Of a stretch of 64,000 nucleotides of DNA, positions 1-64,000 are shown in pieces. This stretch comes from a virus: the IMG/VR virus record IMGVR_UViG_3300037297_000195, positions 1 to 64,000 of that record, one strand, 5' to 3'. Each line of letters opens with the position of its first letter. Within the stretch, counting starts at the first letter, position 1. The notes under the pieces were generated by a model. The model had not been told where the DNA came from. It saw nothing but the letters and a program-made list of their open reading frames with translations, and did no database searches. A program made the position numbers and the translations under genes.

Positions 1-158
1 GGAATGGCCTTTACCCATTCCTTGCATTTTTTACAGCCGTCATATCTATCCGGCTTTGTAACAGTCAGATAAACATGACACCAAAATTTATATTTCGGGC
101 ACCAGATATATTTATTAAGTGGTATTCTCCTTCCGTCCGGTGCCAGTTTACGTTTCAT
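1..158 (-). CDS. Cys-rich small protein (partial; 3' end beyond window start)
   Basis: ATG at 158 forms an ATGA overlap with the stop of ORF 155..451. The frame is open to base 1. MKRKLAPDGRRIPLNKYIWCPKYKFWC...GCKKC has a paired-Cys, zinc-ribbon-like pattern. Confidence 0.45.
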   Translation of the reverse strand, partial: MKRKLAPDGRRIPLNKYIWCPKYKFWCHVYLTVTKPDRYDGCKKCKEWVKAI

Positions 159-451
159 TTTTTAATCCAATCGTGTTTTTCTTTATCCCATGTATAGTTT
201 TGGGTTTCAGATTGTTCGTAAAAATCCAATGCTCTGATGGCCCCAGCGCCATATCCCATACGTGTGAAAGCATCTTCTGGGCTAATGCCGCTGTTGATGG
301 AGACTTTTCCATCAAACCAGTAGAAAAAATATCTTTTCATAACGGTTCCTCTGTAATCGACCGGTATCCATTGATTGCCGGGAGGATCAATGAATTTTAT
401 TTCACACTTTTTTCCTTCTTTTGGTTTGAGAAATTCAAATTCTTTTTTCAC
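155..451 (-). CDS. hypothetical protein
   Basis: 98-aa ORF in the minus-strand operon with 4-nt overlaps to both neighbours. No recognisable motif. Confidence 0.5.
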   Translation of the reverse strand: MKKEFEFLKPKEGKKCEIKFIDPPGNQWIPVDYRGTVMKRYFFYWFDGKVSINSGISPEDAFTRMGYGAGAIRALDFYEQSETQNYTWDKEKHDWIKK

Positions 452-891
452 CTTAACACCTCCCTAATTTCTGCGAAGGCCTTTTCGGCCTTGGCTTTCC
501 CTAAAATTTTATAAAAGTATCTGTTTCTCCTCCTCTTGTCCATACCCAGAATCTCCGCAGGGCTTTCGAAGATAATTTTTAATATCTCTAAAGTCTCTTC
601 TTTCAGAAAAAATAAGGGGGAAGTCTTGGAAGGAGAATGGATTTCTTCATCAAATTCTGTTGAAATTATTTTTTTGCATTGTGATGAAAAATGCTTCCAG
701 ACAACACGGCGGCAAACTTGGAAATAGTGAGTCGAAAATTCTCCTTTTTTGGGATTGTAGGTTTGTTTAGCCTCAACAAAGGCTAAATTTGCCTGTCCCA
801 AAGCCTCATCGTATTCGATGGATGGAAAACATCTGGTCACTTTCCAAGCCGTTGAATAGATCATGTTTTTATAATCGTAGTAGTTAATCAT
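448..891 (-). CDS. sigma-70-family RNA polymerase sigma factor candidate
   Basis: DEALGQANLAFVEAKQTYNPKKGEFSTHYFQVCRRVVWKH resembles sigma-70 region 2 (..L.L..A...Y.P..G.FSTY...). The short basic C-terminal helices could be region 4. Overlaps both neighbours by 4 nt. Confidence 0.55.
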   Translation of the reverse strand: MINYYDYKNMIYSTAWKVTRCFPSIEYDEALGQANLAFVEAKQTYNPKKGEFSTHYFQVCRRVVWKHFSSQCKKIISTEFDEEIHSPSKTSPLFFLKEETLEILKIIFESPAEILGMDKRRRNRYFYKILGKAKAEKAFAEIREVLR

Positions 892-1151
892 TTTTGTTCA
901 TTAATTTCAGACAGGGCAATTTGAATAGCCTTTTGAAGTGCTTTGTCAATGTAATCATAGCCTTTCATTTCAGACGCCTTGGCAAAAAATGGCTTTAAAA
1001 AAGAAACTGGGTTACCGTTATTCTTGTAGGCGGTTTTACCCAATCTTTTAGTTCTCCATCGACTTTTAAAATATCCTTCCCCGGTTTCCCCGGTATCGTT
1101 TCCAAGAAAAATCTCTCCTTTTCGTCTTTCGGGATGATTTAAATAGTTCAT
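888..1151 (-). CDS. hypothetical protein
   Basis: ORF-track ORF 888..1187. The internal ATG at 1151 is preceded by GAGAGG and lies just after the stop (1153-1155) of the upstream ORF, so it is the likelier start. Confidence 0.45.
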   Translation of the reverse strand: MNYLNHPERRKGEIFLGNDTGETGEGYFKSRWRTKRLGKTAYKNNGNPVSFLKPFFAKASEMKGYDYIDKALQKAIQIALSEINEQK

Positions 1152-1152
1152 T

Positions 1153-1371
1153 TTATAACCTCTCTTCCCATTTTGCGGCATTTTCACATATTTTGGCCGT
1201 GACGTCCTTTGTGGTCTTTGTGTTTTTCCCGAACTTCACGGCATTTTCGCTTACGAAATAGAAGAAATGGTTTCCGGGAATGCCGATCTTTTTGTATTTC
1301 TTGGAGTTGTATGGGAACCTGACCATTCCCATGTTTTGAAGATAGTTCGCAATTTTAAACTGATTAGACAT
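1153..1371 (-). CDS. hypothetical protein
   Basis: 72-aa ORF with GGAG upstream of the ATG, on the same strand as its neighbours. Confidence 0.45.
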   Translation of the reverse strand: MSNQFKIANYLQNMGMVRFPYNSKKYKKIGIPGNHFFYFVSENAVKFGKNTKTTKDVTAKICENAAKWEERL

Positions 1372-1475
1372 TTTCTTAACTCCTTTCTTTTTGCGTTAAA
1401 ATTTATCCCATCAGGCAGGGGCACAGGAAACCCTATGCCCGAATCTGGTAGGACAAAAGGCCGGATTATGGTAGA

Positions 1476-1823
1476 TTAGAACGGGTCTATGGCAAGCAAT
1501 TCCCCTTTCGTGTTATAGATGACGTTTTCGTCGCCGACGGTGATGGTTTTCTTGCAATCATCCCAGTCTCCCCATATTGGCTCTCCACTACTTCCAAAGC
1601 AAATACCGGCCGATTCATAATCATGGAATATCAGAATTTGACCGGGTTGCCCGCTTGGTGATTCAAAATTGAAAATGGAAATTTCGGTATGCCGATCTTG
1701 TTTAACGACTTTTGTTAATTCAGAAAACAACTTTTTATTGACAAACCTTGAATAAATGCCGTCAATTATGTTGGAATCGGGTGAAACCAACAAATTTTCA
1801 TAAAGTACCATAATTAACCCCAA
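1476..1823 (-). CDS. hypothetical protein
   Basis: 115-aa ORF with a 10-nt overlap to the upstream gene 1814..2236. Confidence 0.5.
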   Translation of the reverse strand: MGLIMVLYENLLVSPDSNIIDGIYSRFVNKKLFSELTKVVKQDRHTEISIFNFESPSGQPGQILIFHDYESAGICFGSSGEPIWGDWDDCKKTITVGDENVIYNTKGELLAIDPF

Positions 1824-2236
1824 ATATATGGCAAGTCATCAGGAACTTGCCAGTTAAATTGTTGATACCAATTCCATCCCTTTTCTCTGTCTTTCCTAAT
1901 TAAATTTGATTTGTGGGAATCATGAAACGCTTCATTGCCGATAAATGGTGGCTTTCCAGCGTTAACAAATTGTTTTTGCATCTCGCAAATTTCGTTATAG
2001 TGAACAATGTAATCGTTAATCCCGCGCTCCCTTAAAATATGGTAAAGTATTTTAAGGTATTCACATAATGAATACCTATAGCCCCACCACATTTTAGAGG
2101 CTGGGTGATTTTTCCACCCTCCTTTAATTATTGTTTTGCCTTCTCGGTAAAACTGGTTACCGAGATGACCCGGATGGCCGGGATAAAGCGACCACCCGGA
2201 TTCCTCATAATCGGAATGTGGTATGAATATTTGCAT
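1814..2236 (-). CDS. pyrimidine-dimer DNA glycosylase-like protein (Pyr_excise-type)
   Basis: An MQIFIPH N-terminus and GGWKNHPASKMWWGYRYSLCEYL...RERGIND match the GW.NHP...MW.GY..aL..Y....RG pattern I associate with the DenV-related Pyr_excise family. Confidence 0.5.
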   Translation of the reverse strand: MQIFIPHSDYEESGWSLYPGHPGHLGNQFYREGKTIIKGGWKNHPASKMWWGYRYSLCEYLKILYHILRERGINDYIVHYNEICEMQKQFVNAGKPPFIGNEAFHDSHKSNLIRKDREKGWNWYQQFNWQVPDDLPYIWG

Positions 2237-2372
2237 TTTTAAATATTCCCAAATGCTTTTATAATTAAATTGATTTGAATGTAGTGCATTAGAAGAGAGA
2301 TATCTGATGTATTTGATTCAAACCACAACCAAGAATTTGATCTTGTGTCCAAAAATCTGATAAACATTTTTT

Positions 2373-2443
2373 ATCCTTTCTTTTTTTTGTTAATAAAATC
2401 TTAATAAATAGCCCAAAAAATGGGCTATTTGGTTAAAACTTTA
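2373..2443 (-). repeat. 71-nt intergenic cassette, copy A (terminator hairpin + A-tract + RBS)
   Basis: 70/71 identical to 2717..2787. On the minus strand it runs stop codon, AUAGCCCA-loop-UGGGCUAU hairpin, U/A-rich tail, AACAAAAAAAAGAAAGGAU. Confidence 0.85.
2408..2428 (-). terminator. intrinsic-terminator-like hairpin
   Basis: 8-bp stem ATAGCCCA/TGGGCTAT with an A5 (U5 on the minus strand) loop, followed on the minus strand by UUAUUAAGAUUUUAUU. Confidence 0.5.
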
Positions 2444-2710
2444 TCCAAAGATTTTTCGTTCTGCTTCATGTGCTTCCCCTGCGCAGCAGCAGGGGATTGC
2501 TGTTGCGGGAGTTGGATATTTCCCATCCCACCATTTCATCATTGGCAATCCGCCTGCCCGTGTGATGTTAGCCGATGATTTAGTCCACCCATAAATATTT
2601 TTAGCGTTTTTGCCTCCCCTAGGTCCTACATATTCTAAGAGAGCGATTTGATCTTTTCGGCTTTCGGCTATTTTTACTAATGCCTCGTGTAGTTTTTGTG
2701 TTCTGGTCAT
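2441..2710 (-). CDS. hypothetical protein
   Basis: 89-aa ORF flanked by the two copies of the 71-nt cassette. AAAGGA RBS. Confidence 0.5.
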   Translation of the reverse strand: MTRTQKLHEALVKIAESRKDQIALLEYVGPRGGKNAKNIYGWTKSSANITRAGGLPMMKWWDGKYPTPATAIPCCCAGEAHEAERKIFG

Positions 2711-2716
2711 TTTATA

Positions 2717-2787
2717 ATCCTTTCTTTTTTTTGTTAATAAAATCTTAATAAATAGCCCAAAAAATGGGCTATCTGGTTAAAACTTTA
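2717..2787 (-). repeat. 71-nt intergenic cassette, copy B
   Basis: 70/71 identical to 2373..2443. Confidence 0.85.
2752..2772 (-). terminator. intrinsic-terminator-like hairpin
   Basis: Same 8-bp stem as 2408..2428. Confidence 0.5.
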
Positions 2788-3054
2788 GTTAACAAGCTTG
2801 AAAGCCGCCTGCCGCGAAATCGACTTTTCGGGTAATTCTTTTATCGGAATGCCGAGTCTTCCGTGCCATGCAGCCCCGCTGTTAGGAGCTGGAGTCCATC
2901 CATGATCGATAACATGATCAATGTCATTGACATGGACGTAAGTTGTAACATAGACAGATTTAACTATGGAGTAGATATGGGTATATCCCATACCCTTGGC
3001 TATTCTGGCCGCTTTTTGAATTTTGGATTCCTTCATTTTATTAACTCCTTTCAT
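2785..3054 (-). CDS. hypothetical protein
   Basis: 89-aa ORF. Its ATG (3054) is in an ATGA overlap with the upstream 52-codon ORF. Confidence 0.5.
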   Translation of the reverse strand: MKGVNKMKESKIQKAARIAKGMGYTHIYSIVKSVYVTTYVHVNDIDHVIDHGWTPAPNSGAAWHGRLGIPIKELPEKSISRQAAFKLVN

Positions 3055-3209
3055 TCAGGCGCTTCGATAAAATCGTGCGGGTTTTGAAGAAAAAAATCAG
3101 TGTCGAGTTCATCGACGTAAACACACCAGGCCGTATCGGCCTCATCGTCATAATCTATAATCCGAAATTTAACACCGTTTTCCAAAGTTCCTATCATATT
3201 AATTAACAT
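3051..3209 (-). CDS. small acidic hypothetical protein (52 aa, below ORF-track cutoff)
   Basis: ATG 3209 is preceded by AAAGGA. It translates as MLINMIGTLENGVKFRIIDYDDEADTAWCVYVDELDTDFFLQNPHDFIEAPE, and the stop TGA overlaps the next ATG. Confidence 0.4.
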   Translation of the reverse strand: MLINMIGTLENGVKFRIIDYDDEADTAWCVYVDELDTDFFLQNPHDFIEAPE

Positions 3210-3239
3210 TTTTTTAATCCTTTTTTAATTGTTATAATC

Positions 3240-3273
3240 TCAAAGAGGCCGCCCGTGAGCGGCTACTCTGAAA
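3240..3273 (-). promoter_or_regulatory. conserved-base/variable-top intergenic RNA hairpin, copy A
   Basis: Minus strand: UUUCAGAGUAG-[CCGC UCACGG GCGG]-CCUCUUUGA. It shares flanks with 3517..3557 but has a different apical stem. Confidence 0.5.
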
Positions 3274-3486
3274 CTATAAGTTGTGAGGGCCGATATAATC
3301 TCCCCACGCAATATCCAAAGTGGCTACGGGATAAAGCGTATCATATCCGATTCGTTTGATGGAAAAAATGAGCTTATAAGGGACTTTGAATAGTGCCACG
3401 ACTTCGGGTTGCGATTGATTGTTTGTCCCCTCAACAATGGCCCAATAGTATCCCTCAACAACTGGCTGCGCTTTCCTGTATTCCAT
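3274..3486 (-). CDS. hypothetical protein
   Basis: The ORF track starts at TTG 3492. ATG 3486 with AAAGGA 6 nt upstream is the likelier start. Confidence 0.5.
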   Translation of the reverse strand: MEYRKAQPVVEGYYWAIVEGTNNQSQPEVVALFKVPYKLIFSIKRIGYDTLYPVATLDIAWGDYIGPHNL

Positions 3487-3516
3487 TTTCAATCCTTTCT
3501 TTTTTTTGTTATGTTT

Positions 3517-3557
3517 TCAAAGAGGCTATCAAATATTAATTGATAGCTACTCTGAAA
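3517..3557 (-). promoter_or_regulatory. conserved-base/variable-top intergenic RNA hairpin, copy B
   Basis: Minus strand: UUUCAGAGUAG-[CUAUCAA UUAAUAU UUGAUAG]-CCUCUUUGA. Confidence 0.5.
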
Positions 3558-3574
3558 TCATATCATCTCCCCAT

Positions 3575-3644
3575 CCCCTCTCTGAGTTTGTCTCACCGGC
3601 TTCCAGTATCCGGTTGCCCATCCGACTCAGTTTCTCTTTCGGGG
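3575..3644 (-). promoter_or_regulatory. GC-rich three-tier stem-loop in predicted leader of leftward early transcript
   Basis: Nested complementary pairs: 3575-3578/3641-3644 (CCCC/GGGG), 3582-3587/3625-3630 (CTGAGT/ACTCAG) and 3595-3599/3610-3614 (ACCGG/CCGGT). Confidence 0.45.
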
Positions 3645-3668
3645 CTGTTTTTTTATTTTCAATGACCG

Positions 3669-3681
3669 TGTATAGTTAATA
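3669..3681. repeat. 13-mer TGTATAGTTAATA, copy 1
   Basis: Identical to 3775..3787. Both copies lie in the divergent control region. Confidence 0.7.
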
Positions 3682-3709
3682 ATCTATCACACACTATCAC
3701 ACCTGTCAA
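3681..3709 (-). promoter_or_regulatory. sigma-70-type promoter for leftward early genes
   Basis: Minus strand: TTGACA (3704-3709), a 17-nt spacer, then TAGATT (3681-3686). The spacer carries the tandem CTATCACAC repeats. Confidence 0.55.
3684..3703. repeat. tandem decamer CTATCACACA/CTATCACACC (operator-like)
   Basis: Two adjacent copies read directly. They lie inside the spacer of the predicted promoter. Confidence 0.7.
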
Positions 3710-3774
3710 GCAAAATTAATTAATTTTTTTGAAAAATATTAATTTTTTTATTTGGTTGATTTTACTAACAAAAA

Positions 3775-3787
3775 TGTATAGTTAATA
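3775..3787. repeat. 13-mer TGTATAGTTAATA, copy 2
   Basis: Identical to 3669..3681. Contains a TATAGT -10-like hexamer on the plus strand. Confidence 0.7.
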
Positions 3788-4030
3788 TTAATACCTTAAT
3801 TTTATTAATAAATTAATCCTTCCCCTGAAAACCAGGCTCTATTATAATGATAGCTAATGAGGCGCGTTTTTGGCCCGGATTAATTTAACTAATTTTACTA
3901 ATCGCGCTACAAGGCTCTGTAAGGGGCTAAATTAATAAAATGGAGGTTTGTAAGTGGTTGAAATAATTGATAGCGGCTCTAAACCAATACTAACATATAG
4001 GGTTTTTGCTAATTTTTAGAGAGTGGAAAA

Positions 4031-4666
4031 ATGGTTAGAAGGAAATATCCTAAAACAAAATCAGATAAGCCTAAGAAAGAGAAGCGAGGGAGAGAATCTA
4101 TTTATGATTCTAAAATTCATCCCACGATTGCGGAAAACGCATGTGCACAGCAAGGGTTAACAAATTTACAGCTTTCTAACTTATTTGATATTAGTATAAA
4201 AACTTTGGACGGTTGGTATGTTCGATACCCAGAGCTGAAAGAGGCTGTCCAGAGGGGTAGGGATAATTTTGATTCTGAGAGCGTCGAATCCGCACTTTTG
4301 AAACGGGCATTAGGATATGAATATGAGGAGCGGACAATAGAAGAAATTAAGGTCAAGGCGGAAGATGCTGAAGGGAAAATAACAAAAATTCCAGGGAAAA
4401 AAATTACGGTTCACAAAAAGGCATTGCCCCCGGAAACCAAGGCTTGTTTTCTCTGGTTAATTAATAGGCATAAGAAAAGATGGAATGATGCCAAAAATAT
4501 TAATATTAATTCAGAACAGACGAATAATTATAAAATCAGTTTTGAGGAACAGCAATTAAAGGATATGAGCCCGGATGAACTTAGAGTTATGGAAAAATTT
4601 GCCAGTGCCATCTATAAAGCTGATCGAAAAGGTGATCTCGGAGAAATCGCTGAGAGATTACATTAG
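4031..4666 (+). CDS. terS: terminase small subunit candidate
   Basis: First gene of the structural operon, immediately upstream of terL. Basic N-terminus, HTH-like LTNLQLSNLFDISIKTLDGWYVRYPELKEAVQRGR, then ALLKRALGYEYEE as in small terminases. Confidence 0.6.
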   Translation: MVRRKYPKTKSDKPKKEKRGRESIYDSKIHPTIAENACAQQGLTNLQLSNLFDISIKTLDGWYVRYPELKEAVQRGRDNFDSESVESALLKRALGYEYEERTIEEIKVKAEDAEGKITKIPGKKITVHKKALPPETKACFLWLINRHKKRWNDAKNININSEQTNNYKISFEEQQLKDMSPDELRVMEKFASAIYKADRKGDLGEIAERLH

Positions 4667-6110
4667 ATTAGTTTTTGATATAGTCGAACCTGGTAGAAAA
4701 TATCATCCAAATTGGCATACAGATGCTATTGCCGATCATTTGGAAGCCATGATTCCTGTTCCCATTTATGATATGGAAAAGGACGATGAAGGAAAATATA
4801 TCCTTGGATTCAACCCCCCTCAGATTAGGCGTTTAGTAATTAATATCCCCCCAGGTTGCACAAAGTCATTAATACTGAATGTTATTTTCCCTTCCTGGGT
4901 ATGGGGGCCGTTAGGATTGCCCATGTTAAGGTTTCTTTTTATCACCTATTCTCAACAATTAACATTAAGAGATTCTATTAAATGTAGGAGAATAATAGAG
5001 TCCGATTGGTATCGGGAATTATGGGGATATCAATATCAATTAACTTCAGATCAGAATAGCAAAATTAGGTATGAGAATAATAAATCGGGGTTCCGTCAAT
5101 CAACTTCTTTAGATGGTATGGCTACAGGAGAAAGAGCGGATTTTACCGGGATAGACGACCCGATTAACATGAAAGAAGCTATTCGCCCAGAACAAACAGC
5201 TCTAAAAAGATGCAATGAAACTTATGATAATTCAATTTCAACCCGTTTTATGCCCGTAACCGGATCATGCTGTATTTGTATGCAAAGGGGAGCGGGGAAT
5301 GATTTATCAGGGTATGTATTGGCAAAAGAATTTGGTGGATGGGAACATTTATGTTTACCCATGGAATATGAAGGAAATAATAGGTGTAGAACTTCACTTA
5401 ATTTTAAAGACCCAAGGAAAAAAATAGGAGAATTATTAGTCCCTCAAAGATATCCCAAAGAAGAAATCAGGTATCTTAAAGCAGATTTAGGTAGTTACGG
5501 CACTGCAAGCCAGTTACAACAGAACCCGGTAGCCAAAGAAGGCGGGATGTTTCAAACTGAGAATTTCCAAATAGCAAACCAATTACCATCTAATAGAGAA
5601 AAACAGATTATAGGGGCTATTCGGTATTGGGATAAAGCCGGGACTGAAGGTGGTGGAGCTTATACAGCTGGCGTATTAATGGTCAGGTATGCCGATAATA
5701 CTTATTATGTTTTAGACGTTGTTAGAGGACAATGGGAAGCCAGACAAAGAGAGCCCATAATTAAACAAACCGCGATGAATGATAAAAACTTGTTCCCAAC
5801 TGGCAGATATCAGGTATGGACGGAACAGGAACCTGGATCAGGGGGTAAAGAATCAGCCCAAAATACAATCACCAGTTTAGCAGGTTTGTCTGTTCATGCT
5901 GACAAGGTGACAGGGAAAAAGGAAGTAAGGGCGGAACCGTATTCAATTCAAGTCGAAAATAAAAACGTTTATTTAGTCTCCGGCCATTGGGTATCTAAAT
6001 TTATTCAGGAGCACAAAGACTATTTAGTGGGGAAATATAGGGATCAAGTAGACGCCGCTGGTGGGGCATTTAACAAATTGGCATTTATGAAAATTGCGAG
6101 GGCTATATGA
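4575..6110 (+). CDS. terL: terminase large subunit
   Basis: YHPNWHTDAIADHLEA followed by a P-loop-like INIPPGCTKS and a C-terminal nuclease-type region. Position is upstream of the portal gene. The ATG 4575 start overlaps terS by 92 nt; an alternative GTG lies at 4632. Confidence 0.85.
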   Translation: MNLELWKNLPVPSIKLIEKVISEKSLRDYIRLVFDIVEPGRKYHPNWHTDAIADHLEAMIPVPIYDMEKDDEGKYILGFNPPQIRRLVINIPPGCTKSLILNVIFPSWVWGPLGLPMLRFLFITYSQQLTLRDSIKCRRIIESDWYRELWGYQYQLTSDQNSKIRYENNKSGFRQSTSLDGMATGERADFTGIDDPINMKEAIRPEQTALKRCNETYDNSISTRFMPVTGSCCICMQRGAGNDLSGYVLAKEFGGWEHLCLPMEYEGNNRCRTSLNFKDPRKKIGELLVPQRYPKEEIRYLKADLGSYGTASQLQQNPVAKEGGMFQTENFQIANQLPSNREKQIIGAIRYWDKAGTEGGGAYTAGVLMVRYADNTYYVLDVVRGQWEARQREPIIKQTAMNDKNLFPTGRYQVWTEQEPGSGGKESAQNTITSLAGLSVHADKVTGKKEVRAEPYSIQVENKNVYLVSGHWVSKFIQEHKDYLVGKYRDQVDAAGGAFNKLAFMKIARAI

Positions 6111-6286
6111 GAGAAAGCAAAATAAAAGATTTATTAATATTGAATAAAAAAATGAAATTAGAAAAAGATATAAGGGAAGCCGTTAAAAGGGTAATGGCTT
6201 TTCGGGATATAGTAAGAGAAAAAATAGTTAAAGAAAAAGTGGGATTTGTAGAAATAAGGGAGGAATTTGATTATGATGAATTTTAA
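6107..6286 (+). CDS. small Lys/Glu-rich hypothetical protein (59 aa)
   Basis: ATGA overlap with the terL stop. No internal stop in 60 codons. Below the ORF-track cutoff. Confidence 0.35.
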   Translation: MRESKIKDLLILNKKMKLEKDIREAVKRVMAFRDIVREKIVKEKVGFVEIREEFDYDEF

Positions 6287-6578
6287 TGGAGGGGATGCTT
6301 ATCCGTGGCAAAATAAAGCAAAAGTTAAGGAGTTTTTGCTAAATACTTTGTCTGGGTTAAAAGTGGAAATAATGTATGTTTTAGGAGATCTTTTTGACAG
6401 TGAAATTAGTGGCGAAGGTCAATTTTGGTATGGGGATGAAGAGAAAAGAATTATTTTGACCGGGCCTGAAGCTTCTACTTTTTTGTCGGATATGATTGAT
6501 GTTACGACTCAAAACCAATTAATGACGCTTTTGGAGAATACGGTAATTGTGAACGATGAATATGTGAGCGAGGAATAA
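6273..6578 (+). CDS. hypothetical protein
   Basis: The ORF track starts at TTG 6267. ATG 6273 lies 8 nt after GGGAGGA. Confidence 0.5.
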   Translation: MMNFNGGDAYPWQNKAKVKEFLLNTLSGLKVEIMYVLGDLFDSEISGEGQFWYGDEEKRIILTGPEASTFLSDMIDVTTQNQLMTLLENTVIVNDEYVSEE

Positions 6579-6590
6579 GGAAATTTATTA

Positions 6591-8030
6591 ATGTCAAGCG
6601 AAACAGATAAACAATTAGCGCTAAACGAAGTAACTGAATCCTACATGCAATTACGCCCATTCTTAGCCGCATACACCAGGATATCCAGGGAGCAGTTAGC
6701 TAAATCCCAAGCTGGTTACGCTTACGGAACAGATAGAGACATTTATGGGGCGTTAGGCTATCCCGAATCTATTTCATACCAGCAATATTACGCTTGGTAT
6801 AGGAGAGATCCACTTGCCAGGCGGATTATTAATGCTCCGGTATCGGCAACATGGGTAGAGCCTCCCGAAATATCCGAGGATGATGATGTAGATGAAACAA
6901 AATTTGAAGCCGAATTCAGAACATTAGCAAAACAAATTAAACTTTGGCATTACCTAAGACGTGCTGATAGAATGGCTGGTATTGGCCGTTATTCTGTTAT
7001 TTTTCTTGGCTTTGATGGAGACGGAACAGATTTGGAATTACAGAACGAGCCGAATCAAAATGCTATTCTCAAATATATCCGTCCATATTCAGAAGCGTCG
7101 GCCACGATTAAATCTTATGTAACGGACAGGTCAAGTGAAAGGTTCGGCTTACCCGAACTTTACAATATAACATCTTCTAATTTGGCATCGACGAAAACGA
7201 CTTCAACCGTCCATTGGTCAAGAGTGATCCACATTGTCGAAGATCCGTTTGAAAGTGATGTGGAAGGCATCCCTAAATTAGAGGCTGTGTTTAACTATCT
7301 GGTTGCCATGCTCGAAGTTGTAGGTGGATCAGCAGAAGCGTTTTGGCGTTTAGCCTTTCCTGGATATGGGTTTTTACAAGAGGCCGGTTCGACAATAGCA
7401 GATGAGGCCGCGCTAAAAACAAAGATCGATGATTTCATACATAAGCTCCAGAGATATATAGCCCTTGAAGGATTTACCGATATCAAACAATTTTCCCCTA
7501 ATACTGCTGATCCCAAAGGGCAGGTAGATGTATTGATAGAGTTGATTTCATCCGGGACGGGATTGCCGAAAAGGATTTTAACCGGTTCCGAAGTAGGCAG
7601 TTTAGCGTCTACCGAGGACAGGAAGAACTGGGCTGATAGGGTGTCAGAACGCCGCCAGGACCATGCAGATGTGATTCTAAGAGACTTAATTTCCAGATTA
7701 ATAAAATATGGGGCGCTTCCTTCTCCAAAAGTCGGTGAAGATGAATACGAGATTAATTGGCCTGAAGTGTATGCTCTTACTGAATTAGAACAAGCAGAAT
7801 TGGCTTATAAGAGAACGCAGACAGTAGCCGAATATTTCGTTAAATCATTAGAAACTATTTGGCCAAGACGAACATTTTTTATTGAGGAAATGAGCTATTC
7901 TGATGAGGAGTTCGACGCCATGGACGAAGAAAACCAGGCTGAATTCGATCAGGAAACCCAATTCGCGGATAGTATGGATGGAGATTTAGATTTAATTAAC
8001 CCGAACGATGAGGGAGATGGCGATGAGTGA
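6591..8030 (+). CDS. portal protein (DUF1073-like)
   Basis: 479 aa, lying between the terminase and MuF genes. YGALGYPESISYQQYYAWYRRDPLARRIINAPVSATW is typical of DUF1073 portals. Acidic C-terminal tail. Confidence 0.8.
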   Translation: MSSETDKQLALNEVTESYMQLRPFLAAYTRISREQLAKSQAGYAYGTDRDIYGALGYPESISYQQYYAWYRRDPLARRIINAPVSATWVEPPEISEDDDVDETKFEAEFRTLAKQIKLWHYLRRADRMAGIGRYSVIFLGFDGDGTDLELQNEPNQNAILKYIRPYSEASATIKSYVTDRSSERFGLPELYNITSSNLASTKTTSTVHWSRVIHIVEDPFESDVEGIPKLEAVFNYLVAMLEVVGGSAEAFWRLAFPGYGFLQEAGSTIADEAALKTKIDDFIHKLQRYIALEGFTDIKQFSPNTADPKGQVDVLIELISSGTGLPKRILTGSEVGSLASTEDRKNWADRVSERRQDHADVILRDLISRLIKYGALPSPKVGEDEYEINWPEVYALTELEQAELAYKRTQTVAEYFVKSLETIWPRRTFFIEEMSYSDEEFDAMDEENQAEFDQETQFADSMDGDLDLINPNDEGDGDE

Positions 8031-8400
8031 GAAAAAGTATGATGTAGAGGCATTAAAGAATCAATATTTTTATGATGATTATTGCCCAAATTGTGAATTT
8101 GAATTTAAGGAGTTAAGAGTCAAAAATTTTGAACTTTGTTTTAATAATGAAGTTGTTGGTCTTATTGCCTGTGAGCGATTTGGTAATTCTGTTGATAGGT
8201 TTAGAAGGCCATATATCAAATACAAAGTTGCTTTATATTTGATGGATAAAAATCTTGCAATATATCATTTTATGCATGGGTTTGAGGCAGAATCTTTGGA
8301 GGAATTAAGGGAAAAAGTTATTAATTATTTTGTCTTTAAGGACGCGTTTGATATTGTTAATGATATTGAAAGGAAAATGAATGGTGATGAGGATGTTTAA
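8023..8400 (+). CDS. hypothetical protein
   Basis: ATG 8023 lies 6 nt after GGGAG and overlaps the end of the portal gene. No recognisable motif. Confidence 0.45.
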   Translation: MSEKKYDVEALKNQYFYDDYCPNCEFEFKELRVKNFELCFNNEVVGLIACERFGNSVDRFRRPYIKYKVALYLMDKNLAIYHFMHGFEAESLEELREKVINYFVFKDAFDIVNDIERKMNGDEDV

Positions 8401-9010
8401 ACAGAAACCGGAGTTTAACTTAGGTGATGAGGTTTGGCTTTATGAATATGACGGAGAAATTTGTGAAGCCATTGTTTCTGGCCTTTATTGGAATAGGTTT
8501 ATGGAATCTTGGTTTTATTTTTTGGATGGCGGAATGGGCAAAATTGTGGAAAGCGAGATTCATTTAATCCAAGATGAAAAATCCATGCCCGATTTAACGG
8601 GGAAAGACAATATAGCCTATCTCAACGGGGAAAAAGTTTGTAATGAGATAAATGAGGAAAATTTAGAGGAGTGGGATTTTATTTTAAATAAAGGTGGTGG
8701 CCCTATTTTTAACAAATTATCTCCAGAACAGATAAAACAGGGAAGAGAAGCGATTAAAAATCTTAGTGAGAGGATAAAGCATACAAGCTGTAGATGCCAG
8801 GATGCCCCAGTTGATAACAAAACCAAGCCATCTTATTACAATAAAGGTGGAATTTCTCTCGAAGATGTCATTTTTGCTTACGATTTAGGCCCATTTGAAA
8901 CAATAGCCCTTAAATATCTTGTTCGGTATAAAGAAAAAAACGGGATTGACGACCTTAAAAAAGCCAAGGAATGCATTGATATATTAATTCGGCATATGGA
9001 GAAAGATTGA
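8381..9010 (+). CDS. DUF3310-domain protein
   Basis: C-terminal PSYYNKGGISLEDVIFAYDLGPFETIALKYLVRYKEKNGIDDLKKAKECIDILI fits the DUF3310 pattern (P.HY...e.i.vi....f..gNaiKYl.R...K....dl.KA..yl). Confidence 0.55.
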   Translation: MVMRMFKQKPEFNLGDEVWLYEYDGEICEAIVSGLYWNRFMESWFYFLDGGMGKIVESEIHLIQDEKSMPDLTGKDNIAYLNGEKVCNEINEENLEEWDFILNKGGGPIFNKLSPEQIKQGREAIKNLSERIKHTSCRCQDAPVDNKTKPSYYNKGGISLEDVIFAYDLGPFETIALKYLVRYKEKNGIDDLKKAKECIDILIRHMEKD

Positions 9011-9102
9011 TGAAAGAAAAAATAGCCGATATTGTTTTTAAAGTTCTTTTTGTTGTGTTAAGACCGGTTTATTGGATATTGCATAAATGGGGTAAATTTT
9101 AA
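9010..9102 (+). CDS. 30-aa hydrophobic mini-protein
   Basis: TGATG overlap upstream and TAATG overlap downstream (translational coupling). Sequence MKEKIADIVFKVLFVVLRPVYWILHKWGKF. Confidence 0.3.
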   Translation: MKEKIADIVFKVLFVVLRPVYWILHKWGKF

Positions 9103-10031
9103 TGCATAGCCACGCCCATAATCATCTTCATATCAATGTAATCAGTGGATCAGATCCGACAAAGACTTTGCCATTGCGGAACCGGTTCGCAAGGGAGATG
9201 AGGAAGCGGTTCGATAAGCTTATTCGGTTAATCCGAACTTCAGTATGGGAAGAAGATGTATTTGGTTTAGCTCCAAGGCCTACTATTTTTCAAACTCCAG
9301 GGGAAAGAGCTTTTGAATTCACCACTTCCGAAGAAAAAATAGAATTATATATCAAATGGATTGAGGAACAAATAGCTGCTGAAGCTTTAGAAATTACAGG
9401 CGCTATTCCAAAAATTGGAGATGAAATAACAAAGCATTGGACTGATTTTTGGGTTCATTCGGCATATCAAAAAGGGATCCAGCAAGCCAGGGATGAATTA
9501 AGGAAAATGGGATTTGATATCCCTGACTTTGAAGGTATCACAAGGGGTGGTCAGTATTTAGGCCTGGAATTTAACAAAAGAGTTCATTCAGAACGAATAG
9601 GAAATCTGTATACCCGTGTTTTCCAGGAACTTAAGGGAATCACGGCTGATATGGAAACCAAATTAACTCGGATATTGGCTCAAGGTATTGCTGATGGCCT
9701 ATCCCCAAGGCAATTAGCGAGGGAATTAACGTCTGTTTTAGGAGATGATTTAAATTTAGTTGATAAGTTAGGTCGTTTTATTCCAGCTAAACGTAGGGCG
9801 GAAATGCTTGCCAGAACAGAGATAATTAGAGCGCATTCAGAAGCGAATATAACTGAATATGAGGAACTGGGAGTTAAAGAATTGAGATGGGTTTATGGTG
9901 GCGTTCGATCATGCGAAATATGCGAAGGTAGAAATGGAAAGAAATACCCAATTAAGGAAACAAGAGGAATGATACCGGTTCATCCCAATTGCGGGTGTGC
10001 ATGGGCACCGGTTATAGAAATACCAGATTAA
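9102..10031 (+). CDS. head morphogenesis protein (SPP1 gp7 / Mu F family)
   Basis: RRAEMLARTEIIRAHSEANITEYEELGV...CEICEGRNGKKY...VHPNCGC is the MuF-type C-terminal core. Position is after the portal gene. Confidence 0.85.
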   Translation: MHSHAHNHLHINVISGSDPTKTLPLRNRFAREMRKRFDKLIRLIRTSVWEEDVFGLAPRPTIFQTPGERAFEFTTSEEKIELYIKWIEEQIAAEALEITGAIPKIGDEITKHWTDFWVHSAYQKGIQQARDELRKMGFDIPDFEGITRGGQYLGLEFNKRVHSERIGNLYTRVFQELKGITADMETKLTRILAQGIADGLSPRQLARELTSVLGDDLNLVDKLGRFIPAKRRAEMLARTEIIRAHSEANITEYEELGVKELRWVYGGVRSCEICEGRNGKKYPIKETRGMIPVHPNCGCAWAPVIEIPD

Positions 10032-10045
10032 TTTTGGAGGAAAAA

Positions 10046-11485
10046 GTGGATAAACAAATTAATTTAAAAGTAACGGTTAATTCACCGGCAATAAGACGGC
10101 AGGAGCACGAAGGAAAAAATTATATTATTGCTCCTGTCGTTATATTAACCGAGGGGGTGCATTGTGGAAGTGCAGGAAGGGTATACCATTCCGCTGAGGA
10201 ATTACAAAAACACGTAATGACTTGGAATGGTATCCCCATTACCGTAGGCCACCCTAAAGATGAAAACGATAATCCCATAGCGGCAAATTCACCGGAAGCA
10301 GTGGAACAATTCAGAATTGGCAACCTCTATAACGCTGAATATGCTAATGATCCTCCTCGAATTATAGCTGAAATGTGGATTGATTTAGATATGGTTTCCA
10401 AGAAAAGTCCAGAAACATTAGCGGATTTAAATGCCGGCAAATTGGAAGTTTCAACTGGGATGTATCATGAATCTATAGAAGAAAGTGGCGTCTGGAATAC
10501 AGAAGAATATGATTATAAAGCGTTTGATTATAGGCCGGAACATTTAGCTGCCTTACCTGGGTGGAAAGGTGCTTGTAGTTGGGAAGATGGATGCGGCGCT
10601 CCAAGGATTAACTGTAATGAAGCAATAAAAAACAAGGATAAAATAAAAGAATATGCTATAATAAAACATGAATTATCCCATGGTCAAATAGGCCGTGAAT
10701 TGCAGAATGAAATTGACAAATGGGATAAGGAAAATTTGTTTTATGTGGTTGAGGAAATATATGATAATGATTTTGTTTACAGCGAATATGATATGACTGG
10801 AAACGAGTCTAAAATTAATTATTTCCGGCTTGGATATAGCAAAACAAGGGATGATAAAATTTCATTAGCTGACCAAACAGAAAAAGAGGAGGTGAGGTTA
10901 AAACAGGAATGGGTTAATGCTAATGGGATTAACAGAAATAAAGAAAATAATAATGGAGGAAAGATGACTAAGGAAGAACGAATTGCTGCAATGATTGCTT
11001 GCAATAAGAACGCTTTCACCGAAGATGATAAGCCTTATCTTGAAGGGCTTTCGGAGGAACGCTTGGAAGCATTTGAGCAGTCTGTTGAGCAAAAAGAGGA
11101 ACCGAAACCGGAAGAAAATCCGGAAGGAAATGCCGCCCCGATTAACATTAACGATTTTGAATTGCCTGAAAAAGCGAAAGAGTATATCCGCCAACAGGAT
11201 ATCAGAATGGAAAAGTATGAACAGATGTTCGTTTCTTACGAACAGGAAAAACAGGCAAGGAAACAGTTAGTCGTTAATCAGATTATCGAAAATCCCAGAA
11301 ACGAGTTCACGACTAAGGAACTAATGGACATGGACGATGCCACCCTTAAAAATCTGGCTAAGATGGTCCAGATTAAAGTGAATTACGGCATGGCTCAGGG
11401 TGAAAAACCGACCTCTTTTGATCCTATGGATGGTTTGGTTGTAATGGCCGAACCTGAGCCGATTTATCAGGGAGGTGAAAAATAA
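10046..11485 (+). CDS. DUF2213-like prohead scaffold/protease candidate
   Basis: GTG 10046 lies 5 nt after GGAGG. The N-terminal APVVILTEGVHCGSAGRVYHSAEELQK...WNGIPITVGHP is DUF2213-like. The C-terminal half is an acidic coiled coil, typical of scaffolds. Directly upstream of the capsid genes. Confidence 0.6.
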   Translation: MDKQINLKVTVNSPAIRRQEHEGKNYIIAPVVILTEGVHCGSAGRVYHSAEELQKHVMTWNGIPITVGHPKDENDNPIAANSPEAVEQFRIGNLYNAEYANDPPRIIAEMWIDLDMVSKKSPETLADLNAGKLEVSTGMYHESIEESGVWNTEEYDYKAFDYRPEHLAALPGWKGACSWEDGCGAPRINCNEAIKNKDKIKEYAIIKHELSHGQIGRELQNEIDKWDKENLFYVVEEIYDNDFVYSEYDMTGNESKINYFRLGYSKTRDDKISLADQTEKEEVRLKQEWVNANGINRNKENNNGGKMTKEERIAAMIACNKNAFTEDDKPYLEGLSEERLEAFEQSVEQKEEPKPEENPEGNAAPININDFELPEKAKEYIRQQDIRMEKYEQMFVSYEQEKQARKQLVVNQIIENPRNEFTTKELMDMDDATLKNLAKMVQIKVNYGMAQGEKPTSFDPMDGLVVMAEPEPIYQGGEK

Positions 11486-11970
11486 TGACTACTTATACGA
11501 GTAAACAAATTGGTGTTAGTTCGCACAATTCGAACAAAGAAGAAGCTTACGCCTATGAAGCGTTTTATCCGGGGCACCTGTTGGAATATGATGCCAATGG
11601 ATATTTCAAAAAGCACGCTACTGCTGGCGGGTCTATCGTGGCTCCTATGGTGGCTAAGGAAGATAGTTTACAAGGTAATGGTGTCGATACCGCTTGCACT
11701 GCCGCGAATCAGGCTCCGGCTTGGATGTGCCAAACTGGCGATATTTTCAACTTTCGTGTTAAGGATGGGGAAACAATTGCTATTGGAGATGAAGTCGAAA
11801 GCGCGGGGGATGGCACTATCCAGAAATATGTAGCTGATACGTTTTCTGGGGCTGAAGCTGTTACCGCTTATCCACTAAACATTTTGGGTGTAGCAATGAG
11901 CGCTTGCGATATGTCTGATAGCTCTGCCGCTGACCCGAGCCCGCCTTTTTGCGCGGTCAGAATTCGATAA
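11485..11970 (+). CDS. capsid decoration/cement protein candidate
   Basis: 161 aa, lying between the scaffold and major capsid genes. ATGA-type coupling. Assigned by position only. Confidence 0.4.
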   Translation: MTTYTSKQIGVSSHNSNKEEAYAYEAFYPGHLLEYDANGYFKKHATAGGSIVAPMVAKEDSLQGNGVDTACTAANQAPAWMCQTGDIFNFRVKDGETIAIGDEVESAGDGTIQKYVADTFSGAEAVTAYPLNILGVAMSACDMSDSSAADPSPPFCAVRIR

Positions 11971-11983
11971 GGAGGAACACATT

Positions 11984-13159
11984 ATGGCTGACCACGTAAT
12001 TGGTGCACAAATTGACAATACTCCGGCCGGATGGCATCCCGATGATGCCCCTCAGATCCATTATTTGGAGCCCAAAGAGGGAAATGATGGTAACACTACG
12101 TATGTTGCTCATGGGGAACCGGCTCATAAACTGTTAAATTCCGGCATGAATTTGAACGCCTTGCGTCCATATTTTGCCTGGAATAACAAAACCAAAAAAT
12201 ATGTTCCCGTTTGCAATATGGGAACACAGATTAATGCTGAAGGAAAAGTCGTTCCGAAACCGGTATTGGCTGCGAATGCTACTCTCCGGGAGGATGAATG
12301 GAAAACGATTGACCAAACTGTTCTTCAGGTATCCCGAAAACAGCTTGCTTTTTATCAGTCTTTGGTTGCTTCTGGCCTGACTTTCCCTTTGTCTGATGCC
12401 CTCGGAACCACTGTCTTAGGCTGGGACAAAATGCAGGACGATGACGGGGATGCCCGCCTGACCATGGAACCGGATATCCCGCCCTTGGAAGGCCGTGTAA
12501 CCTATGACAGGGAATACATTCCGATTCCCTTGGTCTGCAAAGGTTTTCGGCTTAATATCCGCGAATTGAACGCTTCCAGGCGTGGTGGAATGCCTCTGGA
12601 TACCGCCATTATGGCCGATGCTACCAGGAAAGTGACCGAACTTATCGAAAAGCTTTCCATTAATGGAACCAATGGCATTACTTATGGTGGTGGAACTCTT
12701 TACGGTATGCTGAACTATGATCACCGTGTTACCGGGACCCTAACTTCGGCATGGACGAACAGCTCCGCAAGAGATCCGCTTGCTGATGTCATTGCCATGA
12801 AGCAGGACAGCTTGGATATTTATCATAACGGACCATGGCGTATGTTCATTCCGACCGGTTATTCCACCGCTTTGGAAGAAGACTACACTTCGGGATATCC
12901 GAAATCGATCAGGAATCGTTTGCTTGAGGTTGAGGGCGTTAACTCTATCCAAACTTTGGATTATATGACCGCTGGCAATGTCGTTATGATGGAAATGGAT
13001 CAGAGGACCATTCGGATGATCGTGGGTTTTGAGCCCAAAACGATTGAGTGGACTTCCATGGGCGGAATGTCTTTCCATTACATGATTATGGCGATTATGG
13101 TCCCGAATCCCAGGGCTGATGCGAACAACCGAACCGGCATTATTCATTATAGTGCTTAG
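11984..13159 (+). CDS. major capsid protein (HK97 fold, encapsulin/Linocin-M18-like)
   Basis: LREDEWKTIDQTV..., IPIPLVCKGFRLNIRELNASRRGGMPLDTAIMADATRKV.E.IEK..ING matches the encapsulin-like capsid pattern. Strong AAGGAGG RBS and locally higher G+C. Confidence 0.85.
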   Translation: MADHVIGAQIDNTPAGWHPDDAPQIHYLEPKEGNDGNTTYVAHGEPAHKLLNSGMNLNALRPYFAWNNKTKKYVPVCNMGTQINAEGKVVPKPVLAANATLREDEWKTIDQTVLQVSRKQLAFYQSLVASGLTFPLSDALGTTVLGWDKMQDDDGDARLTMEPDIPPLEGRVTYDREYIPIPLVCKGFRLNIRELNASRRGGMPLDTAIMADATRKVTELIEKLSINGTNGITYGGGTLYGMLNYDHRVTGTLTSAWTNSSARDPLADVIAMKQDSLDIYHNGPWRMFIPTGYSTALEEDYTSGYPKSIRNRLLEVEGVNSIQTLDYMTAGNVVMMEMDQRTIRMIVGFEPKTIEWTSMGGMSFHYMIMAIMVPNPRADANNRTGIIHYSA

Positions 13160-13202
13160 GTTTTGTTGTATATATCATCTCCCATTTTATTAACCCCGAA
13201 CC

Positions 13203-13235
13203 CCTGTAACCATTATGTTGAATAGTGGTTACAGG
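13203..13235 (+). terminator. 10-bp stem-loop after capsid gene (attenuator/mRNA stabiliser)
   Basis: CCTGTAACCA (13203-13212) pairs with TGGTTACAGG (13226-13235). No clean U-tract follows. Confidence 0.35.
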
Positions 13236-13488
13236 ATTAACAAATAAAAAAGGTGATTGGGTGTATTTATCTTTTTTTGAAAAACAAATTCGGGCATTTT
13301 GTTCAAGCATCGTCGATGATTTTCCAGATGCCAGGATTAAAATAGTTGGAGTGGATTTCGAATTAACCGAAAATATGATTTTTACTAATTATAATAATAG
13401 TTTTTTTATTATAACCCATAAAAAGACAGGGAATATTTATATTAAACCATGTTTTGTTAATAATGATTGTTTAGAAGGAGATGATTAA
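13225..13488 (+). CDS. hypothetical protein
   Basis: The track's GTG start lies inside the hairpin. An in-frame GTG at 13261 after AAAGGTGA is an alternative start. Confidence 0.35.
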   Translation: MVTGLTNKKGDWVYLSFFEKQIRAFCSSIVDDFPDARIKIVGVDFELTENMIFTNYNNSFFIITHKKTGNIYIKPCFVNNDCLEGDD

Positions 13489-13864
13489 GATGCTTTGTAG
13501 ATTTAATGGTGGTAGGAGCGGGAAAGCGTCTCACAAAAAACCCAATGGTGAATTTGCTGTTATTGGCGACGAACTGGAATTAACCTCCAATCAATATGAG
13601 ATGTTCAAAGATCGGTTTACATTAATCGAACAAGACGTTTTCGAGGAAAAAGATCTGCCCTATTTTGGGGTAAAGGTTGGAACAAAATTTCATATTTTCC
13701 ATATCGAAACGGGGGAACAGCAGACAGACGTTCCGCAAACTCGAAAAGAGGTATTGGATTCATACCCTACAATTCAATTCTTTGCGCAAGATGACTGCCC
13801 ATATAAATTCGAACTGAAAGAAAAATCAACTGAAAGTAAATCCGGGATGACTCGGAAGAAATAG
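13481..13864 (+). CDS. hypothetical protein
   Basis: 127-aa ORF that overlaps the upstream ORF by 8 nt. Confidence 0.45.
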   Translation: MIKMLCRFNGGRSGKASHKKPNGEFAVIGDELELTSNQYEMFKDRFTLIEQDVFEEKDLPYFGVKVGTKFHIFHIETGEQQTDVPQTRKEVLDSYPTIQFFAQDDCPYKFELKEKSTESKSGMTRKK

Positions 13865-13871
13865 GTGTGTT

Positions 13872-14234
13872 ATGGAAGAAGGTATTTTGTCATTAGAAAT
13901 GGCGGGTGATGGCATTTTAAAAATTAACACGCCAACTTTTTCAGATGATATTAAAGAAGTGGTTTTTAATGATAAAAGATATCCCGTTTCACAAATGGAC
14001 AAATTAACATTGGTTATTGCTGTTGGCAATGTGATTTATTTTGATATTGTGTTTATTTCGGGGCCAAACAAGCTAATTAAAACCCCATTTATTTCTCATG
14101 ACATTCGTGAATTAATTGTTAATGAAAAAGACTATGAAATAAATGGTAAAAGAGTAAAGGCGATTGAACTTTATGCCGAAAAGGGAGCGTCGGTTTATTT
14201 AGGAATTGATTATCTTCCAGGGCCAATTATCTAA
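13872..14234 (+). CDS. hypothetical protein
   Basis: 120-aa ORF with a TAATG overlap to the first glycan-island gene. Confidence 0.45.
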   Translation: MEEGILSLEMAGDGILKINTPTFSDDIKEVVFNDKRYPVSQMDKLTLVIAVGNVIYFDIVFISGPNKLIKTPFISHDIRELIVNEKDYEINGKRVKAIELYAEKGASVYLGIDYLPGPII

Positions 14235-14941
14235 TGTGGAATATACCCAAAATTTGGGATTCTCCCGTCTGGATAATTGGTGGGGGGAGATCTCTAAAAG
14301 AGCAAGCAGGGATTGAATCCGACATCCCAGATAAGCATCGATTTGAGCTTGTCAACCGATTTCTAAGGCCAAGGTTGGAAGATAAAAGAGTGATCGGCCT
14401 TAATCGATCTTTATCCCTTGGAGATTGGATTGACATAGCCTATTTCGGGGATACCAGGTTTTTAGACTGGTATACGCAAGACATTTTTAATTTTAAAAAT
14501 TTAATTATTTCCTGTGCTATTTTTTTGAATAACCAAATGAACAATGTTAAAAAGGCTGGCATAAAACAGGTAACAAGAAGTCGATATAGAGGAATTGATT
14601 TAACCCGGCCAAGAAATGAGATCGGTTGGTTCGGAAATACTGGAGCAAGCGCTATACATTTAGCGCTTCTTTTGGGCGTAACCAAAATTTATCTACTTGG
14701 ATATGATGGATTTCCTAACCCGAAAAATATTAGAGATAATAATTGGTGGAGTCCATACCCGGATGGTTATGCTAAATCCGTGGAAGGTGCTGAAAAAACA
14801 TATAACGGGTTTAGAAAATCTTTTGATATTGTTGCTAAAGGGTTAACAAAATACAATGTTGAATGTATTAATTTAACTCCAAATACAAAAATAGAGGCAT
14901 TTCCGACTGGCGATTTAGAAGAGGAATTGGAAAAGTGTTAA
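14234..14941 (+). CDS. DUF115 (MptE/Maf)- / GT42 sialyltransferase-like glycosyltransferase candidate
   Basis: VWIIGGGRSLKE and GNTGASAIHLALLLGVTKIYLLGYDGF resemble the GNGPSL and A..LGY..IYL.G.D motifs of Cst-type GT42 / DUF115 enzymes. Confidence 0.45.
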   Translation: MWNIPKIWDSPVWIIGGGRSLKEQAGIESDIPDKHRFELVNRFLRPRLEDKRVIGLNRSLSLGDWIDIAYFGDTRFLDWYTQDIFNFKNLIISCAIFLNNQMNNVKKAGIKQVTRSRYRGIDLTRPRNEIGWFGNTGASAIHLALLLGVTKIYLLGYDGFPNPKNIRDNNWWSPYPDGYAKSVEGAEKTYNGFRKSFDIVAKGLTKYNVECINLTPNTKIEAFPTGDLEEELEKC

Positions 14942-15852
14942 ATTGGAAAGACAGAACAGTAATGGTTATCGGGGATATCATGGTAGATAGGTTTGTATAC
15001 GGCCATTCTGCCAGGTTATCCCCAGATGCTCCTGTCCCGGTTGTGGATAAAGGCTATGAGAGCTTAAGGCTTGGTGGCGCTGGCAATGTAGCCTATAATG
15101 TTCAAGCTCTTGGCGGCAAACCCATTTTAATTGGCGTTACTGGTAATGACTCGTGGGGTGATTTTGTTGATCAATTTTCATTAAATCCTGTAAAAGATTA
15201 TGGCAGAAAAACGCTTTTGAAAATGAGAATTATGTCTGATGGGCAACAAATTGTGAGGCTTGATTGTGGAGATGTTGATAATTTTCCAGAAGATATTAAA
15301 AACCAAATTAAAACGAGAATATTGGCCTTTAGTAATAATATTGATGCAATTATTATTTCTGATTATGGGAAAGGAGTTGTTACAGAAGAAACAATAACGG
15401 CAGTTAATGAAATTCGACAAGGCAAAAATATTCCGTTAATTATCGACCCTAAGCCGTTTAATATTCCCAAATATGGGTGCTGCCCCACGGCTATGATCCC
15501 AAATATTTACGAGTTACAGGCTATTGCCAATACTCAAAATACAGATTTAGCTGTTAAACAATTATTCGCGGCTACTAAATCAAAAAATGTGTTAGTAACA
15601 TGTGGCAAAAATGGGATGATCCTTTACCAGTCTCCTAAAGAAAAAATAGAGATTGATGCTCAACCAGTTAAGCCCTGTTTTGTGGGAGGGGCTGGTGACG
15701 TGGTGGCGGCGGTAATAGGGTTAGGTTTGGCTTCCGGTATGGACATTGAGAAGTGTTCAAGAATAGCGAATTTGGCGGCAAGCATAGCGATTCAGTATGA
15801 TGAAACATGTGTTTGTCATTTGGAAGAACTTTTTGAAAAAATGGAGAGGTGA
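14935..15852 (+). CDS. pfkB-family sugar kinase, HldE/RfaE domain-I-like (heptose-7-phosphate kinase type)
   Basis: VMVIGDIMVDRFVYGHSARLSPDAPVPVV...LRLGGAGNVAYNVQALGG matches the RfaE kinase-domain N-terminus. C-terminal GGAGDVVAA is a pfkB motif. Confidence 0.8.
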   Translation: MLNWKDRTVMVIGDIMVDRFVYGHSARLSPDAPVPVVDKGYESLRLGGAGNVAYNVQALGGKPILIGVTGNDSWGDFVDQFSLNPVKDYGRKTLLKMRIMSDGQQIVRLDCGDVDNFPEDIKNQIKTRILAFSNNIDAIIISDYGKGVVTEETITAVNEIRQGKNIPLIIDPKPFNIPKYGCCPTAMIPNIYELQAIANTQNTDLAVKQLFAATKSKNVLVTCGKNGMILYQSPKEKIEIDAQPVKPCFVGGAGDVVAAVIGLGLASGMDIEKCSRIANLAASIAIQYDETCVCHLEELFEKMER

Positions 15853-15856
15853 TTAG

Positions 15857-16870
15857 GTGAAAGCGGCAGTATTAACAAAACAAAATAGCCCATTAAAATT
15901 AATGGATTTGATGCTCCCCCCTAAACTTGCTCCAGGGCAGGTGATCGTTAAGGTCGAATATTCTGCCATATGTGGAAAACAAATTAATGAAATTAACGGA
16001 AATGAGGGGCCGGATAAATATCTACCCCATTTGTTAGGCCATGAAGGATCTGGATTCGTTTTTGAAGTCGGTCCCGGAGTAACAAAAGTTAAACCTGGCG
16101 ATTATGTGGTTTTGCATTGGCGAAAGGGAAGTGGGATTGATGCGAAGCCGCCCAAATATAAGGATATGAATTCAGATATGGTAATTGGGGCTGGTCCTAT
16201 TGCCACGTTTGCGGATATGGCCGTTATTAGTGAAAATAGGATGACTAAAATCCCATTCTATTTCGAGAATAGGCTTGATGAGGCTTGTCTTTTGGGTTGT
16301 GGTGTTACTACTGGTTTGGGATTGATAAACAATGAAGCGAAATTGAAAATAGGCCAGTCTATTTTGATTATTGGTTGCGGTGGTGTTGGATTAAATGTAA
16401 TCCAAGGCGCTAAAATGGTTTCTGCCGGATTTATTGCCGTTTCGGATATTAATGAAGACCGGCTAAAGAAAGCAGAATGTTTTGGGGCTGATTGTTTAAT
16501 TGATAATGTTTTGCATGTTGATTCATCGTTTAATGTGGTGGTTGATTGCACTGGTAACCCTGAAATTATTAGCCATGCTTTTGGTTTGGTCCTTCCTGGT
16601 GGGAAATTAGTATTAGTTGGGCAACCTATTGATGGATTACCGGTCACATTTCCGTATATGAACCAGCATTATAAAGGAAAAATGCTAATGGATTCTCAGG
16701 GGGGGTTAACGAATCCCGATAAAGATATTCCAAGATATATTAATTTGGCATATATGGATAGGCTAAACCTTAAGGATCAGATTGCTAAAGTATTCCCATT
16801 GAATGATATCAATTTGGCCATTGAAGCACACTCCAAGGTGGCTGGAAAGGTTCTGGTGAGAATGGCATGA
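15857..16870 (+). CDS. zinc-type medium-chain (alcohol/polyol) dehydrogenase
   Basis: GHEGSGFV zinc-ligand motif, GDYV, and the Rossmann segment ILIIGCGGVGLN. Confidence 0.8.
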   Translation: MKAAVLTKQNSPLKLMDLMLPPKLAPGQVIVKVEYSAICGKQINEINGNEGPDKYLPHLLGHEGSGFVFEVGPGVTKVKPGDYVVLHWRKGSGIDAKPPKYKDMNSDMVIGAGPIATFADMAVISENRMTKIPFYFENRLDEACLLGCGVTTGLGLINNEAKLKIGQSILIIGCGGVGLNVIQGAKMVSAGFIAVSDINEDRLKKAECFGADCLIDNVLHVDSSFNVVVDCTGNPEIISHAFGLVLPGGKLVLVGQPIDGLPVTFPYMNQHYKGKMLMDSQGGLTNPDKDIPRYINLAYMDRLNLKDQIAKVFPLNDINLAIEAHSKVAGKVLVRMA

Positions 16871-17625
16871 GCTATATATACGATTTATGGCAGAGATTAC
16901 GGCCCTATGATTGTGGCCTTGAAAAAATGAGGCTTGGTCGTGAAGGGGATGGCGGTTATGTCGTTTCCCGTGAAGCCTTAATGGCTTCCTCCCATTTAAT
17001 TTCATTCGGCATTGGTGATGATTGGTCGTTTGAAATGGATGCAATCAGAGCAAATCCAGATATTCAAGTGTTTGCTTATGACAAAGAAGACAATTTTGAA
17101 CTGAGAAGCCAAAGCCGGATTAAGTTTTTCAAGTCTGATGTGGTGAGAGATTTACCTTATGCCCCTGAAAATTCAACGCTTAAAATTGATATAGAGGGAG
17201 GGGAATGGGAGTATTTAGACAATATAGACCTTGGTTTTTTTGTTAATCAATTGATAATCGAATTTCATTTGTTTGATGTGGGAGTCCCAAATAGGGTTTT
17301 AACTAAATATTTCCATAATCTTTATTCTAATGTTGTGAAAAATTTTAACAATAATCTTTTCGAAAATTACGAAATGACTATTGGGGAAATACTTAATAAT
17401 TTTGTTCTTTTTCATATTCATCCTAATAATTCACTTAAGCTGGTTGATGTTAACGGGTATCTGTTCCCACCATTAATCGAGTGTTCATTCATCAATAAGA
17501 AATTTGTTAATGATAAAATTCCAATGAGTTTTGACCATTTCCCGTTTGATGGTTTGGATTTTCCGAACAAAATAGACCGATCAGACATTAAACTCCAGTT
17601 TGCAGTGAGGCAAGATAATGAGTGA
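16867..17625 (+). CDS. FkbM / Methyltransf_22-like methyltransferase candidate
   Basis: The GREGDGGYVV, SFGIGDDWSFE and LKIDIEGGEWEYL motifs are characteristic of that family. Confidence 0.55.
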   Translation: MSYIYDLWQRLRPYDCGLEKMRLGREGDGGYVVSREALMASSHLISFGIGDDWSFEMDAIRANPDIQVFAYDKEDNFELRSQSRIKFFKSDVVRDLPYAPENSTLKIDIEGGEWEYLDNIDLGFFVNQLIIEFHLFDVGVPNRVLTKYFHNLYSNVVKNFNNNLFENYEMTIGEILNNFVLFHIHPNNSLKLVDVNGYLFPPLIECSFINKKFVNDKIPMSFDHFPFDGLDFPNKIDRSDIKLQFAVRQDNE

Positions 17626-18331
17626 TTTAACAGAAAGAGGAAAACAGATACGGCGGGATACGATAGAATTAGCCCTTGCCAATGGCGGGTATCATTGGGG
17701 TGGCTCTTTTTCGTGTGTTGAGATATTAATAGCGCTATTCGATTATGTAATGCGTGAAGATGATATGTTCATCCTGTCCAAAGGGCATTCATGCTGGCCG
17801 TATTATGTTTTATTAAGAGAAAAAGGGTTTACCCCCAAACTAACAGGTCATCCATCAATGGGAGATGGCGTTCCGTTTTCTACTGGGAGTTTAGGCCATG
17901 GATTGCCTTTAGGTATTGGAGTTGCTTTAGCAAAAAAGATAAGGGGTGAGCCTGGCCGAGTTTTTGTCCTGGTTGGGGATGGCGAAATTCAGGAAGGGAC
18001 ATTTTGGGAAAGTTTATTAATAGCAAGACAACAAGATTTAAAAAATATTATTTGCATAATTGATAATAATAAAATTCAGGGATCTGGAAAAAATATTCAT
18101 TTTGTTGGGTCGAAAGTTTTGATGGATATGCGATGGAGATATCAAAAAATAGAAGATGGGCACAGTATAGGAGAGCTTAGTAATTTGGATTGTGATTTAT
18201 CTGTTCCTTTGATTGTTAATGCCCAAACCGTTAAAGGAAAAGGCGTTTCATTTATGGAGAACAAGCCCGAATGGCATTCTAAATGGTTGGATAAAGATCA
18301 CAAGGAAAAGGCTATGGGGGAATTGAGATGA
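17618..18331 (+). CDS. transketolase, N-terminal (TPP-binding) subunit
   Basis: Motifs GGHWGGSFS, LSKGH, GSLGHGLPLGIGVALA and VLVGDGEIQEGTFWES. Confidence 0.9.
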   Translation: MSDLTERGKQIRRDTIELALANGGYHWGGSFSCVEILIALFDYVMREDDMFILSKGHSCWPYYVLLREKGFTPKLTGHPSMGDGVPFSTGSLGHGLPLGIGVALAKKIRGEPGRVFVLVGDGEIQEGTFWESLLIARQQDLKNIICIIDNNKIQGSGKNIHFVGSKVLMDMRWRYQKIEDGHSIGELSNLDCDLSVPLIVNAQTVKGKGVSFMENKPEWHSKWLDKDHKEKAMGELR

Positions 18332-18810
18332 GAGAAATATTTGGGAAAACCATAGTCAGATTAGCCGAAAAAGATGAACGAATTGTGCTAATAACTTGCG
18401 ACGTCCATCAAAATATGGATGAATTTAAAATTAAATTTCCAGATAGGTTTTTTGACTTCGGCTTAACCGAACAGGCAACGGTTGGTATCTGTGCCGGCCT
18501 TGCCTCACAAGGATTAAAGCCGGTATTCTATAGCATAACTCCATTTGTTTTGGAAAGGCCGTTTGAGCAAATTAAAATTGATATAGACGAAATGAATCTG
18601 CCGGTCATGCTGATTGGATATGATGATTACCCTACTCATGGCCCTACACACAGAGCGTTAAATCCGAAAGGGCTTGTTTCCCTATTCAAGAATATTGATG
18701 GATTCTTTCCGAACAATAGCAAAGAGGCAGAAAAGGCCATGTTAGATGCTTATCTAATGGATGGGCCTTCGTTCATCCATTTGAAAAAAGACGGATTGCC
18801 GTTTATTTAA
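18328..18810 (+). CDS. transketolase pyrimidine-binding subunit, lacking the usual C-terminal domain
   Basis: FFDFGLTEQATVGICAGLASQGLKPVFYS and GPTH are Pyr-domain motifs. The ORF ends at 160 aa (...GPSFIHLKKD), where split-transketolase B subunits normally continue for more than 100 aa. Confidence 0.75.
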   Translation: MREIFGKTIVRLAEKDERIVLITCDVHQNMDEFKIKFPDRFFDFGLTEQATVGICAGLASQGLKPVFYSITPFVLERPFEQIKIDIDEMNLPVMLIGYDDYPTHGPTHRALNPKGLVSLFKNIDGFFPNNSKEAEKAMLDAYLMDGPSFIHLKKDGLPFI

Positions 18811-18823
18811 GGAGATTTGGGAG

Positions 18824-19426
18824 ATGACAAAAACAGTTTTGATTACAGGCGCAAGTGGTGGTTTAGGAAAAGAATTGGCTAATGTTTTTTACCTTGACGA
18901 TAAAAAGTGGAATTTGATTTTACATTATAACGAACACGAACCACATATCCCCATTTCTAATAGGGTTACGTGGTGGAAACATGACTCGTTAAATCCAAGT
19001 GAGATTCCCAAATTTATTGATGATAAAAATATTGATTTATTGATTAATTGTGCGGGAATTTATTCCGGTCATTTATACGATGTGATGGAGGTCAATTTTT
19101 ATTTTCCTGTTTTTTTAATTGAAAAGTTAAAGAATATCAAAAAGATTATCAATATAAACTCTTTGGCTGGATTGCAGGCAGGGAAAGGGGAAAAAGAATA
19201 TGCCGCTTCCAAGCAAGCTTTTAAGGGATATTGTCAAGCCTTGAAATTGGATGGATTCGAAATTACTGACGCATTTCTTGGTGCCATGAAAACCAAAATG
19301 ACAAAACACAGATCGGACTGGAATGAATTAATGAATCCATCTGAGGTGGCCGACATTATATACAATTTAGCAGAAAAGAAACAAACTGCTTATATTCCTG
19401 AAATTACAATAAGGCGGAAATCATAA
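18824..19426 (+). CDS. short-chain dehydrogenase/reductase (SDR)
   Basis: VLITGASGGLGKELA (TGxxxGxG), NCAG, and the catalytic YAASKQA (YxxxK). Confidence 0.85.
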   Translation: MTKTVLITGASGGLGKELANVFYLDDKKWNLILHYNEHEPHIPISNRVTWWKHDSLNPSEIPKFIDDKNIDLLINCAGIYSGHLYDVMEVNFYFPVFLIEKLKNIKKIININSLAGLQAGKGEKEYAASKQAFKGYCQALKLDGFEITDAFLGAMKTKMTKHRSDWNELMNPSEVADIIYNLAEKKQTAYIPEITIRRKS

Positions 19427-21861
19427 TGAAGTGTATATGCGGTGGAACTAAATACAAACAAGAAAAAAGAGATGGATTTATTGTTAATTCTTATGGGGAG
19501 TCTATCCCCACTGAAATTGATTTGGGTAAATGTTTAAAATGTGGGGTTTTGAGGCAGATAGATTTGCCATTTTCAAATGAAAATGAATATGACGATTATT
19601 ATAAAAATGAATATCCTCCAACAAAAAGGGGGTTTATCAATAATAATTATCAATCTGATTTGGTGGCAGGGGAAAGACTTTTTAATAGGTATAACGATAA
19701 ATATGGAATAAGCAAATCTAAAAGAATGCTGGATATAGGATGCGGAAGCGGGTCTTTTGTTGATGTTTGTAATAAAAAAGGCATAGAGGCATATGGATGT
19801 GAATTAGGAAAATATTATCATACTCCAAAAGACAATAAAATATATTTTAGTAAATTTGAAAATGTTAATTTCCCTACAGATTATGCCGATACTATTTTTT
19901 GTAGCGATGTGATAGAGCATGTCCTTGATCCTGTTAATTTTCTAAATGAGGTTTTTAGGGTTTTGGACCAAAAGGGGAGATTGTTTGTTGAATTCCCTCA
20001 TTTTTATCATGATATTGGGAAGGCACATTGGAAAAAGATAGAACACATTTGGTATTTTACAAAAGATGAATTTATAGGGCTGTTAAGAAGAATTGGATTT
20101 GTAAATGTAAAATGTGATGAATTAATTTCTAAAGTTGATGCTAAATTATTGTTTATAGCTGAAAAGCCTATTCAAAAAAGAACGAAAATATTATTTCCTC
20201 CTGGTATGGGAGATTCGATGTGGAGCATTATAAAACTCGAATCTTTTCTTAAAAGGAATAAAATAAAATCCCCAGTTGATGCCTACATTGTTTGCCCAAA
20301 ATCAAGAGAACATAATGGGCATGAAAGGTCTGTCCCGTTTTTGGAGATGTTCCCTTTTGTTAATAGTACAGGGGTTGTTTACCAATTTGATAGAGCTAAT
20401 CCCGAACATAGAAAAACATGGGAATCTGCTTATGGGAAACCAGATAAAACAATATTTAAAAATATTTTAGACTGTGATTATTTTGTTTCGTATAATGGAT
20501 ACAATATATCATATAAAACATTAGATAAAAGTGATCAGTATGATTGTAATTGGCATCCGAAACGTTTTATTTCGTTAGAGGAAGAGCGATTTAAAAGCGA
20601 TTGTATTAAAAAGTATGGTGATTATTTAGTGCTATTTTTTCCTCTATATGGAATGTATAAATCATGGATTGATAAAATTCCTACTCATGAATTAGCAAAT
20701 ATTATCAATAGAATAGTGGATTATACAAAATTAACTCCAGTTATTGCCGGCAAAGAGTGGGATAGAGATACCCCTGAAATTAGGAGATTTATAAAGCTTG
20801 TTAATGGTGCTATTGATTTAACTGGCAAAACAACAGTTGAACAGGTTTTTGGATTAATTCGTGGTGCTAAAGGGATGATTGCTTATCCCTGTGGATTGCC
20901 CATGATGGCCACTGTTTTAGGCCAAAAAGTGTTAATGATTTGGGATGAGCATTGGGAGTATCAAGGGCACAAAAGACCATTCGCCTATAATTTTGCTAAA
21001 AATTGTTGTCCTCCAGAAACAGTTGGAAAAACATATAAAATAGAAATGATAGACGGATTAACGCCAGAAAAATTTGTTTTGAGCGCTATTAATTTATTAA
21101 CTGGTGAAAATATTGATAAAATAGATAAGGGGGTTGTTTTTGAGAAGCCGATTTTATTATCTAAATCAGAAAAAATTGATACAAAACAGGAAACGAAAAA
21201 ACAGTCTGAAAATAAAAAATATTCTGAATTGCCGCATACTGAAATTGATATTTATTGCGTCCTAAAATCAGGTGGCGTCTATACTGAAAAGGATGTTGCG
21301 ATATTAGAAAGCATGTTAAATCGGAATATCACCCACGAATATAATTTCCATGTCTTATCTGATATGAACGTAAAAAACAAAATCACCTTGGAAAATAACT
21401 GGCCTGGTTGGTGGTCTAAAGTCGAGCTTTTTAAACATCAAGGACCGGCATTATATTTTGATCTCGATACGGTTATATTAAAAAATATTGATCGATTGGT
21501 AGTGGAAACAAGCAAGCTCAAAAAAGGCGAAATGAGGATGTTGATCCCATTTAATCCACGCCGTAGAGCTAATGGGAATTGGGCATCCGGCATTATGGCT
21601 TGGTATGCTGATTTAATGCCTCTGATGGCTCTTACAAGCGCTCAGATTGATGATTTAAGGATGGACCAAACCTATATCGAACAAGAAGCTAAACGAATAG
21701 GGATTACTATTAAGCCAATTAATAATTGGGTGAAAATATACTCTCAAAAATGGCATTGCAAGAATGGGCATCCACCTAAAAATGCAGATATAGTTTGCTT
21801 CCATGGTAAAATAAAACCGAAACATGTTAGCGAAAAATGGGTTTTGGAGAATTACAGATGA
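19426..21861 (+). CDS. three-module enzyme: SAM methyltransferase + GT9 (heptosyltransferase-like) + GT-A DxD glycosyltransferase
   Basis: N-terminal CxxG...CxxC ribbon and MLDIGCGSGSF (SAM motif I). The middle has ILFPPGMGDS... and LTGKTTVEQVFGLIRGAKGMIAYPCGLPMMATVLGQKVLMIW (GT9 C-terminal pattern). The C-terminus has WPGWWSKVELF...LYFDLDTVILKNID (DxD). Confidence 0.6.
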   Translation: MKCICGGTKYKQEKRDGFIVNSYGESIPTEIDLGKCLKCGVLRQIDLPFSNENEYDDYYKNEYPPTKRGFINNNYQSDLVAGERLFNRYNDKYGISKSKRMLDIGCGSGSFVDVCNKKGIEAYGCELGKYYHTPKDNKIYFSKFENVNFPTDYADTIFCSDVIEHVLDPVNFLNEVFRVLDQKGRLFVEFPHFYHDIGKAHWKKIEHIWYFTKDEFIGLLRRIGFVNVKCDELISKVDAKLLFIAEKPIQKRTKILFPPGMGDSMWSIIKLESFLKRNKIKSPVDAYIVCPKSREHNGHERSVPFLEMFPFVNSTGVVYQFDRANPEHRKTWESAYGKPDKTIFKNILDCDYFVSYNGYNISYKTLDKSDQYDCNWHPKRFISLEEERFKSDCIKKYGDYLVLFFPLYGMYKSWIDKIPTHELANIINRIVDYTKLTPVIAGKEWDRDTPEIRRFIKLVNGAIDLTGKTTVEQVFGLIRGAKGMIAYPCGLPMMATVLGQKVLMIWDEHWEYQGHKRPFAYNFAKNCCPPETVGKTYKIEMIDGLTPEKFVLSAINLLTGENIDKIDKGVVFEKPILLSKSEKIDTKQETKKQSENKKYSELPHTEIDIYCVLKSGGVYTEKDVAILESMLNRNITHEYNFHVLSDMNVKNKITLENNWPGWWSKVELFKHQGPALYFDLDTVILKNIDRLVVETSKLKKGEMRMLIPFNPRRRANGNWASGIMAWYADLMPLMALTSAQIDDLRMDQTYIEQEAKRIGITIKPINNWVKIYSQKWHCKNGHPPKNADIVCFHGKIKPKHVSEKWVLENYR

Positions 21862-22541
21862 CCGATCCGATTTTGATAACTGGCCCGGCCCGTTCTGGCA
21901 CGTCAATGACGGCTGGTATTTTTCATATTTGTGGTGCGTGGGGAGGGGATATGACCGGTCCTACATCATATAATAAAAAAGGCCAGTTTGAGAATTCGGT
22001 GATTAGGGATAGCGTTAAAAAACTATTATCGGATATGGGATTGGATCCTCTTTGTCAGAATCCATTGCCGGATAATACAGATATGGAAATTCTATCATGC
22101 CGGTATTTGTGGTGGCGGAATAGGGTTAATGTAATTATTACAGAGCAAGGCTATAATGATCAATCTCCATGGTTTTACAAAGGCGCGAAAATGGTTTTGA
22201 TGTGGAAATTGTGGGCGGATGCCTTTCCGAATGCCAAGTGGATTTATGTCAATAGAGATATTGATGGCATCATAAATTCCTGCTTGAAAACGGGATTTAT
22301 GAGAGCATATAATACGAGAGATGGTTGGAGAAAGTGGGTTGAAAAACATTTACAAAGAAAGGAGGAAATGAGGCAAGCGGGCATCAAAATAATAGATACA
22401 TATTCTGAAGAAATCATTCGGGGGGATTTTGACAGAATTAAATCTATAATTGGTGATTTTGGATTAAATTGGAATGATAAATTAATTAATGGGTTTGTGG
22501 AACCAAAGTTTTGGGGAGGTGGAAAACATGGCCAGAAATAA
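21858..22541 (+). CDS. sulfotransferase-family protein candidate
   Basis: The ATG is in an ATGA overlap with the upstream stop. ILITGPARSGTSMTA resembles a 5'-PSB loop (RSGT[ST]), and WIYVNRDIDGIINS resembles the 3'-PB R-D...S motif. Confidence 0.55.
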   Translation: MTDPILITGPARSGTSMTAGIFHICGAWGGDMTGPTSYNKKGQFENSVIRDSVKKLLSDMGLDPLCQNPLPDNTDMEILSCRYLWWRNRVNVIITEQGYNDQSPWFYKGAKMVLMWKLWADAFPNAKWIYVNRDIDGIINSCLKTGFMRAYNTRDGWRKWVEKHLQRKEEMRQAGIKIIDTYSEEIIRGDFDRIKSIIGDFGLNWNDKLINGFVEPKFWGGGKHGQK

Positions 22542-22848
22542 TAACGGGAATATTTCCGGCTGGGTAAAATGGGCGGTTGGATTAACGTTAACTTTTATGC
22601 TTGCGGTTGGCGGCTATGCTTTTGCAATGATCGAGTCAAAAGTTAGCAAAGAGCGTTATTTAATTGATCAGGCGAGGGTTTGCGATCAGATTAATAATGA
22701 AAAAGTCTTGAATGAAAAAAAAATTGATCGGATAGAAAGAAAAATTGATTTTATGCAGTCCGATATCAATCAAATTATGATAAAATTAGGGCAGATTGAA
22801 GTTAGGATGGGCAATACAAGTGAGGTAATTTATGGCCAGAACGACTGA
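22528..22848 (+). CDS. single-pass membrane / coiled-coil protein
   Basis: ATG 22528 lies 7 nt after GGGGAGGTGG. WVKWAVGLTLTFMLAVGGYAFAMI is a TM helix, followed by a heptad region. Confidence 0.5.
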   Translation: MARNNNGNISGWVKWAVGLTLTFMLAVGGYAFAMIESKVSKERYLIDQARVCDQINNEKVLNEKKIDRIERKIDFMQSDINQIMIKLGQIEVRMGNTSEVIYGQND

Positions 22849-23242
22849 AGCAAATGTTTTGTTAATAATGGGGAGTCCGACAACTTTATCTGAGTCGGAT
22901 GTAACACCATTTATTGTTCCTGCGAATTATATGGTCACTAATTATTTAGCCAGTTATATCACAGATAATGATGATTTGCTTGAAATGATCGAGCGATATT
23001 TAACCGCTCATTATGTTAGTTTGGCCAAAGAAAAAGAGGTTAAATCTGAAGGCATTGAGGGGATAACTCAGGTTTATGGAGGAGTATTTGGGAAAGGATT
23101 AGACTATACGTCTTATGGTCAAATGGCAAAAGCTTTGGATACGACTGGTAGGCTTTATAAATTGGATCAAGGCAAATTAACAAGCTGTGGAATAACAACA
23201 CTAACTGATGTGGGAGAGGATAGAAATTATCCTAATATCTAA
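22832..23242 (+). CDS. head-tail connector/adaptor candidate (DUF4054-like)
   Basis: First of four small ORFs between the head and tail genes. LLEMIERYLTAHYVSL resembles the adaptor-family motif. Confidence 0.4.
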   Translation: MARTTEANVLLIMGSPTTLSESDVTPFIVPANYMVTNYLASYITDNDDLLEMIERYLTAHYVSLAKEKEVKSEGIEGITQVYGGVFGKGLDYTSYGQMAKALDTTGRLYKLDQGKLTSCGITTLTDVGEDRNYPNI

Positions 23243-23607
23243 TGGATATTGCTAAATTTTTAAATCAAACTGCTGTGCATTGGCGCTTTTCCGGCTTTGA
23301 TGGATTTGGTGGGTTTACTTTTGACTCATCCCCGTCGGAGGAATCGGTTAGATGGGCTGATGAGACGTCAATTTATGCGAGTAAAGATGGAGAGGAAATA
23401 GCGGCTAAAACCAAAATATTAACCAAATCTCTTGTTAATGAAAATGATTATTATTATTTGGGAGAATTAACAGATTTAAATTCAGGTGAAATTTCAGATC
23501 CGACTACAGTTGATGGTGCTTATCGAGTTAAAAGAGTTTATACTTTGGTTGATATTAAGGGAAATACTTTAGGATATAAAGCATTTTTTGACGAGGGGAC
23601 TGCATAA
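23242..23607 (+). CDS. head-tail joining protein candidate
   Basis: 121 aa, with TAATG coupling on both sides. Assigned by position only. Confidence 0.35.
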   Translation: MDIAKFLNQTAVHWRFSGFDGFGGFTFDSSPSEESVRWADETSIYASKDGEEIAAKTKILTKSLVNENDYYYLGELTDLNSGEISDPTTVDGAYRVKRVYTLVDIKGNTLGYKAFFDEGTA

Positions 23608-24080
23608 TGGCCAGAGGATTATCAAGACGATCACATTCTGTCATGACCAAAGCGCATAACAAAATGATGAAAAATCTTGAAAAAGAGATTGCCAAAATCC
23701 AAGGCAAAACGTTAAAAGGCTTAACTCAGGCAGCATTATTAATCAAGGGAGACGCTATAGAATTAGCTCCAAAAGATACTGGCCTTTTAAGGAATGCTAT
23801 GTATTTAGCTTATGAAAAAGATGGATCTTTTAAATATACTGGCCAGAATTCTGTTGATGGAGAAAAGGCCAAAGTTGGGCCGGGAAGTGATGTGGAATCA
23901 GCGGTAATGCAAGGTGGTGATAAAATTAGTGTTGCTATAGGAAATTCCGCTTCATATGCTATTTGGGTTCACGAAATAGATAAAAATTATGTGGTTGGTC
24001 AATGGAAATATTTAACCACTGCTATACAGAGGAATCAAAATAATATATTAAAGATAATTAAAGGGCATGCAAAAAAATGA
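23607..24080 (+). CDS. HK97 gp10-family tail-completion/neck protein
   Basis: LKGLTQAALLIKGDAIELAPKDTGLLRNAMYL fits the gp10 pattern (a..i...a...aP..tG.Lr.s). Confidence 0.65.
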   Translation: MARGLSRRSHSVMTKAHNKMMKNLEKEIAKIQGKTLKGLTQAALLIKGDAIELAPKDTGLLRNAMYLAYEKDGSFKYTGQNSVDGEKAKVGPGSDVESAVMQGGDKISVAIGNSASYAIWVHEIDKNYVVGQWKYLTTAIQRNQNNILKIIKGHAKK

Positions 24081-24490
24081 ATCCGGTATCAGTAGACATA
24101 AAAGATGTTTTGGTTGCTGAAGGAATAGGCACTTTTGGTGCTACGTCTGGATGGAGAATTTTTATCGGCGAAATGCAGGATTCTCCCCATACAATTATTG
24201 CAATATATGATACTGGAGGTAATGAACAACAGCCTTTATTCAACGGTGATAATTTGCAAAACCCTGTATTTGATGTTAAAGTTAGAGCTGGTGTTGGAGC
24301 GTATTTAGCGGCTTATAATAAGGCGGTCGAAATCGACAATGTGTTAAATTTAATTAGTGGAAATGCTATTCTAACAGCGAGAAATTATGAAGGGATATTC
24401 AGGCAAACAGATATATTTTTTATCGGATATGATGAGAATAAACGCCCAATTTTTGGGCTAAATTATAGAACAAAACGATATTTAGATTAA
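24077..24490 (+). CDS. tail terminator candidate
   Basis: 137 aa, immediately upstream of the tail tube gene, with an ATGA overlap. Assigned by position only. Confidence 0.35.
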   Translation: MNPVSVDIKDVLVAEGIGTFGATSGWRIFIGEMQDSPHTIIAIYDTGGNEQQPLFNGDNLQNPVFDVKVRAGVGAYLAAYNKAVEIDNVLNLISGNAILTARNYEGIFRQTDIFFIGYDENKRPIFGLNYRTKRYLD

Positions 24491-24503
24491 AGGAGGAAAA
24501 GTT

Positions 24504-25568
24504 TTGGACACAACTAACAAAGTAATTAAAGTGTCTTTGAATGGAAGTGATAGTTCTCCAACCTGGAGAGCTTTACCTGCTCCCTCAGGGAGCTTTAGCA
24601 AAAATGGAGAAACGCTTGACGATTCCATTTTTGGCGCTAATTTTGCCAGCATCCAAATGGGGTTAATTGATTGTTCCATATCCAGTTCGGCCCTTTATCG
24701 TGGGTTTGCCGGTTATGTGGCAACGATTAAAAAAAGTGGAACGTCAACGAGTTTTACAACTGAGGCGTGTAGTCTTGTTTCCGGGTATACTTATCAGATT
24801 GATGATACGACAAAACGGTGTTGGGATTGGACGAAAACATTTACGGTATATAATGATGCCGTGGAAGTAAGCTCATCTCTTTATACCATCGATTTTATGC
24901 ACGGAAAAATCACCTTTTCCGGTGCTGGAATCCCGGCTTCTGCGGATGCCATTACGGTGTCTGGTTATTATTTGCCGCTAACGACTTTTAGCTCCGCTAA
25001 CGACATTTCCATGGGCATGACTGCCAATACAACGGATCAAACTTCATTTGCATCTGCCCAGGCCAATGGTGGGTATATGTCGTATGGCTATGGTCTTAAA
25101 ACTGTTAATTTGTCTCTATCTGGTTTTTATGAGACGTCTACTGGCATTTTTGCATTGCTTGAAGCAAGAGAGCCTTTTGTAATTGAGATATGCCCAGATG
25201 GAAATGCTAAGTCGATTGCCCGTGGTGTATTTATGGTTACAAGTCAAGATCAGGATGGAGCGGTCGGGGATACCGAAACCGAGAGCGTTGAATTCTCATC
25301 TTATGTCGGGGAAGATGTCAATGGGGATGCTATCACTCCGTTTAATTGGCATCATGAGAGTGATACAACTCTTTCTCAAGCTATCCAAGATGTCCTTTAC
25401 GCTTGGGAGAATAATGCTTATCTGTGGGCTCAATATTTGCCGGATGGAACAAATGGGGCTCAGGTTAAGACATTGGTAACTGATTGTTCTTTTTCAACGG
25501 GTGTTAGCGCCATGGCCACTTATGCGGTTAATCTGCAAGGGACGGATGGTATTACTGAATTATCTTAA
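24504..25568 (+). CDS. major tail (tube) protein candidate
   Basis: 354 aa. TTG start 7 nt after AGGAGG. Immediately upstream of the chaperone pair and the tape measure. Ser/Thr/Gly-rich beta-type sequence. Confidence 0.55.
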   Translation: MDTTNKVIKVSLNGSDSSPTWRALPAPSGSFSKNGETLDDSIFGANFASIQMGLIDCSISSSALYRGFAGYVATIKKSGTSTSFTTEACSLVSGYTYQIDDTTKRCWDWTKTFTVYNDAVEVSSSLYTIDFMHGKITFSGAGIPASADAITVSGYYLPLTTFSSANDISMGMTANTTDQTSFASAQANGGYMSYGYGLKTVNLSLSGFYETSTGIFALLEAREPFVIEICPDGNAKSIARGVFMVTSQDQDGAVGDTETESVEFSSYVGEDVNGDAITPFNWHHESDTTLSQAIQDVLYAWENNAYLWAQYLPDGTNGAQVKTLVTDCSFSTGVSAMATYAVNLQGTDGITELS

Positions 25569-25589
25569 ACAAAGAATGGGAGATGAAAA

Positions 25590-25841
25590 ATGAAATTAAT
25601 GGCGTTAAGGGTTAAATATTTTGACGGCGAGATTGAAGGATTTATATGCGCTCCGTTTGGAGATAGCAAATATATTTCCAGAAATGATGGATATATTTCT
25701 GCTATTATTGCCGAGACAGGGGAGGAATTAAGCATTCCGGAAATGGCTGTTAAAAATATTCGAGTCAAATTGCATGAGGTAGAAACAGAAAAATCTGAAG
25801 AAAAAGGAGATGATGAAAATGTCGAACAGTATGAATCTTAG
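25590..25841 (+). CDS. hypothetical protein (tail module)
   Basis: 83-aa ORF with an acidic C-terminus. Its end overlaps the next ORF. Confidence 0.4.
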   Translation: MKLMALRVKYFDGEIEGFICAPFGDSKYISRNDGYISAIIAETGEELSIPEMAVKNIRVKLHEVETEKSEEKGDDENVEQYES

Positions 25842-26256
25842 AGATAAAATTAGGTCTTTAACTGTTGCGTCTAAAAAGCACTTTAAAAGTGAATTATTTT
25901 CGTATGCCGATGGCGGAGAAGAAATAAAAGTTGAATTCCGGGAGCTTACGAGAAAAAGGCTTTCGCAATTAATGAAAAAGGCGACAACAAGAGAGACAAA
26001 CAATGAAGGGAAAGAAATAGATAGAGTCGATAATGATAAATTTATGTATTACGCCATTATCGAAATGACATTTATTCCCGAAACAGACGAGCAGGTTTTT
26101 GAGGAAGGGGATATAGAATCGTTTGAAATGCAACCGGCATCGAATGACAATTTTATCACTCTATTTAGCAAACAAATTAACAAAATGATTGGTGAGGACA
26201 CTGCGGAGCAAGCGGAAAAAAACTCAAAAGAGACGGCGAACTCCGTCTCACAATAG
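25810..26256 (+). CDS. tail assembly chaperone (gpG-like)
   Basis: Last ORF before the tape measure, with an acidic C-terminus. Carries the slippery site A_AAA_AAC 31 nt before its stop. Confidence 0.65.
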   Translation: MMKMSNSMNLRDKIRSLTVASKKHFKSELFSYADGGEEIKVEFRELTRKRLSQLMKKATTRETNNEGKEIDRVDNDKFMYYAIIEMTFIPETDEQVFEEGDIESFEMQPASNDNFITLFSKQINKMIGEDTAEQAEKNSKETANSVSQ

Positions 26257-26441
26257 CGTTATCAAGAGAGTGGGGGAAATTTCCCCATGAAATTGAGGAG
26301 CTTCCAAACCACGAATACTTAAATATGGCGGCTTTTATAAAAATTGAGAATGACGAAATTAAGAAAAAACAAAATGAAGCGAAAAAGAAAAATAATCGTC
26401 CAGGAGTTGGCCGTCGCAGCGTGGCGAGGAGAAGAATGTAA
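25810..26441 (+). CDS. tail assembly chaperone G-T fusion made by -1 programmed frameshift
   Basis: The -1 frame is open from 26196 to the TAA at 26439-26441 (...LKRDGELRLTIALSREWGKFPHEIEELPNHEYLNMAAFIKIENDEIKKKQNEAKKKNNRPGVGRRSVARRRM). This stop overlaps the tape-measure ATG. Confidence 0.6.
26217..26223 (+). promoter_or_regulatory. -1 ribosomal frameshift slippery heptamer A_AAA_AAC
   Basis: It is in the X_XXY_YYZ register of the gpG frame (codons GAA AAA AAC). Confidence 0.55.
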
Positions 26442-29400
26442 TGGCCGTTAATTTTGGAGAAATATTTGCTGTATTTGGTGCTGATACGAGTCCACTTGTT
26501 AAGTCTCAAAAGGAAGTGGACTCTATTAGCAAAAATATGCAAAAAAAGCTGCTGAATGTAACCAAAGATGGAGAGGAATTATTAAAAAAAGTCAATACTG
26601 ATGGCGTTAAAAAAGCCGATTCTGAAGTTAATAAAGCAGCTAAAAATATACAGTCCAATTTAGAAAAGACGAATAATGAAGGAGAAAAATTATTAAAGAA
26701 TGTCCCTGTTAAAGGGATAGAGGAAGCAGAAAAAAAAGTTAACAATTTTGCCGAAACAGTAAAGAAAAAATTTACTGCTATCGGTGACAAAATGAAATCC
26801 ACTGGCGATAAAATGAAATCGGTCGGTGGGAATATGACGGCTTTAACTGCACCGGTAACAGCCTTTGGTGTTATTTCACTTAAAGCTGCGACTGATTTCA
26901 ACGAGGGAATGTCAAAAATTGCAACCCTTATTCCCAAACAAACAGAATATCTATATCAATTAAAAGATGCCGCTCAAGAAATGGGGATTGAGTATGGGAA
27001 ATCACCGAAAGAAGTAGCCGATGGAATGTATCAGGTTATTTCTGCTTTTGGGGATACCTCTGATGTATTAGGAATAACAAGATCAAATTTGACTGCTTCT
27101 GTCGCTGGATTTACGCAATTAACAGATGCAGTTAATTTAACTTCCGCTTGGGTTAAGGCGTATAATGATGTTACCGCTGAAGGGGTTAATAAAGCCAATG
27201 ATTTAGCTTTCCAAATTGTTAAATTAGGTGTAACAGATTATCCTCAATTAGCACAATCAATGGGAGAAGTTCTTCCTGCTGCTGCCGCTTTAGGGGTGAA
27301 ACAAGAGGAATTAGCCGCTTCATATGCCACATTAACAGGGGTGACAGGTAAAGCCAATAAAGTTAGCACCCAATTGAACGCAACTTTTGTTAAGTTATTG
27401 GCTCCGACTGATGCTATGTCGAAAGCTTTAACCCCATTAATTGCCCAAATGACGCAAGAGGGAAAAATTTCTGGAGATTTGGTAAATCAATATTTCGACA
27501 TTCAAAAGGCATATTCAAAAACTGCCGAAGAGATGGAAATGTTGAAGAGCATTGGCCAGGAAAATACCGACGAATATAAACAAAATAAAGAAGCATTAAA
27601 AGGGCTATCTAAAGAATATCAAACGGCAACTGCGGGGTTAATCCCTCTTATTGTCCAGAAGGAAGGTTTTCAAACAGTATTAATGGAAGCCGCTAAAGCG
27701 GCAGATGGGAACTCTAAAAAATTAGTTGAAATGATTGGCAGTGAAGAGGCGTTAAAGGCTGTTTTGGCATTAATTGGTCCTCAAGCAGATACATTTAATG
27801 AAAAATTAAAGAAGATGTATGAAGCTACTGGATCAACTTCTGAAGCCTTTCAAGAAGCCTCTGGGGGGATAAACGAAGTCGGATTTCAGATGAAACAAGC
27901 CACCGCTCAAATTGAGGTTTTAATGGAAAAAACTGGTGATGAATTAATGCCTCTTTTAGGTGATTTGTTGTCAACGACAATTATGCCTCTTGTTCAAGAT
28001 GGTCTTATCCCCATGTTAAAGGAATTCAATACCTGGGATGCAACCACAAAAAAAGTTATAATCGCTTTGGGAAGTATTGTTGTTGCATTAGGCCCATTTT
28101 TGTTCCTATTGGGAACAGTTATTTCTTCGGTTGGAACAATAGTTGGATCATTAGGTGGTTTGGCAAGTGCGGCTTTGCCCTCATTAGGAGCGGCGTTTTC
28201 CGCTGTTGCCTCTGTTATTTCCGGCGCTGTTACTGCCGCTCTGGGAACATTAACAGTGACATTTGGTGTTGTCGCTGCGGCGATTGTTTCGGTTGGATTC
28301 GCAGTATACCAATTAATTAAATATTGGGATGATGTTAAAGCGACTACGGAAGCCCTTGTCACTGCATTAAAATACAAATTTAAAGACCTTGATCTACAGC
28401 TAAAAATATATACCGCCAATATTTACAATTCCGCTAAAACATATTTAGTCGATAAATTTAATTCGATTAAAAAATCAGTGGTTGATTTTGTTAATTACAC
28501 AATTGATTATTGGAAACAAGCCCCAAATAAAATAGCAAATTACGTGAAGCAAATTTATGAGGGGATTAAACTTTGGCTTGTAGATAGAATGGACTCGATT
28601 GTTGTTTGGGTTCAGGCCAAAATTGACGCTATTATCGCCGCATTTCGAGCCGCTTCCGATTTATTGGTTGGCAATAGTATTGTCCCGGATATGATTAATG
28701 CTATTGGAAGTGAATTTGATAGGCTTGAAGATGTGATGGTCAAACCAGCAATTGAATATACAAAAACATTAACCAGGGTTTATGATAGAGCCGCAAAAAA
28801 AATTAGAGGCATTTCTTTTGCTCCGGCGCAAAGAGAATATGCCAGATTGTCTGATATTTTAGCATTAACAAATGGGGTTCCAATTGAAAATATAGGGCCG
28901 GTAGGTGATGTTGGGCTATATCAATTACGAGCACAAATGGGAGAAACGCTTAGTTATACCCAACAATTTATTCAAGACATGTCTTATCTGTTTGAGGATT
29001 TGACATATAATGCCTCTTATAGTGTAGAGGAATTGGAAGACGTGATTGCCTATAATTTTAATTCTATTAATGGAATTATAAAAAATAGTTTTGAGGATAT
29101 TGAAAGCGATGTTGAATCAGATTTAAGTAGTCTTGTTTCGACAATAGAAAATAAAATTGTAGATATTAATAATGTTTTGTCATTAATCGGAATTGATTTA
29201 GCTCAGATAATACAACAAAATTTATTAAATGTAACTGGTAGTGGTGGCCCATTTGATGAATTCATTTCTAATTTAATTTCCATTACTCAAGAAATATCTG
29301 ATGTTTTGGCCCTTCCTGGAAATGAGTTTGAGGATTCATTTACTACTGCAATGGATAATATTGTCGATTATTTTAATGATACATTTATAACAGATATGCT

Positions 29401-30613
29401 GTCATCAATTGATGATTTTATAGCGGAATGGGAGAACAAAATAGGAACAAACTGGACCTCTACCGGGACATTTAAGGGCATTTGGGGCCAGGTTGTTTCC
29501 GACATGAATTATTATTTTGAGGATCTTTTTAATGGCTCTTCCGGGAGTATTGTCGCTCATGCCGATACATTTTTATCTGCCTGGTCTGATTTTGCGAATG
29601 GTTTAATGTTTGCTTGGCAATCAGCATTAAATTTTGTAGCTACCGGGGCATATTTTACCGGGGGAGAAGTCCAGGGATATGCGTCTGGCGGGAAAGTAAA
29701 TGGACCTGGTGGCATTGATAATGTTCCCGCCTGGTTAACCGCTGGGGAATATGTTATTCCCAAAGATAGCGTTGATTATTACGGCAAGGATTTATTTGAA
29801 AGATTAAGAGCAAGAAAATTTTTAGATGGCGGCATTGTTGATGACGGAATAATAACTGTTTTACAAAAGCCATATAACGAAGTGATGACAATGCCATCTA
29901 ATCAGAATAGTTTTACCGTAGGCGCGCCTATGATGTATGATAATACAAGCGCGAATATATTGTCTTGGATGGCCAGAACATACCAAGTTTCAAGCGATGG
30001 CATTAATAAAAATACTCAGACTTTATCGACTTGGGATTATGGTTCTGGGACATGGGCTGGGAAAAAAGATTGGAAAACATTGTTAATAAAATCGGATCTT
30101 ATGGCCCCTACAGGCTGGTATTGTGACGATTTAATTAATAATGGGATATCTTCTCCTCCCTACAGTATGGGCGATCAGAATTATTTTTCCACAATGTCAT
30201 CTGGCGGGGGGTTTAGCAAATCCCCATTGCTTCAGGCTTTGGGAAATAGGGCTGGATCCACATATACTGATGCTTGGTTCCCTGCCGGATTTTATGACTA
30301 TGCCGACATGATGGGAATTAATATTGATGGCAATTGGCTTAACCCATCATTAAATTACCACACTGGGGGGTTAGTTGATGGCGGCTTGGTTAATACATTG
30401 CCGGATGAATATGTAATGCAACCAAGCGCAGTTAGTCATTATGGTGTCGATATGATGGACGACATAAATGATGGGAGTTATCAATCTGGAACAACTGTTA
30501 ATTTGTATGTGACTGTGGAAGGAAATATTATTGACAATCCAAGTGCCGAAAGAGATTTTTTTGCGAGAATTGCCGACAAATTGGATGATTATTATAGGAA
30601 GAGGTTAAGATAA
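26441..30613 (+). CDS. tape measure protein
   Basis: 1390 aa, with a long alpha-helical Ala/Lys-rich N-terminus, a hydrophobic Gly/Ala/Val TM-like segment (~aa 540-620), and C-terminal GG..D.VPAWLT.GEYVIP motifs repeated twice. Confidence 0.9.
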   Translation: MAVNFGEIFAVFGADTSPLVKSQKEVDSISKNMQKKLLNVTKDGEELLKKVNTDGVKKADSEVNKAAKNIQSNLEKTNNEGEKLLKNVPVKGIEEAEKKVNNFAETVKKKFTAIGDKMKSTGDKMKSVGGNMTALTAPVTAFGVISLKAATDFNEGMSKIATLIPKQTEYLYQLKDAAQEMGIEYGKSPKEVADGMYQVISAFGDTSDVLGITRSNLTASVAGFTQLTDAVNLTSAWVKAYNDVTAEGVNKANDLAFQIVKLGVTDYPQLAQSMGEVLPAAAALGVKQEELAASYATLTGVTGKANKVSTQLNATFVKLLAPTDAMSKALTPLIAQMTQEGKISGDLVNQYFDIQKAYSKTAEEMEMLKSIGQENTDEYKQNKEALKGLSKEYQTATAGLIPLIVQKEGFQTVLMEAAKAADGNSKKLVEMIGSEEALKAVLALIGPQADTFNEKLKKMYEATGSTSEAFQEASGGINEVGFQMKQATAQIEVLMEKTGDELMPLLGDLLSTTIMPLVQDGLIPMLKEFNTWDATTKKVIIALGSIVVALGPFLFLLGTVISSVGTIVGSLGGLASAALPSLGAAFSAVASVISGAVTAALGTLTVTFGVVAAAIVSVGFAVYQLIKYWDDVKATTEALVTALKYKFKDLDLQLKIYTANIYNSAKTYLVDKFNSIKKSVVDFVNYTIDYWKQAPNKIANYVKQIYEGIKLWLVDRMDSIVVWVQAKIDAIIAAFRAASDLLVGNSIVPDMINAIGSEFDRLEDVMVKPAIEYTKTLTRVYDRAAKKIRGISFAPAQREYARLSDILALTNGVPIENIGPVGDVGLYQLRAQMGETLSYTQQFIQDMSYLFEDLTYNASYSVEELEDVIAYNFNSINGIIKNSFEDIESDVESDLSSLVSTIENKIVDINNVLSLIGIDLAQIIQQNLLNVTGSGGPFDEFISNLISITQEISDVLALPGNEFEDSFTTAMDNIVDYFNDTFITDMLSSIDDFIAEWENKIGTNWTSTGTFKGIWGQVVSDMNYYFEDLFNGSSGSIVAHADTFLSAWSDFANGLMFAWQSALNFVATGAYFTGGEVQGYASGGKVNGPGGIDNVPAWLTAGEYVIPKDSVDYYGKDLFERLRARKFLDGGIVDDGIITVLQKPYNEVMTMPSNQNSFTVGAPMMYDNTSANILSWMARTYQVSSDGINKNTQTLSTWDYGSGTWAGKKDWKTLLIKSDLMAPTGWYCDDLINNGISSPPYSMGDQNYFSTMSSGGGFSKSPLLQALGNRAGSTYTDAWFPAGFYDYADMMGINIDGNWLNPSLNYHTGGLVDGGLVNTLPDEYVMQPSAVSHYGVDMMDDINDGSYQSGTTVNLYVTVEGNIIDNPSAERDFFARIADKLDDYYRKRLR

Positions 30614-31671
30614 TGGCTCCTAAAATAATGTATGATAATTTAATTAGTGATGAGGATTATCTAACTGCATCTTCTGATCGACCCGGAATCGTTACGAACG
30701 TTATCAAGGAAGGCACTGGTGGGGCGATAATGCAGTCCCTTGGTGATTATACCGGTAATTTAACAAATCAATATACGATTGAAATTGATAGCATTGCTGG
30801 CGGTCAGAATGTAGGGGAAGCAACATTTTCATGGATTGATTCATTTGGAAATGGTGGGGATGGAATTTTAACAAGCACATCTGAAACATCGCTGAATTAT
30901 GGAGTTTCTATTCAATTTGTTGAAAGCTCATCTGATGATTTTGAATTAGGGGATAAATGGTATTTTAAAGCGATTAATTATTATCGTCCTGGACAAATGA
31001 TTAATTATGATCGGGATACAAGATACCGATCATCCGGATTGGATAATCCGAATTGGATTGAAATAGATTTCGGATCAGCCCAATCAATTACCTGTTTTTG
31101 TTTAATTGATCATAATTTTACCGATTCGGCTATTGTGACTTTACAGGCAAATGATAATTCAGATTCAACCGCTTGGGATTCCCCTCCATTTGAGGAAGTT
31201 TTAACTGTAGACGGGCAAACAATCTATAAGGTATTTTCAGCAGTATCATACAGATATTGGAGATTGGAAATTGATGATAATGGGAATCCGGATGCGTATA
31301 TTGAAATAGGGGAAATATTTTTAGGAAATCAATTAACAATAAATGATTATAAATATGGAGATAACAACAATAGATCCGCTCTCCTATCAAATGATCGAGT
31401 TAGGAGTGGGGTCAGAAAAATAATGTATCATAACACCAATCGTGTTATTTCTATTGTGCTAAATAATCCATCTGAATCGGATAGGGATACATTATGGGAT
31501 TTATTTGATTCAATATCATCTAAAGCCAATATGCAACTAAAACCATTTTTCTTGTATATAAATAGCGCTTTGTATTATGTTATATTAGATGAAATTCCAT
31601 CCCGTAGTTATACGTATAATGTTTTTAGTATCTCACTAACATTTGATGAAGTTTTAACGAGTCGGACATGA
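30613..31671 (+). CDS. distal tail protein candidate
   Basis: The first ORF after the tape measure, with a TAATG overlap. YRYWRLEIDDNGNPDAYIEIGEIFLG resembles a carbohydrate-binding-type segment. Confidence 0.5.
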   Translation: MAPKIMYDNLISDEDYLTASSDRPGIVTNVIKEGTGGAIMQSLGDYTGNLTNQYTIEIDSIAGGQNVGEATFSWIDSFGNGGDGILTSTSETSLNYGVSIQFVESSSDDFELGDKWYFKAINYYRPGQMINYDRDTRYRSSGLDNPNWIEIDFGSAQSITCFCLIDHNFTDSAIVTLQANDNSDSTAWDSPPFEEVLTVDGQTIYKVFSAVSYRYWRLEIDDNGNPDAYIEIGEIFLGNQLTINDYKYGDNNNRSALLSNDRVRSGVRKIMYHNTNRVISIVLNNPSESDRDTLWDLFDSISSKANMQLKPFFLYINSALYYVILDEIPSRSYTYNVFSISLTFDEVLTSRT

Positions 31672-33368
31672 TTAATGTATCGATAGAATGGATGAATCGT
31701 ATTGATAGGGGAGAACAACCCACTCCATATATCATAATGGAAACGGGCATGGGATGGAGAGCTTTTGGTGGCAGAAATTTATCTGATATGGATATGGGAG
31801 ATGATAATAGGGCCGATGGGGAATATTATGCAGATGGCGAAATTTATGCTGGTGTTAATTCATTAAAATTATTATCTTTCGATGCAAGGGTTATTTCATT
31901 TGGGAACATTAATAGGACGTTAAAGCCAAAATCAAGAGACCTATTCATTGGTTATAACTCAAAAGAAAAGGCTGAAATTAGCATTACTCTTGACAATAAA
32001 GATCATTATTTTAATGATTTATTGAAAATTGAACCGATATTAAATAAGCGATTACAACTTTATTTAGGATATGAACAAGACCCATTTACAGAACATATTC
32101 CATTGTTTAATGGGGAAATAAGCGATATACAATTTGATTCTCAAGGCAAATTTACCATTAGTGCTCTTGAATCATTATCAGATCTTTCCGAATATTATTA
32201 TTTAAATCGGGCGGGGAGGTTTGATAACCCACTAAATACAAATGACAAATTGCCCATTGTTTATGGGGATTGTTCGGATGGGCCAAATTGGAAGGCTCCA
32301 TGTATTGATACTGTTAATTATGTTTATTGTTTTGCCGGGCATGCCGTTTTGAGTGTTGCGAATGGTAATGATATAAGAGTTTTTGTTAATGGTTTAGAAG
32401 TCGATCCAATTGATTATGTGTTTAACGAATCTGATTCGAGTTATGAAAATATGGCAACAATTACGTTTGCTTCTGCCGCTGCCGGATTAGATGAAATAGA
32501 TGTGGTTGTAGGAGGAAAAGGAAAAGATACGGGCGGGGTATTAATTGAAAACATCATTGATATTATTGATGACTTGCTATTTAATGTAGTTGGATGGGAT
32601 GGAGAATTGGAAGCGACTAAAAAAGCGATGTCATACCATTTATTCGAAGGGAAAAGTTATGTTGCGGCTGGAGTAATAACTGATGATTTTGATGTTTGGG
32701 AAAAACTTAAGGAAATGACCGCCTCTTTTTACGGAACTGTTTTCCTCAATAGCAATAATAAATTAGTAATAGATTTGGATTTAAGAAAATGGAATGATGT
32801 CAGGTTTTATGAGTCAAATGCAATCATGACAACGACGAAAACAGAAATTTATGACGCCGCTCAAATGCTGGACGGAATTGTTAATCATTTTCCGGTTTCA
32901 TATGCTTATGATTATTATAATAAGGAATTTAGGAGTTATACGGATGATTCGGCTTATCATAATTTAATTTCGCAATCTACATATGGAGATAGATCTCCAG
33001 GCAGATTTCAATTTTATTGGATTAGAGAATTAGCAACTGTTAATTCTCAGCAAGACGTATTAGTTGATCGATTGAATAGGCCGATTTGGCAATTAAAAGT
33101 TAAAGACATCTCTGGCGTTAATTTACATTTAGAGTTAGGGGATATAATACAATATACTGCCGAAAATTATTATTCGGCAATGGGAGATGAATTTATTAAC
33201 CAATATTTTTTAATTATTGGGGTAGATTTGGATTTAGATACATATAAAATTAATTGGACCCTGGTTGATACCCAAAGCTACAGGATGTTTTCTGTTTATG
33301 CCGATGGGGATGTTTATGCCAATGGTGAATATTTTGCCGGCGATAATAAAGATATAACAATTTATTAG
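31668..33368 (+). CDS. tail tip/baseplate hub protein candidate
   Basis: 566 aa. Second ORF after the tape measure, with an ATGA overlap. Confidence 0.45.
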   Translation: MINVSIEWMNRIDRGEQPTPYIIMETGMGWRAFGGRNLSDMDMGDDNRADGEYYADGEIYAGVNSLKLLSFDARVISFGNINRTLKPKSRDLFIGYNSKEKAEISITLDNKDHYFNDLLKIEPILNKRLQLYLGYEQDPFTEHIPLFNGEISDIQFDSQGKFTISALESLSDLSEYYYLNRAGRFDNPLNTNDKLPIVYGDCSDGPNWKAPCIDTVNYVYCFAGHAVLSVANGNDIRVFVNGLEVDPIDYVFNESDSSYENMATITFASAAAGLDEIDVVVGGKGKDTGGVLIENIIDIIDDLLFNVVGWDGELEATKKAMSYHLFEGKSYVAAGVITDDFDVWEKLKEMTASFYGTVFLNSNNKLVIDLDLRKWNDVRFYESNAIMTTTKTEIYDAAQMLDGIVNHFPVSYAYDYYNKEFRSYTDDSAYHNLISQSTYGDRSPGRFQFYWIRELATVNSQQDVLVDRLNRPIWQLKVKDISGVNLHLELGDIIQYTAENYYSAMGDEFINQYFLIIGVDLDLDTYKINWTLVDTQSYRMFSVYADGDVYANGEYFAGDNKDITIY

Positions 33369-33377
33369 GAGGATATA

Positions 33378-34592
33378 ATGGCGGTAGGATCAAATTTAAA
33401 AATACAATACAATGAGCGGATGACGGGAGAAAATCACCCGACCAGAACAGATACGCTTAATCGATTGATGGCCCCTGATCATGAACAGGATGGCCATCAT
33501 AAATGGGTTATGCTCCATGAAAATGCGAATCAATCAACAGGGGCGGACCAATTTTTGTTATTAGCGAAAAATGATGGAACTCAAACTGAACTGTATGGTA
33601 GGTCTGAATCCGATGGGACTGTTTTCCAAATAACAAAGGACGGCAAATTATACACCTCTAATAATGTTTGTATAGATTCCGATATGACAATTGGAACAAA
33701 TAATAATTTAATTGTAACTCCAGCAAGAGCACAGAGACTTGTATATCGCGATGGGACAAGAGCATTAACTGCTGATTGGGATATTGGCGAGGGGTTTACA
33801 ATACATTCTGAAAAATTTGCGGCAAGATCGAGTGCTGGTTTACGGTTGGAAGATGATGCCGGGAATTTGGGAGTTTTTATAGAAGATGGTGGCCAGGTTG
33901 GTATTGCGAATAGTAACCCTGGTGCAGCTCTACATGTTACCGGTGATCAAATAACTACAGGATATAATAAAATAGGGTATGGCGCTTCGACAGCGGCTAC
34001 CTATTTGCAAATAGGCGCTGCCAGAACAGATAACGGTTATGCCTATTTTGATTTAATTGGGGATACCACATATCCAAGCTATGGTTTCAGATTTATTCGG
34101 GGGAATACGGGTGCAAATGCATCTACCACCCTATTACATAGGGGAACTGGGCATTTTATATTTCAAACAGAGGAAGCTGCTGAGATTCGGTTTTATACTA
34201 ATGATGCGCTTAGAATGGCAATGGGTTCTACGGGAAATATGTCCCTTTCTAACGGCGAAAATTTAGGAATTGGCAGCTCTTCAATATTTGGAACAAATGC
34301 CGCTAATGTTTTAAGCATTTACAATTCAACCGCTCCAACAACGGCACCAACTGATGCCGTTCAACTTTATGCTGCTGATGCTAACGGAACTGCTGGAAAA
34401 AAAACTTTACACCAATTTGGAGAAATTGGGGAAACCGAGGTTATTTGTGGGGCAACAATATCCACAGCGGTAAATCCAACAAATGCTCGGTTCGGATTAT
34501 TCCATTTTGATTCTGATGCTGGTAATGGTGATGGAGCTCTACGGTTTTATACTGGGACTCAATGGATAACGATCTGGATTGATCTGGATTGA
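33378..34592 (+). CDS. tail fibre / receptor-binding protein candidate
   Basis: 404 aa and Gly/Thr/Ala-rich. GGAGG RBS. The last large tail ORF. Confidence 0.45.
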   Translation: MAVGSNLKIQYNERMTGENHPTRTDTLNRLMAPDHEQDGHHKWVMLHENANQSTGADQFLLLAKNDGTQTELYGRSESDGTVFQITKDGKLYTSNNVCIDSDMTIGTNNNLIVTPARAQRLVYRDGTRALTADWDIGEGFTIHSEKFAARSSAGLRLEDDAGNLGVFIEDGGQVGIANSNPGAALHVTGDQITTGYNKIGYGASTAATYLQIGAARTDNGYAYFDLIGDTTYPSYGFRFIRGNTGANASTTLLHRGTGHFIFQTEEAAEIRFYTNDALRMAMGSTGNMSLSNGENLGIGSSSIFGTNAANVLSIYNSTAPTTAPTDAVQLYAADANGTAGKKTLHQFGEIGETEVICGATISTAVNPTNARFGLFHFDSDAGNGDGALRFYTGTQWITIWIDLD

Positions 34593-34614
34593 TTTGTAAA
34601 AAAGGAGAAAAAAA

Positions 34615-34905
34615 ATGATTGTTCACAAAAATGAATTTAATGACTATGGCAGGATTAAAACAATTAACATTGAATTGCAAAGAGATGAAGAAGGAAATGT
34701 CATCCCGAATGTTGATTTTGGGTATGAAATTGGCAGGGTTGACAAGGAAGAAAATTGGCATAATCAAGGGGTAACCCATATCCATTTTGATGGTAAAGAT
34801 GCGGAAAATGTTTTGCTTGGTTTGAGAACAAGAGATGGAGTAAAAAAACTGTATAAATCCGTTGAGGATATGTTAACAAGAAGGGATTTGGTTGACAGAC
34901 CATGA
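34615..34905 (+). CDS. hypothetical protein
   Basis: 96-aa ORF with an AAGGAG RBS. Confidence 0.45.
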   Translation: MIVHKNEFNDYGRIKTINIELQRDEEGNVIPNVDFGYEIGRVDKEENWHNQGVTHIHFDGKDAENVLLGLRTRDGVKKLYKSVEDMLTRRDLVDRP

Positions 34906-35042
34906 TCAAAAAAGTAATAAAATTCATCAAGAAAAACCCCATAACAGTTGGTTTAGAAAAAGATAGAAGGGGCAAACTTGAGAAAATTTTAAATAAAGCA
35001 AGAGGAAAAGGAGGATGGATAAAGTTCAGAATAAAGTTTTGA
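34902..35042 (+). CDS. 46-aa basic mini-protein
   Basis: ATGA overlap with the upstream stop. 47 codons checked by hand. Confidence 0.3.
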   Translation: MIKKVIKFIKKNPITVGLEKDRRGKLEKILNKARGKGGWIKFRIKF

Positions 35043-35164
35043 AGTGTGTTATTTGCAAACTAAAAAACGTTGAATTTAAATTAAATAGATGGCTAAAGCG
35101 TGTTAATATTAAACTTGAAAAAGGATTTTTTTATTTAAATTTAAAAGGAGATGAAAAATCATGA
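35015..35164 (+). CDS. 49-aa mini-protein with CxxC
   Basis: Its stop is in an ATGA overlap with the ATG of 35161..35523. 50 codons checked by hand. Confidence 0.3.
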   Translation: MDKVQNKVLKCVICKLKNVEFKLNRWLKRVNIKLEKGFFYLNLKGDEKS

Positions 35165-35523
35165 GTATTTTGTCTGGAGTAGTTGGAAATTTGTTTGGCT
35201 CATTAAAGGGCCAATTGATCAGCTTGATTTTGAGCTATCTTCCCGAAATTACAGATCTGATCAAAGATGAATTGGAAGCATTAATCCAAAAATGGTATGC
35301 CGATTCCGGCGATACCCCAAAAATGTGGGATGATTTGTTATTCAGTTTTTGCTTGGATGTCATTAATTTTGGGGATGAAAGTCACAAAAAAGTATTTCCT
35401 CAAGAGTTTAAAGAGGGAATGTATGTTCTGTATTACAAAACGAAAAATACACCTAATCCATATGACGATATTGTAGTCGCCGCATTATTTAAATTAATGG
35501 GCTTGGAAACCCCTGCAAGTTAA
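35161..35523 (+). CDS. hypothetical protein (amphipathic N-terminus)
   Basis: 120 aa with a GGAG RBS. The last plus-strand gene before the convergent terminator. Confidence 0.5.
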   Translation: MSILSGVVGNLFGSLKGQLISLILSYLPEITDLIKDELEALIQKWYADSGDTPKMWDDLLFSFCLDVINFGDESHKKVFPQEFKEGMYVLYYKTKNTPNPYDDIVVAALFKLMGLETPAS

Positions 35524-35528
35524 AAAAA

Positions 35529-35550
35529 TGGGGAGGATAATGCCTCCCCA
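35529..35550. terminator. bidirectional intrinsic terminator at convergence point
   Basis: 8-bp stem TGGGGAGG/CCTCCCCA with a 6-nt loop. It is flanked by A7 on one side (a U-tract for minus-strand transcripts) and a T-rich run on the other. Confidence 0.65.
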
Positions 35551-35686
35551 AAACATTATTTTTTGTTATTATCAAGACATTTTTTACAAACCATTTTTAC
35601 CTCTTTTTTATCTGTTATTAACACATACAATCTTTTGAAAACGCCTTCGCAAATTTCACAAACATTGTAATCGTCTGGTTTGCCAT

Positions 35687-36241
35687 TTATTTTTCCTCAT
35701 TTGCTAATTGATAATGCGGATAATCCTTAAAGGAATTCCAATCCCCTCCCCATTCAATTTTAATGCCAAGTTTATCTGCCGTGTAAATGACGATCTTCCC
35801 AAGATTTTTAAACCCCTTAATATCATCCCAGTCAAGGGGAAAGGGCGCAACATCCACCGCTCTGGAAGGGGAAGAAAGATGTTTACTATTCATCGTTTTT
35901 GAGACACCTTTTGCCACTAATTCTTTTTGCCGTTCAATCGTTCTGTGGCCTTCTAAAATTATGCAATCGGTATGTTTAATCACCTCATTAAAAATCTTTT
36001 GTAATTTTGGGTGACAAGTTGCAAGATTTGATTTAGATCTATTTGAAAATTTATATCCTTTTTGTGGCTCTTCTCCATCTTTAACTTCAAACCACATTCC
36101 ATCAAGCCAATTCCATCTTTTCCCGTCTGAAGTGATGTAAATATTATGGAATTTATGCCATTCGTCATTAGCATAATGAAATGAATAAGTTGTAGGATCA
36201 ACCACATCAAAGTCGATTACTTCAATAAACATTTCTTTCAT
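35687..36241 (-). CDS. endolysin, peptidase M15 (VanY / L-Ala-D-Glu peptidase type)
   Basis: EGHRTIERQKELVAKG, SKHLSSPSRAVDVAP (H-x7-D) and WGGDW...DYPHY are the Zn ligand motifs of M15 peptidases. Confidence 0.8.
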   Translation of the reverse strand: MKEMFIEVIDFDVVDPTTYSFHYANDEWHKFHNIYITSDGKRWNWLDGMWFEVKDGEEPQKGYKFSNRSKSNLATCHPKLQKIFNEVIKHTDCIILEGHRTIERQKELVAKGVSKTMNSKHLSSPSRAVDVAPFPLDWDDIKGFKNLGKIVIYTADKLGIKIEWGGDWNSFKDYPHYQLANEEK

Positions 36242-36249
36242 AATTAATT

Positions 36250-36402
36250 TTACTCCTTGTTTTTAGCGATAAATTTCGCGGCTTTAATGATCAGAAACCG
36301 CAAAATGTCGGCGACTAAAGCTCCAAAAACAGCTGAGAAAAAAACAATTTCGATAAGCTTCATTTGGCTTATCGGCATCATTAAAACTGTTGTTCCTTCC
36401 AT
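36250..36402 (-). CDS. holin candidate (50 aa, one TM helix)
   Basis: AAGGAG lies 6 nt before the ATG. MEGTTVLMMPISQMKLIEIVFFSAVFGALVADILRFLIIKAAKFIAKNKE has a TM helix plus a basic tail. Immediately upstream of the endolysin. Confidence 0.5.
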   Translation of the reverse strand: MEGTTVLMMPISQMKLIEIVFFSAVFGALVADILRFLIIKAAKFIAKNKE

Positions 36403-36440
36403 TTTTTACTCCTTGTTTTTTATTAATTGATGATTTATAT

Positions 36441-36621
36441 ATTAAATGCTGGCTTGCCACATCTTTCTATTAATGGGCAATGCCCTTGAGAAGTAGAGCT
36501 TAATAGAAAGGCATCCCAATATCAAATTGATATCAGGTATCATGCAATCTCCAATATTCCGCTTTATAACCACCATATCTTATTTTTGCGGTTGAAGTTC
36601 CCATGAAAGCCAGCATTAAAT
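36441..36621 (-). promoter_or_regulatory. nested inverted-repeat element (structured leader) upstream of lysis cassette
   Basis: 11-bp pair 36445-36455/36607-36617, 11-bp pair 36463-36473/36500-36510 enclosing GGGC/GCCC (36475-36485), and 7-bp palindrome 36519-36533. Confidence 0.5.
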
Positions 36622-36729
36622 TTATCCTCTCTTTTTCAAGTAAACTTTTTTAACCCCATCTTCAAATTTAAGGATTAAGATTATTTCTTTCGCACGATCC
36701 ATTTCGACGTGTGATACTCTTACTTTCAT
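36622..36729 (-). CDS. 35-aa mini-protein
   Basis: Its ATG lies 1 nt after the upstream stop. Sequence MKVRVSHVEMDRAKEIILILKFEDGVKKVYLKKRG. Confidence 0.3.
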   Translation of the reverse strand: MKVRVSHVEMDRAKEIILILKFEDGVKKVYLKKRG

Positions 36730-36730
36730 T

Positions 36731-37333
36731 TTAAACCTCTTTTACTTTTGAGTATTTACCAATTTTGTTAACTTCAAATACTTTTCCAATTACTAAATAG
36801 GGGCTATGAGTAACCATGATAATTTGTAGTCCTAATTCCTGGCTCACTTTCTCGATAAATTTAGCTGCATTTTCATGCAAATCCTGGCTAAGAAAACGAA
36901 ACGGTTCATCGAATATCAATACATTCCTTGCTCCGCTCAAACTCCATATGGCCACTCTCAGGGCAAATGTGACGATATCTACAATACCTCCCCCGACATC
37001 AAACGGCGTTATTCTTTCCCCGCTTTCTTTTTCAATTAACCAAAATTCAACCTCTGTTTTCCCCCGTTTCTCTATGAATTCAATCTTAAATTCATAGCGT
37101 TTTTCTTGGAAGATGGCTTCAATAGCCAAGGTTACGATATGGGATAATTTAATTTCAATTTCTTTTTGCGTTAATAAGGCCACCTTCTGAATGATAATTC
37201 TGGCCTTTTCGATTATTTCAATCTCTTTTTGTTGGGCGAATAGATCCGTTTTAAGGCCGGTCAATTTTGATTTGAGATAATTTTTCTGGCCTTGATATTC
37301 GTTAATTTTTTTTCTGAGCGCTGTTGATTTCAT
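36731..37333 (-). CDS. sbcC: SbcC/Rad50-type ATPase, C-terminal half (coiled coil + signature/Walker B/H-loop lobe)
   Basis: Heptad-rich N-terminus, then DVGGGIVDIVTFALRVA (signature-like), VLIFDEPFRFL (Walker B/D-loop) and IIMVTHSP (H-loop). It has no Walker A. Confidence 0.7.
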   Translation of the reverse strand: MKSTALRKKINEYQGQKNYLKSKLTGLKTDLFAQQKEIEIIEKARIIIQKVALLTQKEIEIKLSHIVTLAIEAIFQEKRYEFKIEFIEKRGKTEVEFWLIEKESGERITPFDVGGGIVDIVTFALRVAIWSLSGARNVLIFDEPFRFLSQDLHENAAKFIEKVSQELGLQIIMVTHSPYLVIGKVFEVNKIGKYSKVKEV

Positions 37334-37527
37334 TATCTATTATGAGTCGGGATAATGACTATTACATTTTCTTTTTCATGAGTTTCTATCCTAATCTCTC
37401 CATTGATATCCTCATAATAATCACACATATCATTATTGTAATGTGCAAATTGGATTTCCATTTCTGAGGTTTTGGTTCTTTTTGATACTCTATACAATGC
37501 TTCGATTAAATCTTTATTAGTTATCAT
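37333..37527 (-). CDS. hypothetical protein
   Basis: 64-aa ORF with a 1-nt TAATG overlap to the downstream gene. Confidence 0.4.
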   Translation of the reverse strand: MITNKDLIEALYRVSKRTKTSEMEIQFAHYNNDMCDYYEDINGEIRIETHEKENVIVIIPTHNR

Positions 37528-37539
37528 ATTTCAAACTCC

Positions 37540-37803
37540 TTAAAGTATTTTTAACCATATATTCCCAAATTGTTCGACATAAATAATGTAATGATCGGTA
37601 ATATTTACAAAAGTCATATTCTCAGGATCATAAACAAAATCATCACCTGCAATTCCTATTTTAGGATAATTGCCGTTTAGTCTTGAATATTTTAACAGAA
37701 TGGACAATTGATCAACTAACGATTGGAGGTTTATAGTTTTCCCTTGATAGTTTTTATATTCATTCTTGGGCTTTGGTTTGGGCTTTGAACCAAAAATATT
37801 CAT
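37540..37803 (-). CDS. hypothetical protein
   Basis: 87-aa ORF with an ATGA overlap to the upstream ORF. Confidence 0.45.
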   Translation of the reverse strand: MNIFGSKPKPKPKNEYKNYQGKTINLQSLVDQLSILLKYSRLNGNYPKIGIAGDDFVYDPENMTFVNITDHYIIYVEQFGNIWLKIL

Positions 37804-38045
37804 ATATCAAACTCCTCTTCAATCTCCCCGATTATTTTGTTAATTTCTTTCTCTTCTTTTTCTACCTCTTTTGTTAATTTGTCTATTTCCTTTTCAATAC
37901 CTTTTTTGGTTTTAAGGCCAAGGTCTTTAAGCTGTTTCCAGACGCTTTCCTCCCGGCCTTTTGCTCTTTGCAATTCGCCTTCGCGTTTTTGGTTTTCATT
38001 TCTGATTCGCTCAATCTGTTTTTCAAGGCTCATTTTCTTCTCCAT
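37800..38045 (-). CDS. coiled-coil protein
   Basis: 81 aa, almost entirely Glu/Lys heptads. Confidence 0.45.
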   Translation of the reverse strand: MEKKMSLEKQIERIRNENQKREGELQRAKGREESVWKQLKDLGLKTKKGIEKEIDKLTKEVEKEEKEINKIIGEIEEEFDI

Positions 38046-38156
38046 TCATTACAATTATAGCATCTTGCCCAAAGGCCAGTTTTTCCCCATTTACGCCTCA
38101 CTTTAACAACTGATGGCCAGCAGGGGCGACCTTTTTCCTTTGGACAATCAAATTGT

Positions 38157-38405
38157 TTATTGGCCACTTTCTCTATCCATTAAATATTTTCCCATATCGC
38201 TAAAGGATCTGGTGTCAATTTGTGGGTCTTCAGTATTTTCTATTTCTCTCATTAATGTGAAAATATATTGGTAACTAATTGAAGATAATATTTTTAATTG
38301 GACATCGACTATTTTAAAGCCGTATTCTCCATAGCGATTTAATTCTTTCTCTCTTTCTTCGGAGGAACTATTCGAAGACAAGTAAATTTTATATTCATAT
38401 TTCAT
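38157..38405 (-). CDS. hypothetical protein
   Basis: 82-aa ORF with an ATGA overlap. Confidence 0.45.
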   Translation of the reverse strand: MKYEYKIYLSSNSSSEEREKELNRYGEYGFKIVDVQLKILSSISYQYIFTLMREIENTEDPQIDTRSFSDMGKYLMDRESGQ

Positions 38406-38635
38406 TCTTTACCCCTTTCCATAATAATATGTTCGAAAATATCGTCTTTCATATTCTCCAATTCTCTGATTTTGGAAGAGACAGCCCGATAGGCTTTATT
38501 TAGGGCTTCGAGTTTTGTATCATAGAAGTCTTGAACATTGCTAAAATGATGAGATTGATCGCTTTCTACAACACAGATAGCATTCCCTACTTTATTATCT
38601 CCCCAACAAACAGCATATTTTTTAATATCACTCAT
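38402..38635 (-). CDS. hypothetical protein
   Basis: 77-aa ORF with ATGA overlaps on both sides. Confidence 0.45.
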   Translation of the reverse strand: MSDIKKYAVCWGDNKVGNAICVVESDQSHHFSNVQDFYDTKLEALNKAYRAVSSKIRELENMKDDIFEHIIMERGKE

Positions 38636-39513
38636 TTCATTTTCTCCATTATTTTTTGTTTTACTTCATCTTCAATTTCATTATTGCCGAAATATTTTTC
38701 CATGTTTTTCTTAAATGAAATGCTCCCTCCTTCTTGGCCTTTAACCTTATTGATATAAGCTTGAACCTGGATATCATTAAATTCCTTTGCCCGCCTTTCC
38801 CTTTCCTGTTTTTCTTCTATATGTTTCCTGCTAACAACCTCTTCCTCAATCGGGAGAAAAACAGGTTCAACCGAGTTTGATTTGGCGTCATACAAATACA
38901 CTCTTGGCTTGTGATCGATTTGGGCGGCTGTCATTCTCATCATGGAGCCTGGATTAACCAATATCCGGCCTTTATATTCAGCGACAAATGGGAGGTGATT
39001 ATCACCAGAAACGATACAATCATATTCAGGATTTTTCTTAAGTATTTGGATACCGGTATTGGCTACTTGGCCAGGCCATAGCGGCTTATCTTCAATAATC
39101 ATTTGATGGGTGACGCCGATTTTCCTGTCTTTAATTCGATAACTTTCTATCGATTCAAATGGAGTTATTTTTCCTGATGGAGAATCAATAATTCCAGCAT
39201 TAAATAACACGCCAAAAGCAGTTGAGTTAATATCTTTTTCTTCTCTTCCTGATAAATCATGTTGTCCTGGAACGGCCATAACAATTAGGTTAAAATGCCT
39301 AATGGTATTATTAATTAATACATTTAATAGAGCATTACTCCATTTTGGCCTGTGTCCTAAATCACCAGCAATAATTAAAGGGCAATGTTTTTCATCTATT
39401 AAATCAAAAATAAAATCAATCTTTCTTTTTTGCGCTTTCCAATAATCATCAGTTCGGCATAATGGAGTATCGTCTCTTAAATGAAGATCAGCGCAGAATA
39501 TTGCATCAGTCAT
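38632..39513 (-). CDS. sbcD: SbcD/Mre11-type metallophosphoesterase nuclease
   Basis: FCADLHL (D.H), IIAGDLGH (GD.H), PGQHD (GNHD-like), VSGDNH, and GS..R. ATG 39513 after GAGAGGAAA is preferred over the track start 39537. Confidence 0.8.
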   Translation of the reverse strand: MTDAIFCADLHLRDDTPLCRTDDYWKAQKRKIDFIFDLIDEKHCPLIIAGDLGHRPKWSNALLNVLINNTIRHFNLIVMAVPGQHDLSGREEKDINSTAFGVLFNAGIIDSPSGKITPFESIESYRIKDRKIGVTHQMIIEDKPLWPGQVANTGIQILKKNPEYDCIVSGDNHLPFVAEYKGRILVNPGSMMRMTAAQIDHKPRVYLYDAKSNSVEPVFLPIEEEVVSRKHIEEKQERERRAKEFNDIQVQAYINKVKGQEGGSISFKKNMEKYFGNNEIEDEVKQKIMEKMK

Positions 39514-39685
39514 AAAATTTCCTCTCATTTTCTGCATCTTCTATTTGCTCCTGAAGATTCCTTATGTCTTCTTCTAACATTGTTATTTCTTCCTTAAGCT
39601 CTTTATTTTCTTTATCAAGTCGTTCATTTTCCCTATGGAGTTCATTTATATAGCTATTATGGACGGAGATTATTTTGTCAGCCAT
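39506..39685 (-). CDS. 59-aa coiled-coil protein
   Basis: TAATG overlap upstream and an 8-nt overlap with the sbcD start. Sequence MADKIISVHNSYINELHRENERLDKENKELKEEITMLEEDIRNLQEQIEDAENERKFYD. Confidence 0.4.
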   Translation of the reverse strand: MADKIISVHNSYINELHRENERLDKENKELKEEITMLEEDIRNLQEQIEDAENERKFYD

Positions 39686-40110
39686 TATTTAATTCTCCTA
39701 AATATTCTATATTTATATTTTAATTTATATATGATTTTCTGCGTTAAACTTATTTTGGGCTTAGGCTCTTCAACCACATTAAGATAATTATACATTTGTT
39801 CTTTGCTGAAAATTTTTATTTTTTTTCTAAATATGTTATTCAATCCAAATTCAGTATGCAGCCTCCAAAATTCCCCATTATGAATACGCACACATTCATC
39901 AAATTCTACAGTTTTTTTATTAGGACATATGATTTTTCCTTTGTAGTAATTATAATCAATTTCACTTATTTTATCAAGTGCTTCAAATGGCAACGCTGGA
40001 TCAAATAAATAACCAAATTCATTGCAATGGTTGCATAATCCTTTATGCCTGTCTTGACAATAATTATCGAAATCAAAATTATCATTTCGTATATCATTAT
40101 TAAACATCAT
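39685..40110 (-). CDS. Cys-containing hypothetical protein
   Basis: 141 aa, with CNHCN and CPNK...C clusters. Confidence 0.45.
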   Translation of the reverse strand: MMFNNDIRNDNFDFDNYCQDRHKGLCNHCNEFGYLFDPALPFEALDKISEIDYNYYKGKIICPNKKTVEFDECVRIHNGEFWRLHTEFGLNNIFRKKIKIFSKEQMYNYLNVVEEPKPKISLTQKIIYKLKYKYRIFRRIK

Positions 40111-40376
40111 TTAGCCCTTTTCAATTTCCCAGCCATATAAAGCCGAATTAATTCTTTAACAGTGATTCCCATTTTTTTCTCTTGGGCGCGGATATCATTT
40201 GAAATTGCTGTTGCCCCATCTTTATAGCCTACTTTATTACCTTCTTTCCATCCCATTTCATTCCCATCACGCCATGCTCTTAAACAGGAGGCGCACATAT
40301 TTTTTCCTTGGTATTCGGATAATTTTGCCAATATCCCCCTTTTGTCACAGAATTGACAAGTATCTTCTTCCATCAA
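40107..40376 (-). CDS. zinc-ribbon protein
   Basis: CQFC...CASC pattern and ATGA overlaps. Confidence 0.45.
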   Translation of the reverse strand: MMEEDTCQFCDKRGILAKLSEYQGKNMCASCLRAWRDGNEMGWKEGNKVGYKDGATAISNDIRAQEKKMGITVKELIRLYMAGKLKRAK

Positions 40377-40579
40377 TTCCTCCCCATTCTCATTGAATTA
40401 ACAATTGATTTAAGGTGGTTGATTTCCATTTGTTGGGTATTAAATACATTTTTTAACTGAGTTATTTTTTCATTTTGATATCGAATCATTTTCTTATTGT
40501 TCAAAATTTCAAGAGATAGTCTTTCAAGTAAATCATGGATATTGTCAAATTTTTCTTCTAATATATCTACATTTTCCAT
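40373..40579 (-). CDS. 68-aa coiled-coil protein
   Basis: ATG 40579 lies 7 nt after GGAGG. It overlaps the last 13 nt of the ATPase N-half in the -1 frame. Confidence 0.45.
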   Translation of the reverse strand: MENVDILEEKFDNIHDLLERLSLEILNNKKMIRYQNEKITQLKNVFNTQQMEINHLKSIVNSMRMGRN

Positions 40580-41625
40580 TCTTTCACCTCCTGCCCACAC
40601 ACCGGGCATTCATTCGGTTTAATTGCTTGCCATTCTTTATTTATTTCTATTAATGCTCTTTCATGTTCTTTTACTGACATTTCAATCGTTATCAATTCAT
40701 CAAACAGGGCTTCAATTCCCCCCAGCTTGTTTTCTTTATCTTGTAGAGCTTTAACCTTTGCTTCCAACTCATTAACCCTATCAATCGGTATTAATTTAAT
40801 TTCAGATATATCGGATTCAATTTTATTCAGCTCTTTAAACAAGGATTCAAGTTGTGTTAACTTGGAAATTTTTATATTTAGGCTATCCTGTCTCTCTTCT
40901 AAATCATTCAAAATATTTTGAGGTATTAATTTAATCCCGGAAATAACCGATTCAATTTCTTCCAATTCATCCAGATAGTTTTCAAGATCGGATATGGTTT
41001 CTTTCTTCTTTTCCAATTCGATTTCAAAGCCCTCTAAATGCCTCACCATGGCGTCTGCTTTGTCAACCCATGCCAAGGCATCAAATTCCGATTTGGACTC
41101 GTTATAGGCCGTTTCTATGGCCTTAAACTTCTTCCCGGCTTCCCTTTCATCCTGTCTGATTGCTTGGACGGTTTCATCGATTATTTCCATCCTAATAATT
41201 GTATTAAGCGCCTTTGCGGCATCTCCACCAGACATTGACAAAAGAAAAGGCGCATCATGTTGGAACTGAAAATTAAGCCAGGGGATTATGTTAACTATTC
41301 TCTGTATTTCATCGGGGGGGTCAGTCCCAAATTTTTCATATTCAAGGCCATCATTTGTTTTATAAATATTGGTGTTTTTCCCTCTGATTCTGGTAATTTT
41401 TTTATCATTGTCGAATGTGACTGAAATATTGGCCTTTTTCTTTTTATCAAATATAGGAAGAAAAGCGGTCCCGGTAGGTTTGTTTAATAGGTTTAATTTT
41501 AGAGTGCGAACGATTCCGCTTTTACAGGCATCCGTCTGGCCGATAATGCAATTAACTCCCGGATCAAATTTGAGATTTGCTAATCGCAAAGCTTGAAAAT
41601 TCATGATTTGTAATTGATTAATCAT
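40567..41625 (-). CDS. sbcC: SbcC/Rad50-type ATPase, N-terminal half (P-loop + coiled coil ending at CxxC zinc hook)
   Basis: MINQLQIMNFQALR...NCIIGQTDACKSG (deviant Walker A), about 250 aa of heptads, and a C-terminus ...NECPVCGQEVKEWKM. Confidence 0.7.
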   Translation of the reverse strand: MINQLQIMNFQALRLANLKFDPGVNCIIGQTDACKSGIVRTLKLNLLNKPTGTAFLPIFDKKKKANISVTFDNDKKITRIRGKNTNIYKTNDGLEYEKFGTDPPDEIQRIVNIIPWLNFQFQHDAPFLLSMSGGDAAKALNTIIRMEIIDETVQAIRQDEREAGKKFKAIETAYNESKSEFDALAWVDKADAMVRHLEGFEIELEKKKETISDLENYLDELEEIESVISGIKLIPQNILNDLEERQDSLNIKISKLTQLESLFKELNKIESDISEIKLIPIDRVNELEAKVKALQDKENKLGGIEALFDELITIEMSVKEHERALIEINKEWQAIKPNECPVCGQEVKEWKM

Positions 41626-41634
41626 ATAATACCT

Positions 41635-41937
41635 CTATAGAAGAAGATCGTTAGCGAGTTTATAGAATTGATCGGTTTGATCTTCAATTTTTCTCCTTAT
41701 GTTTCTAATTACCAAATATAGAGCAACATTAAAATAAATAGCCGTTAAATTTAAACCAGTTAAAATAAAAAAGTATAAATCTTCCCATTCAAAAGATTCA
41801 CTGTCTCGGGCGGTATATATATAGATGATCGTTATTAAAACGGTTAGGAAGAAGATTGCCGCCACTCTGCGATCTTGAGTCAACCATACTATCATGGCAA
41901 TAAAAAATGTTATTCCAAATAAAACTAAAACGGCCAT
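41635..41937 (-). CDS. membrane protein (3 predicted TM helices)
   Basis: Hydrophobic segments VLVLFGITFFIAMIVWL, AAIFFLTVLITIIYIY and FFILTGLNLTAIYFNVALYLVI. Confidence 0.5.
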   Translation of the reverse strand: MAVLVLFGITFFIAMIVWLTQDRRVAAIFFLTVLITIIYIYTARDSESFEWEDLYFFILTGLNLTAIYFNVALYLVIRNIRRKIEDQTDQFYKLANDLLL

Positions 41938-42098
41938 TAAATTCTTCCCTCTTTTAATATTCTGCTCTTATTCTCCATATAAAAATTAAGGCCTTTTTCA
42001 AATTGTTCATATTTTGATTGCAGTCTGGAATTTATTAGCAATAATACAGATAATGCAATGCAAAAAATAAAAAATGTAAAGATTAATATTATAGACAT
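41937..42098 (-). CDS. 53-aa membrane mini-protein
   Basis: MSIILIFTFFIFCIALSVLLLI... The stop is in a TAATG overlap with the next ATG. Codons checked by hand. Confidence 0.4.
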   Translation of the reverse strand: MSIILIFTFFIFCIALSVLLLINSRLQSKYEQFEKGLNFYMENKSRILKEGRI

Positions 42099-42319
42099 AC
42101 ACTCTTCCAAAGCAGATTTCTATTGTGACATTTAACGGCCAATTTAATGCAGGTTGGCAATGAGGCATAGTCTTCTTTGTTTTCGTTCAAAGTTTTAAAT
42201 AGATGAACAGAGGTGTCTTTGATTCTTTTTTTTGCTTCATCTTCAATCGGCATATGATTAACAAAATTACAAAAAAATTCTGTTTGGTCCATTTCGTTCT
42301 TTAGCTCTGGAGAAATCAT
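42089..42319 (-). CDS. hypothetical protein
   Basis: 76-aa ORF, tightly packed with its neighbours. Confidence 0.45.
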   Translation of the reverse strand: MISPELKNEMDQTEFFCNFVNHMPIEDEAKKRIKDTSVHLFKTLNENKEDYASLPTCIKLAVKCHNRNLLWKSVCL

Positions 42320-42320
42320 T

Positions 42321-42458
42321 TTATCCTCCTAAAATTTCTTTTCCTAATTCCTTAATTATCCCGCCTAACATCATTATTCCTATTGCCCCTAATAAGCCGA
42401 CAATAATGCCGATAATTATTGCTACTCCTTCCCAAACTTTTATTAATATCCATTTCAA
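42321..42458 (-). CDS. 45-aa membrane mini-protein (TTG start)
   Basis: TTGA overlap with the upstream stop. Sequence ...VWEGVAIIIGIIVGLLGAIGIMMLGGII... Confidence 0.3.
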   Translation of the reverse strand: MKWILIKVWEGVAIIIGIIVGLLGAIGIMMLGGIIKELGKEILGG

Positions 42459-42676
42459 TTTTTCCCCCTATTTATCATTAAAATGGCACTGATTGAGCTG
42501 AAAATAATGCAAAATAACCAAGTCGGAGTAAATACCCATTCCCATGATAAATCTACCGCGTTCATTAATTTCAAAAATAACAATAAACATTGAGATAAAA
42601 ACCAACAAAAGGCAATGCTACCCTGGGCCTCTCTTTCTCTCTTCAATTCATCCATTTTTTCTTTACTCATTTTCAT
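42455..42676 (-). CDS. membrane protein (2 TM helices)
   Basis: Hydrophobic segments IAFCWFLSQCLLLFLKLM and WLFCIIFSSISAILMI. Confidence 0.5.
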   Translation of the reverse strand: MKMSKEKMDELKREREAQGSIAFCWFLSQCLLLFLKLMNAVDLSWEWVFTPTWLFCIIFSSISAILMINRGKN

Positions 42677-42872
42677 TAATCCTTACCGCTGTTAAAACGA
42701 ATTCATTAAATAAATTACAATGTAATACATTGTCAACTTTCGGCTTAAATATTAATTTATATTCGCCTGGTGGAAGGCCAAGCCAATTTTCATCCCCTTC
42801 ATCGATTCTTAGCCTATATTTTGGGCCGAGATGGACCGGGAACATTGGATCGGGTGTGATTTTTCTATCCAT
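42663..42872 (-). CDS. hypothetical protein
   Basis: First ORF after promoter-motif copy 1. GGAGG RBS. Confidence 0.45.
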   Translation of the reverse strand: MDRKITPDPMFPVHLGPKYRLRIDEGDENWLGLPPGEYKLIFKPKVDNVLHCNLFNEFVLTAVRINENE

Positions 42873-42887
42873 ATATTTTTCCTCCTT

Positions 42888-42918
42888 CCTATTATATCCA
42901 AAAATCCTAAAATTCTGC
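42888..42918 (-). promoter_or_regulatory. conserved promoter-like 31-mer, copy 1
   Basis: Minus strand GCAGAATTTTAGGATTTTTGGATATAATAGG, with TATAAT at 42891-42896. Intergenic, heading the membrane-protein operon. Confidence 0.55.
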
Positions 42919-42926
42919 TAAATAAA

Positions 42927-43301
42927 TTAAACTATCTTTTCCATAATATCGAAAAATACATTGGCATCCAGCATAACTACTGGATTTTTAAATTCTTTTG
43001 TTTTCATGAATACCAACCAATTTTTTTCTTTTGGGGTATTGGCCCTGGCTTGCCTGATAGCGGCTTGCCAGCCTATAGCTTGGCCGGATTTACACTCTAT
43101 AGCAAAGGGAAACCGTTCTGCCGCTTCTCCCCGGAGAATTACATCAACCCCGTTCATCCCCATTTGACGGGGTTCAATTAATGAATCATCCTCCCTCCCC
43201 CAAGGGATATTCAGGATATCCGAAATTTTAGCTGCAACCCAGTCTTGGAGCCAACGGCCTTTAGCTTTTGCAGATGATGCTGTTATTCGTTTTTTGGCCA
43301 T
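42927..43301 (-). CDS. PD-(D/E)XK nuclease, Holliday-junction-resolvase (Hjc)-like
   Basis: KGRWLQDWVAAKI...NGVDVIL...FAIECKSG gives the D...ExK catalytic pattern, in an Hjc-like order and size (124 aa). Confidence 0.5.
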   Translation of the reverse strand: MAKKRITASSAKAKGRWLQDWVAAKISDILNIPWGREDDSLIEPRQMGMNGVDVILRGEAAERFPFAIECKSGQAIGWQAAIRQARANTPKEKNWLVFMKTKEFKNPVVMLDANVFFDIMEKIV

Positions 43302-43586
43302 TTAATATCCAGCCTCAATGAATTGGATTATTTGATCTATTTTTTCGATATTGTTTAAAATTGCTTCTCTACAGACTTCTCCATCATCGGCCCATCCATC
43401 AATTTTATTAAGGATGTCTTTCAAAACATTAAACATATTTGGGGCTTGAGAGATAAGCCTTGCATTGTCCATTGATCTATTATCATCTGCCAAATCATCA
43501 AATATAAAACAAATTCCCTTCTCATTGCTTTGATCCATAATAATTCTTGAATTTTCATTTATAATCCATGGCTCTGGAGTAAACAT
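43302..43586 (-). CDS. hypothetical protein
   Basis: 94-aa acidic ORF abutting its neighbours. Confidence 0.45.
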   Translation of the reverse strand: MFTPEPWIINENSRIIMDQSNEKGICFIFDDLADDNRSMDNARLISQAPNMFNVLKDILNKIDGWADDGEVCREAILNNIEKIDQIIQFIEAGY

Positions 43587-43588
43587 AA

Positions 43589-44734
43589 TTAAAACCTCTT
43601 TTTTCTATTCGGAACAAAAGCGTTTTCAACTTCGTTCCAAACTTTAATCATTTCTTGTTTAAGTTCGTCTTCCAAGTTGTTTTGTTCAACTAATTCGATA
43701 TATTCAGATAATGGCTTTTCATAATCATCAACCATTTTGATCAAATCTTCTTTAGTTAATTTTTTATCAATTTTTTGTTTAATCCCACTTTCCCGAATAT
43801 AATCTTTTAAATCATCAATTTCCATCGATTCAAGATCCGGTCTTTCTTCCCCAAAAATATCCGGGTATTTACCGGTATATTGCTTAATATATTCGAGATT
43901 GTCTCTGATATCATCGATTCCATATCGATGAATTAATGTAATTGAAGCCTCTCTATAATCAATATCAACGCTTGATTTTTCAACTACAATATTAATTTTT
44001 TTGCCGATTATTCGTTTTGTTTTTGATCCGCTAATTGTGATTGTTTTCCTAATTTTCTCAACCGATTTTATTTTAAGCCTAATACTAAATTGGTGTAAAG
44101 CCTGTCTGGAAGCGCCCGCCGCTCTGGTCTTTTCTTCAAACGGCATGGCATTAATTTTGTCACGAATTTGATTAGAGCAAACAACAATGATATTTTGATC
44201 TTTAATTTCCTTAGCCGTCCATCTAATTTCTTCTGTAAAAACTGCCGCTCTTCTTGCGCCTGAATACCCACCTTCGGCATCAGGCTCGTCTAAATTTGCT
44301 AATGAATCAATAAAAAATCCCCTAATTGGAGCTTTTGATTTGCTTTCTTGAACATGTTTAAATGTTTCCCTAATTCCATTATTGGTGAATGAATTTTTAT
44401 CATCTAAATGAGCGCCAAACATGGCGGCAAAATCTCTATCAAGCCGTCCTTCGGTATCGTTATAATCAATATCTCCATTTTGTTTTTGGATATTACCGGC
44501 GATTTGAGCCATTAAAACAGTTTTGCCAGATCCTTCACCACCATAAATTTCCATTATTATTCCAAGGGGTATTCCCCCTTCATGATTAACGCCGCCAGAA
44601 ATAGCCAAATCTAAAGCAGTTGAACCTGTGCTGATATATATTTTCTTTGGCTCTTCCTTTTTCTCTTTAGGTTTAACAGAATCTTTAACTTGTTCTGATA
44701 ACGGTTTTTTATTTCTCTTCATTAACCCACCCAT
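43589..44734 (-). CDS. recA: RecA-family recombinase
   Basis: ISTGSTALDLAISGG...GIPLGIIMEIYGGEGSGKTVLMAQIAG parallels RecA ISTGSLSLDIALG.GGLP.GRIVEIYGPESSGKTTL. Walker B-like FFIDSLANL. Confidence 0.8.
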   Translation of the reverse strand: MGGLMKRNKKPLSEQVKDSVKPKEKKEEPKKIYISTGSTALDLAISGGVNHEGGIPLGIIMEIYGGEGSGKTVLMAQIAGNIQKQNGDIDYNDTEGRLDRDFAAMFGAHLDDKNSFTNNGIRETFKHVQESKSKAPIRGFFIDSLANLDEPDAEGGYSGARRAAVFTEEIRWTAKEIKDQNIIVVCSNQIRDKINAMPFEEKTRAAGASRQALHQFSIRLKIKSVEKIRKTITISGSKTKRIIGKKINIVVEKSSVDIDYREASITLIHRYGIDDIRDNLEYIKQYTGKYPDIFGEERPDLESMEIDDLKDYIRESGIKQKIDKKLTKEDLIKMVDDYEKPLSEYIELVEQNNLEDELKQEMIKVWNEVENAFVPNRKKRF

Positions 44735-44972
44735 TCATTATTTCCAAACAACGTGTATTCCCATCTTTAAGCGCTCTCAAAGTAATGATAAATTTCTCCC
44801 TATTTATAATGTAGGGGGAGGTTATCCCCCTCCCCGTCATTTTTTTGCCAATACCGTATTTCTTTGCCCATCGGCAAACTGTTTGTCTGGGCAAAATATA
44901 CCCCTCATTCCTTGCTATTTTGATGGCATCAGAAGTTGAGATATAGGTATTGTTTAGTTTAAATTCAATCAT
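44709..44972 (-). CDS. small DNA-binding (HTH) protein candidate
   Basis: 87 aa. ISTSDAIKIARNEGYILPRQTVCRWAKKYGIG resembles a helix-turn-helix. Confidence 0.4.
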   Translation of the reverse strand: MIEFKLNNTYISTSDAIKIARNEGYILPRQTVCRWAKKYGIGKKMTGRGITSPYIINREKFIITLRALKDGNTRCLEIMNGWVNEEK

Positions 44973-46351
44973 TCTTCCAATTCGCCAGCTTCTTCAAGCC
45001 TTTCGAATTCTGCGGCACATTTCTCAAAAGTATCGTCATCACAATCATCTGTTCCACAATCGTCATGATTATTGCATTCATGGCCAAATTTATAACCATT
45101 AGGGCATTTACCCGTTTTGGATTTATTTTGTTTTTTTGGCTTTTCTTCCGGGATTTCTATACCGAGCTGTTTGCAAAGCTCTTTAATGGCTCCCTTTTTT
45201 CCTCCGCTTCCCATACTTAAATCATTATCTTTTGCATATTGTTTTAATTCTTTGAGGGACATGCTATTAATCTGGTCAAAAGTTATTTTTTCATCTACTT
45301 CTAATTCTCCCCCTATGGTATTTTCTTTTAATTCATCAATCAGTTCTCTTAAATTTTCCCGAAGAACTTTTGTCTTTTTGGGCAAATCATCAATTTCAGC
45401 ATTGAACTGTGCATTCAGTTTTTCGCAAAGTTCTTCAAGTTCCTCTCTATCCATTTCATCAATATCCAGACTTTCAAGGTCTAAATCTTTATCGGCTTTG
45501 GGTTCCTCCGGCTCGGGATCAGGCTCTTTCTCCTCTTTCTTTTCAACCGGTTTCGATCTTTCAGCCCTGGTCGGCCTTTCTTCTTCCTGTTCTTCGTCGG
45601 GAGTTACGCCTTCAAAAATGTCTTTAACTTGATCGTAAGAGGGTTTTTTAATCATAGTATCCAGGGGAAGAGCTTTATCGCCATATTTTTCAAAAATTTC
45701 ATCGGGATCTATCTCAACGAAATGATAATTAGATGGCCTTGTATATGTTACTGTTTTCTTTCCTTCTGAAAAAACTTCTTCGTCTATTCTCAAGCTGATA
45801 CCGACTTCACACAAGTTGTCAATTTCGTCTTCTTGTGCTTTGGCTTCCTTCCAAACATCCTTCTCGAAAAAATGCTGATTTGCGGAGAACAAACCGAATT
45901 CACCGGTTTTCAGATTAACAGCATTATAATAACAAATCGGATTCCATTTAGGCCGAAGATCCTTGTCTTTCGTGGCTTCTGCTTCTTCACAGATCGGGCA
46001 AGGCAACCCGAAAGTTTTGGATAAACAAATAACAGTTTCGGTATTCGGGCCAATACCTTTGTGAACATACACTTGGGCTTTATACCACAATTCCCCCTTT
46101 TCAAATTCGGCTTCAGCACTATAGATACCGCTATAAAGTCCCGATACTTCATAAGGGACAAGAGCAATATCGTATCGTTTTTCTTTCTCCATTTTCAAAA
46201 ACTTGGCATCTTCATAGCCTTCGAAAGAAATAAATCCGCCACCACTGCCAGTAGTCACGACGGTTTTTTCTCTTTTCTGCCGAGCTTTCATCTTCTCTAA
46301 ACGTTCATTCCTGCTTTTCTTCGCCATTAAATTTAACTCCTTTTTCTTCAA
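44969..46351 (-). CDS. ssDNA-binding protein candidate (gp32-like Zn module) with acidic linker, HeH/SAP-like motif and C-terminal Cys cluster
   Basis: CLSKTFGLPCPICEE is a Zn-ribbon in a beta-rich N-terminal domain. There are long Glu/Asp/Lys linkers, LKELKQYAKDNDLSMGSGGKKGAIKELCKQLGI, and an acidic end ...EEAGELEE. Position is next to recA. Confidence 0.4.
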   Translation of the reverse strand: MKKKELNLMAKKSRNERLEKMKARQKREKTVVTTGSGGGFISFEGYEDAKFLKMEKEKRYDIALVPYEVSGLYSGIYSAEAEFEKGELWYKAQVYVHKGIGPNTETVICLSKTFGLPCPICEEAEATKDKDLRPKWNPICYYNAVNLKTGEFGLFSANQHFFEKDVWKEAKAQEDEIDNLCEVGISLRIDEEVFSEGKKTVTYTRPSNYHFVEIDPDEIFEKYGDKALPLDTMIKKPSYDQVKDIFEGVTPDEEQEEERPTRAERSKPVEKKEEKEPDPEPEEPKADKDLDLESLDIDEMDREELEELCEKLNAQFNAEIDDLPKKTKVLRENLRELIDELKENTIGGELEVDEKITFDQINSMSLKELKQYAKDNDLSMGSGGKKGAIKELCKQLGIEIPEEKPKKQNKSKTGKCPNGYKFGHECNNHDDCGTDDCDDDTFEKCAAEFERLEEAGELEE

Positions 46352-46438
46352 AATAAGATTTAAAAATAGCTTTCGATATCAACCTCGAAAGTAAATAAAT
46401 TAAAAATATTCCCAGTGGAATCCCGATTAAGTAATACA

Positions 46439-46459
46439 CATTATTTCTGTTTCCTCCTT
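46439..46459 (-). repeat. 21-nt direct repeat (RBS+ATG), copy 1
   Basis: Plus strand CATTATTTCTGTTTCCTCCTT is identical to 46566..46586. On the minus strand it reads AAGGAGGAAACAGAAATAATG. This copy heads only a 4-codon ORF (MCIT). Confidence 0.8.
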
Positions 46460-46568
46460 ATTGATCCTTTTTTATTTTTAGCAACACTCTTCCCCTTGTC
46501 CTTATCTTTTTAACAACATAAACAACGCCATTTATATTTAATTCATCACCAACTTTTAGTTCTTGCAT
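46458..46568 (-). CDS. 36-aa basic mini-protein
   Basis: Starts at the ATG of repeat copy 2 (TAATG overlap with the upstream stop). Sequence MQELKVGDELNINGVVYVVKKIRTRGRVLLKIKKDQ. Confidence 0.35.
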   Translation of the reverse strand: MQELKVGDELNINGVVYVVKKIRTRGRVLLKIKKDQ

Positions 46569-46586
46569 TATTTCTGTTTCCTCCTT
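46566..46586 (-). repeat. 21-nt direct repeat (RBS+ATG), copy 2
   Basis: Identical to 46439..46459. Confidence 0.8.
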
Positions 46587-47056
46587 TGCATTGCTTTCTT
46601 AGTAGCCTTTTCCCCTTCCTTAATTTCTTTCATCCCCCTGACGCCTGGTTTCAATTCCTTGCATTCGGGGCCGGAATAATAATTCATTTCCAAAAGCTTT
46701 ACGGCATATTCAAGGGCGGTTTTTTTATGCCGAATAGCTCGTAATGCTGCTTGGGCATAGCCGAGTTCCTCTCTGGCCTTATTCATTTCTCGTGATAACT
46801 TGATAACGTCTATATCTTCCATAACAAGAGAAGCAATTAACGCCTCAGTTAATTTTTTGAAACGATCTCCTTCCGGATTTTCCCTGATTTCAAGTTCGAT
46901 TTTCGATTTGCAAATATCCAATTCCAATTTAGCATCATCGTATTTTCTTTGTGCCTCTGCAACTATTCTCCCATATTCATCGGCAAGGGAAGGTTGTCTA
47001 AGCCATTCTTCTTCCAACCCAAACGGATCGATTGCTTTATCTCTTTCAAAATCCAT
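46568..47056 (-). CDS. coiled-coil hypothetical protein
   Basis: The track's start at 47137 is a TTG. ATG 47056 (MDFERDK...) about 6 nt after GGAGAGGA, just past the upstream stop, is preferred. Confidence 0.45.
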   Translation of the reverse strand: MDFERDKAIDPFGLEEEWLRQPSLADEYGRIVAEAQRKYDDAKLELDICKSKIELEIRENPEGDRFKKLTEALIASLVMEDIDVIKLSREMNKAREELGYAQAALRAIRHKKTALEYAVKLLEMNYYSGPECKELKPGVRGMKEIKEGEKATKKAMQRRKQK

Positions 47057-47057
47057 T

Positions 47058-47405
47058 TTATTCCTCTCCATAATAAATACATTTATTTGTTGTTTGTTCA
47101 AGGTTCGAAATGACGGGATAGTGATACCCCCATTCAAGATATCCCAAATTAACCAGCCTTTCCCAAATTTCAGACCGGCTTATTGTGTTAAAACTTTCTT
47201 TTTTGGCTAAGGCCAAATTTGCTCTTAATCTTGCATATCTTCTACCTTCTGTTTTGCATGGGTTGTCTTTCTTGGAGCAAATAGCAATTCCCGCTGATAA
47301 TATTTTATCTCCTTCCCAAATTTCACACCGAGTTACAATTGGTTTTCTTTCAATATCCCTTAGATAAGAATATCTATAATCTAAACCCAATTTTGGATCG
47401 ATCAT
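47058..47405 (-). CDS. hypothetical protein (weak Phage_gp49_66-like pattern)
   Basis: 115 aa. ILSAGIAICSKKDNPCKTEGRRYARLRA resembles the G.a.c...D.f....Gr.iA motif. Confidence 0.4.
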   Translation of the reverse strand: MIDPKLGLDYRYSYLRDIERKPIVTRCEIWEGDKILSAGIAICSKKDNPCKTEGRRYARLRANLALAKKESFNTISRSEIWERLVNLGYLEWGYHYPVISNLEQTTNKCIYYGEE

Positions 47406-47599
47406 AATTTTGATCTAATCGCAGCAATGATGACGAAAATAATCAGAATCCCTATGCCCAATCCAGCACTTATCCATATGGGTGACAATACCCACCACCA
47501 TGACCAATTAATTGTTCCAACCAATTTCAAAACGATAAAAACAATTGTTAATAGGCCGGTGAATCCAATTCCACCAGAAGCTGTTGAGCTTTCACTCAT
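47402..47599 (-). CDS. membrane protein (2 TM helices)
   Basis: Hydrophobic segments GLLTIVFIVLKLVG and LSPIWISAGLGIGILIIFVIIAAI. First ORF after promoter-motif copy 2. GGGAGG RBS. Confidence 0.5.
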   Translation of the reverse strand: MSESSTASGGIGFTGLLTIVFIVLKLVGTINWSWWWVLSPIWISAGLGIGILIIFVIIAAIRSKL

Positions 47600-47644
47600 A
47601 ATAATCCTCCCTTAAAATTAATAAAACTGTTAAAAAGTTCTCTT

Positions 47645-47675
47645 CCTATTATATCCAAAAATCCTCAAAATCTGC
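47645..47675 (-). promoter_or_regulatory. conserved promoter-like 31-mer, copy 2
   Basis: Minus strand GCAGATTTTGAGGATTTTTGGATATAATAGG, with TATAAT at 47648-47653. Intergenic. Confidence 0.55.
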
Positions 47676-47683
47676 CGATTAAT

Positions 47684-48595
47684 TTAGTCATTTATTGCCC
47701 TGGAGCAAAATAAAGCCAGTTTGTTTTTGCCTGAGTCAAAAAAGGTGTCTTCTTCAAAAATTTCCAATAAAATTTGGGCTTGCATATCCGGCTTATCTCT
47801 GCCAATTAAAGCCCATCTCAATTTACCAGTGATTGCTCTTCTGATTGTTTCCGGGTTTTCTTTTTCCAAAGCGATTAATAATTTTCTAACTTTTGACCAC
47901 GATTGTTTTTTTAATAGCGCTTCATAAAGATCCTTAATTTCTGCTGAATTTTCAAGAGAATTAAAATTCTGTTCCAGCATTTCCTCTTGACTTAAATTAA
48001 TAATCCCATTAATCATTACCAAGGCTTCGCGGGGGCTACCTTCTGCGGCATCAATAATTTTTGCTTGAACCTCTTTCGGGATTTGCTTCCTTGTTTTAAC
48101 GGCAACTTTTTTAATTAATAATCCCATTTCGGAATCGGTTAGTAATTCGGTCTGATAGCTCTGCATTCTCGATCTGAGAGGCGCAATCAATTTTTGAGGA
48201 TCAGTGGTGCAGAGAAAAAAGAAAACGTGCTCAGGGGGTTTTTCAGTTGGTTTAAGCAGCGCATTTTGGAAGTCTTTCGTTGTTTGGTGGACTTCATCAA
48301 TGATATAGGCTTTGTTCTGATCTTTTATTAGTGGTCGATACGGCAAAGTTTGAATAATTTCCCTTGCCGTATCAATGCCTCTGTTATCCCCGGTATTAAT
48401 TTCAGTGATATCACAATTGAAATTCATGGCCATAATTCGAGCAAGAGAAGTTTTTCCGCTTCCCCTTGGGCCATGAAACAGGTATGATTGTGGCGGATCA
48501 TCATTATCCAGAATTGATTGTAGGCTTTTAACTGTTTTGATATTACCTACAATCTCTGATAATTTTGTTGGCCTTAATTCGTTATGTAATTGCAT
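47684..48595 (-). CDS. clamp loader ATPase (DnaX / RFC-small-subunit-like)
   Basis: RPTKLSEIVGN...YLFHGPRGSGKTSLARI (Walker A), YIIDEVHQ (Walker B), FFFLCTT and SRMQ (SRC-like). ATG 48595 after AAGGAAAA is preferred over track start 48685. Confidence 0.8.
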   Translation of the reverse strand: MQLHNELRPTKLSEIVGNIKTVKSLQSILDNDDPPQSYLFHGPRGSGKTSLARIMAMNFNCDITEINTGDNRGIDTAREIIQTLPYRPLIKDQNKAYIIDEVHQTTKDFQNALLKPTEKPPEHVFFFLCTTDPQKLIAPLRSRMQSYQTELLTDSEMGLLIKKVAVKTRKQIPKEVQAKIIDAAEGSPREALVMINGIINLSQEEMLEQNFNSLENSAEIKDLYEALLKKQSWSKVRKLLIALEKENPETIRRAITGKLRWALIGRDKPDMQAQILLEIFEEDTFFDSGKNKLALFCSRAIND

Positions 48596-48605
48596 TATTT
48601 TTTCC

Positions 48606-48866
48606 TTAATGCGGCCTGTCAATAGGATCTTCAGGTTCGGTTGGTTCAGGGGTAGGCGCGGGGCTAGGGCTAATATCCGGGCCATTAGCTGGTGTTTCCC
48701 CCTTGTGCGCTAAATATTCAGTATTTTTATAATATGGATTTTGGTATCTAATATTTCTTTGTTTGGGATAATCGAAAATATATCCAGACTTTGCCCTCGA
48801 AAACCATCCATGGGCGCATCCAGATAGACTAAAAACGATCATGAAGATAAAAATTATTTTTCTCAT
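48606..48866 (-). CDS. lipoprotein (signal peptide + lipobox)
   Basis: MRKIIFIFMIVFSLSGC has an L-S-G-C lipobox. The mature part is Pro/Tyr-rich. Confidence 0.65.
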   Translation of the reverse strand: MRKIIFIFMIVFSLSGCAHGWFSRAKSGYIFDYPKQRNIRYQNPYYKNTEYLAHKGETPANGPDISPSPAPTPEPTEPEDPIDRPH

Positions 48867-51800
48867 TATTTATGCTCCTTATAAAGATTAACAAAATTTT
48901 CAATACCCAATTCAAACGCTTCCCGGTTTGAATTGTTCCTCAAAACAGAGCTGGGATGCATCCCCCAACATACCCAAATTTTATATTTAGGAATATATTC
49001 TGTTGTTCCTGCCTTTTTTGTAATTCCCCCTTTCTCTCCCGTTAATGCAAATAATGGTATGTTCCCTAATGCCAAAACTAATGGGTTTTCCAATGAGATT
49101 AATTCATCTTTCAACCATTCCGAACATGCCTCAATATGCTCCTGCTGGGGTGTTTTGATTCGTTTTCCGGGATAGCATTTACACGTGTTCATCACGTGGA
49201 AAAGTTTTCTGATTAATTTGTATTTGCCAAACTCATCCCATAAAAGCTTACCCGCTTTCCCAATAAGATTTTTACCATCTCTATCCTCTTCCCATCCAGG
49301 AGCTTCGGCCAGAATTACGGCATTTGTCAAGCCAATTTCAGACAAGACAGGCTTTTTACACTCATCCCTCAGTTTACATTTTTCGCATTTCGATACTTTT
49401 TTGTTGATATATTTGATACCTCTTTTCACTTCAATTGGCGGCCTATTGCAATCAGGGAATTGGAAATCAAAATAATTAGCACATTGATCATTCGGCAATT
49501 TCGAACTATCATAGGCGTTAATACTTTTGAGAATCCCATCTATTGATGGGGATATACTTGGGGCCATATCAAAAAAGCCGGTCCTTTTTTTTGTTTTCAA
49601 TTTAGAACATTCAATGGCCGTTTTCTCTCCAATCCCTTTAATGGAGATAAATGGTGCAATTAATTTTCCATTTTTAGCAACCCAATGATGGGAATCGGAC
49701 AAATCAATTTTGGGTGCTAATATTTCAAGGTTAAGTCTGTTTGCTTCCTCTAATAATGATTCTTTTTGATCTTCCCTTCCATATGTCAAGGCAGAACAAA
49801 TAAATTCAACTGAATAATGGATTTTTAACCAAGCACACCAATAACCTAATAAGGCATAAGCGGTAGAATGGCTCTTATTAAAACTATAAGAAGCATGTTT
49901 TTTGATATCTTCCCAAAAATCTATCCCCTGTTGAATTGTTATCTTATCAAGCTTTTTAACGCCTTCCAAGAACTTTTTTCGATATGGTTCAAGTTTTTTT
50001 ACATCCTGTTTTTTTGCTAATATTTTTCTGATTTCTTCGGCTTCAGTTAAAGTCATTCCGGCAATTTTGTTTAAAAATTGCATGACTTGTTCCTGATAAA
50101 CAATTAATCCAAATGTATCTTTAGTAATTTCGTCATATTCAAAAGAGGATGAAGGTTCGTATAATTCACCATGCCGTCTTTCAATATACTTTTCCGTTAC
50201 TCCTGAATCAGCCGGTCCTGGACGAACAAGGGCAATGGCCGCAATCATATCGTTAAAATTTCTTGGCCTTAAATCCTTGGCTAATTTGGTCATGGCCCAT
50301 GTTTGCCACTGAAAAATACCAACCGTATTCCCTTCAGACAATTCAGAAAAAACTCTTTCATCGTTTAATGGAACATGAGGAAGCGATTTGTTAATGGGGC
50401 AAACATATTCAGATTCATGCATTAATGTTGATTCTTTATTGATGAAAATATGTTTGCCGTTAACAAGGAAAAAGCTATTCCCATAATTTTCTTTAATTAA
50501 ATCCAAAGCGCCATACAATACCGAAAGCGTATCCAGTCTTAATAAATCTAATTTTATTAATCCTAAATACTCGGTGTCATTCATTTCCCAATTAACAATT
50601 TTTTCGTTTTTCCTCTGAAGCAAAACGCCACGACCAGATTCATCAAGAGCATTGGGGGAAAGGATTAATGCAGCCGCATGTTGACCGGCCTGTCTTACAA
50701 CCCCTTCCAATTTAATAGCATGGTTGACAACCCGGTGATATTTTTTCTTAAATTGTTTGGCATTATCATCTTGTTCGCAATATGTTTTTAAAACCTGACC
50801 ATCTTCGGCAATGTCGTATGAAATGCCTTTAGCAAAATCATCAACTTCATCCAGATCAACACCAAATACCCTGGCCACATCACGGATAACCATTTTTGCT
50901 TTTGTGCGGCCAAAAGTTGAAATGCCAGCGATATTATTTTCACCATAAACGGTTTCCAGATGAGCTTTAACCAGATCCCTTTTTTGATCGCTGACGTCAA
51001 TATCAATATCCGGCCAGTCTTTACGATTTTCATTAATAAAGCGTTCAAAAATTAAATTATATTCAAGCGGATCTACTTGAGTAATTCCCAAAGCAAAGGC
51101 AACCAAGCTACCACCAACAGAGCCACGTCCAGGACCAATAGGTATTCCATTTTCCTTACTCCAATCAATCATATCTTTCACAATTAAAAAATATTTTGCA
51201 AATTCTTTTTTCTTAATAACAGACAATTCATATTTAATTCTGTTATTATAATCATCATACTGGAATTCATTTAGCCCAATTTCCTTAAGCCCTTGCCAAG
51301 TAAGCTTTTCTAATTCTCTCTGGATTATTGCTTCACTTTTCCCCTTGAATTTTGGTGGAGCGGGGATTGAAATTTCTTTCTTTTCTATCTCAAAATCAAT
51401 CATATCGGCTATCCTTTTTGTATTGCTGATAGCCTTCATATATTCTTTCTTGGTCCAGAAATTTTGGGCCTCAAAGGAATCCATCATTTCTTTTTTTGAT
51501 TTAAGATAAAATCCATCTGTTTTAAATCGGAATCTGTCTGGATCATTCCATGTTCGTTTAGTCTGAATTGCTAATAACACTTCATGAGTTTTGGTATCAT
51601 CTTCGTTAACATAATGACAGTCATTCGTAGCAACCAAGGGAGCATATGATTTTAATTCAGAAATAATTTCATGAATTTCTTTTTGAATCGGCAGAATATG
51701 AGGCATTATCTCAAGAAAAACCGGTATTTTTAGATCAACCATTTCAAGAAATAAATCTCTACCTTGTTCGTCATTAAGAAAAGATATGCCGCATCCGGTC

Positions 51801-52198
51801 AGAAATATTAAACCATCATTTTGTCTTGATGAAATATATTGCCTGATTAATGAGTAATCAATTCTTGGTTTTTTATAAAATCCCTCAAGGTTTGCCTTAG
51901 AAAGCATGTTACAAAGCGCTTTCCAGCCGGATTCATTTCTAATTAGAATTGTGATGTGATAACGGGTTTCCTTTTCTTTTTTAAATCGGTCAGGAACAAT
52001 ATAGGCTTCACATCCCAATATCGGTTTTATGCCAGCCTTTTTGCATTCAGATTGAAATTTAATTAAACCATCTATGTTCCCATGGTCCGTGCAAGCCAAA
52101 GCGCTCATGCCCAATTCTGAAGCCCTTTGAGCATATTTCTGAGCAGAACCAAGGCCGTCAAGGATGGAGTATTCCGTATGGACGTGTAGATGGATCAT
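48866..52198 (-). CDS. dnaE: DNA polymerase III alpha (DnaE-type) fused to C-terminal family-4 uracil-DNA-glycosylase-like domain
   Basis: PHP motif MIHLHVHTEYSILDG, polymerase core (GRGSVGGSLVAFALGIT, PDIDID) and HhH IKGIGEKTA. The last ~173 aa are CEKCKL..C...AVILAEAPGWEEDRDGKNLIGKAGKLLW...NTCKCYP...GMHPSSVLRN, the UDG family 4 pattern. Confidence 0.9.
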   Translation of the reverse strand: MIHLHVHTEYSILDGLGSAQKYAQRASELGMSALACTDHGNIDGLIKFQSECKKAGIKPILGCEAYIVPDRFKKEKETRYHITILIRNESGWKALCNMLSKANLEGFYKKPRIDYSLIRQYISSRQNDGLIFLTGCGISFLNDEQGRDLFLEMVDLKIPVFLEIMPHILPIQKEIHEIISELKSYAPLVATNDCHYVNEDDTKTHEVLLAIQTKRTWNDPDRFRFKTDGFYLKSKKEMMDSFEAQNFWTKKEYMKAISNTKRIADMIDFEIEKKEISIPAPPKFKGKSEAIIQRELEKLTWQGLKEIGLNEFQYDDYNNRIKYELSVIKKKEFAKYFLIVKDMIDWSKENGIPIGPGRGSVGGSLVAFALGITQVDPLEYNLIFERFINENRKDWPDIDIDVSDQKRDLVKAHLETVYGENNIAGISTFGRTKAKMVIRDVARVFGVDLDEVDDFAKGISYDIAEDGQVLKTYCEQDDNAKQFKKKYHRVVNHAIKLEGVVRQAGQHAAALILSPNALDESGRGVLLQRKNEKIVNWEMNDTEYLGLIKLDLLRLDTLSVLYGALDLIKENYGNSFFLVNGKHIFINKESTLMHESEYVCPINKSLPHVPLNDERVFSELSEGNTVGIFQWQTWAMTKLAKDLRPRNFNDMIAAIALVRPGPADSGVTEKYIERRHGELYEPSSSFEYDEITKDTFGLIVYQEQVMQFLNKIAGMTLTEAEEIRKILAKKQDVKKLEPYRKKFLEGVKKLDKITIQQGIDFWEDIKKHASYSFNKSHSTAYALLGYWCAWLKIHYSVEFICSALTYGREDQKESLLEEANRLNLEILAPKIDLSDSHHWVAKNGKLIAPFISIKGIGEKTAIECSKLKTKKRTGFFDMAPSISPSIDGILKSINAYDSSKLPNDQCANYFDFQFPDCNRPPIEVKRGIKYINKKVSKCEKCKLRDECKKPVLSEIGLTNAVILAEAPGWEEDRDGKNLIGKAGKLLWDEFGKYKLIRKLFHVMNTCKCYPGKRIKTPQQEHIEACSEWLKDELISLENPLVLALGNIPLFALTGEKGGITKKAGTTEYIPKYKIWVCWGMHPSSVLRNNSNREAFELGIENFVNLYKEHK

Positions 52199-52389
52199 TC
52201 TTTTTCGCTTTCATCATAAGCACGATGGGCTTTTTCATTTAAACATAAATTTGCCGAATTGATATAATGACAATTATAATAACAAAATGGCACAACTATT
52301 GGCTCATAAAAATCACAATTTCTTCCTCTCTCATTCAATGTTAAAGAACAAATATATATCCCTGTAATTGACTTCATACACCCATTCAT
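52195..52389 (-). CDS. Cys-rich mini-protein
   Basis: 64 aa with 6 Cys. ATGA overlaps. Confidence 0.4.
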   Translation of the reverse strand: MNGCMKSITGIYICSLTLNERGRNCDFYEPIVVPFCYYNCHYINSANLCLNEKAHRAYDESEKE

Positions 52390-52802
52390 TTCACTAACCC
52401 CATTTCTTTAAAACGAGCAAGATTTCTGGCTTCTCTTTCCAATATTTCATTCATTTCTTTCGTAATATCTTCTCCCTGATAATAAATAGGAATGTCATTT
52501 TGAAAGGCGAAATAAATTTCATTCTTGGTTTCTTCAGAATCAAATAAGGGGTAATCAAAAATAGTCAAAGCCAAAATATCAGACCGTTTAAGCAATTCCA
52601 AAGCCCCTTCAAGCCAAGCTTCATCCGGCAAAATGCCATCAAATAAAGCTGTATTCATATGCGGGCAGATAACTGTATAGCCTAATTCCCAATATTCTAT
52701 AGCCGTTTTTTCAGCCAACCTAATATTTTCAACGGTTTCCCTGATAGTATCCGCTCGATATGGGCCAGCAATGTAAACTACTTTTTCTCTTTTATTCCCC
52801 AT
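52386..52802 (-). CDS. nucleoside 2-deoxyribosyltransferase-like protein (DUF1937/DUF4406 type)
   Basis: VVYIAGPYRADT...AEKTAIEYWELGYTVICPHMN...LLKRSDILALT...ETKNEI..A.QNDIPIYY follows the YIAGPY...G..V.sP......cD.l.........E......PV pattern. Confidence 0.45.
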   Translation of the reverse strand: MGNKREKVVYIAGPYRADTIRETVENIRLAEKTAIEYWELGYTVICPHMNTALFDGILPDEAWLEGALELLKRSDILALTIFDYPLFDSEETKNEIYFAFQNDIPIYYQGEDITKEMNEILEREARNLARFKEMGLVK

Positions 52803-52978
52803 TCTTCACCTCCGATATGAGTAAAATTTTCATCAATTAATTCCCAAATTCTTTGTTGTTCTTCTGCATCTTCAGACTGGATATTTATTTCAAATATTTT
52901 GGATATAGGGCGTAATTCTACCCAATCATTCTCTACATACTCTTCACATTTTGTTTCTATATTATAATGCAAAATCAT
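52778..52978 (-). CDS. hypothetical protein
   Basis: 66-aa acidic ORF on the same strand, overlapping its neighbours. Confidence 0.4.
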   Translation of the reverse strand: MILHYNIETKCEEYVENDWVELRPISKIFEINIQSEDAEEQQRIWELIDENFTHIGGEEWGIKEKK

Positions 52979-53232
52979 TTCCCAACTCCAAACAGTCTTT
53001 TAATTAATTTACAATGTTTAAATAAATCACAATATTCTTTATCCCCTCTGACTTCCCCAACTGTCGCAAATTCTGTTTCTGATACCCTTCCATTTATAGG
53101 GTCGAAATATTCTCTCTTAGAAATGATCCTTTCTCTACATACATAAATATAGCTTGCGGAAAATTGATTATATTTTAGATCAAAACTTTTGCAATTAGCA
53201 CAAGCATTCACTTTATGTTTTTCTCTTTTCAT
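52975..53232 (-). CDS. Cys-rich mini-protein
   Basis: CANC...C...C pattern. ATGA overlaps. Confidence 0.4.
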   Translation of the reverse strand: MKREKHKVNACANCKSFDLKYNQFSASYIYVCRERIISKREYFDPINGRVSETEFATVGEVRGDKEYCDLFKHCKLIKRLFGVGK

Positions 53233-54266
53233 AACAACCTCTTTCCTCCCATTTTTTGGGCTTTAATTAAATTTCTTATTGCAGTGATATAATAACTTTT
53301 CTTTAGCTCAATCCCGATAAATTTTCTCCCCATTTTAATTGATTCATATCCTTCAGAACCAATACCGGCAAATGGGCTTAACACAATATCCCCCGGATTT
53401 GTCCAATAATGCAAACATCTTGCAATTGCTTGTAATTGAAGCGGCGCAATATGGCGTTCATCTTTTTTGTCTCTTGCTATTCTAATATTCAAAGTATCAG
53501 TCTGATCAATATCCATCCATACCGGATCTGCATAACGCCTAAAAACTTTTTGGCTATATCTATTTTTACCTTGTATATCATTTTTACTTTCAATCGGCTC
53601 TGGATCACTCCCAACATAATATTCAAAACCTCTACCATGAGAAACCGGCTCTAGGTTATCTCCCGGCTTTCTAAATGTCAGAATTTCATCCATAAATCCA
53701 TGATTACACCTGGCCGAATCTTTCACTAATTGTTTGTGCATTAATCCTAATGCTTTTGTTCGAACTGCCTGAATAAGCGGATCTTTCCAAATACCAACTT
53801 TTGAGTGGTATATGAAGTTTTGTTTTTCAAATAATCGAACAATCATGCCCGGAAAATCCTTAAGGCCAATCACTCCATCTTTCGCTAAACTCATTAACAC
53901 TATACTGCAATGAACACTCACTAATCTTCCAGGCATGATTACCCGAAATAATTCTGAAATTAAGTATTCGAAATGTTCGTAAAATTCACTATCTGTTTTT
54001 GAATTCCCCATATCCCTTTCATTGTCTGAATAAACATAAAGGGAAAGAAATGGAGGGGAAAATATTGAATAGTGGATTGAATTAGAAGGAATTCCTTTGA
54101 TAACTTCAACACAATCCCCTTGATATAAAGACCAGTTATCAGTTATTTTTTGGGAAATAACCTTAACATTTTTATCGTGTTTTTTGTGTTCAATATCAAA
54201 TAATTTTGCTTTTGCCTCAATTAATTTTGAACGGTAGAATTCAATTTCATCATAAATTTCTTGCAT
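53229..54266 (-). CDS. DNA methyltransferase, N6_N4 (beta-class) family, SPPF motif suggests N4-cytosine specificity
   Basis: Motif IV IFSPPF lies upstream of motif I DIVLSPFAGIGSEGYESIKMGRKFIGIEL. Confidence 0.75.
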   Translation of the reverse strand: MQEIYDEIEFYRSKLIEAKAKLFDIEHKKHDKNVKVISQKITDNWSLYQGDCVEVIKGIPSNSIHYSIFSPPFLSLYVYSDNERDMGNSKTDSEFYEHFEYLISELFRVIMPGRLVSVHCSIVLMSLAKDGVIGLKDFPGMIVRLFEKQNFIYHSKVGIWKDPLIQAVRTKALGLMHKQLVKDSARCNHGFMDEILTFRKPGDNLEPVSHGRGFEYYVGSDPEPIESKNDIQGKNRYSQKVFRRYADPVWMDIDQTDTLNIRIARDKKDERHIAPLQLQAIARCLHYWTNPGDIVLSPFAGIGSEGYESIKMGRKFIGIELKKSYYITAIRNLIKAQKMGGKRLL

Positions 54267-54275
54267 GTTAATTTC

Positions 54276-55433
54276 CTATCTTTTGTAATACCATTTATCC
54301 CAGTCCTTATCTGTCAAAAAACATTTTCCGTTTTTATTTAAAACGCTATCCTTGCTTTTAATCCAACTTTCAAATGTTTTATCCCCTCTATTATATCCAA
54401 ATGTTTGTCCCCAGTTTGAAAAAGCCTTTATTAAATTTTTAGTCCAATATTTGCCAACATAATCAAGTTTTTTATAAGTTTGATTCAATGGCCGATATCT
54501 CATTAGATATGGATTGTTTTTATACCTCCATGCTTGTTGTGCTCTATAATAAGCCTCTTGAGGGGTATCGTTAAAATTGAATAAAACATATGTATAAGAA
54601 TTCCCACTTATTCTAAATCCAACTTTTTGCATTAATTCCATTGCTTTTTGATAATGACCATCATCTGACATCCGATCAAAAGCCGTTCTAAATCCATGTC
54701 TAATATAAGATAAAGATGCTAATAATTTAGCATTTTCTTTATTAATTAATTTACAATCAACCCCATTATTAAAAATAACTTTCTTCTTTCTTTCATTCAA
54801 AAGATTGATTACGTTTTTAACGTGTTCTGAAGGCGACACTAAAAAATTATTATCAGAAACAACGCATACTTCTCTATCTGATTCAATAATATTTTTATCC
54901 CAATTTTCAAGAATGTGGAATTTAGGTTCCATTCTCCATACCATACAATAGCCGCATTTATTTGGGCAGCCCCTTGTGGTAAATAGTGTTATGCAATTAT
55001 TGAAAAAGCCTTTTATGTTATAATCCAGCGAATAATCTGGCAAATATGAATCAATAATATCAGAACAATTAACAAATACTTTTGCTCTTCTCGTATTCTT
55101 AATTATATACTCCGGCATTAAAGAGGCAAAAATACCGCCAACCAGGATATCAACATCTTTCAAAAATAAACTTCTTTCAATTTCATTAATTGTTTTTAAA
55201 ACAGTTTTGGCATCATTAGTAAAACAAGTTGACACACATATTAAATCCAATTCTTCTTGATATCTTGGGTAATTGTCAAAATAAACTTCTTTGCCATGAT
55301 CTTTTAAAAAGGACGATATTTTAGCTAAACCAAGAGGAATATAAACCCTTCGATATGGTGGTTCGATAAGTTGAACTTTTTTTGATTTTTTCAACCTATC
55401 TATTAATTGGTTTTCATCAATTAGCCTGCCCAT
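54276..55433 (-). CDS. radical SAM enzyme with N-terminal B12-binding-like domain
   Basis: TTRGCPNKCGYCMVW is CxxxCxxC. N-terminal VQLIEPPYRRVYIPLGLAKISSFLKDHGKEV resembles the Rossmann-like domain of class B radical SAM enzymes. Confidence 0.7.
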   Translation of the reverse strand: MGRLIDENQLIDRLKKSKKVQLIEPPYRRVYIPLGLAKISSFLKDHGKEVYFDNYPRYQEELDLICVSTCFTNDAKTVLKTINEIERSLFLKDVDILVGGIFASLMPEYIIKNTRRAKVFVNCSDIIDSYLPDYSLDYNIKGFFNNCITLFTTRGCPNKCGYCMVWRMEPKFHILENWDKNIIESDREVCVVSDNNFLVSPSEHVKNVINLLNERKKKVIFNNGVDCKLINKENAKLLASLSYIRHGFRTAFDRMSDDGHYQKAMELMQKVGFRISGNSYTYVLFNFNDTPQEAYYRAQQAWRYKNNPYLMRYRPLNQTYKKLDYVGKYWTKNLIKAFSNWGQTFGYNRGDKTFESWIKSKDSVLNKNGKCFLTDKDWDKWYYKR

Positions 55434-55474
55434 CCCGGTAATACCATCCTTTCTATTTCATTAATTAGATTCAT

Positions 55475-55663
55475 TTATCTATTCCTTGCAACAACATCTA
55501 ACCCATTTTCTTCTGCCCATTCAAGTAAATTTTGATAATCTTTAATTAGCTCTTCTATCAAATCGGCAGCAGCTAATCTTGCCTCTTTTGCTTTATTATA
55601 CCCTTGTCCATACGGATTTCTTAATATTGCTAATAACTTTTTAGTATCACATTTTAAATCCAT
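55475..55663 (-). CDS. hypothetical protein
   Basis: 62-aa helical ORF that overlaps the end of the SNF2 gene. Confidence 0.4.
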   Translation of the reverse strand: MDLKCDTKKLLAILRNPYGQGYNKAKEARLAAADLIEELIKDYQNLLEWAEENGLDVVARNR

Positions 55664-57042
55664 CCCGGCAATACCATCCTTTCTTCGGCTTCATATTTTT
55701 TTGTTCCAGAAATCTTTTCCCCTAAATTATGTCTCGTTATATCGACCGTATATTTAACCATATTTCTCAGCATTGATTGAGCCATTCTATCTTTCCTTTT
55801 GACATTTTCCAGAACTTTCCCTTCTCTTTCCTCAATCACGATATGGGCTTCTACCGGCCTTTTCTGCCCAAAACGCCATACCCTTCGTGTTGATTGAAAT
55901 AACTGTTCAAAGGAATCATTTAGGCCAACATAGATTATTTTGTTGCAGTTTTGCCAGTTCATTCCATGCCCACATATGCCCGCCTTGCTGATAAGTCTTT
56001 TGACTTTTCCTTCACTAAATCTGAGCATATATTTCGCCTTGGTTTCATTCGATTGACTTCCGGTAACCTCTTTCCCATCATTAATTAATTTTGCTAATAA
56101 TTCACTTTCTCCATTCAACCCGCACCAAATAATCCATTGATCATTGTCTGAATTAACTATTTCAGCCGCTTTCTCGCATCGAACTTTAATCGTTTCTCTT
56201 CTGACTCTTAGTCTTTCAGATAATGTTTCGGCTTTTTGAACAAAAAATCCACCACCTGTATTAGTGGCCGGGATAATATGTTCAATATAGTTTAATGGAG
56301 GTAAATCATATCCATCTTGTTCAAAACCAATATCCTTTGGGTGAGCAAACATAACCGCCCAGGAACATAACCATTCCCAAAAATCGCTTTCCTTGGCATG
56401 TTTTTTTAATCTCCATTGGCCCACATCCGAAGGATCGTTAACGAAAAACATAGAAAGCATTTCGGTATAGGTCATCACTCCAAGATATTCGGCGTGATTC
56501 CCTAATTCCATCTCGTCATTTGGAGACGGAGTAGCAGAACAAGCAAGGCGATAAAGGGTATAGAAAAATGCTTCTATAATTTTATTTCTTATTACCCCTG
56601 CCATGTTTTTAAGTATAGAACATTCATCTAGGCAAACTGCAATAAACCTTTTTGAATTAATTTTATGAAGTTTTTCATAGTTGATTATATTGATCCCATT
56701 AATCACATCTTTATCTGATGTAATCACCTTGCATTCAATCCCAAGTTTTTGTTTAGTGTATCCGAACTTTTCTCCCTCCCGTTTAGTCTGTTCCGATACC
56801 GCCAAAGGAGCGACGATTAAGACCGGTTCATTTTCTTTTTTGTTTATTTGGCGGCACCATTCCAATTGTTGAATTGTTTTCCCACATCCGGTTCCTTCAA
56901 ACAGACAAGCCCTTCCTTTCCTTAATGCCCATCTAACAATGGCTTTTTGAAATGGGAATAGTTTGGGGTTAATCTCATCAGGTTCAAATCCGATTGACTC
57001 GAAATAGATTTGTTTCTGTTTTAGGAATTCTTGATATTTCAT
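55654..57042 (-). CDS. SNF2/DEAD-like superfamily-2 helicase
   Basis: EGTGCGKT (motif I), VCLDECS (II), CSATPSPND (III), and GHGMNWQ...FQSTRRVWRFGQKRPV (V/VI). Confidence 0.85.
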   Translation of the reverse strand: MKYQEFLKQKQIYFESIGFEPDEINPKLFPFQKAIVRWALRKGRACLFEGTGCGKTIQQLEWCRQINKKENEPVLIVAPLAVSEQTKREGEKFGYTKQKLGIECKVITSDKDVINGINIINYEKLHKINSKRFIAVCLDECSILKNMAGVIRNKIIEAFFYTLYRLACSATPSPNDEMELGNHAEYLGVMTYTEMLSMFFVNDPSDVGQWRLKKHAKESDFWEWLCSWAVMFAHPKDIGFEQDGYDLPPLNYIEHIIPATNTGGGFFVQKAETLSERLRVRRETIKVRCEKAAEIVNSDNDQWIIWCGLNGESELLAKLINDGKEVTGSQSNETKAKYMLRFSEGKVKRLISKAGICGHGMNWQNCNKIIYVGLNDSFEQLFQSTRRVWRFGQKRPVEAHIVIEEREGKVLENVKRKDRMAQSMLRNMVKYTVDITRHNLGEKISGTKKYEAEERMVLPGWI

Positions 57043-57123
57043 TTTTTAAACTTGATACAAATGAAAAACTAAAAGTTCAAAATAATCTTGCAACAAAACA
57101 TTATATTTCCAAATGGTCATCAT

Positions 57124-57228
57124 TTAATCCACTTCCTTTCCCCTTTCGATCGCTTTACCAATCAAAACGCCAGTGCCAATACATGTTAAAACGCCGAATA
57201 CCAATAAGATAAATTCTGTGATAGTCAT
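57124..57228 (-). CDS. 34-aa membrane mini-protein
   Basis: AAAGGA RBS. Sequence MTITEFILLVFGVLTCIGTGVLIGKAIERGKEVD. Confidence 0.3.
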   Translation of the reverse strand: MTITEFILLVFGVLTCIGTGVLIGKAIERGKEVD

Positions 57229-57262
57229 TTTTTAATCCTTTCCTGGATCAGTATTATACTGA

Positions 57263-57520
57263 TTAATTTATATCATTCCCATAAGCATCAGTTCCATTAT
57301 AATCATCTACATCCCAATGTGTATCGTCAGGTATATAAATTTTAAGTTTTGTTTTCCAGTGACTATTTTGGGCGTCCCTTTTATTTATTTCTTGCTTGCA
57401 AGCGAAATAGATTTCAGGAAAATCATTTCTGGTATTTTCTCTTGAGAGAAACCAATATAAGTAATTAGATGAAAGTTTATTTATTGGAGTCCCTTTATGT
57501 AATCCAAATGGCATTTTCAC
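57263..57520 (-). CDS. DUF3820-like protein
   Basis: MPFGLHKGTPINKLSSNYLYWFL matches the PFGK.kG..l.dlP..YL.W pattern. Confidence 0.5.
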   Translation of the reverse strand: MKMPFGLHKGTPINKLSSNYLYWFLSRENTRNDFPEIYFACKQEINKRDAQNSHWKTKLKIYIPDDTHWDVDDYNGTDAYGNDIN

Positions 57521-57525
57521 TTATT

Positions 57526-58527
57526 TCACTTCCCCTTCAAAGAGATTACATAAACCCAATCATCCCCCTTAAACTTGATGATATCATCAGACAAGGCGCA
57601 ATCCCTTGTTTTTAACAGGATATCTTTCATCAGAATTGGGGAGATGAGAAACGATATCGGATCACCTCGGAATAGGATTTTATCCTTTTCCCTAAACCAA
57701 GTTCCGTCACGATTAATAGATAGTTTAACCTCTTTTTTGTTAACAGAAATTTCTGCCAAGTCCGTTTCATCACGAGCGAATATAATAGCCTTGTCCAAAA
57801 TAGCCAAAAAATTTGTATTAAATTTAAGCTTATTGTTTGCCTCAAACGCTACGACCTTGTCAATATCGTGGTATTTTCCTTTCATAATCAGAAGCCGGAC
57901 AGAAATAATTGTCCCATCTTCCGTATTAAAATAAGCCCAATCTCTGGTATCATTGAAATCGATACCAGTTAGTTTAAACGCCTTTAATTGTTTCAGTTGG
58001 GAATAGGGGATTAACATTTCAAAACCTGTTTTATCCCCTTTAACCATGGCCACCCTATAGTGGTCAGTAGCCTCAATTTCCCCTGTTTCTCGAACATGAA
58101 TACAGCCGTATTCATCGTCCCGTTTTGGAGCGCAGGAAAATGAAACGAAAAAGAGATTGGATAGAAAATTTTCAGGCAATTCTTTCCAATTAAAATCCCT
58201 TGAAAAATGATCGATGGGAATCAATATTTCTTTTTCAAGAGGGAAACCAGCTTCAGCTTTACCGGCAATAACTCGTAATTCCCCTTTTTCTTCCTCCATT
58301 TCAAGTTCATCTGTTTTGATTTTATTGATGAACTTGAGGAAATCATCACCTTGAACTACACCTGTAATGTCGTGTTCAATTTCTTCCATAATGGTCAAAA
58401 AACCATTGTGAGTAATGATTTTATTTTCATGGAATATGAACACACCTGATTGAGCCGCCAATTGACTTGCTTTGCTCAAGGCCGCTTTAAGCCTATTTAA
58501 TGCCTGTTGTAGTTGTTTTGTATTCAT
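57526..58527 (-). CDS. sliding clamp candidate (DnaN-like)
   Basis: 333 aa from ATG 58527 (ATGA overlap). The size is compatible with three domains, and LQQALNRLKAALSK..., ELRVIAGKAEAGFPL resemble clamp N-domain features. The phage also encodes DnaE and a clamp loader. Confidence 0.45.
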   Translation of the reverse strand: MNTKQLQQALNRLKAALSKASQLAAQSGVFIFHENKIITHNGFLTIMEEIEHDITGVVQGDDFLKFINKIKTDELEMEEEKGELRVIAGKAEAGFPLEKEILIPIDHFSRDFNWKELPENFLSNLFFVSFSCAPKRDDEYGCIHVRETGEIEATDHYRVAMVKGDKTGFEMLIPYSQLKQLKAFKLTGIDFNDTRDWAYFNTEDGTIISVRLLIMKGKYHDIDKVVAFEANNKLKFNTNFLAILDKAIIFARDETDLAEISVNKKEVKLSINRDGTWFREKDKILFRGDPISFLISPILMKDILLKTRDCALSDDIIKFKGDDWVYVISLKGK

Positions 58528-58751
58528 GTTGTGCAAAACTCCAAAATTCTTCTCTCCTCGTTTTCCCAATTTTTATCATGCCATTCCTTAATGGCTTCTT
58601 TTGAATTACAATAATGTCCCCATGCATTATACCAACATTTTTCTGATATTTGATCAACACATCCAAAATGTTTACATCCCTTTTGTTTTGAAATATCATT
58701 AGGATATTTACAATAAAAACCACAAAAACCATTTATTGCATTTTCTTTCAT
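58524..58751 (-). CDS. Cys-rich mini-protein
   Basis: 75 aa with 6 Cys. Confidence 0.4.
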   Translation of the reverse strand: MKENAINGFCGFYCKYPNDISKQKGCKHFGCVDQISEKCWYNAWGHYCNSKEAIKEWHDKNWENEERRILEFCTT

Positions 58752-58969
58752 ATTTTAATTCCCACCTTTCCATAAGTTTCTTTTAATTCCCAATCACAAT
58801 CCCCATTTCTACATGAGTATCTTGCAATGACAAACTCAAACGTTATTGACGGACATCCTTCAAATTTCAATTGTCCGCCGCATTTTGGGCAAACAGGAGG
58901 GACAGACCCAAAAATGAATAACAATGGATCGTAAATTTTGCTTCCAATATCGCTCATTTTTTCGGTCAT
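58748..58969 (-). CDS. zinc-ribbon mini-protein
   Basis: CPKCGG...CRNGDC pattern. Confidence 0.45.
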   Translation of the reverse strand: MTEKMSDIGSKIYDPLLFIFGSVPPVCPKCGGQLKFEGCPSITFEFVIARYSCRNGDCDWELKETYGKVGIKI

Positions 58970-59637
58970 TATTTATTTTTCTTTCTGAATCCATCTTCAT
59001 CGGTTTCAACAGGAGCCATCAAAATTTTGGTTTTCTTATCAACAATAGCGCTTAAAGATTTCTTTACTTGGGACATAACAACCCTGGTAGATGATTCGTT
59101 GCCGGGGAATTTTGCCATGGTTTTTTGAAAAATTTGTTCAGATGTGTGTTTGCTCTCTCTGATTAAATTTTCGATAAAAGAACGTTTCGAATTCGGATCT
59201 TTTGCCCGACCTTGCCCTTTTTTCCTCGGTTTTTTTTCGGCAGGTTCGGATTTTTCCTCTTTGGAAGCAGGGTTATTTTCTTCCCGTTTCTTTAACTCTT
59301 CTTTTGTATATCCAACTTTTTTTCCCTTATTAGCCCTATACCCAAACATTTTTTTAAGGCCATTGGGAATATCATTAGGAGGGACAATTTCCTTCAAAAC
59401 CGCCATGGTTTCATCGGAAAAATTATCCTCACGGTGCATATGTTTTTTGACAAATTCAATTATAAACTCAGACACTTTTTCAATTGCGTCTACCAGATCT
59501 GGTTTTTTTGTGCTCGCCGGTTTAACAACAATTTTATCTTCAATGAACAATTCGATTTCAGCAGCAGCCAAGTTGTATCGTTTTAGTTTATCCTTCAGCA
59601 TCTTCCAAATTTCAATACCACTCATTTTTTCAGGCAT
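58969..59637 (-). CDS. Lys-rich hypothetical protein
   Basis: 222 aa, with a central KKREENNPASKEEKSEPAEKKPRKKGQGRAK basic region. Confidence 0.5.
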   Translation of the reverse strand: MPEKMSGIEIWKMLKDKLKRYNLAAAEIELFIEDKIVVKPASTKKPDLVDAIEKVSEFIIEFVKKHMHREDNFSDETMAVLKEIVPPNDIPNGLKKMFGYRANKGKKVGYTKEELKKREENNPASKEEKSEPAEKKPRKKGQGRAKDPNSKRSFIENLIRESKHTSEQIFQKTMAKFPGNESSTRVVMSQVKKSLSAIVDKKTKILMAPVETDEDGFRKKNK

Positions 59638-60041
59638 TATTTATTTTCTCCTTGTAGTCTTTCATATTTTTCAATAAAGCTGTCTATTGCTTCAACAGGA
59701 TCATCAAGTTTCTCGAAGACATATTTGTTTTCGAGTGTTTGGGCTTCTCTTTTTGCTTTCTCACAGAAATTTTCAACTTCAATTTTTCTTTGGTTATTTC
59801 TCCCTTCAATTTCATCAAGGCCATCAAATTCGAAAAAATCGAATAGTTGATCCATGCCCCAAGGGCAATCATTTTTTTCAAATTTTTCGATCTTGAATCG
59901 AGCTTTCCCATTTAAAATTTGGGAAACCTTTTCCTCATTTGTCATTTCCTCATACTGAACTTTATCCTTAATGATCGATGTGACATGTTTTAACGCCACT
60001 TGAATTTTACGATTGAAAAAGTTAATTTGAGTCTGATTCAT
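59637..60041 (-). CDS. hypothetical protein
   Basis: The track's TTG start at 60131 would read through the terminator hairpin. ATG 60041 (MNQTQINFF) after GGGAGAATGGG is preferred. Confidence 0.5.
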   Translation of the reverse strand: MNQTQINFFNRKIQVALKHVTSIIKDKVQYEEMTNEEKVSQILNGKARFKIEKFEKNDCPWGMDQLFDFFEFDGLDEIEGRNNQRKIEVENFCEKAKREAQTLENKYVFEKLDDPVEAIDSFIEKYERLQGENK

Positions 60042-60074
60042 CCCATTCTCCCATTGTATTAATTTTAGTTTTTT

Positions 60075-60110
60075 TACAAAAAGAAAGCCCGCCCATATAT
60101 TGAGCGGGCT
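60075..60110 (-). terminator. intrinsic terminator ending the large ncRNA unit
   Basis: Minus strand AGCCCGC-11 nt loop-GCGGGCU (60104-60110/60086-60092), followed by UUUCUUUUUGU. Confidence 0.7.
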
Positions 60111-60893
60111 GTGTAACCAGAGAAAAATCAAGATACTTTTTTAATTTAATTATTACCGGCCTTTTTCATCCCTGCCTACCTCAGAGAAGGGCCGAACATT
60201 TTCTTTCCTCCCGGCGTTTCGCCATCCGGCGTTTCACCATTTACATTTTTAGTTAATTTACAGGCTCAAGCAGAAACTGAACTTGAGCGGCTAATATCAC
60301 CAAGAAAATGTAACCCTGTTTTTCGTCTTACATACATTAATACAATCAACTTAAGGACAGGTGAGCGAATAAACAGGGAAAAATCGCTCGGGGAAAATGC
60401 TGGACTACCAGCGTCATTCTTAACCCTGAAATCGGTCCAGGGGCGCGGCGCTTTTTAGACCGGAAAAGCTAAACCGTCTCTATCCGCGCTTTGGGTCGGT
60501 TTTTATCGCGGTGTGCCGTTCCGCATTAATTAAATGATGGAGTAGGCATTAAATGTTTGCCGATCAACCGTCACTCCATCAAGACTAATCGACCAGCATT
60601 TGCGAGTTTCCAGGCATACTATCTTCTATTGGGCAGCCATCTTGACCGTTTTGAACTCGCTAAAACCAACGAATCAGATAGCCCAGATTAATTTAGGTCT
60701 CACCAACGCTGGCTCCACCGAGTTAACAGCTTCTACGCCATACCATCTCAACCTAAACAATCTCGCGGTCTCCCTACGGCGTTAGGCCTTCGACCGACTT
60801 TCCGATTGCCCCTTCCCAATCTTTCGGGATGATATCTCCACGCGGGCAATCGACCGAGAGAGTTGACTGGCGGCATCGTTGCGGCCCCCTCTC
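60078..60893 (-). ncRNA. candidate giant (~0.8 kb) structured non-coding RNA, family unassigned
   Basis: G+C is 52-55% against 37-38% in the flanks (hand counts of 60-nt lines). There is no ORF with an RBS. It has its own promoter-motif copy and terminator, and many perfect 7-10-bp helices plus a pseudoknot candidate (listed in findings). Confidence 0.6.
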
Positions 60894-60896
60894 ACC

Positions 60897-60927
60897 CCTA
60901 TTATATCCAAAAATATTAAAAATCTGC
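60897..60927 (-). promoter_or_regulatory. conserved promoter-like 31-mer, copy 3
   Basis: Minus strand GCAGATTTTTAATATTTTTGGATATAATAGG, with TATAAT at 60900-60905. It points into the ORF-free GC-rich region. Confidence 0.55.
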
Positions 60928-60972
60928 AAAGTTTTTTTAATTTTTTCAAACTTTTTTGTTTTCCCATTAATA

Positions 60973-62250
60973 TTAATCACTTCCATCATGGGTTTCTACC
61001 CAACGAATCCGATCTTTTTTGGTTTCCAGCCGCATTTTGAATGATTCAACAGCGGATCCAGGGGCTAAATTCCGGGCCTTGATAAATGAGATCCAGATAT
61101 CATCCTCTTGACTTCCTCCACTCCGAGTCATGGAGATTACCACATCCATGGCATCTTCGTGGCTACTTGTTCCCCGCTGAGCCTTTTTATTCTTTCCGGC
61201 ATGGTGAACAATAATTACAGCCAACCCTAAATGTCTTAGGGTAATCAGCCATTGGTTAATCATATCCCAATCATTTTTGTTATTTTCGTCCCTACCAGGC
61301 GTTAATGCCGAAAGATTATCAAAAATAACTGTTTTAATTTTCGGATTACCCGCAATATATTGATAAATTGAATCCCTCCATTCCTGGTTTGTAAGGTTCA
61401 ATTGCTTTCTTAATTCTCTGGCTATTCGGTTAGAACTTAAAATATAAAGCGGATTTTTTAGATCCTCCCTTAACCCATGGCTTAGTAATTTAAGGCGTTC
61501 TTGCATTTCCCATTCAGGCATCTCTCCGTCAATATAAAGCACTCCTGACGGGCTTTTAATCTGCCATGGGCCTATTTCATAATCCATCCATTCATGACGT
61601 GTTAGGCCGACCGCCAAGGCCAGACAAAGCCATGTTTTGCCTATTCCTGATGGAGCATAAATCATGTTTAATCTACTAAGATTTAACCATGGTCGGACTA
61701 ATCGTCTTGGTTTATGTAATTTCTCCCTGATAAATTTGGTCGAGAGAATGGATGTGTCTTTGATTTCTTCGATTAACGTATTTTGGCCAATGGGTTTGAT
61801 GCCTTTTAGAGCTTGTTCGGCTTCGTCGAACTTGCCTTTTTCTATTAATTCCTGTGCTGTTTCGGATGCTTCCCTAATTTGACATTTCCGAAAATATTCT
61901 ACGGTTCGATTGTATTCAAATATAGGATCAAAATCATTTTCACTTGATTCATATTTACCGTTTATGTTCTGTAATATTAAATTTATTTCTTCTATTTCTT
62001 CTTGAGTGTTCGCCTCTCTTTCCTGGAAACTTTCAAATAATGCCTTAATTTTTGTCTTTGGGGATTCTGAATATTCCGAATAATATTTCAAACAAAGGTT
62101 AATTATTTTATTAATTCCAGATGATCGAACAAAATTAGGATTGTGAATTTTACCATAGGTTTTAACAAATTCATCACTGACAATACATCCGATCAGGATA
62201 TTTTGTTCGATCAATGCCCAGTCAGGTTTTTTTAGTGTTAGTTCTGGCAT
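60973..62250 (-). CDS. DnaB/RepA-like replicative helicase (RecA-fold, AAA_25-type)
   Basis: The N-terminal LIEQNILIGCIVSDEFV is DnaB-N-like. Walker A YAPSGIGKTWLCLALAV, Walker B VIFDNLSAL, and IVHHAGKN. Confidence 0.65.
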   Translation of the reverse strand: MPELTLKKPDWALIEQNILIGCIVSDEFVKTYGKIHNPNFVRSSGINKIINLCLKYYSEYSESPKTKIKALFESFQEREANTQEEIEEINLILQNINGKYESSENDFDPIFEYNRTVEYFRKCQIREASETAQELIEKGKFDEAEQALKGIKPIGQNTLIEEIKDTSILSTKFIREKLHKPRRLVRPWLNLSRLNMIYAPSGIGKTWLCLALAVGLTRHEWMDYEIGPWQIKSPSGVLYIDGEMPEWEMQERLKLLSHGLREDLKNPLYILSSNRIARELRKQLNLTNQEWRDSIYQYIAGNPKIKTVIFDNLSALTPGRDENNKNDWDMINQWLITLRHLGLAVIIVHHAGKNKKAQRGTSSHEDAMDVVISMTRSGGSQEDDIWISFIKARNLAPGSAVESFKMRLETKKDRIRWVETHDGSD

Positions 62251-62429
62251 TTATCTTTGTTAATTGTAATTTTATAAACCAGTGGATTTTCAATCATTTT
62301 ATTTAAATAATAGGCAATTGGCTCTTTAAATTTCCCTTTTTTCGTAAACAAATCTTTATTTTTAAATTCAATAACCTCACTTATAAACCCATTCCCCTTG
62401 TAAGATGCTATTCTAATAATTTCTGTCAT
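62238..62429 (-). CDS. hypothetical protein
   Basis: 63-aa ORF that overlaps the helicase start by 13 nt. Confidence 0.4.
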   Translation of the reverse strand: MTEIIRIASYKGNGFISEVIEFKNKDLFTKKGKFKEPIAYYLNKMIENPLVYKITINKDKCQN

Positions 62430-62468
62430 TTTTCTTCCTCTTTTTTAGGTTAGCTCTGGCATTTCATT

Positions 62469-62744
62469 TCATTTGATTTCTATGCCCATTCGTTTAATAA
62501 AATTATTAAAAGGAACAAAAAATAATGTTTCTTTTCCATACTCTTCTACATTTAAAATAATTGCATGGTGGTCCCTGATTGAGGGCCACGCCAAATCAAA
62601 TCTTTCAATAATAACATTTACATATATTTTTTCTCTGACACTTTTTGGATATTGTTTTAATAAATAAACAATATAATTTCTTTGCTCATCCGAAAGCCGA
62701 TCCCAATCCGACTTCTCATAAATTGGCCATTGATCAAAATTCAT
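62469..62744 (-). CDS. hypothetical protein
   Basis: 91-aa ORF on the same strand. Confidence 0.45.
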   Translation of the reverse strand: MNFDQWPIYEKSDWDRLSDEQRNYIVYLLKQYPKSVREKIYVNVIIERFDLAWPSIRDHHAIILNVEEYGKETLFFVPFNNFIKRMGIEIK

Positions 62745-62866
62745 TTTCTTCCTCTTTTTCTAAAAACGCCATATACACGCGTTTTTTACTATTAATTTTG
62801 TCTACCCCTTACTCCGATACTCGTTTTCGATTTTAATCGATTCTGAAAGAAAAGAATGCCTATAGA

Positions 62867-63214
62867 CTACCCACTTTTGCCCTTCTGCAATCTGGCCACA
62901 AGTGCCTTTTTCTGTTCATCAGTCATCTCTCTTGTTCTTCCACTTTTCCCGGTTCGATATTCCCAAACAGGACAATTTTTACTTGGGCAAGTTTCAAGAA
63001 CTTCAAGTTGATTGGAACTGATACAGTTTTGACAGAATTTTTTAATTGTTTTTAGGCCGACACGGCCAGCGCCATGACCGAAACGATATTTGTAAAAATA
63101 ACATGGCGGGTCTATATCCGGAAAAGCCGGTTTATCTCCTTGACATTTTCTTACTTCGGTAAAAGTGCCGGCACACTCCAAACAATACTTTCTGACTACT
63201 TGAGCTAATGACAT
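62867..63214 (-). CDS. Cys-rich zinc-binding protein
   Basis: CLEC...C...C, CQNC...CPSKNC, with a basic C-terminus. Confidence 0.45.
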   Translation of the reverse strand: MSLAQVVRKYCLECAGTFTEVRKCQGDKPAFPDIDPPCYFYKYRFGHGAGRVGLKTIKKFCQNCISSNQLEVLETCPSKNCPVWEYRTGKSGRTREMTDEQKKALVARLQKGKSG

Positions 63215-63216
63215 TT

Positions 63217-63450
63217 TTAATCCTTTTCTTGGTCAAAAGAAAATACTGTTCTTAAATTAGGCAATGGCTTCTGATGACCATTAAACCGAAATTCAATAAC
63301 TAATTTTAAATCAAAACCTGGGTTTTCGGTAGAAAGAAAATAGTCCATCACTGATGATTTTGTTTCTTCCCCAAAACCATCATAGCACGTTAGATCCCCG
63401 TGTTTCTGTTTCATCATTTCGAAAAAATAAATATAATCAGATATTTTCAT
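63217..63450 (-). CDS. hypothetical protein
   Basis: 77-aa ORF, tightly packed with its neighbours. Confidence 0.45.
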   Translation of the reverse strand: MKISDYIYFFEMMKQKHGDLTCYDGFGEETKSSVMDYFLSTENPGFDLKLVIEFRFNGHQKPLPNLRTVFSFDQEKD

Positions 63451-63451
63451 T

Positions 63452-63664
63452 TTAAAATAACCCTTTCCATTCTAAAAGGCATATAAATTCTTTTTTGGGC
63501 TCACTAACTACCCAGACATGGATCATTGGAGAAATATCTCCTTGTGTTATCGGCGTCATATCTTCATGGCAAGCGCACTTAATATCTCCATATTCTTCTA
63601 AAACCTCTTTTAATTCATCTATTAATTCTTTATTTAAAACATTAATTAATTCAGATATTTTCAT
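63452..63664 (-). CDS. hypothetical protein
   Basis: ATG 63664 (MKISELINVL) after GGGGAG is preferred over the track's 63721, which would overlap the end of the upstream ORF. Confidence 0.45.
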   Translation of the reverse strand: MKISELINVLNKELIDELKEVLEEYGDIKCACHEDMTPITQGDISPMIHVWVVSEPKKEFICLLEWKGLF

Positions 63665-63677
63665 AATAAAATCTCCC

Positions 63678-64000
63678 CTACAGCCTAATTCGGAATTCAT
63701 AATTGGGCAGATTATAATCAATCCACCAGTCGATAAACGTGTTCCACGATTTGGAATTTGGGCCTAAAGCATTTGAGGTAATTGTCATGCCTTGCCTTTC
63801 CTCATCATGAAATTCTTGATACATTTCCACAATTTGTAATGGGTTTCTAATTGACCTGCACCATTTTGCTTCGACGTTATGAATATCGTCTCGTTTGGCA
63901 TGCTGTTTTAATTTGCCAAACCAATCAATAATTTGGCCTGTAACTCTGTATAAATTTTTCAGTTCCCTTTCGTTTGGTTTCTGGTCGGTAATAATTTGCT
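63678..64000 (-). CDS. hypothetical protein (partial; 5' end beyond window end)
   Basis: The frame is open from base 64000 to the TAG at 63678-63680 (...YRVTGQIIDWFGKLKQHAKRDDIHNVEAKWCRSIRNPLQIVEMYQEFHDEERQG...). Checked codon by codon. Confidence 0.5.
   Translation of the reverse strand, partial: QIITDQKPNERELKNLYRVTGQIIDWFGKLKQHAKRDDIHNVEAKWCRSIRNPLQIVEMYQEFHDEERQGMTITSNALGPNSKSWNTFIDWWIDYNLPNYEFRIRL

Follow-up and report, generated by a model that had tools for sequence, protein, structure and literature searches.

Nine co-directional plus-strand ORFs fill positions 14234-22541 of the window (the whole 64,000-nucleotide stretch of viral DNA analysed), with the major capsid gene on one side and neck genes on the other, and the cassette recurs at the identical site in at least four further 60-70-kb uncultured siphophage contigs (L002, L012, L014 and L015). 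Conserved synteny makes glycosylation of virion proteins the best-supported reading of this arrangement, and we consider it about evenly balanced whether the cassette, expressed late, makes a higher-carbon sugar and attaches it to proteins of the particle. The analysis shows how the genes are ordered, which families and folds they belong to, how far they and their synteny are conserved, and where they are fused; the reaction order, sugar identity, nucleotide donor and acceptor described below are inferences.

Gene order and conservation of the cassette

An earlier note on this DNA had placed a nine-gene island between the capsid and head-tail genes, and the ORF listing of the window matches it exactly. 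Within the island, neighbouring genes overlap by 1-25 nt or stand 4 or 13 nt apart, and the tight coupling that had been described extends to the 5' end, where TAATG (14232-14236) joins the first island gene to the ORF before it. The last island gene probably begins in reality at the ATGA of 21858-21861. G+C content is 0.366 in the island and in the whole window, so that, as claimed earlier, a composition break is absent, and no enrichment of promoter-like or terminator-like sites was found in the 11-27 kb region. The surrounding genes are as follows.

4575-6110: large terminase, upstream of the island
6591-8030: portal, upstream of the island
Between the portal and decoration genes, upstream of the island: minor head protein, then protease/scaffold
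11485-11970: decoration protein, upstream of the island
11984-13159, plus strand: HK97-type major capsid protein, candidate acceptor (tblastn 37% identity to Brevundimonas phage major capsid proteins; PHROG 771/264)
Between the major capsid gene and the island: three small unassigned ORFs
22489-22848, plus strand: 119-aa ORF with one hydrophobic helix (membrane ORF), between the island and the neck genes; homologue in L014
23607-24080 and 24077-24490: neck/connector genes (PHROG matches)
24504-25568: 354-aa ORF, presumed tail tube from position and counterparts in related phages
25810-26256: tail assembly chaperone, downstream of the island
26441-30613: 1390-aa ORF, presumed tape measure from position and counterparts in related phages

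The earlier note passed over the 119-aa ORF, for which profile searches gave no family match.

The same gene set in the same place in L002, L012, L014 and L015 indicates that the arrangement is not due to chance. The major capsid proteins of the carriers share just 35-58% identity, and the island proteins are conserved at least as well as the structural proteins. L012 lacks the kinase, which therefore does not belong to the invariant core. The nearest cultured relative, Brevundimonas phage MaInes, has the same head-to-tail gene order and lacks the cassette, which was not found in any deposited phage genome but is shared by a family of uncultured phages. The kinase/dehydrogenase/transketolase/SDR module is also present in unrelated phage lineages: PfkB-ADH-I4-TK-SDR is seen again in a 327-kb jumbo phage contig, and ADH, TK-N and PfkB are likewise found in a phage whose portal is of the T4 type, together with a single 915-aa protein that combines GT9, FkbM methyltransferase and SDR.

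Putative enzymes of sugar synthesis

14935..15852, plus strand: I2, 305 aa, PfkB-family sugar kinase, HldA / HldE-domain-I type (PF00294, 111 bits)
15857..16870, plus strand: I3, 337 aa, Zn-dependent medium-chain dehydrogenase (ADH_N plus ADH_zinc_N)
16867..17625, plus strand: I4, 252 aa, conserved transketolase partner, possibly an FkbM/Methyltransf_22-like methyltransferase (weak, sub-threshold Pfam)
17618..18331, plus strand: I5, 237 aa, transketolase PP (ThDP diphosphate-binding) subunit, shortened (Transketolase_N)
18328..18810, plus strand: I6, 160 aa, transketolase Pyr subunit without the TK_C domain (Transket_pyr; 6yaj, E 4e-17)
18824..19426, plus strand: I7, 200 aa, classical-type short-chain dehydrogenase/reductase, SDR (adh_short, 58 bits)

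Profile or fold evidence upholds eight of the nine family calls made earlier, the exception being FkbM/Methyltransf_22 for I4, where PF13383 (E 0.0022) and PF05050 (E 0.017) both fall under the gathering score; I4 is possibly an FkbM-like methyltransferase. Homologues of I4 share a cassette with the transketolase N gene in L002, L012, L014 and L009, and L003 holds a truncated copy. The I2 kinase carries the GAGD and N-x-x-E motifs and scores 249.5 bits against TIGR02198 (rfaE_dom_I), below the curated HldE cut-off of 345 bits. Its closest solved structure is B. cenocepacia HldA (4e84, E 9e-30; runner-up 1e-8). HldA is a heptose-7-P kinase known as an LPS precursor enzyme. In line with the earlier claim, the window's larger ORFs revealed no GmhA, no GmhB and no nucleotidyltransferase, so that the pathway would be incomplete without the host.

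The nearest NCBIfam models of I3 are thiol-dependent formaldehyde dehydrogenase and class III ADH, and the PDB agrees, which places it closest to class III or primary-alcohol ADHs. Catalytic Cys39 and His62 and a GCGGVG NAD motif are present, whereas the structural-zinc Cys cluster is missing, the region of that lobe having no Cys at all. I7 has the TGxxxGxG and YxxxK motifs, and the SDR gene adjoins the transketolase genes, or lies one gene off, in L003, L007, L009, L012 and L014.

The transketolase is a minimal, split form. The closest solved relative of I5, which has the ThDP motif GDG...NN, is the split transketolase 6yak (E 3e-39), and metagenomes hold thousands of I5 homologues of about 240 aa. 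Aligned with canonical C subunits of 300-345 aa, I6 keeps Arg2, the cofactor Glu and the PTH His, and has lost the Ser of DADLSxS, the Asp of the ED pair and the entire C-terminal domain. Canonical transketolase (a C subunit of ~300-345 aa or a fused enzyme) was present at 75 of 76 loci in species-representative genomes; the 240+160-aa form was found on viral contigs. The minimal enzyme is apparently virus-specific, so that a role of supplying sedoheptulose-7-P is oversimplified. To our knowledge every host already has a transketolase. The earlier statement that transketolase makes sedoheptulose-7-P is doubtful as worded, as the acceptor-recognising Asp is among the losses along with the C-terminal domain.

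These features also bear on whether the genes re-route host pentose-phosphate and heptose metabolism for replication as auxiliary metabolic genes, with the transferases as unrelated passengers. Virome surveys do class transketolase and sugar kinases in this way, which counts for such a role, and the family assignments in themselves are compatible with it. However, this transketolase has neither the C-terminal domain nor the acceptor-binding Asp, is always accompanied by an SDR, an oxidoreductase and either methyltransferases or glycosyltransferases, and is sometimes fused to them, and lies in the late structural operon rather than among early or nucleotide-metabolism genes. We regard metabolic re-routing as highly improbable.

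Predicted transferases and tailoring enzymes

14234..14941, plus strand: I1, 235 aa, sialyltransferase-like (GT42/GT29 fold) transferase of the MptE-like/DUF115 superfamily (homologues, profile, fold)
19426-21861, plus strand: I8, 811 aa, methyltransferase + GT9-like + GT8-like fusion (Pfam, homologues, AlphaFold, profiles)
19426..20175, plus strand: I8 domain 1 (aa 1-250), 4-Cys zinc ribbon plus class I SAM methyltransferase (Methyltransf_23, 65.6 bits)
20185..21105, plus strand: I8 domain 2 (aa 254-560), GT-B glycosyltransferase, GT9-like (homologues and Foldseek)
21244..21861, plus strand: I8 domain 3 (aa 607-811, plus stop codon), GT-A glycosyltransferase, GT8-like, with DLD and FHG motifs (homologues and profiles)
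21837..22541, plus strand: I9, 234 aa, PAPS-type sulfotransferase (PF13469, 29.2 bits against a cut-off of 27)

The I1 protein itself has no sequence match in Pfam, NCBIfam or PDB. An exhaustive profile search returned 2843 cluster representatives; PF01973 is matched by 15 of 42 sampled homologues (best E 3e-18), and the profile finds MptE (E 0.0018) and Cst-II (E about 0.3) in the PDB. Cst-II is also the top match of the AlphaFold model (pLDDT 95; E 3e-5, TM 0.44). Position 172 is Trp here versus His in 54 of 60 homologues, and I1 of this phage, having lost this near-invariant residue, may be inactive. Catalytic motifs are intact in the kinase, ADH, SDR, transketolase, sulfotransferase and both glycosyltransferase domains of I8.

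In I8 domain 1 (AlphaFold pLDDT 90), zinc-ribbon Cys3, 5, 36 and 39 are conserved, and among its fold matches are the zinc-ribbon sugar C3-methyltransferases TcaB9, KijD1 and MtmC (E about 1e-9). For the GT9-like and GT-A domains, the protein itself gives no Pfam match above threshold. PF01075 gives no match at E < 0.01, is precomputed for about 40% of I8 homologues and is weak in L012; by Foldseek, domain 2 matches E. coli heptosyltransferase II (1psw, E 2e-8, TM(target) 0.53). A disordered linker (aa 569-604) precedes domain 3, for which PF04488 is weak, PF01501 is found in 5 of 16 homologues, and the profile detects glycogenin (E 0.003) and Skp1 alpha-galactosyltransferase (0.006) in the PDB, with Asp77, Asp79 and His191 conserved in the alignment. 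I9, with homologues in L012, L014 and L015, carries PARSGTS (5'-PSB-like) and RDxDxxxxS (3'-PB-like) and probably starts at ATG 21858, coupled through the ATGA.

Viruses are reported to encode glycosyltransferases by which DNA is hypermodified with a variety of glycans (bioRxiv 10.1101/2023.12.21.572611), and late expression would match the time of packaging, so that the sugar might be placed on phage DNA bases shortly before or during packaging, evading restriction. The island and the larger ORFs of the replication module yielded no match to a hydroxymethylase, TET/JBP or other base-activating enzyme, however, and the island lies in the head-neck block, distant from the replication genes. We know of no DNA glycosyltransferases of GT9, GT8 or GT42 type, which also counts against DNA as acceptor, and base glycosylation seems very unlikely.

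Proposed pathway and acceptor

The biosynthetic half (I2 kinase, I3 Zn-ADH, I4, I5+I6 minimal transketolase and I7 SDR) would yield an unusual higher-carbon (heptose-type) or branched sugar. Two-carbon ketol transfer by the ThDP enzyme would create a C-C bond, and the two dehydrogenases would fix carbonyl position and oxidation state, either by converting ketose-phosphate via alditol-phosphate to aldose-phosphate, bypassing GmhA, or by first oxidising to an aldehyde acceptor and later reducing the keto group of the transketolase product. Phosphorylation of the anomeric position would fall to the HldA-like kinase, and nucleotide activation to host enzymes. The transfer and tailoring half (sialyltransferase-like I1; methyltransferase, GT9-like and GT8-like I8; sulfotransferase I9) would then assemble a short methylated, probably sulfated glycan in the cytoplasm, most likely on a virion protein (capsid, decoration or tail tube) during particle assembly. 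Some members of all three transferase families glycosylate cytoplasmic proteins directly, examples being the GT9 autotransporter heptosyltransferases TibC/Aah, the DUF115 Maf flagellin transferases, and GT8 glycogenin and Skp1 galactosyltransferase.

The main rival, possible but distinctly less probable, is that the host envelope is remodelled, the LPS/LOS core being extended or capped with heptose, hexose and an ulosonic acid, methylated and sulfated, whether as late receptor masking that spares progeny from debris and already infected cells or as serotype conversion. The best-known members of the families with GT9-like, GT8-like and GT42-like folds and of the HldA-like kinases build LPS/LOS inner and outer core (WaaC/WaaF, WaaJ/LgtC and Cst-II), the host of the nearest cultured relative is a Gram-negative alphaproteobacterium, and dependence on host GmhA, GmhB and HldC suits a heptose-containing host. 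Seroconversion genes of temperate phages, however, are normally prophage-expressed and located close to the integration/immunity region, rather than being translationally coupled inside a head-neck operon, and the scanned ORFs of the window included no recognised integrase. The capsid-neck position is maintained between phages at 35% capsid identity, a comparable set (GT4, GT9-FkbM-SDR fusion, ADH, TK-N, PfkB) in an unrelated phage is again beside terminase and portal, and membrane anchors are not apparent in I1 or I8.

Counted against virion glycosylation were the capsid tail, the LPS-type families, the loss of the I1 His, the failure to find a nucleotidyltransferase, GmhA or GmhB in the larger ORFs, the kinase score, the lack of the kinase in L012 and the weak family assignment of I4. 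The major capsid protein here ends GIIHYSA, without the Ser/Thr-rich tail present in mycobacteriophage acceptors.

The heptose theme proposed earlier gains support, short of proof, from co-occurrence of the enzymes and from gene fusions, namely GT9-FkbM-SDR and an I8 homologue in which MT-GT9 is fused to a radical SAM/SPASM domain. Radical SAM/SPASM proteins also stand in place of the ADH beside transketolase in L003, L007 and L008, the last of which has a nucleotidyltransferase-PfkB fusion.

The island and its place in phage genomes

The nine plus-strand ORFs lying between the capsid and neck genes of the window are genuine and conserved, and they represent a variant of phage glycan cassette that had not been described before. 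The ORF listing of the window places them exactly where the earlier note had put them, at 14234-22541; neighbours are tightly packed, with overlaps of 1-25 nt or gaps of 4 or 13 nt, and there is no G+C break, the island value of 0.366 being the same as that of the window. The translational coupling ascribed to the island is also read in the sequence, as TAATG at 14232-14236 and ATGA at 21858-21861; the latter junction suggests that the last gene, I9, probably starts at 21858 rather than 21837. Judged by gene content and order, the surroundings correspond to a predicted siphovirus-type late operon.

4575-6110: large terminase, upstream of the island
6591-8030: portal, upstream (minor head protein and protease/scaffold genes are also upstream)
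11485-11970: decoration protein, upstream
11984-13159, plus strand: HK97-type major capsid protein, upstream, followed by three small unassigned ORFs (13225-14234)
14234-14941, plus strand: I1, sialyltransferase-like
14935-15852, plus strand: I2, PfkB kinase
15857-16870, plus strand: I3, zinc alcohol dehydrogenase (ADH)
16867-17625, plus strand: I4, possible methyltransferase
17618-18331 and 18328-18810, plus strand: I5 and I6, transketolase N (TK-N/PP) and Pyr subunits
18824-19426, plus strand: I7, SDR
19426-21861, plus strand: I8, 811-aa methyltransferase, GT9-like and GT8-like fusion
21837-22541, plus strand: I9, sulfotransferase
22489-22848, plus strand: 119-aa membrane ORF between the island and the neck/connector genes
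24504-25568: putative tail tube, 354-aa ORF, assigned by position and counterparts in related phages, without a family match
25810-26256: tail assembly chaperone, downstream, after the neck/connector genes
26441-30613: putative tape measure, 1390-aa ORF, assigned on the same basis as the tail tube and without a family match

Scans for promoter-like and terminator-like sites revealed no enrichment and are uninformative. The 119-aa ORF contains a single hydrophobic helix (WVKWAVGLTLTFMLAVGGYAFAMI), and the stretch after it resembles a coiled coil on visual inspection; a homologue occupies the matching place in the uncultured phage contig L014, and no family match was obtained.

DNA near-identical to the island was not detected by megablast in 50,697 phage records. 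In tblastn searches of deposited phages, only the GT-A domain at the C-terminus of I8 was matched, by jumbo phages of Xanthomonas and Stenotrophomonas and by three further records, and TK-N was matched only at 36% identity or less, in short unannotated "phage" records, one Salmonella record and MAG-like Acinetobacter records. Comparison at the protein level locates the island at the matching site in at least four other uncultured phage contigs, L012 (63 kb), L014 (68.5 kb), L015 (59.8 kb) and L002, in the common order major capsid protein, small ORF(s), I1 and the remainder of the island, followed, where the contigs continue, by neck, tail terminator, tube and tape measure genes. Capsid identity to the window is 35-58% in these contigs and the island enzymes are equally or better conserved, which argues that the island is an old resident of the lineage, not a recent insertion. 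The same head-to-tail order is observed in the nearest cultured relative by capsid (37%), the Brevundimonas phage MaInes, from which the island is absent.

Across relatives the core consists of I1, the ADH, the ThDP enzyme, the SDR and I8, and other content varies. L015 encodes its ThDP enzyme as one protein of 401 aa, L012 has no PfkB kinase, and I4 and the sulfotransferase are frequent. At L002:4989-5966 the cassette includes a DUF3326 protein (E 2e-73), and its recovered part lacks a PfkB kinase, an instance of modular variation. The I8 architecture recurs in 69 protein clusters, several of them on 58-70-kb contigs that are probably whole genomes.

Related modules occur in other genomic settings. 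A 327-kb jumbo-phage contig encodes PfkB, ADH, I4, TK-N, a methyltransferase, the Pyr subunit and an SDR in that order, neighboured by genes for GT1, GT2 and GT11 proteins, for an extended SDR of the epimerase/dehydratase family and for a DegT aminotransferase. In a phage with a T4-type portal and terminase, at L004:2927-5674 (also L005 and L006), a 915-aa GT9-FkbM methyltransferase-SDR fusion is followed by Zn-ADH, TK-N and PfkB; the L004 set includes a GT4 protein and lies directly upstream of the terminase and portal genes, with no separate Pyr subunit seen there. One I8 homologue joins the methyltransferase-GT9 portion to a radical SAM/SPASM domain, and in three further viral contigs (L003, L007 and L008) radical SAM/SPASM proteins adjoin the transketolase at the place taken by the ADH in the window. 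In L008, a 134-kb contig, such genes and a minimal transketolase adjoin a 499-aa fusion (7417-8916) of an N-terminal cytidylyltransferase-like and a C-terminal PfkB domain, the reverse of the HldE domain order. These fusions and radical SAM/ADH substitutions argue for a portable biosynthetic module in which oxidoreductases, ThDP enzyme, kinase and GT9-type transferase would serve one pathway, and, by analogy, for oxidation of an alcohol to a carbonyl by the oxidoreductase beside the transketolase. Alcohol-to-carbonyl oxidation is the activity of BtrN-type and anSME-type radical SAM/SPASM dehydrogenases.

Predicted activities of the encoded enzymes

Family and fold evidence, gene by gene, bears out most of the motif-level gene calls made in the earlier note, the FkbM-type call for I4 being the one that stays sub-threshold. 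I4 falls below the gathering scores for FkbM/Methyltransf_21-22, reaching 18.1 bits against a cut-off of 22.4 and 15.7 bits against one of 22.7, and even a weak FkbM/Methyltransf match is found in only 1-2 of 6 members of its family. I2 aligns over its full length with TIGR02198, the HldE kinase domain, which is its best model by far at 249.5 bits (E 4e-74) and short of the curated equivalog cut-off of 345 bits. PF00294 is matched at 111 bits, the GAGD catalytic and NxxE motifs are visible, and the nearest solved structure is HldA (4e84, E 9e-30; next best 1.5e-8), all indicating by sequence comparison a PfkB kinase of HldA-like type. NCBIfam models and PDB matches identify I3 as a zinc medium-chain dehydrogenase nearest to the class III and primary-alcohol ADHs, and inspection of the sequence shows a structural-zinc lobe devoid of cysteines; a TarJ-like ribitol/arabinitol-phosphate role was rejected, as polyol-phosphate dehydrogenases are more distant. 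I7 is a classical SDR by Pfam.

Enzymes of canonical heptose activation were also sought. GmhA, GmhB and an HldC/HldE-II adenylyltransferase are absent from the island and from 20 larger ORFs elsewhere in the window, and the HldD epimerase was not found in island family searches or among the larger ORFs.

I5 and I6 encode a split transketolase, I5 supplying the PP half and I6 the Pyr half (PF00456 and PF02779), with the GDG...NN ThDP motif and the cofactor-activating Glu present, and their nearest relatives are the subunits of the split transketolase of Carboxydothermus hydrogenoformans (6yak, E 3e-39; 6yaj, 4e-17). They share with this enzyme and with the canonical split forms of bacteria and archaea the two-gene organisation, ThDP motif, cofactor Glu and catalytic His residues. 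However, the viral N subunit is ∼35 aa shorter, and the second subunit ends after 160 aa instead of ∼300-345 aa and is devoid of the TK_C domain. None of the viral Pyr subunits aligned has a TK_C domain or either of two residues that contact sugar phosphate, namely the DADLSxS Ser and the Asp belonging to the ED pair; what they do retain is the N-terminal Arg, the cofactor Glu, a catalytic His and, at the final Arg/phosphate-binding site, a basic residue. In a GTDB scan of species-representative genomes, 75 of 76 transketolase loci have the canonical form (C subunits of ∼300-345 aa, or fused); the sole 248+158-aa pair lies on a 26-kb contig binned as Woesearchaeota, with an SDR nearby. As the scan relied on six exact peptide patterns, absence of a cellular source is not proven by it.

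To our knowledge every cell already makes sedoheptulose-7-P, so that a need for more of this precursor would hardly account for the retention of a minimal transketolase. A role as mere supplier of this compound was set aside in view of the missing domain and residues and the fixed partnership with SDR and oxidoreductase. Metabolic reprogramming is in our estimation very improbable. If transketolases of this type do serve glycan synthesis, many virome transketolase "auxiliary metabolic genes" would be glycan-synthesis genes rather than agents of pentose-phosphate reprogramming, and the annotation of the abundant viral "transketolase" genes in metagenomes would have to change. Phosphonate synthesis was rejected, since a PEP mutase is lacking and the domains are arranged as in transketolase.

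I1 itself gave no match in direct Pfam, NCBIfam or PDB sequence searches, and a word-indexed homologue search returned only 3 matches; the family, comprising 2843 cluster representatives, becomes visible only through exhaustive profile search. PF01973 (MptE-like/DUF115) is matched by 15 of 42 sampled homologues, and BFVD matches carry the names MptE-like or DUF115. The model (pLDDT 95) is most similar in fold to the GT42 sialyltransferase Cst-II (E 3e-5) and then to ST8SiaIII (E 6e-4), indicating a predicted sialyltransferase-type fold and GT42/DUF115 membership on that basis. The region of codon 172 reads NWW in the window against the conserved HWH of the family, His172 being shared by 54 of 60 homologues, the two closest among them; the family His is a possible catalytic base and may correspond to the catalytic His188 of Cst-II. 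The window I1 may be inactive or may have changed chemistry.

The I8 model (pLDDT 90) has four parts, namely a zinc ribbon with methyltransferase, a GT-B domain, a disordered linker and a GT-A domain. The first combines a 4-Cys zinc ribbon with a SAM methyltransferase resembling the sugar C3-methyltransferases TcaB9, KijD1 and MtmC. The GT-B domain matches heptosyltransferase II (1psw, E 2e-8, TM(target) 0.53), the sole glycosyltransferase among the 50 structural matches listed for I8, the others being methyltransferases and reductase domains. PF01075 is precomputed for ∼40% of full-length I8 homologues, is weak or faint in those of L012 and L015, and is not reported for the window I8 at E < 0.01. 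By its model the GT-B fold is most similar to the WaaC/WaaF heptosyltransferases, and ADP-heptose would be its candidate donor. The GT-A domain conserves DLD and FHG motifs, which are aligned in its match to glycogenin (E 0.003); Skp1 galactosyltransferase follows (0.006). PF01501 (GT8) is detected in 5 of 16 GT-A homologues, with E of at least 8e-4, and is not matched by the window I8. I9 scores 29.2 bits against PF13469 (Sulfotransfer_3; cut-off 27) and contains 5'-PSB (PARSGTS) and 3'-PB (RDIDGIINS) motifs, which by sequence places it in the PAPS-dependent sulfotransferase family.

Candidate pathway, known systems and the glycan acceptor

In the proposed pathway, the ThDP enzyme would build the carbon skeleton by ketol transfer, and two orders of the redox steps would be compatible with the enzyme classes. 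In one, the SDR would reduce a ketose-phosphate at C2 and the primary-alcohol ADH would oxidise C1, giving an aldose-phosphate without GmhA; in the other, the ADH or radical SAM enzyme would make an aldehyde or keto acceptor that the transketolase extends or branches, and the SDR would reduce the new ketone in YerE/YerF-like fashion. Either would yield a heptose-type or branched higher sugar, which the HldA-like kinase would phosphorylate at O1. Nucleotide activation would be completed by host enzymes, since a nucleotidyltransferase, GmhA and GmhB were not found among the larger ORFs of the window. Three residues at most would next be joined into a glycan by the GT9-like and GT8-like activities of I8 and the sialyltransferase-like activity of I1. 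The methyltransferase domain of I8 and the sulfotransferase I9, and possibly also I4, would tailor it; we infer these assembly and tailoring steps from the predicted activities.

Known systems share parts of this scheme. The ADP-L-glycero-beta-D-manno-heptose system comprises GmhA, HldA/HldE, GmhB, HldC and HldD, the GT9 heptosyltransferases WaaC/WaaF and the protein heptosyltransferases TibC/Aah. The window resembles it in combining an HldA-like kinase with a GT9-like GT-B domain. However, the canonical pathway has no role for a transketolase, Zn-ADH or short SDR, which belong to the conserved core of the cassette, and the kinase is missing from L012. By sequence criteria the island falls outside the canonical ADP-heptose pathway, in that its kinase does not reach the curated cut-off and three of the four core enzymes could not be detected in the island or among the larger ORFs.

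ThDP enzymes also act in branched-chain sugar synthesis, as in YerE/YerF of yersiniose and the E1-like AviB1/B2 and AlmDI/DII. The logic of YerE/YerF is that of I5/I6 and I7, a ThDP enzyme lengthening an oxidised sugar by two carbons and an NAD(P)H ketoreductase acting directly after it. The lineages differ, YerE being an acetolactate-synthase-type flavoenzyme and AviB1/B2 and AlmDI/DII being of pyruvate-dehydrogenase E1 type, whereas the window enzyme is of transketolase lineage, and unlike yersiniose-type systems the island has no NDP-hexose 4,6-dehydratase.

The closest functional system is the virion glycosylation cassette of mycobacteriophages. Che8 and Myrna were reportedly described with such cassettes by Freeman et al. 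in 2023. As in Corndog (Cluster O, gp35-38), whose virion structural operon contains genes for an O-methyltransferase and for several glycosyltransferases, glycosyltransferase and methyltransferase genes lie inside the late virion operon of the window, an arrangement conserved in its relatives. The Corndog-type genes are expressed with the structural genes and their products are not themselves virion components (PMC4351075), and subunits of the capsid and tail tube are the reported targets of the mycobacteriophage cassettes (PMC11600133). Those cassettes contain transferases only and draw on host nucleotide sugars, whereas the window adds five to six sugar-building genes (kinase, ADH, minimal transketolase, SDR, I4) and a sulfotransferase. 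Its transferase families (DUF115/GT42-like, GT9-like and GT8-like) are different, the cassette lies between capsid and neck rather than portal and protease genes, and the host is probably Gram-negative, unlike those of mycobacteriophages. The sugar-synthesis half, the sulfotransferase and the transferase families are thus new with respect to the mycobacteriophage cassettes.

The transferase half is also present in a cultured phage, the phiCbK-like giant siphophage CcrColossus of Caulobacter.

98832-103385 of NC_019406.1: gp126, I1 family; gp129, NDP-sugar transferase; gp130, Methyltransf_23; gp131, GT9 (PF01075, 33 bits)

CcrColossus gp126, annotated alpha-2,3-sialyltransferase, belongs to the I1 family (hmmsearch E 1e-37), and gp126-gp131 have the same predicted activity set as I1 and I8 but as separate genes. 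The set lies directly after the tail genes and before the lysis cassette, whereas the window island lies between capsid and neck genes, and it is devoid of kinase, ADH, transketolase, SDR and sulfotransferase. No homology of the CcrColossus GT9, methyltransferase and GT-A proteins to I8 was detected with the I8 profile. As phiCbK-like phages of Caulobacter are cultured and genetically tractable, they offer an experimental entry point. Jumbo Brevundimonas phages also encode I1 homologues. Literature searches covering transketolase in glycan clusters, transketolase cassettes of phages and virion glycosylation in phiCbK yielded no paper on the island or on a minimal viral transketolase.

Virion proteins are the favoured candidate acceptor of the glycan, a reading that we consider about as likely as not. 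This reading is supported by the conserved, translationally coupled capsid-neck position, by analogous sets beside head or tail genes of unrelated phages and by the precedent of mycobacteriophage virion-operon glycosyltransferases (PMC11600133, PMC4351075). Against it, the window capsid protein shows no Ser/Thr-rich C-terminal acceptor tail, unlike the mycobacteriophage system, and the capsid alignment reveals no obvious glycosylation tail and does not single out an acceptor; the possible inactivity of I1 resulting from the His to Trp replacement was weighed in the same direction. All three transferase families include enzymes that directly glycosylate cytoplasmic proteins (TibC/Aah; Maf; glycogenin or Skp1 transferases), TibC and Aah being GT9 enzymes that O-heptosylate proteins in the cytoplasm. 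The same three families are standard LPS/LOS core enzymes, which counts against the virion reading, and remodelling of the host envelope would be the corresponding alternative, one we consider unlikely in view of the position of the genes. DNA glycosylation, in which DNA would be the acceptor, has only a slight probability.

The heptose and virion glycosylation operon proposed in the earlier note is plausible and stands in part, its gene calls being largely upheld and its virion function partly supported; glycan, donor and acceptor are all inferred. A more specific proposal, which we advance as tentative and rather improbable in its entirety, is a virus-owned, previously undescribed higher-carbon sugar route in which a virus-specific minimal transketolase (240 + 160 aa), a primary-alcohol dehydrogenase (or, in other lineages, a radical-SAM one) and an SDR would bypass GmhA and feed a GT9-type transferase; in the phage family of the window, methylation and sulfation would be added to a product carried in O-linkage by proteins of the capsid or tail. 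Glycosylated phage particles are documented mainly for mycobacteriophages, in which the glycans use host sugars and blunt antibody recognition. If virion glycosylation holds true for the island, together with synthesis of its own exotic sugar, glycan coats would be broader and chemically more inventive than thought, in widespread uncultured, probably Gram-negative-infecting siphophages, with a bearing on phage stability, adsorption, defence evasion and immunogenicity, and a sulfated product would be without precedent among the glycans of phage particles. The minimal transketolase, the three-domain methyltransferase/GT9/GT8 enzyme and the sulfotransferase would also provide an enzyme set for glyco-engineering.

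Other features of the window

The sign of the GC skew flips at ∼4000 and ∼35500, the positions at which gene orientation switches, a plus-strand late block of 4.5-35.5 kb being flanked on both sides by minus-strand early/replication blocks. The major capsid gene has the highest G+C of its region (0.475, GC3 0.495, against 0.366 for the window), possibly a sign of codon adaptation in the gene with the strongest expression. No tRNAs were found in a scan of the window. A 209-aa ORF with a DUF3310 C-terminus (8381-9010, plus strand), labelled 'nucleotide kinase' in PHROGs, is inserted between the portal and minor head protein genes. On the minus strand, 48866-52198 encodes a 1110-aa alpha subunit of DNA polymerase III, in which PHP, NTPase and finger domains are joined to a C-terminal uracil-DNA-glycosylase-superfamily domain (aa 959-1093), an unusual fusion. 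Also on the minus strand, in the replication module, a B12-binding/radical SAM protein (54276-55433) adjoins an N6/N4 DNA methyltransferase (53229-54266), and these neighbours may constitute a DNA or nucleotide modification pair.

What the first reader, a model, noticed from the sequence alone, without database searches (positions are those of the whole stretch)
36731..41625. Rad50/SbcC-type ATPase split at the zinc hook into two genes 3.2 kb apart, flanking SbcD and ten small ORFs
ORF 40567..41625 has an ABC/SMC-type P-loop, NCIIGQTDACKSG, with Cys where the canonical GK[ST] Gly sits. About 250 aa of heptad coiled coil follow. It ends ...NECPVCGQEVKEWKM, which places a CxxC zinc-hook motif (the hallmark of the Rad50/SbcC coiled-coil apex) 8 residues from the stop.

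The complementary lobe is a separate ORF, 36731..37333, on the same strand. It has coiled coil, a GGG signature-like motif, Walker B VLIFDEP and H-loop MVTHSP.

Between the two lie the SbcD/Mre11 nuclease (38632..39513) and ten small ORFs. Three of these (40373..40579, 39506..39685, 37800..38045) are almost pure coiled coil.

In E. coli SbcCD and T4 gp46/47 the ATPase is a single polypeptide. A naturally fragmented Rad50 would be an unusual architecture, possibly with separate coiled-coil arm pieces.
Basis: partly seen in the sequence, partly recalled or inferred. Interest (0 to 1): 0.62.

Follow-up and report, generated by a model that had tools for sequence, protein, structure and literature searches.

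The report
Phage Rad50 ATPase made in pieces
This uncultured phage makes its Rad50/SbcC-type DNA-end-processing ATPase from separate proteins cut just after the zinc hook, next to its Mre11/SbcD nuclease; at least hundreds of other uncultured phages and a few Bacillus phages share the cut, so it is a real way of building this enzyme, and I found no paper that describes it.

Summary
ORF 40567..41625 (352 aa) is a Rad50-type N-lobe plus a helical arm of about 190 aa. It ends 9 residues after a CPVCG hook. ORF 36731..37333 (200 aa) is a 74-residue helix plus the Rad50-type C-lobe (GGG signature, Walker B, H-loop). Sequence profiles and AlphaFold models of the two halves match the N- and C-chains of the same two-chain P. 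furiosus Rad50 crystal structures.

The split is not an artefact:
- All 150 best cluster representatives are 291-406 aa, and 145 end at CxxC.
- In 71 non-redundant phage loci the parts are always separate genes, in the order N, SbcD, small helical protein "M", C in 70 of them.

Two further results:
- The arm is built of 45-residue repeats. N pieces come in about 300, 350 and 400 aa classes, while M and C keep their lengths. This argues against a simple one-to-one returning strand.
- The Walker A Cys (GQTDACKS) is a rare variant, seen in 2 of 135 aligned family members including the window.

This scan has reported the same split on at least eight other genomes. I found no paper describing it.

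The parts
40567..41625 (-). N piece (352 aa): Rad50/SbcC-type ABC N-lobe (residues 1-146), helical arm (147-335), C-terminal CPVCG hook
   Evidence: Pfam AAA_15/AAA_23 and phrog_16465 at 2.9e-23. The family profile hits Rad50 3aux at 1e-14. AF2 pLDDT is 91.2. The best Foldseek PDB hits are Rad50 N-lobe chains 9a9j_A and 1f2u_A.
41518..41541 (-). Walker A GQTDACKS, with Cys34 (41524-41526) in place of the near-invariant Gly
   Evidence: Gly is present in 148/150 representatives and 70/71 loci. Cys occurs only in the window and in P0143, both as D-A-C-K-S-G. The 82%-identical relative P0001 has Gly.
41254..41268 (-). Q-loop region QFQHD (Q122 invariant in the family)
40582..40986 (-). Three 45-residue repeats of the arm (residues 214-258, 259-303, 304-348). 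The first two carry a KLIP turn; the third carries IKPNECPVCG.
   Evidence: Profile autocorrelation peaks at lag 45 (0.40), above the heptad lag 7 (0.38); lag 90 gives 0.30. Leu is conserved at 214/259/304. The repeats are printed.
40594..40608 (-). Zinc-hook motif CPVCG, 9 residues before the stop
   Evidence: C340 is invariant, and P341 and C343 are 98-99% conserved. For the profile of the last 62 residues, the best PDB hit is the P. furiosus Rad50 zinc-hook structure 1l8d (E 1.1e-4), aligning CPLCG with CPVCG.
38632..39537 (-). Mre11/SbcD-type nuclease (301 aa; alternative start 39513). Motifs: DLH (39481-39489), GDL (39358-39366), GQHD (39256-39267), H144 (within 39103-39111), GDNH (38995-39006).
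   Evidence: Pfam Metallophos_2 at 5e-8. The family profile hits Mre11 4hd0/1ii7 at 1e-9 and SbcD 7dog at 1e-7, ahead of other phosphoesterases. Invariant D17, H19, G58, D59, G91, H93, D94, H144, G178, H181.
37800..38045 (-). M: conserved small two-helix protein (81 aa, or 77 aa from the ATG at 38033). It is the third conserved protein of the ATPase set and a candidate arm component.
   Evidence: An HMM of six members finds one such ORF in 70 of 71 complete loci, between SbcD and C, or between N and C in L032. The consensus has a near-invariant Gly30 and Leu39. No significant PDB sequence match.
36731..37333 (-). C piece (200 aa): one long helix (2-75), then the Rad50-type ABC C-lobe with GGG signature (36986-36994), Walker B VLIFDE (36905-36922) and H-loop TH (36806-36811)
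   Evidence: Pfam AAA_21, phrog_15167 at 3.4e-30, and the phrog_77 SbcC C-end. The profile hits Rad50 C-chain 3qkr_B at 3e-15. AF2 pLDDT is 93.8. Foldseek gives 1ii8_B, 1f2u_B (TM 0.80, 2.8 A) and 9a9j_B.
40373..40579 (-). 68-aa coiled-coil ORF overlapping the N-piece stop by 13 nt, with GGAGG 7 nt before its ATG. Lineage-specific insert, not a family component.
   Evidence: Its only homologue is in the 82%-identical relative L012. It is not matched by the M HMM. Shine-Dalgarno site seen.
39506..40376 (-). Three inserted small ORFs (89-aa Cys-rich, 141-aa, 59-aa coiled coil) with no homologue in any related locus
37333..38635 (-). Further inserted small ORFs around M (77, 82, 45, 87 and 64 aa). 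Only the 45-aa Cys-rich ORF (38030-38167) recurs, in L015 and L043.

Best explanation
The region encodes a genuine multi-subunit version of the Mre11-Rad50 / SbcCD DNA-end-processing machine of a 70-kb tailed phage.

Shown here:
- The ABC ATPase is divided between an N piece and a C piece.
- The N piece carries Walker A, the Q-loop, a helical arm of 45-residue repeats and a C-terminal CPxCG zinc hook.
- The C piece carries one long helix, the signature motif, Walker B and the H-loop.

Inferred:
- The two pieces assemble non-covalently into one ATPase head. The assembly would run through the shared beta-sheet and an antiparallel pairing of the head-proximal N helix with the C-piece helix. Laboratory-made two-chain Rad50 catalytic domains assemble in just this way.
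- The head binds the SbcD/Mre11 dimer encoded between the pieces.
- The terminal CPxCG of two N pieces shares a zinc ion and links two complexes or two arms.
- The ~80-aa protein M belongs to the ATPase and most likely packs on the arm. It is always present and always lies between N and C, colinear with the returning strand of a one-piece Rad50.

The complex would act with the adjacent RecA-like recombinase in recombination-dependent replication and end resection.

The other small ORFs between the halves are lineage-specific passengers in junctions that tolerate insertions.
For: Complementary lobes:
- The N-half profile hits Rad50 at 1e-14.
- The C-half profile hits the Rad50 C-chain at 3e-15.
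- The AF2 models (pLDDT 91 and 94) match chains A and B respectively of the same entries 1f2u, 1ii8, 9a9j and 3qkr.

Hook: the profile of the N-piece C-terminus has the Rad50 hook structure 1l8d as its best PDB hit.

Nuclease: the SbcD profile hits Mre11/SbcD first.

The split is conserved:
- The 150 best of 9227 matching clusters are all 291-406 aa and colinear; 145 end at CxxC.
- At least 518 relatives of the C piece occur in IMG/VR.
- In 71 non-redundant loci the parts are always separate: N-D-M-C in 70 and N-M-C-D in one.
- Bacillus phages 0305phi8-36, vB_BboS-125 and phBC6A51 have the same cut after CP[LT]C and an M-like gene just before C.

Context in the window:
- The phage has no other SMC/Rad50-like gene.
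- The genes form one minus-strand string with coupled stops and starts and no terminator-like site.
- A RecA-like gene lies next to the string.
Against: - No experiment or complex model shows that N, M and C bind each other. The tools fold single chains only.
- M has no detectable similarity to any solved structure.
- The length of M does not follow the N arm. N pieces come in ~300, ~350 and ~400 aa classes, while M stays at 76-89 aa and C at ~203 aa (Spearman 0.09 and 0.03). So M plus the C helix cannot be a simple full-length returning strand, except in the shortest class.
- AF2 gives a low pTM (0.51) for the N piece, and family members' models superpose badly (rmsd 20-49 A). The arm geometry is therefore unknown.
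- In this window the Walker A Gly is Cys and the near-invariant His13 is Leu. This could weaken ATP binding.
Confidence: 0.8

Rival explanations
1. Two-piece enzyme with a self-sufficient arm. N and C form the head, and the 45-residue repeats of the N arm fold on themselves or pair with a second N piece. M is then an accessory factor (adaptor, regulator or nuclease partner), not an arm strand.
For: N-arm length changes in 45-50 aa steps with no change in M or C. The arm is internally repeated, with Pro-containing breaks at 231-235 and 276-280. M has no similarity to Rad50 coiled coils.
Against: M is present in 70 of 71 loci. It keeps its place between N and C even when SbcD moves (L032) and in Bacillus phages where SbcD lies elsewhere. 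In the ~300-aa class the arm (~140 aa) equals M plus the C helix (~153 aa).
Confidence: 0.3
2. Artefact or decay: the split comes from a mis-assembly, a frameshift error or a pseudogenised SbcC.
Against: The same cut, the same gene order and intact motifs occur in 71 independent loci and in sequenced Bacillus phages. Several genes lie between the halves. Both halves give high-confidence folds.
Confidence: 0.02
3. Recoding or protein splicing rejoins the pieces. One route is a -1 frameshift at the hook that fuses the N piece to the 68-aa coiled-coil ORF. The other is a split intein that joins N and C.
Against: - GGAGG lies 7 nt before its ATG, which points to ordinary translational coupling.
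- The ORF exists only in the window and its 82% relative, where the overlap is only a few nucleotides.
- In most of the 71 loci the next conserved gene after N is SbcD, often overlapping the N-piece stop.
- No intein-like sequence is present: the N piece ends 6-20 aa after the hook, and the C piece starts directly with its helix.
Confidence: 0.03
4. It is not a Rad50/SbcC but a defence-type ABC ATPase (OLD, Septu PtuA, Gabija GajA, Lamassu LmuB) or a RecF/RecN/SMC relative that happens to be split.
For: Pfam's best names are AAA_15, AAA_21 and AAA_23. PtuA, OLD, GajA, RecF and SMC appear lower in the PDB lists. One BFVD relative is labelled GajA/Old/RecF-like.
Against: Rad50 is the top hit for the N lobe, the C lobe and the hook separately. 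The partner is Mre11/SbcD-like, not TOPRIM or HNH. The genes sit in a phage replication-recombination module beside RecA.
Confidence: 0.05
5. In this particular phage the ATPase is crippled or regulatory, because Walker A Gly34 is Cys and His13 is Leu.
For: Both positions are at least 93% conserved in the family. The 82%-identical relative keeps Gly34 and His13.
Against: - Lys35, Ser36, Q122, the signature motif, Walker B and the H-loop are all intact.
- A distant member, P0143, has the same D-A-C-K-S-G, including the uncommon Gly37, which suggests a tolerated variant.
- The window deviates at 4 of 34 conserved columns, and 11 of 134 relatives deviate at as many or more.
Confidence: 0.12

Closest known systems
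Archaeal Rad50-Mre11 (P. furiosus, M. jannaschii), including the two-chain Rad50 catalytic-domain constructs 1F2T/1F2U, 1II8, 3QKR and 9A9J
   Same: - Best sequence and fold matches for the N lobe, the C lobe and the hook. The CPVCG hook is identical to that of P. furiosus.
- The head can be formed from separate N and C chains, as in those crystal constructs.
- An Mre11-type nuclease is the partner.
   Different: - In archaea the gene is one polypeptide, with a continuous antiparallel coiled coil through the hook.
- Here the chain ends 6-20 residues after the hook. The C lobe carries only a 74-residue helix, and a separate ~80-aa protein is always co-encoded.
- The arm is made of 45-residue repeats of variable number.
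E. coli SbcCD and phage T4 gp46/gp47 (also T5 D13/D12)
   Same: An ABC ATPase with a CPxCG hook plus a phosphoesterase nuclease, encoded together in a recombination/replication context. T4-like 'recombination endonuclease subunit' proteins appear among the BFVD fold matches.
   Different: Those ATPases are single polypeptides of 560-1048 aa. Here the ATPase is made of two lobe-bearing proteins plus M, with the nuclease gene inserted between them.
Bacillus phages 0305phi8-36 (gp8/gp7/gp5), vB_BboS-125 (gp32/gp34/gp35) and prophage phBC6A51 (BC1852/BC1854/BC1855)
   Same: The same cut right after CP[LT]C, an M-like 77-92 aa helical gene before a 211-236 aa C piece, and SbcD nearby. These are members of the same split family at 25-37% identity.
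   Different: - Their N pieces are longer (471-769 aa).
- In 0305phi8-36 the nuclease is fused to the N piece.
- SbcD lies after the C piece, not between the halves.
- The records annotate the pieces as unrelated 'exonuclease' and 'ATPase'. A 2011 paper noted only that one P-loop segment 'was not observed' (PMC3175470).
PHROG families 16465 ('exonuclease') and 15167 ('ATPase')
   Same: The window's N and C pieces are members, at 2.9e-23 and 3.4e-30. The two halves are therefore already catalogued as separate phage protein families.
   Different: The catalogue does not link the two families as halves of one enzyme, and it has no annotated family for M.

Membership tests
Rad50/SbcC (ATPase of Mre11-Rad50 / SbcCD) | ABC-type N-lobe with Walker A GxxxxGK[ST] and Q-loop | tested here: met
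   The fold and profile match Rad50 N-lobes. Q122 is invariant, and K35 and S36 are present. Caveat: the window has Cys at the second Gly (GQTDACKS), a variant seen in 2 of 135 aligned family members.
Rad50/SbcC (ATPase of Mre11-Rad50 / SbcCD) | ABC-type C-lobe with signature motif, Walker B, D-loop and H-loop | tested here: met
   GGG (114-116), VLIFDE(P) and TH(175-176) are conserved. The profile hits 3qkr_B at 3e-15. The fold matches 1f2u_B with TM 0.80. The lobe lies on a separate polypeptide.
Rad50/SbcC (ATPase of Mre11-Rad50 / SbcCD) | CxxC zinc hook | tested here: met
   CP[LV]CG is invariant or near-invariant. The C-terminal profile hits the Rad50 hook structure 1l8d as its best PDB match, E 1.1e-4. 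Zinc binding itself cannot be tested here.
Rad50/SbcC (ATPase of Mre11-Rad50 / SbcCD) | Both lobes and a continuous antiparallel coiled coil on one polypeptide, with the hook at the apex | tested here: not met
   The chain ends 9 residues after the hook. The C lobe is a separate gene 3.2 kb away. The same holds in all 71 loci and all 150 representatives. The position of the hook in the folded arm is unknown (pTM 0.51).
Rad50/SbcC (ATPase of Mre11-Rad50 / SbcCD) | Co-encoded Mre11/SbcD nuclease partner | tested here: met
   38632..39537. The profile hits Mre11 and SbcD first. The nuclease is present in every complete related locus.
Mre11/SbcD nuclease | Phosphoesterase motifs I-V (DxH, GD, GNHD/E, H, GH) | tested here: met
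   DLH, GDL, GQHD (Gln for Asn), H144 and GDNH. All metal-ligand positions are invariant in 41 sequences.
Mre11/SbcD nuclease | Capping domain and C-terminal helix-loop-helix that binds the Rad50 coiled-coil base | not tested
   The PDB alignments cover only profile positions ~8-226 of 295.
OLD / Septu PtuA / Gabija GajA-type ABC ATPases (Pfam AAA_15, AAA_21) | Contiguous ATPase with a short dimerisation insert, coupled to a TOPRIM or HNH nuclease, in a defence locus | tested here: not met
   These proteins score well below Rad50. The partner is Mre11-like. The context is a phage replication-recombination module.
SMC / MukB / RecN | Hinge domain at the coiled-coil apex and a kleisin partner | tested here: not met
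   There is no hinge; the arm ends in CPxCG. SMC heads are only secondary matches.

The most novel reading that the evidence does not exclude
The arm of this enzyme is not an intramolecular antiparallel coiled coil. The N piece carries a modular rod of 45-residue repeats (two, three or four in different phages), and its last turn has become the zinc hook. The small protein M binds these repeats in trans, possibly one copy per repeat. Arm length could then change by whole repeats without any change in M or in the C piece. If so, the covalent path from the N lobe through the hook and back to the C lobe would not be needed for Mre11-Rad50 function.
Probability: 0.2. Interest if true: 0.8.

Novelty: new variant of a known kind. 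Interest (0 to 1): 0.6.

Why it matters
Models of how Mre11-Rad50 senses and processes DNA ends depend on how ATP-driven head movements are passed along the coiled coil to the zinc hook. Here the polypeptide is cut exactly at the hook, and the arm is completed, if at all, by separate proteins. This natural, evolutionarily stable enzyme shows that covalent continuity through the apex is dispensable.

It also supplies small, separately expressible parts, and natural arm-length variants of about 300, 350 and 400 aa, for testing what the arm and hook do.

On the practical side, the pieces are annotated today as unrelated 'exonuclease', 'ATPase' and 'hypothetical protein'. Phage genomes that carry them are therefore scored as lacking, or as having a truncated, SbcC.

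Tried and rejected
- **The search for related loci with the single C-half** found nothing. The C-half alignment worked.
- **Looking for M among the ORFs just upstream of C in L008 and L015** picked the wrong ORFs. An HMM search located the true M genes.
- **M profile against the PDB** gave only coiled-coil noise, so its fold and partner remain unassigned.
- **A -1 frameshift fusing the N piece to the 68-aa ORF** was rejected. The ORF has its own Shine-Dalgarno site, it is confined to two close relatives, and SbcD is the next conserved gene elsewhere.
- **M plus the C helix as an exact returning strand** was rejected for most members, because the lengths do not co-vary.
- **Arm geometry from AF2** could not be used. 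No coordinates are available, pTM is 0.51, and models of relatives differ by 20-49 A rmsd.
- **Literature searches** for a split, bipartite or truncated Rad50/SbcC in phages found no description.

Full report
**What is in the window**

The window is part of a complete 70,487-bp virus record with direct terminal repeats. From about 36.6 to 46.4 kb every gene is on the minus strand.

In the order of transcription the string holds:
- a RecA-like recombinase, 43589..44734
- small genes
- the N piece, 40567..41625
- four small ORFs
- an Mre11/SbcD-type nuclease, 38632..39537
- six small ORFs
- the C piece, 36731..37333
- the lysis genes

Stops and starts overlap or abut, and several genes have Shine-Dalgarno sites. 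No terminator-like hairpin lies on the minus strand between the two halves. The only corrections are that the helical arm is about 190 residues rather than 250, and that the strand is minus.

**Are the two ORFs complementary lobes of one Rad50-type ATPase?**

Yes, by three independent lines.

1. Library matches. The N piece matches the front of Pfam AAA_15/AAA_23 and phrog_16465. The C piece matches the end of AAA_21, phrog_15167, and positions 870-954 of the 967-position SbcC family phrog_77.
2. Family profiles against the PDB.
   - A profile of 135 N-piece relatives finds archaeal Rad50 first (3aux, 1e-14).
   - A profile of 58 C-piece relatives finds the C-terminal chain of P. furiosus Rad50 first (3qkr_B, 3e-15).
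3. AlphaFold2 models.
   - The N piece (pLDDT 91.2) has a beta-rich head (1-146), then helices 147-183, 186-230, 236-275 and 281-335, then the CPVC.
   - The C piece (pLDDT 93.8, pTM 0.76) has one helix, 2-75, followed by the lobe.
   - Foldseek places the N model on chains A, and the C model on chains B, of the same two-chain Rad50 catalytic-domain entries: 1f2u, 1ii8, 9a9j and 3qkr. The C lobe reaches TM 0.80 at 2.8 A.

In those PDB entries the N- and C-terminal parts of Rad50 are separate chains of one catalytic domain. A two-chain head therefore has structural precedent.

The hook is more than a bare CxxC. The family consensus is P-x-x-C-P-L-C-G. A profile of the last 62 residues has the P. 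furiosus Rad50 zinc-hook structure 1l8d as its best PDB hit (E 1.1e-4), aligning with its CPVCG.

The nuclease profile hits Mre11 and SbcD ahead of other phosphoesterases. All its metal-binding motifs are invariant.

The phage has no other SMC/Rad50-like gene.

**Is the split real?**

- An exhaustive HMMER search of 1.84 billion cluster representatives gave 9227 matches. The best 150 are all 291-406 aa and colinear from end to end. Of these, 145 carry CxxC within 20 residues of the C-terminus.
- The C-piece alignment recovered at least 518 relatives in IMG/VR, and 80 loci were fetched.
- With HMMs for the four parts I found 71 non-redundant loci that hold all of them. They are never fused. The order is N-SbcD-M-C in 70 loci and N-M-C-SbcD in one.
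- The distance from the end of N to the start of C runs from 235 to 5646 nt, with a median of 1730. In the compact form (about 1100 nt) only SbcD and M lie between. The window's 3233 nt is in the upper quartile.
- Three deposited Bacillus phages have the same cut right after CP[LT]C, an M-like gene just before the C piece, and SbcD nearby. In 0305phi8-36 the nuclease is fused to the N piece.

An assembly error, a frameshift or a pseudogene is therefore excluded for practical purposes.

**The small ORFs**

- Only one of the three 'pure coiled-coil' ORFs, 37800..38045, belongs to the conserved set. It is M, a two-helix protein of 76-89 aa with a near-invariant Gly and Leu.
- The 68-aa ORF that overlaps the N-piece stop recurs only in the 82%-identical relative L012. 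It has its own GGAGG. I read the overlap as ordinary translational coupling, not as a frameshift site.
- The 59-aa coiled-coil ORF and the 89-, 141-, 77-, 82-, 87- and 64-aa ORFs have no homologue in any of the ~90 loci.
- The 45-aa Cys-rich ORF recurs in L015 and L043.

The junctions of this module evidently accept passengers. Elsewhere they hold HNH/AP2 genes, or the N piece is fused to extra domains (P0168; L053).

**How the arm is built**

This is the open part.

M always lies between N and C in gene order. This holds even where SbcD has moved. The order is colinear with the returning strand of a one-piece Rad50, and that is the basis for reading M as a third piece of the ATPase.

Two results complicate a simple 'returning strand' picture.

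1. The N arm is made of 45-residue repeats.
   - The profile autocorrelation of the arm peaks at lag 45 (0.40), above the heptad lag (0.38). There is a second peak at lag 90.
   - Leu is conserved at 214, 259 and 304.
   - In the window the repeats are plain to see. Two carry a KLIP turn, where AF2 breaks the helix. The third carries IKPNECPVCG.
2. N pieces fall into classes of about 300, 350 and 400 aa. M (76-89 aa) and C (about 203 aa) do not change (Spearman 0.09 and 0.03).
   - Only in the shortest class does the arm (about 140 aa) equal M plus the C helix (about 153 aa).

So the longer arms are either partly unpaired, or pair with a second N piece, or bind more than one M.

AF2 does not settle this. 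The pTM is 0.51, and models of relatives superpose at 20-49 A rmsd.

**Window-specific oddity**

Walker A reads GQTDACKS.
- Gly at this position is kept in 148/150 representatives and 70/71 loci, and in the 82%-identical relative.
- Cys recurs once, in the distant member P0143, in the same D-A-C-K-S-G context.
- His13 is also replaced, by Leu.
- All other catalytic residues are intact.

I take this to be a tolerated variant.

**Comparison with what is known**

The enzyme works like Mre11-Rad50/SbcCD, and it carries every catalytic and hook motif of that family. It fails one defining architectural feature: both lobes and the coiled coil on a single polypeptide.

PHROGs already lists the two halves as separate families labelled 'exonuclease' and 'ATPase'. 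A 2011 paper on Mre11-Rad50 fusions remarked that in phage 0305phi8-36 one P-loop segment 'was not observed' (PMC3175470). It did not connect this with gp5. Five full-text searches found no description of a split Rad50/SbcC.

The scan's own notes report the same three-piece arrangement on at least eight other genomes. My results agree with them. They add the repeat structure of the arm, the lack of length co-variation, and the direct hook match.

**Verdict**

This is a real and widespread variant of a central DNA-repair machine, and I found no published description of it. The window is a typical member, with more inserted genes than usual and a rare Walker A substitution.

Noticed in passing
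window 38030-38167 (-): A 45-aa GTG-start ORF rich in Cys (CPKEKGRPC...CYNC) looks doubtful on its own. It has clear homologues in two related loci, L015 7384-7548 (2e-18) and L043, so it is probably a real small zinc-binding protein that travels with this module.
   Followed up: partly
L001 (Bacillus phage 0305phi8-36) 2978-5287 and 6304-7014: gp8 is a fusion of the SbcD nuclease with the N piece, and it ends at CPTC. The 'missing' second P-loop segment noted in PMC3175470 is gp5, three genes downstream.
   Followed up: partly
L032 6671-10205: This is the only locus of 71 with the order N-M-C-SbcD. M stays with the ATPase pieces when the nuclease gene moves.
   Followed up: no
L053 2426-4018; protein P0168: Some N pieces carry extra C-terminal domains after the hook: a 178-aa extension with an HTH-like segment in L053, and NUMOD4/HNH_3 homing-endonuclease domains in P0168. 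The site after the hook seems to be a hotspot for insertions and fusions.
   Followed up: no
window 42927-43301 (-): A 124-aa protein between recA and the N piece gives a weak match to a phage PD-(D/E)XK endonuclease family (PF24608, E 0.0096). Relatives have a RuvC-like gene at the corresponding place.
   Followed up: no
window 43589-44734 (-): The RecA-like recombinase has a C-terminal match to the Ish1/HeH-type motif (PF10281, residues 307-338), an uncommon addition to RecA.
   Followed up: no
window 41518-41541 (-) and protein P0143: Both family members with Cys in Walker A also have Gly two residues after the Lys (D-A-C-K-S-G). That Gly appeared in only a few of the other P-loops listed, so it may be a compensating change.
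   Followed up: partly

What the first reader, a model, noticed from the sequence alone, without database searches (positions are those of the whole stretch)
52386..57042. B12-type radical SAM + SPPF (m4C-type) methyltransferase + NDT-like protein + SNF2 helicase next to the polymerase: candidate DNA hypermodification / anti-restriction cluster
The transcription order on the minus strand is:
- SNF2 helicase (55654..57042)
- a 62-aa ORF
- a radical SAM enzyme with CxxxCxxC (TTRGCPNKCGYC) and an N-terminal B12-binding-like domain (54276..55433)
- a beta-class N6_N4 DNA methyltransferase with IFSPPF (53229..54266), the motif-IV variant seen in N4-cytosine enzymes such as M.PvuII
- two small Cys-rich ORFs
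- a nucleoside 2-deoxyribosyltransferase-like protein (52386..52802)
- the DnaE-UDG fusion

All junctions are overlaps or very short gaps.

Radical SAM enzymes take part in known phage thymidine hypermodification pathways and in 7-deazaguanine synthesis (QueE). This one is of a different type (class-B-like), and no thymidylate-synthase-like or Que genes are present in the window.

I infer that the cluster installs a non-canonical base modification, for example C-methylation or further processing of a methylated base.
Basis: partly seen in the sequence, partly recalled or inferred. Interest (0 to 1): 0.62.

Follow-up and report, generated by a model that had tools for sequence, protein, structure and literature searches.

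The report
Radical SAM partner of phage methylases
A complete uncultured phage genome carries, inside a well-known helicase plus DNA-methylase gene pair, an uncharacterised radical-SAM enzyme whose relatives sit next to, and are sometimes fused into, DNA cytosine methylases, so it probably makes a still unknown DNA base modification in phages of oxygen-free habitats.

Summary
The gene string is real at the stated coordinates. The window is 64 kb of a complete 70,487-bp phage genome with terminal repeats.

SNF2 helicase plus FSPPF amino-methyltransferase is a known kind of module, the phage "methylase-helicase dyad". It occurs in hundreds of cultured phages without any radical SAM gene.

The new part is the radical SAM (rSAM) protein (phrog_9298, no published function):
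- Invariant CxxxCxxC, no auxiliary-cluster cysteines, a cobalamin-domain-like Rossmann N-domain. The closest solved fold is MiaB.
- A DNA methyltransferase is its immediate neighbour in 21 of 70 non-redundant viral loci.
- 17 loci hold SNF2, FSPPF methylase and rSAM in three gene orders.
- At least 16 relatives are in-frame fusions with C5-cytosine methyltransferases, including an rSAM domain inserted between motifs VIII and IX.
- Hosts and genomes are mostly anaerobes.

Limits:
- No chemistry is shown.
- Some complete phages carry the rSAM without a PF01555 or PF00145 methylase.
- The NDT-like (DUF4406/DUF7768) gene and the small ORFs are not conserved parts.
- This genome has no C5 methylase, TS-like, TGT, FolE or TAGT gene.

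It is a candidate oxygen-independent DNA hypermodification enzyme. This scan met the same rSAM family before on other DNA.

The parts
55654..57042 (-). SNF2/ResIII-type ATPase-translocase, 462 aa. It is the helicase half of a methylase-helicase dyad. Walker A is GTGCGKT, motif II is DECS, motif VI is QSTRRVWRFGQ.
   Evidence: The same family is fused to the FSPPF methylase in L042, L068, L033, L127 and vir525.
55475..55663 (-). 62-aa orphan ORF that overlaps the SNF2 stop by 10 nt. No conserved homologue was found in related loci.
54276..55433 (-). Radical SAM enzyme, 385 aa, family phrog_9298. Residues ~18-125 form a Rossmann domain with an SxL...GG cobalamin-domain-like signature. The rSAM core carries C156/C160/C163. 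The C-terminal helical tail is basic.
53229..54266 (-). Beta-class N6_N4 DNA methyltransferase, 345 aa, with motif IV FSPPF and motif I FAGIGS. It is the methylase half of the dyad and the only PF01555 or PF00145 methylase in the genome.
52975..53232 (-). 85-aa Cys-rich orphan ORF (5 Cys), not conserved in relatives.
52778..52978 (-). 66-aa orphan ORF with one Cys, so not Cys-rich. Not conserved in relatives.
52386..52802 (-). Small NDT-like protein, 138 aa, of the DUF4406/DUF7768 family. It recurs beside methylases and methylase-helicase genes, but within the rSAM loci examined it was seen only in L008.
52195..52389 (-). 64-aa Cys-rich orphan ORF coupled to dnaE.
48866..52198 (-). DnaE-type polymerase with a C-terminal UDG-like domain. 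It is a neighbour in the replisome gene block, not part of the modification module.

Best explanation
The string is a known anti-restriction module with an uncharacterised radical SAM enzyme inserted between its two halves.

The known module is an SNF2 translocase plus a beta-class FSPPF DNA amino-methyltransferase, a 'methylase-helicase dyad'. The dyad most likely tracks along phage DNA and methylates it. This step is inferred from homology. The target base is possibly cytosine-N4, judged from motif IV only.

The rSAM binds one [4Fe-4S] cluster through C156/C160/C163 and, like all rSAM enzymes, makes a 5'-deoxyadenosyl radical. This follows from sequence, fold and family knowledge. I infer that its substrate is a DNA base at or beside the methyltransferase's target, because in sister lineages the same domain is fused to, or inserted into, C5-cytosine methyltransferases.

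The product would be a further-modified (hypermodified) cytosine made without oxygen. It could arise by C-methylation through cobalamin or by functionalising the methyl group. This last step is speculative.

The NDT-like protein is a frequent companion of phage methylases with unknown role. The small ORFs are orphans.
For: Anatomy and family membership.

The rSAM family:
- 374 clusters at 50% identity reach E<=1e-30, and none carries an informative name.
- Invariant C156/C160/C163.
- High-confidence model. The best PDB fold is MiaB, a nucleic-acid-modifying rSAM, at E 1e-9 and TM 0.61. The N-domain matches corrinoid-binding domains.
- Median pI is 9.15.

Linkage to methyltransferases:
- In 70 de-duplicated loci a PF01555 or PF00145 methylase is the immediate neighbour in 21. 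The methylase position counts are -1:11, +1:10, -2:5, +2:1.
- With one representative per 50% rSAM cluster, 6 of 20 have an adjacent methylase against 2.2+-1.3 for a random gene in the same loci, P=0.01.
- An independent set from bacterial and archaeal genomes shows the same pattern.
- SNF2, FSPPF methylase and rSAM occur together in 17 loci, in three gene orders, and in both DnaE-type and PolA-type phages.

Fusions with C5 methyltransferases:
None is fused to any other recognised domain.
- Three were verified on DNA: C5[I-VIII]-rSAM-C5[IX-X] in one chain (L215); a split methylase whose closing part hangs on the rSAM (L216); and a complete C5 methylase followed by rSAM (L217).
- The fusions are scattered over several branches of the tree, and the window clade is nested among them.
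- The window rSAM is 39% identical over its full length to a fused rSAM domain.

Other points:
- Inteins sit in the rSAM in several relatives, as is common for DNA-metabolism genes.
- Remote plasmid relatives sit next to DpdB/DndB-like DGQHR proteins.
- The dyad is described in PMC5512222.
Against: - No chemical or sequencing evidence of a modified base exists.
- The window genome has no C5 methyltransferase, and no rSAM fusion with an N6_N4 methylase or SNF2 was found. The link for this particular partner therefore rests on adjacency only.
- The dyad exists in 366 cultured phage records, while the rSAM matched only 13 phage records.
- Distant rSAM homologues occur in two complete phage genomes without a PF01555 or PF00145 gene.
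- About two thirds of the loci have no adjacent methylase.
- Divergence of the rSAM and of the methylase is only weakly correlated (rho 0.35, not significant). This fits swappable cassettes, as earlier follow-ups of this scan concluded.
- The best fold match, MiaB, acts on tRNA, not DNA.
Confidence: 0.5

Rival explanations
1. The genes are independent accessory genes sharing a slot. The dyad methylates DNA on its own. The rSAM does something unrelated to it, for example modifying tRNA or rRNA as MiaB does, or acting on a small molecule or protein. It sits beside methylases only because phage accessory genes collect at the same places.
For: - The best fold match is the tRNA enzyme MiaB.
- The rSAM stands alone in Marinitoga camini virus 1 and in phiCT453B, which lack PF01555 and PF00145 genes.
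- Methylase type and gene order vary, and co-divergence is weak.
- Bacteroides phage BI-TP1 has RtcB and ASCH genes nearby.
- Two earlier follow-ups in this scan read the genes as swappable cassettes.
Against: - In-frame fusions, and an insertion of the rSAM domain inside C5 DNA methyltransferases, occur in at least 16 proteins, in three topologies, on several branches.
- Methylases peak sharply at +-1.
- The three-Cys auxiliary cluster and TRAM domain that define MiaB-type enzymes are absent.
Confidence: 0.22
2. The rSAM is an oxygen-independent repair or erasing enzyme, a functional analogue of AlkB or TET for anaerobes. It would remove aberrant methyl lesions that the partner methyltransferase makes off-target, or erase methyl marks, rather than build a new base.
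For: - It is linked to methylases of several classes: C5, N6_N4 and UPF0020-type.
- Hosts are mostly anaerobes, where Fe/2OG dioxygenases cannot work.
- From general knowledge, C5 methyltransferases make 3mC as a by-product and co-evolve with ALKB2 in eukaryotes.
Against: - A repair enzyme has little reason to be inserted at the target-recognition position of a methyltransferase.
- No rSAM demethylase or repair precedent exists apart from spore photoproduct lyase, which was not among the fold matches.
Confidence: 0.1
3. The whole string from SNF2 to the NDT-like gene, including the small Cys-rich ORFs, is one dedicated multi-step hypermodification pathway.
For: - The genes are tightly coupled, with no convincing terminator between them.
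- An NDT-like gene follows the SNF2-methylase genes in L008 and in vir525, and lies beside methylases in other cultured phages.
- An earlier first-reader note of this scan lists the same four components on other DNA.
Against: - The small ORFs have no homologues in any related locus. Of the 17 trio loci (which do not include the window itself), none scored an NDT-like gene at that call's threshold; a weaker match follows the methylase in L008.
- An HD-like gene takes that position in L009 and L010, and lies between the methylase and DnaE in L004.
- The NDT-like family is common in 211 phage records with no rSAM link.
Confidence: 0.08

Closest known systems
DNA methylase-helicase dyad of phages, plasmids and conjugative elements (archetype P1 DarB; Iyer et al. 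2017, PMC5512222)
   Same: An SWI2/SNF2-type ATPase is coupled to a DNA amino-methyltransferase, either by gene neighbourhood or by fusion. The same two families are fused in L042, L068, L033, L127 and vir525. The presumed role is protection of incoming or replicating DNA from restriction.
   Different: Here the order is helicase then methylase, whereas DarB-type proteins have the methylase first. Motif IV is FSPPF rather than D/NPPY. The genes lie in the replisome operon, not among virion genes. An rSAM gene is wedged between the two halves.
Phage C5-methyltransferase + TET/JBP dioxygenase + glycosyltransferase clusters that hypermodify 5mC (Burke et al. 2021, PMC8256090)
   Same: The logic is the same: a DNA methyltransferase coupled to a second enzyme that could act on the methylated base. 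TAGT (TET-associated glycosyltransferase) genes lie within 3 kb of the rSAM in relatives L010, L014, L018 and L128.
   Different: There is no TET, no C5 methylase and no TAGT in this genome. The partner enzyme is an oxygen-sensitive rSAM rather than an oxygen-dependent dioxygenase. None of the 80 best TAGT loci carries the rSAM.
MiaB-type methylthiotransferases (PDB 7MJZ and related entries)
   Same: Best overall fold match (E 1e-9, TM 0.61): an N-terminal Rossmann-like domain followed by an rSAM barrel, and a nucleic-acid substrate.
   Different: The three-Cys auxiliary [4Fe-4S] site is missing (only C66 is partly conserved). There is no TRAM domain. Sequence similarity is not significant (profile E>1).
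Class B (cobalamin-binding domain) radical SAM enzymes, COG1032 (e.g. TsrM, TokK, Fom3, BchE, HpnR)
   Same: An N-terminal Rossmann domain with the PLGLAKI and SxL...GG signatures. There are weak Pfam B12-binding and NCBIfam B12-rSAM hits. The N-domain superposes on corrinoid-binding domains.
   Different: All scores lie below the curated cut-offs. No solved class B enzyme is among the top 50 fold matches. Short family members lack the first beta-alpha unit. Cobalamin binding is untested.
Split C5 methyltransferases such as M.AquI (two polypeptides)
   Same: In relatives (L216, P0176, P0201, P0205) the C5 methylase is split after motif VIII, and the closing part (motifs IX-X) is on a second polypeptide.
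   Different: The closing part is fused behind a complete rSAM domain, so the rSAM would be built into the methylase holoenzyme. This arrangement is not present in the window itself.

Membership tests
Radical SAM superfamily (PF04055) | CxxxCxxC motif that ligates a [4Fe-4S] cluster | tested here: met
   C156-x3-C160-x2-C163 is invariant in 37 of 37 aligned sequences and nearly invariant in 69.
Radical SAM superfamily (PF04055) | Score over the Pfam gathering cut-off, or the partial TIM-barrel fold | tested here: met
   The Pfam score of 28.6 is just under the 29.5 cut-off. The pLDDT-92 model matches MiaB, LIAS and lysine 2,3-aminomutase with probability 1.0.
Class B cobalamin-dependent radical SAM | N-terminal cobalamin-binding Rossmann domain | tested here: inconclusive
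   PF02310 scores 23.5 against a 32.1 cut-off. The N-domain matches corrinoid proteins 4jgi, 1y80, 4r3u and 2yxb, and the SxL...GG signature is conserved. No solved class B rSAM is among the top 50 fold matches.
Class B cobalamin-dependent radical SAM | Actual binding and use of cobalamin | not testable with these tools
   Needs a cofactor analysis of the purified protein.
Methylthiotransferases (MiaB/RimO/MtaB) | Three conserved Cys in the N-domain for the auxiliary cluster | tested here: not met
   Outside the rSAM motif only C66 is conserved: near-invariant in the 37-row alignment and 30 of 69 in the wider set.
Methylthiotransferases (MiaB/RimO/MtaB) | C-terminal TRAM domain | tested here: not met
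   The C-terminus is helical in the model (H332-382), and there is no TRAM hit.
Beta-class N6_N4 DNA methyltransferase (PF01555) | Family HMM over the cut-off, with motif IV before motif I | tested here: met
   62.8 bits against a 26.7 cut-off. FSPPF is at residue 70 and FAGIGS near residue 300.
N4-cytosine-specific methyltransferases | SPP[FY] motif IV, and demonstrated m4C product | tested here: inconclusive
   FSPPF is present in all 12 SNF2-linked methylases listed. The best PDB relatives are mixed: TTHA0409, CcrM (m6A), N4CMT and M.PvuII. The product is untested.
Methylase-helicase dyad (PMC5512222) | SWI2/SNF2 ATPase coupled to a DNA amino-methyltransferase by fusion or conserved neighbourhood | tested here: met
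   SNF2 and the methylase are adjacent or fused in 17 loci and in many cultured phages.
TET-type 5mC hypermodification cluster (PMC8256090) | C5 methyltransferase, TET/JBP dioxygenase and glycosyltransferase in the genome | tested here: not met
   The complete genome has no PF00145 and no PF20691 gene. Tet_JBP was not searched in this genome. Where it was searched, its control did not ring.
Thymidine hypermodification pathways (PMC8989533) | TS-like dUMP hydroxymethylase that supplies 5-hmdU | tested here: not met
   No PF00303 gene in the complete genome.
7-deazaguanine DNA modification (DpdA/TGT, FolE, QueE) | TGT/DpdA transglycosylase and FolE | tested here: not met
   No PF01702 and no PF01227 gene in the genome.
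Nucleoside 2-deoxyribosyltransferase-like clan | Family HMM match | tested here: inconclusive
   phrog_355 scores 1.5e-12. DUF7768 scores 22.9 against a 26 cut-off. Homologues carry DUF4406, DUF7768 and DUF1937. There is no PDB sequence match, and catalytic residues were not examined.

The most novel reading that the evidence does not exclude
This rSAM family is the first radical SAM enzyme that works directly on DNA bases as a built-in partner of DNA methyltransferases. It would give phages of anaerobes an oxygen-independent route to a hypermodified cytosine, for example ethyl, hydroxymethyl or doubly methylated cytosine. That would make it the anoxic counterpart of the TET-based pathway, and in some lineages the product would then be glycosylated by TAGT enzymes.
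Probability: 0.35. Interest if true: 0.9.

Novelty: new variant of a known kind. Interest (0 to 1): 0.7.

Why it matters
Known post-replicative hypermodification of phage DNA built on methylation uses oxygen-dependent TET dioxygenases. Nothing comparable is known for the very large virome of anoxic habitats such as gut, sediments, digesters and methanogenic consortia.

This rSAM family has hundreds of sequence clusters. It is tied to DNA methyltransferases genetically and, in relatives, physically. It is a concrete, clonable candidate for a new DNA base and a new enzyme activity.

Such a base could matter in three ways:
- it could affect restriction and other DNA-targeting defences;
- it could bias sequencing of anaerobic viromes;
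- it could supply a new tool enzyme for site-specific DNA derivatisation, because the fused forms inherit the sequence specificity of a methyltransferase.

Tried and rejected
- Near-identical DNA in the phage collection: none.
- Sequence and profile searches of the rSAM against PDB chains: nothing significant.
- PADLOC: no defence-family match for the rSAM or the NDT-like protein.
- MiaB-type methylthiotransferase membership: rejected, because there are no auxiliary-cluster cysteines and no TRAM domain.
- Apparent long 'fusions' in L034, L023, L041 and L016: these were over-extended ORFs, not fusions.
- Fusions of the rSAM with N6_N4, SNF2 or ParB domains: none found.
- Co-divergence of rSAM and methylase: weak.
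- TAGT lead: TAGT is present in 4 of 50 rSAM-bearing viral records, plus L128. The reverse test failed, since none of the 80 best TAGT loci holds the rSAM. TAGT records also lack TS-like genes, so TAGT is not a reliable marker of hmC here.
- Tet_JBP searches rang nowhere, including in the controls, so they say nothing.
- Literature searches found no paper on this family or on rSAM::C5-methylase fusions. The Thermus phage rSAM/DUF483 module (PMC11437467) is a different locus type.

Full report
**Observation.**
- SNF2 helicase, 55654-57042.
- A 62-aa ORF.
- rSAM, 54276-55433, containing TTRGCPNKCGYC.
- N6_N4 methyltransferase, 53229-54266. IFSPPF (motif IV) comes before FAGIGS (motif I), which is the beta-class order.
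- Small ORFs of 85 and 66 aa.
- An NDT-like protein, 52386-52802.
- A 64-aa ORF.
- A DnaE with a C-terminal UDG domain, 48866-52198.

Family scans confirm the identities. Junctions are overlaps of 4-25 nt or gaps of 9 and 41 nt. The simple consensus scan lists only weak terminator-like matches inside the string, about as many in the region as shuffles give. Only one of the two small ORFs between the methylase and the NDT-like gene is Cys-rich.

The window belongs to a complete 70,487-bp virus record with direct terminal repeats. That genome has no C5 methylase, thymidylate-synthase-like gene, TGT/DpdA, GTP cyclohydrolase I or TAGT gene. The cluster methylase is its only PF01555 gene.

**The known part.** SNF2-type ATPases coupled to DNA amino-methyltransferases, by fusion or by conserved neighbourhood, are a described theme of phages and conjugative elements. 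It is called the "methylase-helicase dyad", with P1 DarB as archetype, and is proposed to protect DNA from restriction (PMC5512222).
- The window's methylase family occurs in 366 cultured phage records, typically beside or fused to a helicase. The rSAM matched only 13 phage records.
- All 12 SNF2-linked methylases listed carry FSPPF.
- This motif is typical of N4-cytosine enzymes, but the nearest solved relatives are of mixed specificity. The target base remains open.

**The rSAM protein.**
- It belongs to phrog_9298 (6e-40). The family is large and carries no informative name: 374 clusters at 50% identity reach E<=1e-30 and 1,567 reach E<=1e-10.
- C156/C160/C163 are invariant. No other cysteine is conserved across the family. 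This excludes a MiaB-type auxiliary cluster and a Cfr/RlmN-type cysteine pair.
- An AF2 model with pLDDT 92 shows a Rossmann N-domain, an rSAM barrel and a helical, basic C-terminal tail (tail pI 9.7; family median pI 9.15).
- The best solved fold is MiaB (E 1e-9, TM 0.61). The N-domain alone superposes on corrinoid-binding domains. No solved class B rSAM is among the top 50 matches.
- The SxL...GG signature of cobalamin domains (F71-T72, G99-G100) is among the best conserved features. It survives even in 270-310-aa members that lack the first beta-alpha unit.
- 'B12-like' is therefore a fair description of the fold, but cobalamin use is not established.
- Cultured hosts, and most of the genomes that carry the close family, are anaerobes: Marinitoga, Clostridium tetani, Bacteroides, Methanomassiliicoccales, Syntrophorhabdus, Brocadiaceae, Sporomusa and others.

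**Linkage to methyltransferases.** I fetched 80 viral loci, called genes, and built domain HMMs in the sandbox.
- Among 70 loci de-duplicated at 90% rSAM identity, a PF01555 or PF00145 methyltransferase is the immediate neighbour in 21.
- The methylase position counts are -1:11, +1:10, -2:5, +2:1, with only 0-3 at each position further out.
- Pfam scanning of the unlabelled neighbours adds UPF0020- and Eco57I-type methylases. The official gene calls add L005 and L006.
- With one representative per 50% rSAM cluster, 6 of 20 have an adjacent methylase, against 2.2+-1.3 for a random gene in the same loci (P=0.01).
- An independent set of loci from bacterial and archaeal assemblies shows the same tendency.
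- SNF2, FSPPF methylase and rSAM lie together in 17 loci, in three gene orders. This holds in both a DnaE-type phage and a PolA-type phage. In three of the loci (L033, L042/L043, L127) SNF2 and the methylase are one polypeptide.
- The window's own clade (99% SH-aLRT support) always has SNF2-rSAM-methylase.

**Fusions.** The profile search produced long proteins that are in-frame fusions of this rSAM with C5-cytosine DNA methyltransferases.
- A second search gave more.
- Three were checked on their contigs:
  - L215 is a single 778-aa chain, C5[motifs I-VIII]-rSAM-C5[IX-X].
  - L216 is a split methylase. Gene 1 carries motifs I-VIII, with a Hint intein in motif IV. Gene 2 is rSAM followed by the rest of the target-recognition region and motifs IX-X. 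An active methylase would therefore have the rSAM built in.
  - L217 is a complete C5 methylase followed by the rSAM, next to a ParB_N gene.
- In L004, L022 and L027 a 172-181-aa C5 piece holding only motifs I-VIII precedes the rSAM.
- On a quick tree the fusions fall in at least six separate places. The window clade is nested within this C5-associated radiation.
- The window protein is 39% identical over its full length to a fused rSAM domain.
- Inserting a domain at the target-recognition position of a base-flipping enzyme is hard to explain unless the rSAM acts on, or right beside, the flipped base.

**What argues for caution.**
- No fusion with an N6_N4 methylase or SNF2 was seen, and the window genome has no C5 methylase. 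For this phage the link is by neighbourhood and by homology to fused forms.
- Distant homologues stand alone in two complete phage genomes without PF01555 or PF00145 genes.
- About two thirds of the loci show no adjacent methylase.
- Divergence of the rSAM and of the methylase is poorly correlated. The partners are therefore exchanged often, as earlier follow-ups in this scan also concluded.
- The NDT-like protein belongs to DUF4406/DUF7768. It is common in 211 phage records, and some of those lie beside methylases. It follows an SNF2-methylase fusion in vir525. Among the rSAM loci it appears only in L008.
- The small ORFs have no homologues in related loci.

**Leads on the product.**
- TAGT (TET-associated glycosyltransferase, 120 bits) lies within 3 kb of the rSAM in L010 and L128, both in the window's clade, and in L014 and L018.
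- L014 also holds a second rSAM and a sugar-nucleotide epimerase.
- TAGT occurs in 4 of 50 rSAM-bearing viral records, against 25 of 50,697 cultured phage records.
- The reverse test fails. None of the 80 best TAGT loci has the rSAM, 32 have a ParB-like gene, and none of 43 TAGT records has a TS-like gene. The Tet_JBP searches are uninformative.
- I treat an 'anoxic TET analogue' as an attractive but unproven special case.

**Comparison and verdict.**
- The dyad is already known.
- The rSAM is an uncharacterised family for which I found no paper.
- This scan has met the family before on other DNA, with the same general impression. I re-tested adjacency, fusion and the anaerobe distribution here.
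- The most likely reading (about 0.5) is a DNA-base-modifying rSAM that works with a methyltransferase.
- The main rival (about 0.2) is an unrelated accessory enzyme.
- The chemistry, the base and the biological effect all need experiments.

Noticed in passing
Genome 67933-69540 and 66767-67651 (beyond the window end, same contig): A second, canonical SNF2 ATPase (535 aa; DEPGLGKT, DEAH) and a zinc-finger/Toprim-type primase lie upstream in the same minus-strand block. The SNF2 next to the rSAM is therefore not the phage's only SNF2 protein.
   Followed up: no
L133-L212 (80 TAGT loci in viral contigs): The TAGT glycosyltransferase is accompanied by a ParB-like protein in 32 of 80 loci. None of 43 TAGT records has a TS-like hydroxymethylase, and Tet_JBP was not detected (its control was silent). 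The source of the TAGT acceptor base in these phages is unexplained.
   Followed up: partly
L014:521-7848: A possible fuller hypermodification cluster: NAD-dependent sugar epimerase/dehydratase ... rSAM (this family) - ParB-like - a second, different rSAM (Radical_SAM + Fer4_12, 460 aa) - TAGT, just upstream of the terminase.
   Followed up: partly
L213:6000-10140 (pNL1 of Novosphingobium aromaticivorans) and L214:4947-9188 (Rhizobium leguminosarum plasmid): Remote relatives of the rSAM (23-24% identity over ~88% of the query; 537-543 aa) sit in a conserved cassette on conjugative plasmids of aerobic alpha-proteobacteria: DGQHR (DpdB/DndB-like) - rSAM - ATP-binding protein. PIN-like plus ATPase genes lie beside it. 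The cassette is not in PADLOC.
   Followed up: partly
P0181, P0189, P0243, P0283; L216:4202-6004; L004:9071-11443; L126:6355-9903: Inteins are frequent in this gene set. Four rSAM representatives carry inteins, with HNH or LAGLIDADG domains in three of them, beginning near the cluster-binding site. There is also a Hint intein inside motif IV of a C5 methylase, one in an SNF2 helicase and one in a DnaE.
   Followed up: no
L126:1-381: A close relative (rSAM 56% identical) carries a GTP cyclohydrolase I gene a few genes upstream of clamp-SNF2-methylase-rSAM. This hints at a 7-deazaguanine pathway in that phage. It is absent from the window genome.
   Followed up: partly
L087:1-4111 (Dulem virus 39): The gene order is C5 cytosine methylase - PAPS-reductase-like protein - rSAM homologue - metallo-beta-lactamase-fold protein, with an SNF2 helicase plus FSPPF methylase pair 2 kb downstream. 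Bacteroides phage BI-TP1 also has a PAPS-reductase-like gene near its rSAM.
   Followed up: no
Only the 85-aa (52975-53232) and 64-aa (52195-52389) ORFs are Cys-rich.
   Followed up: yes
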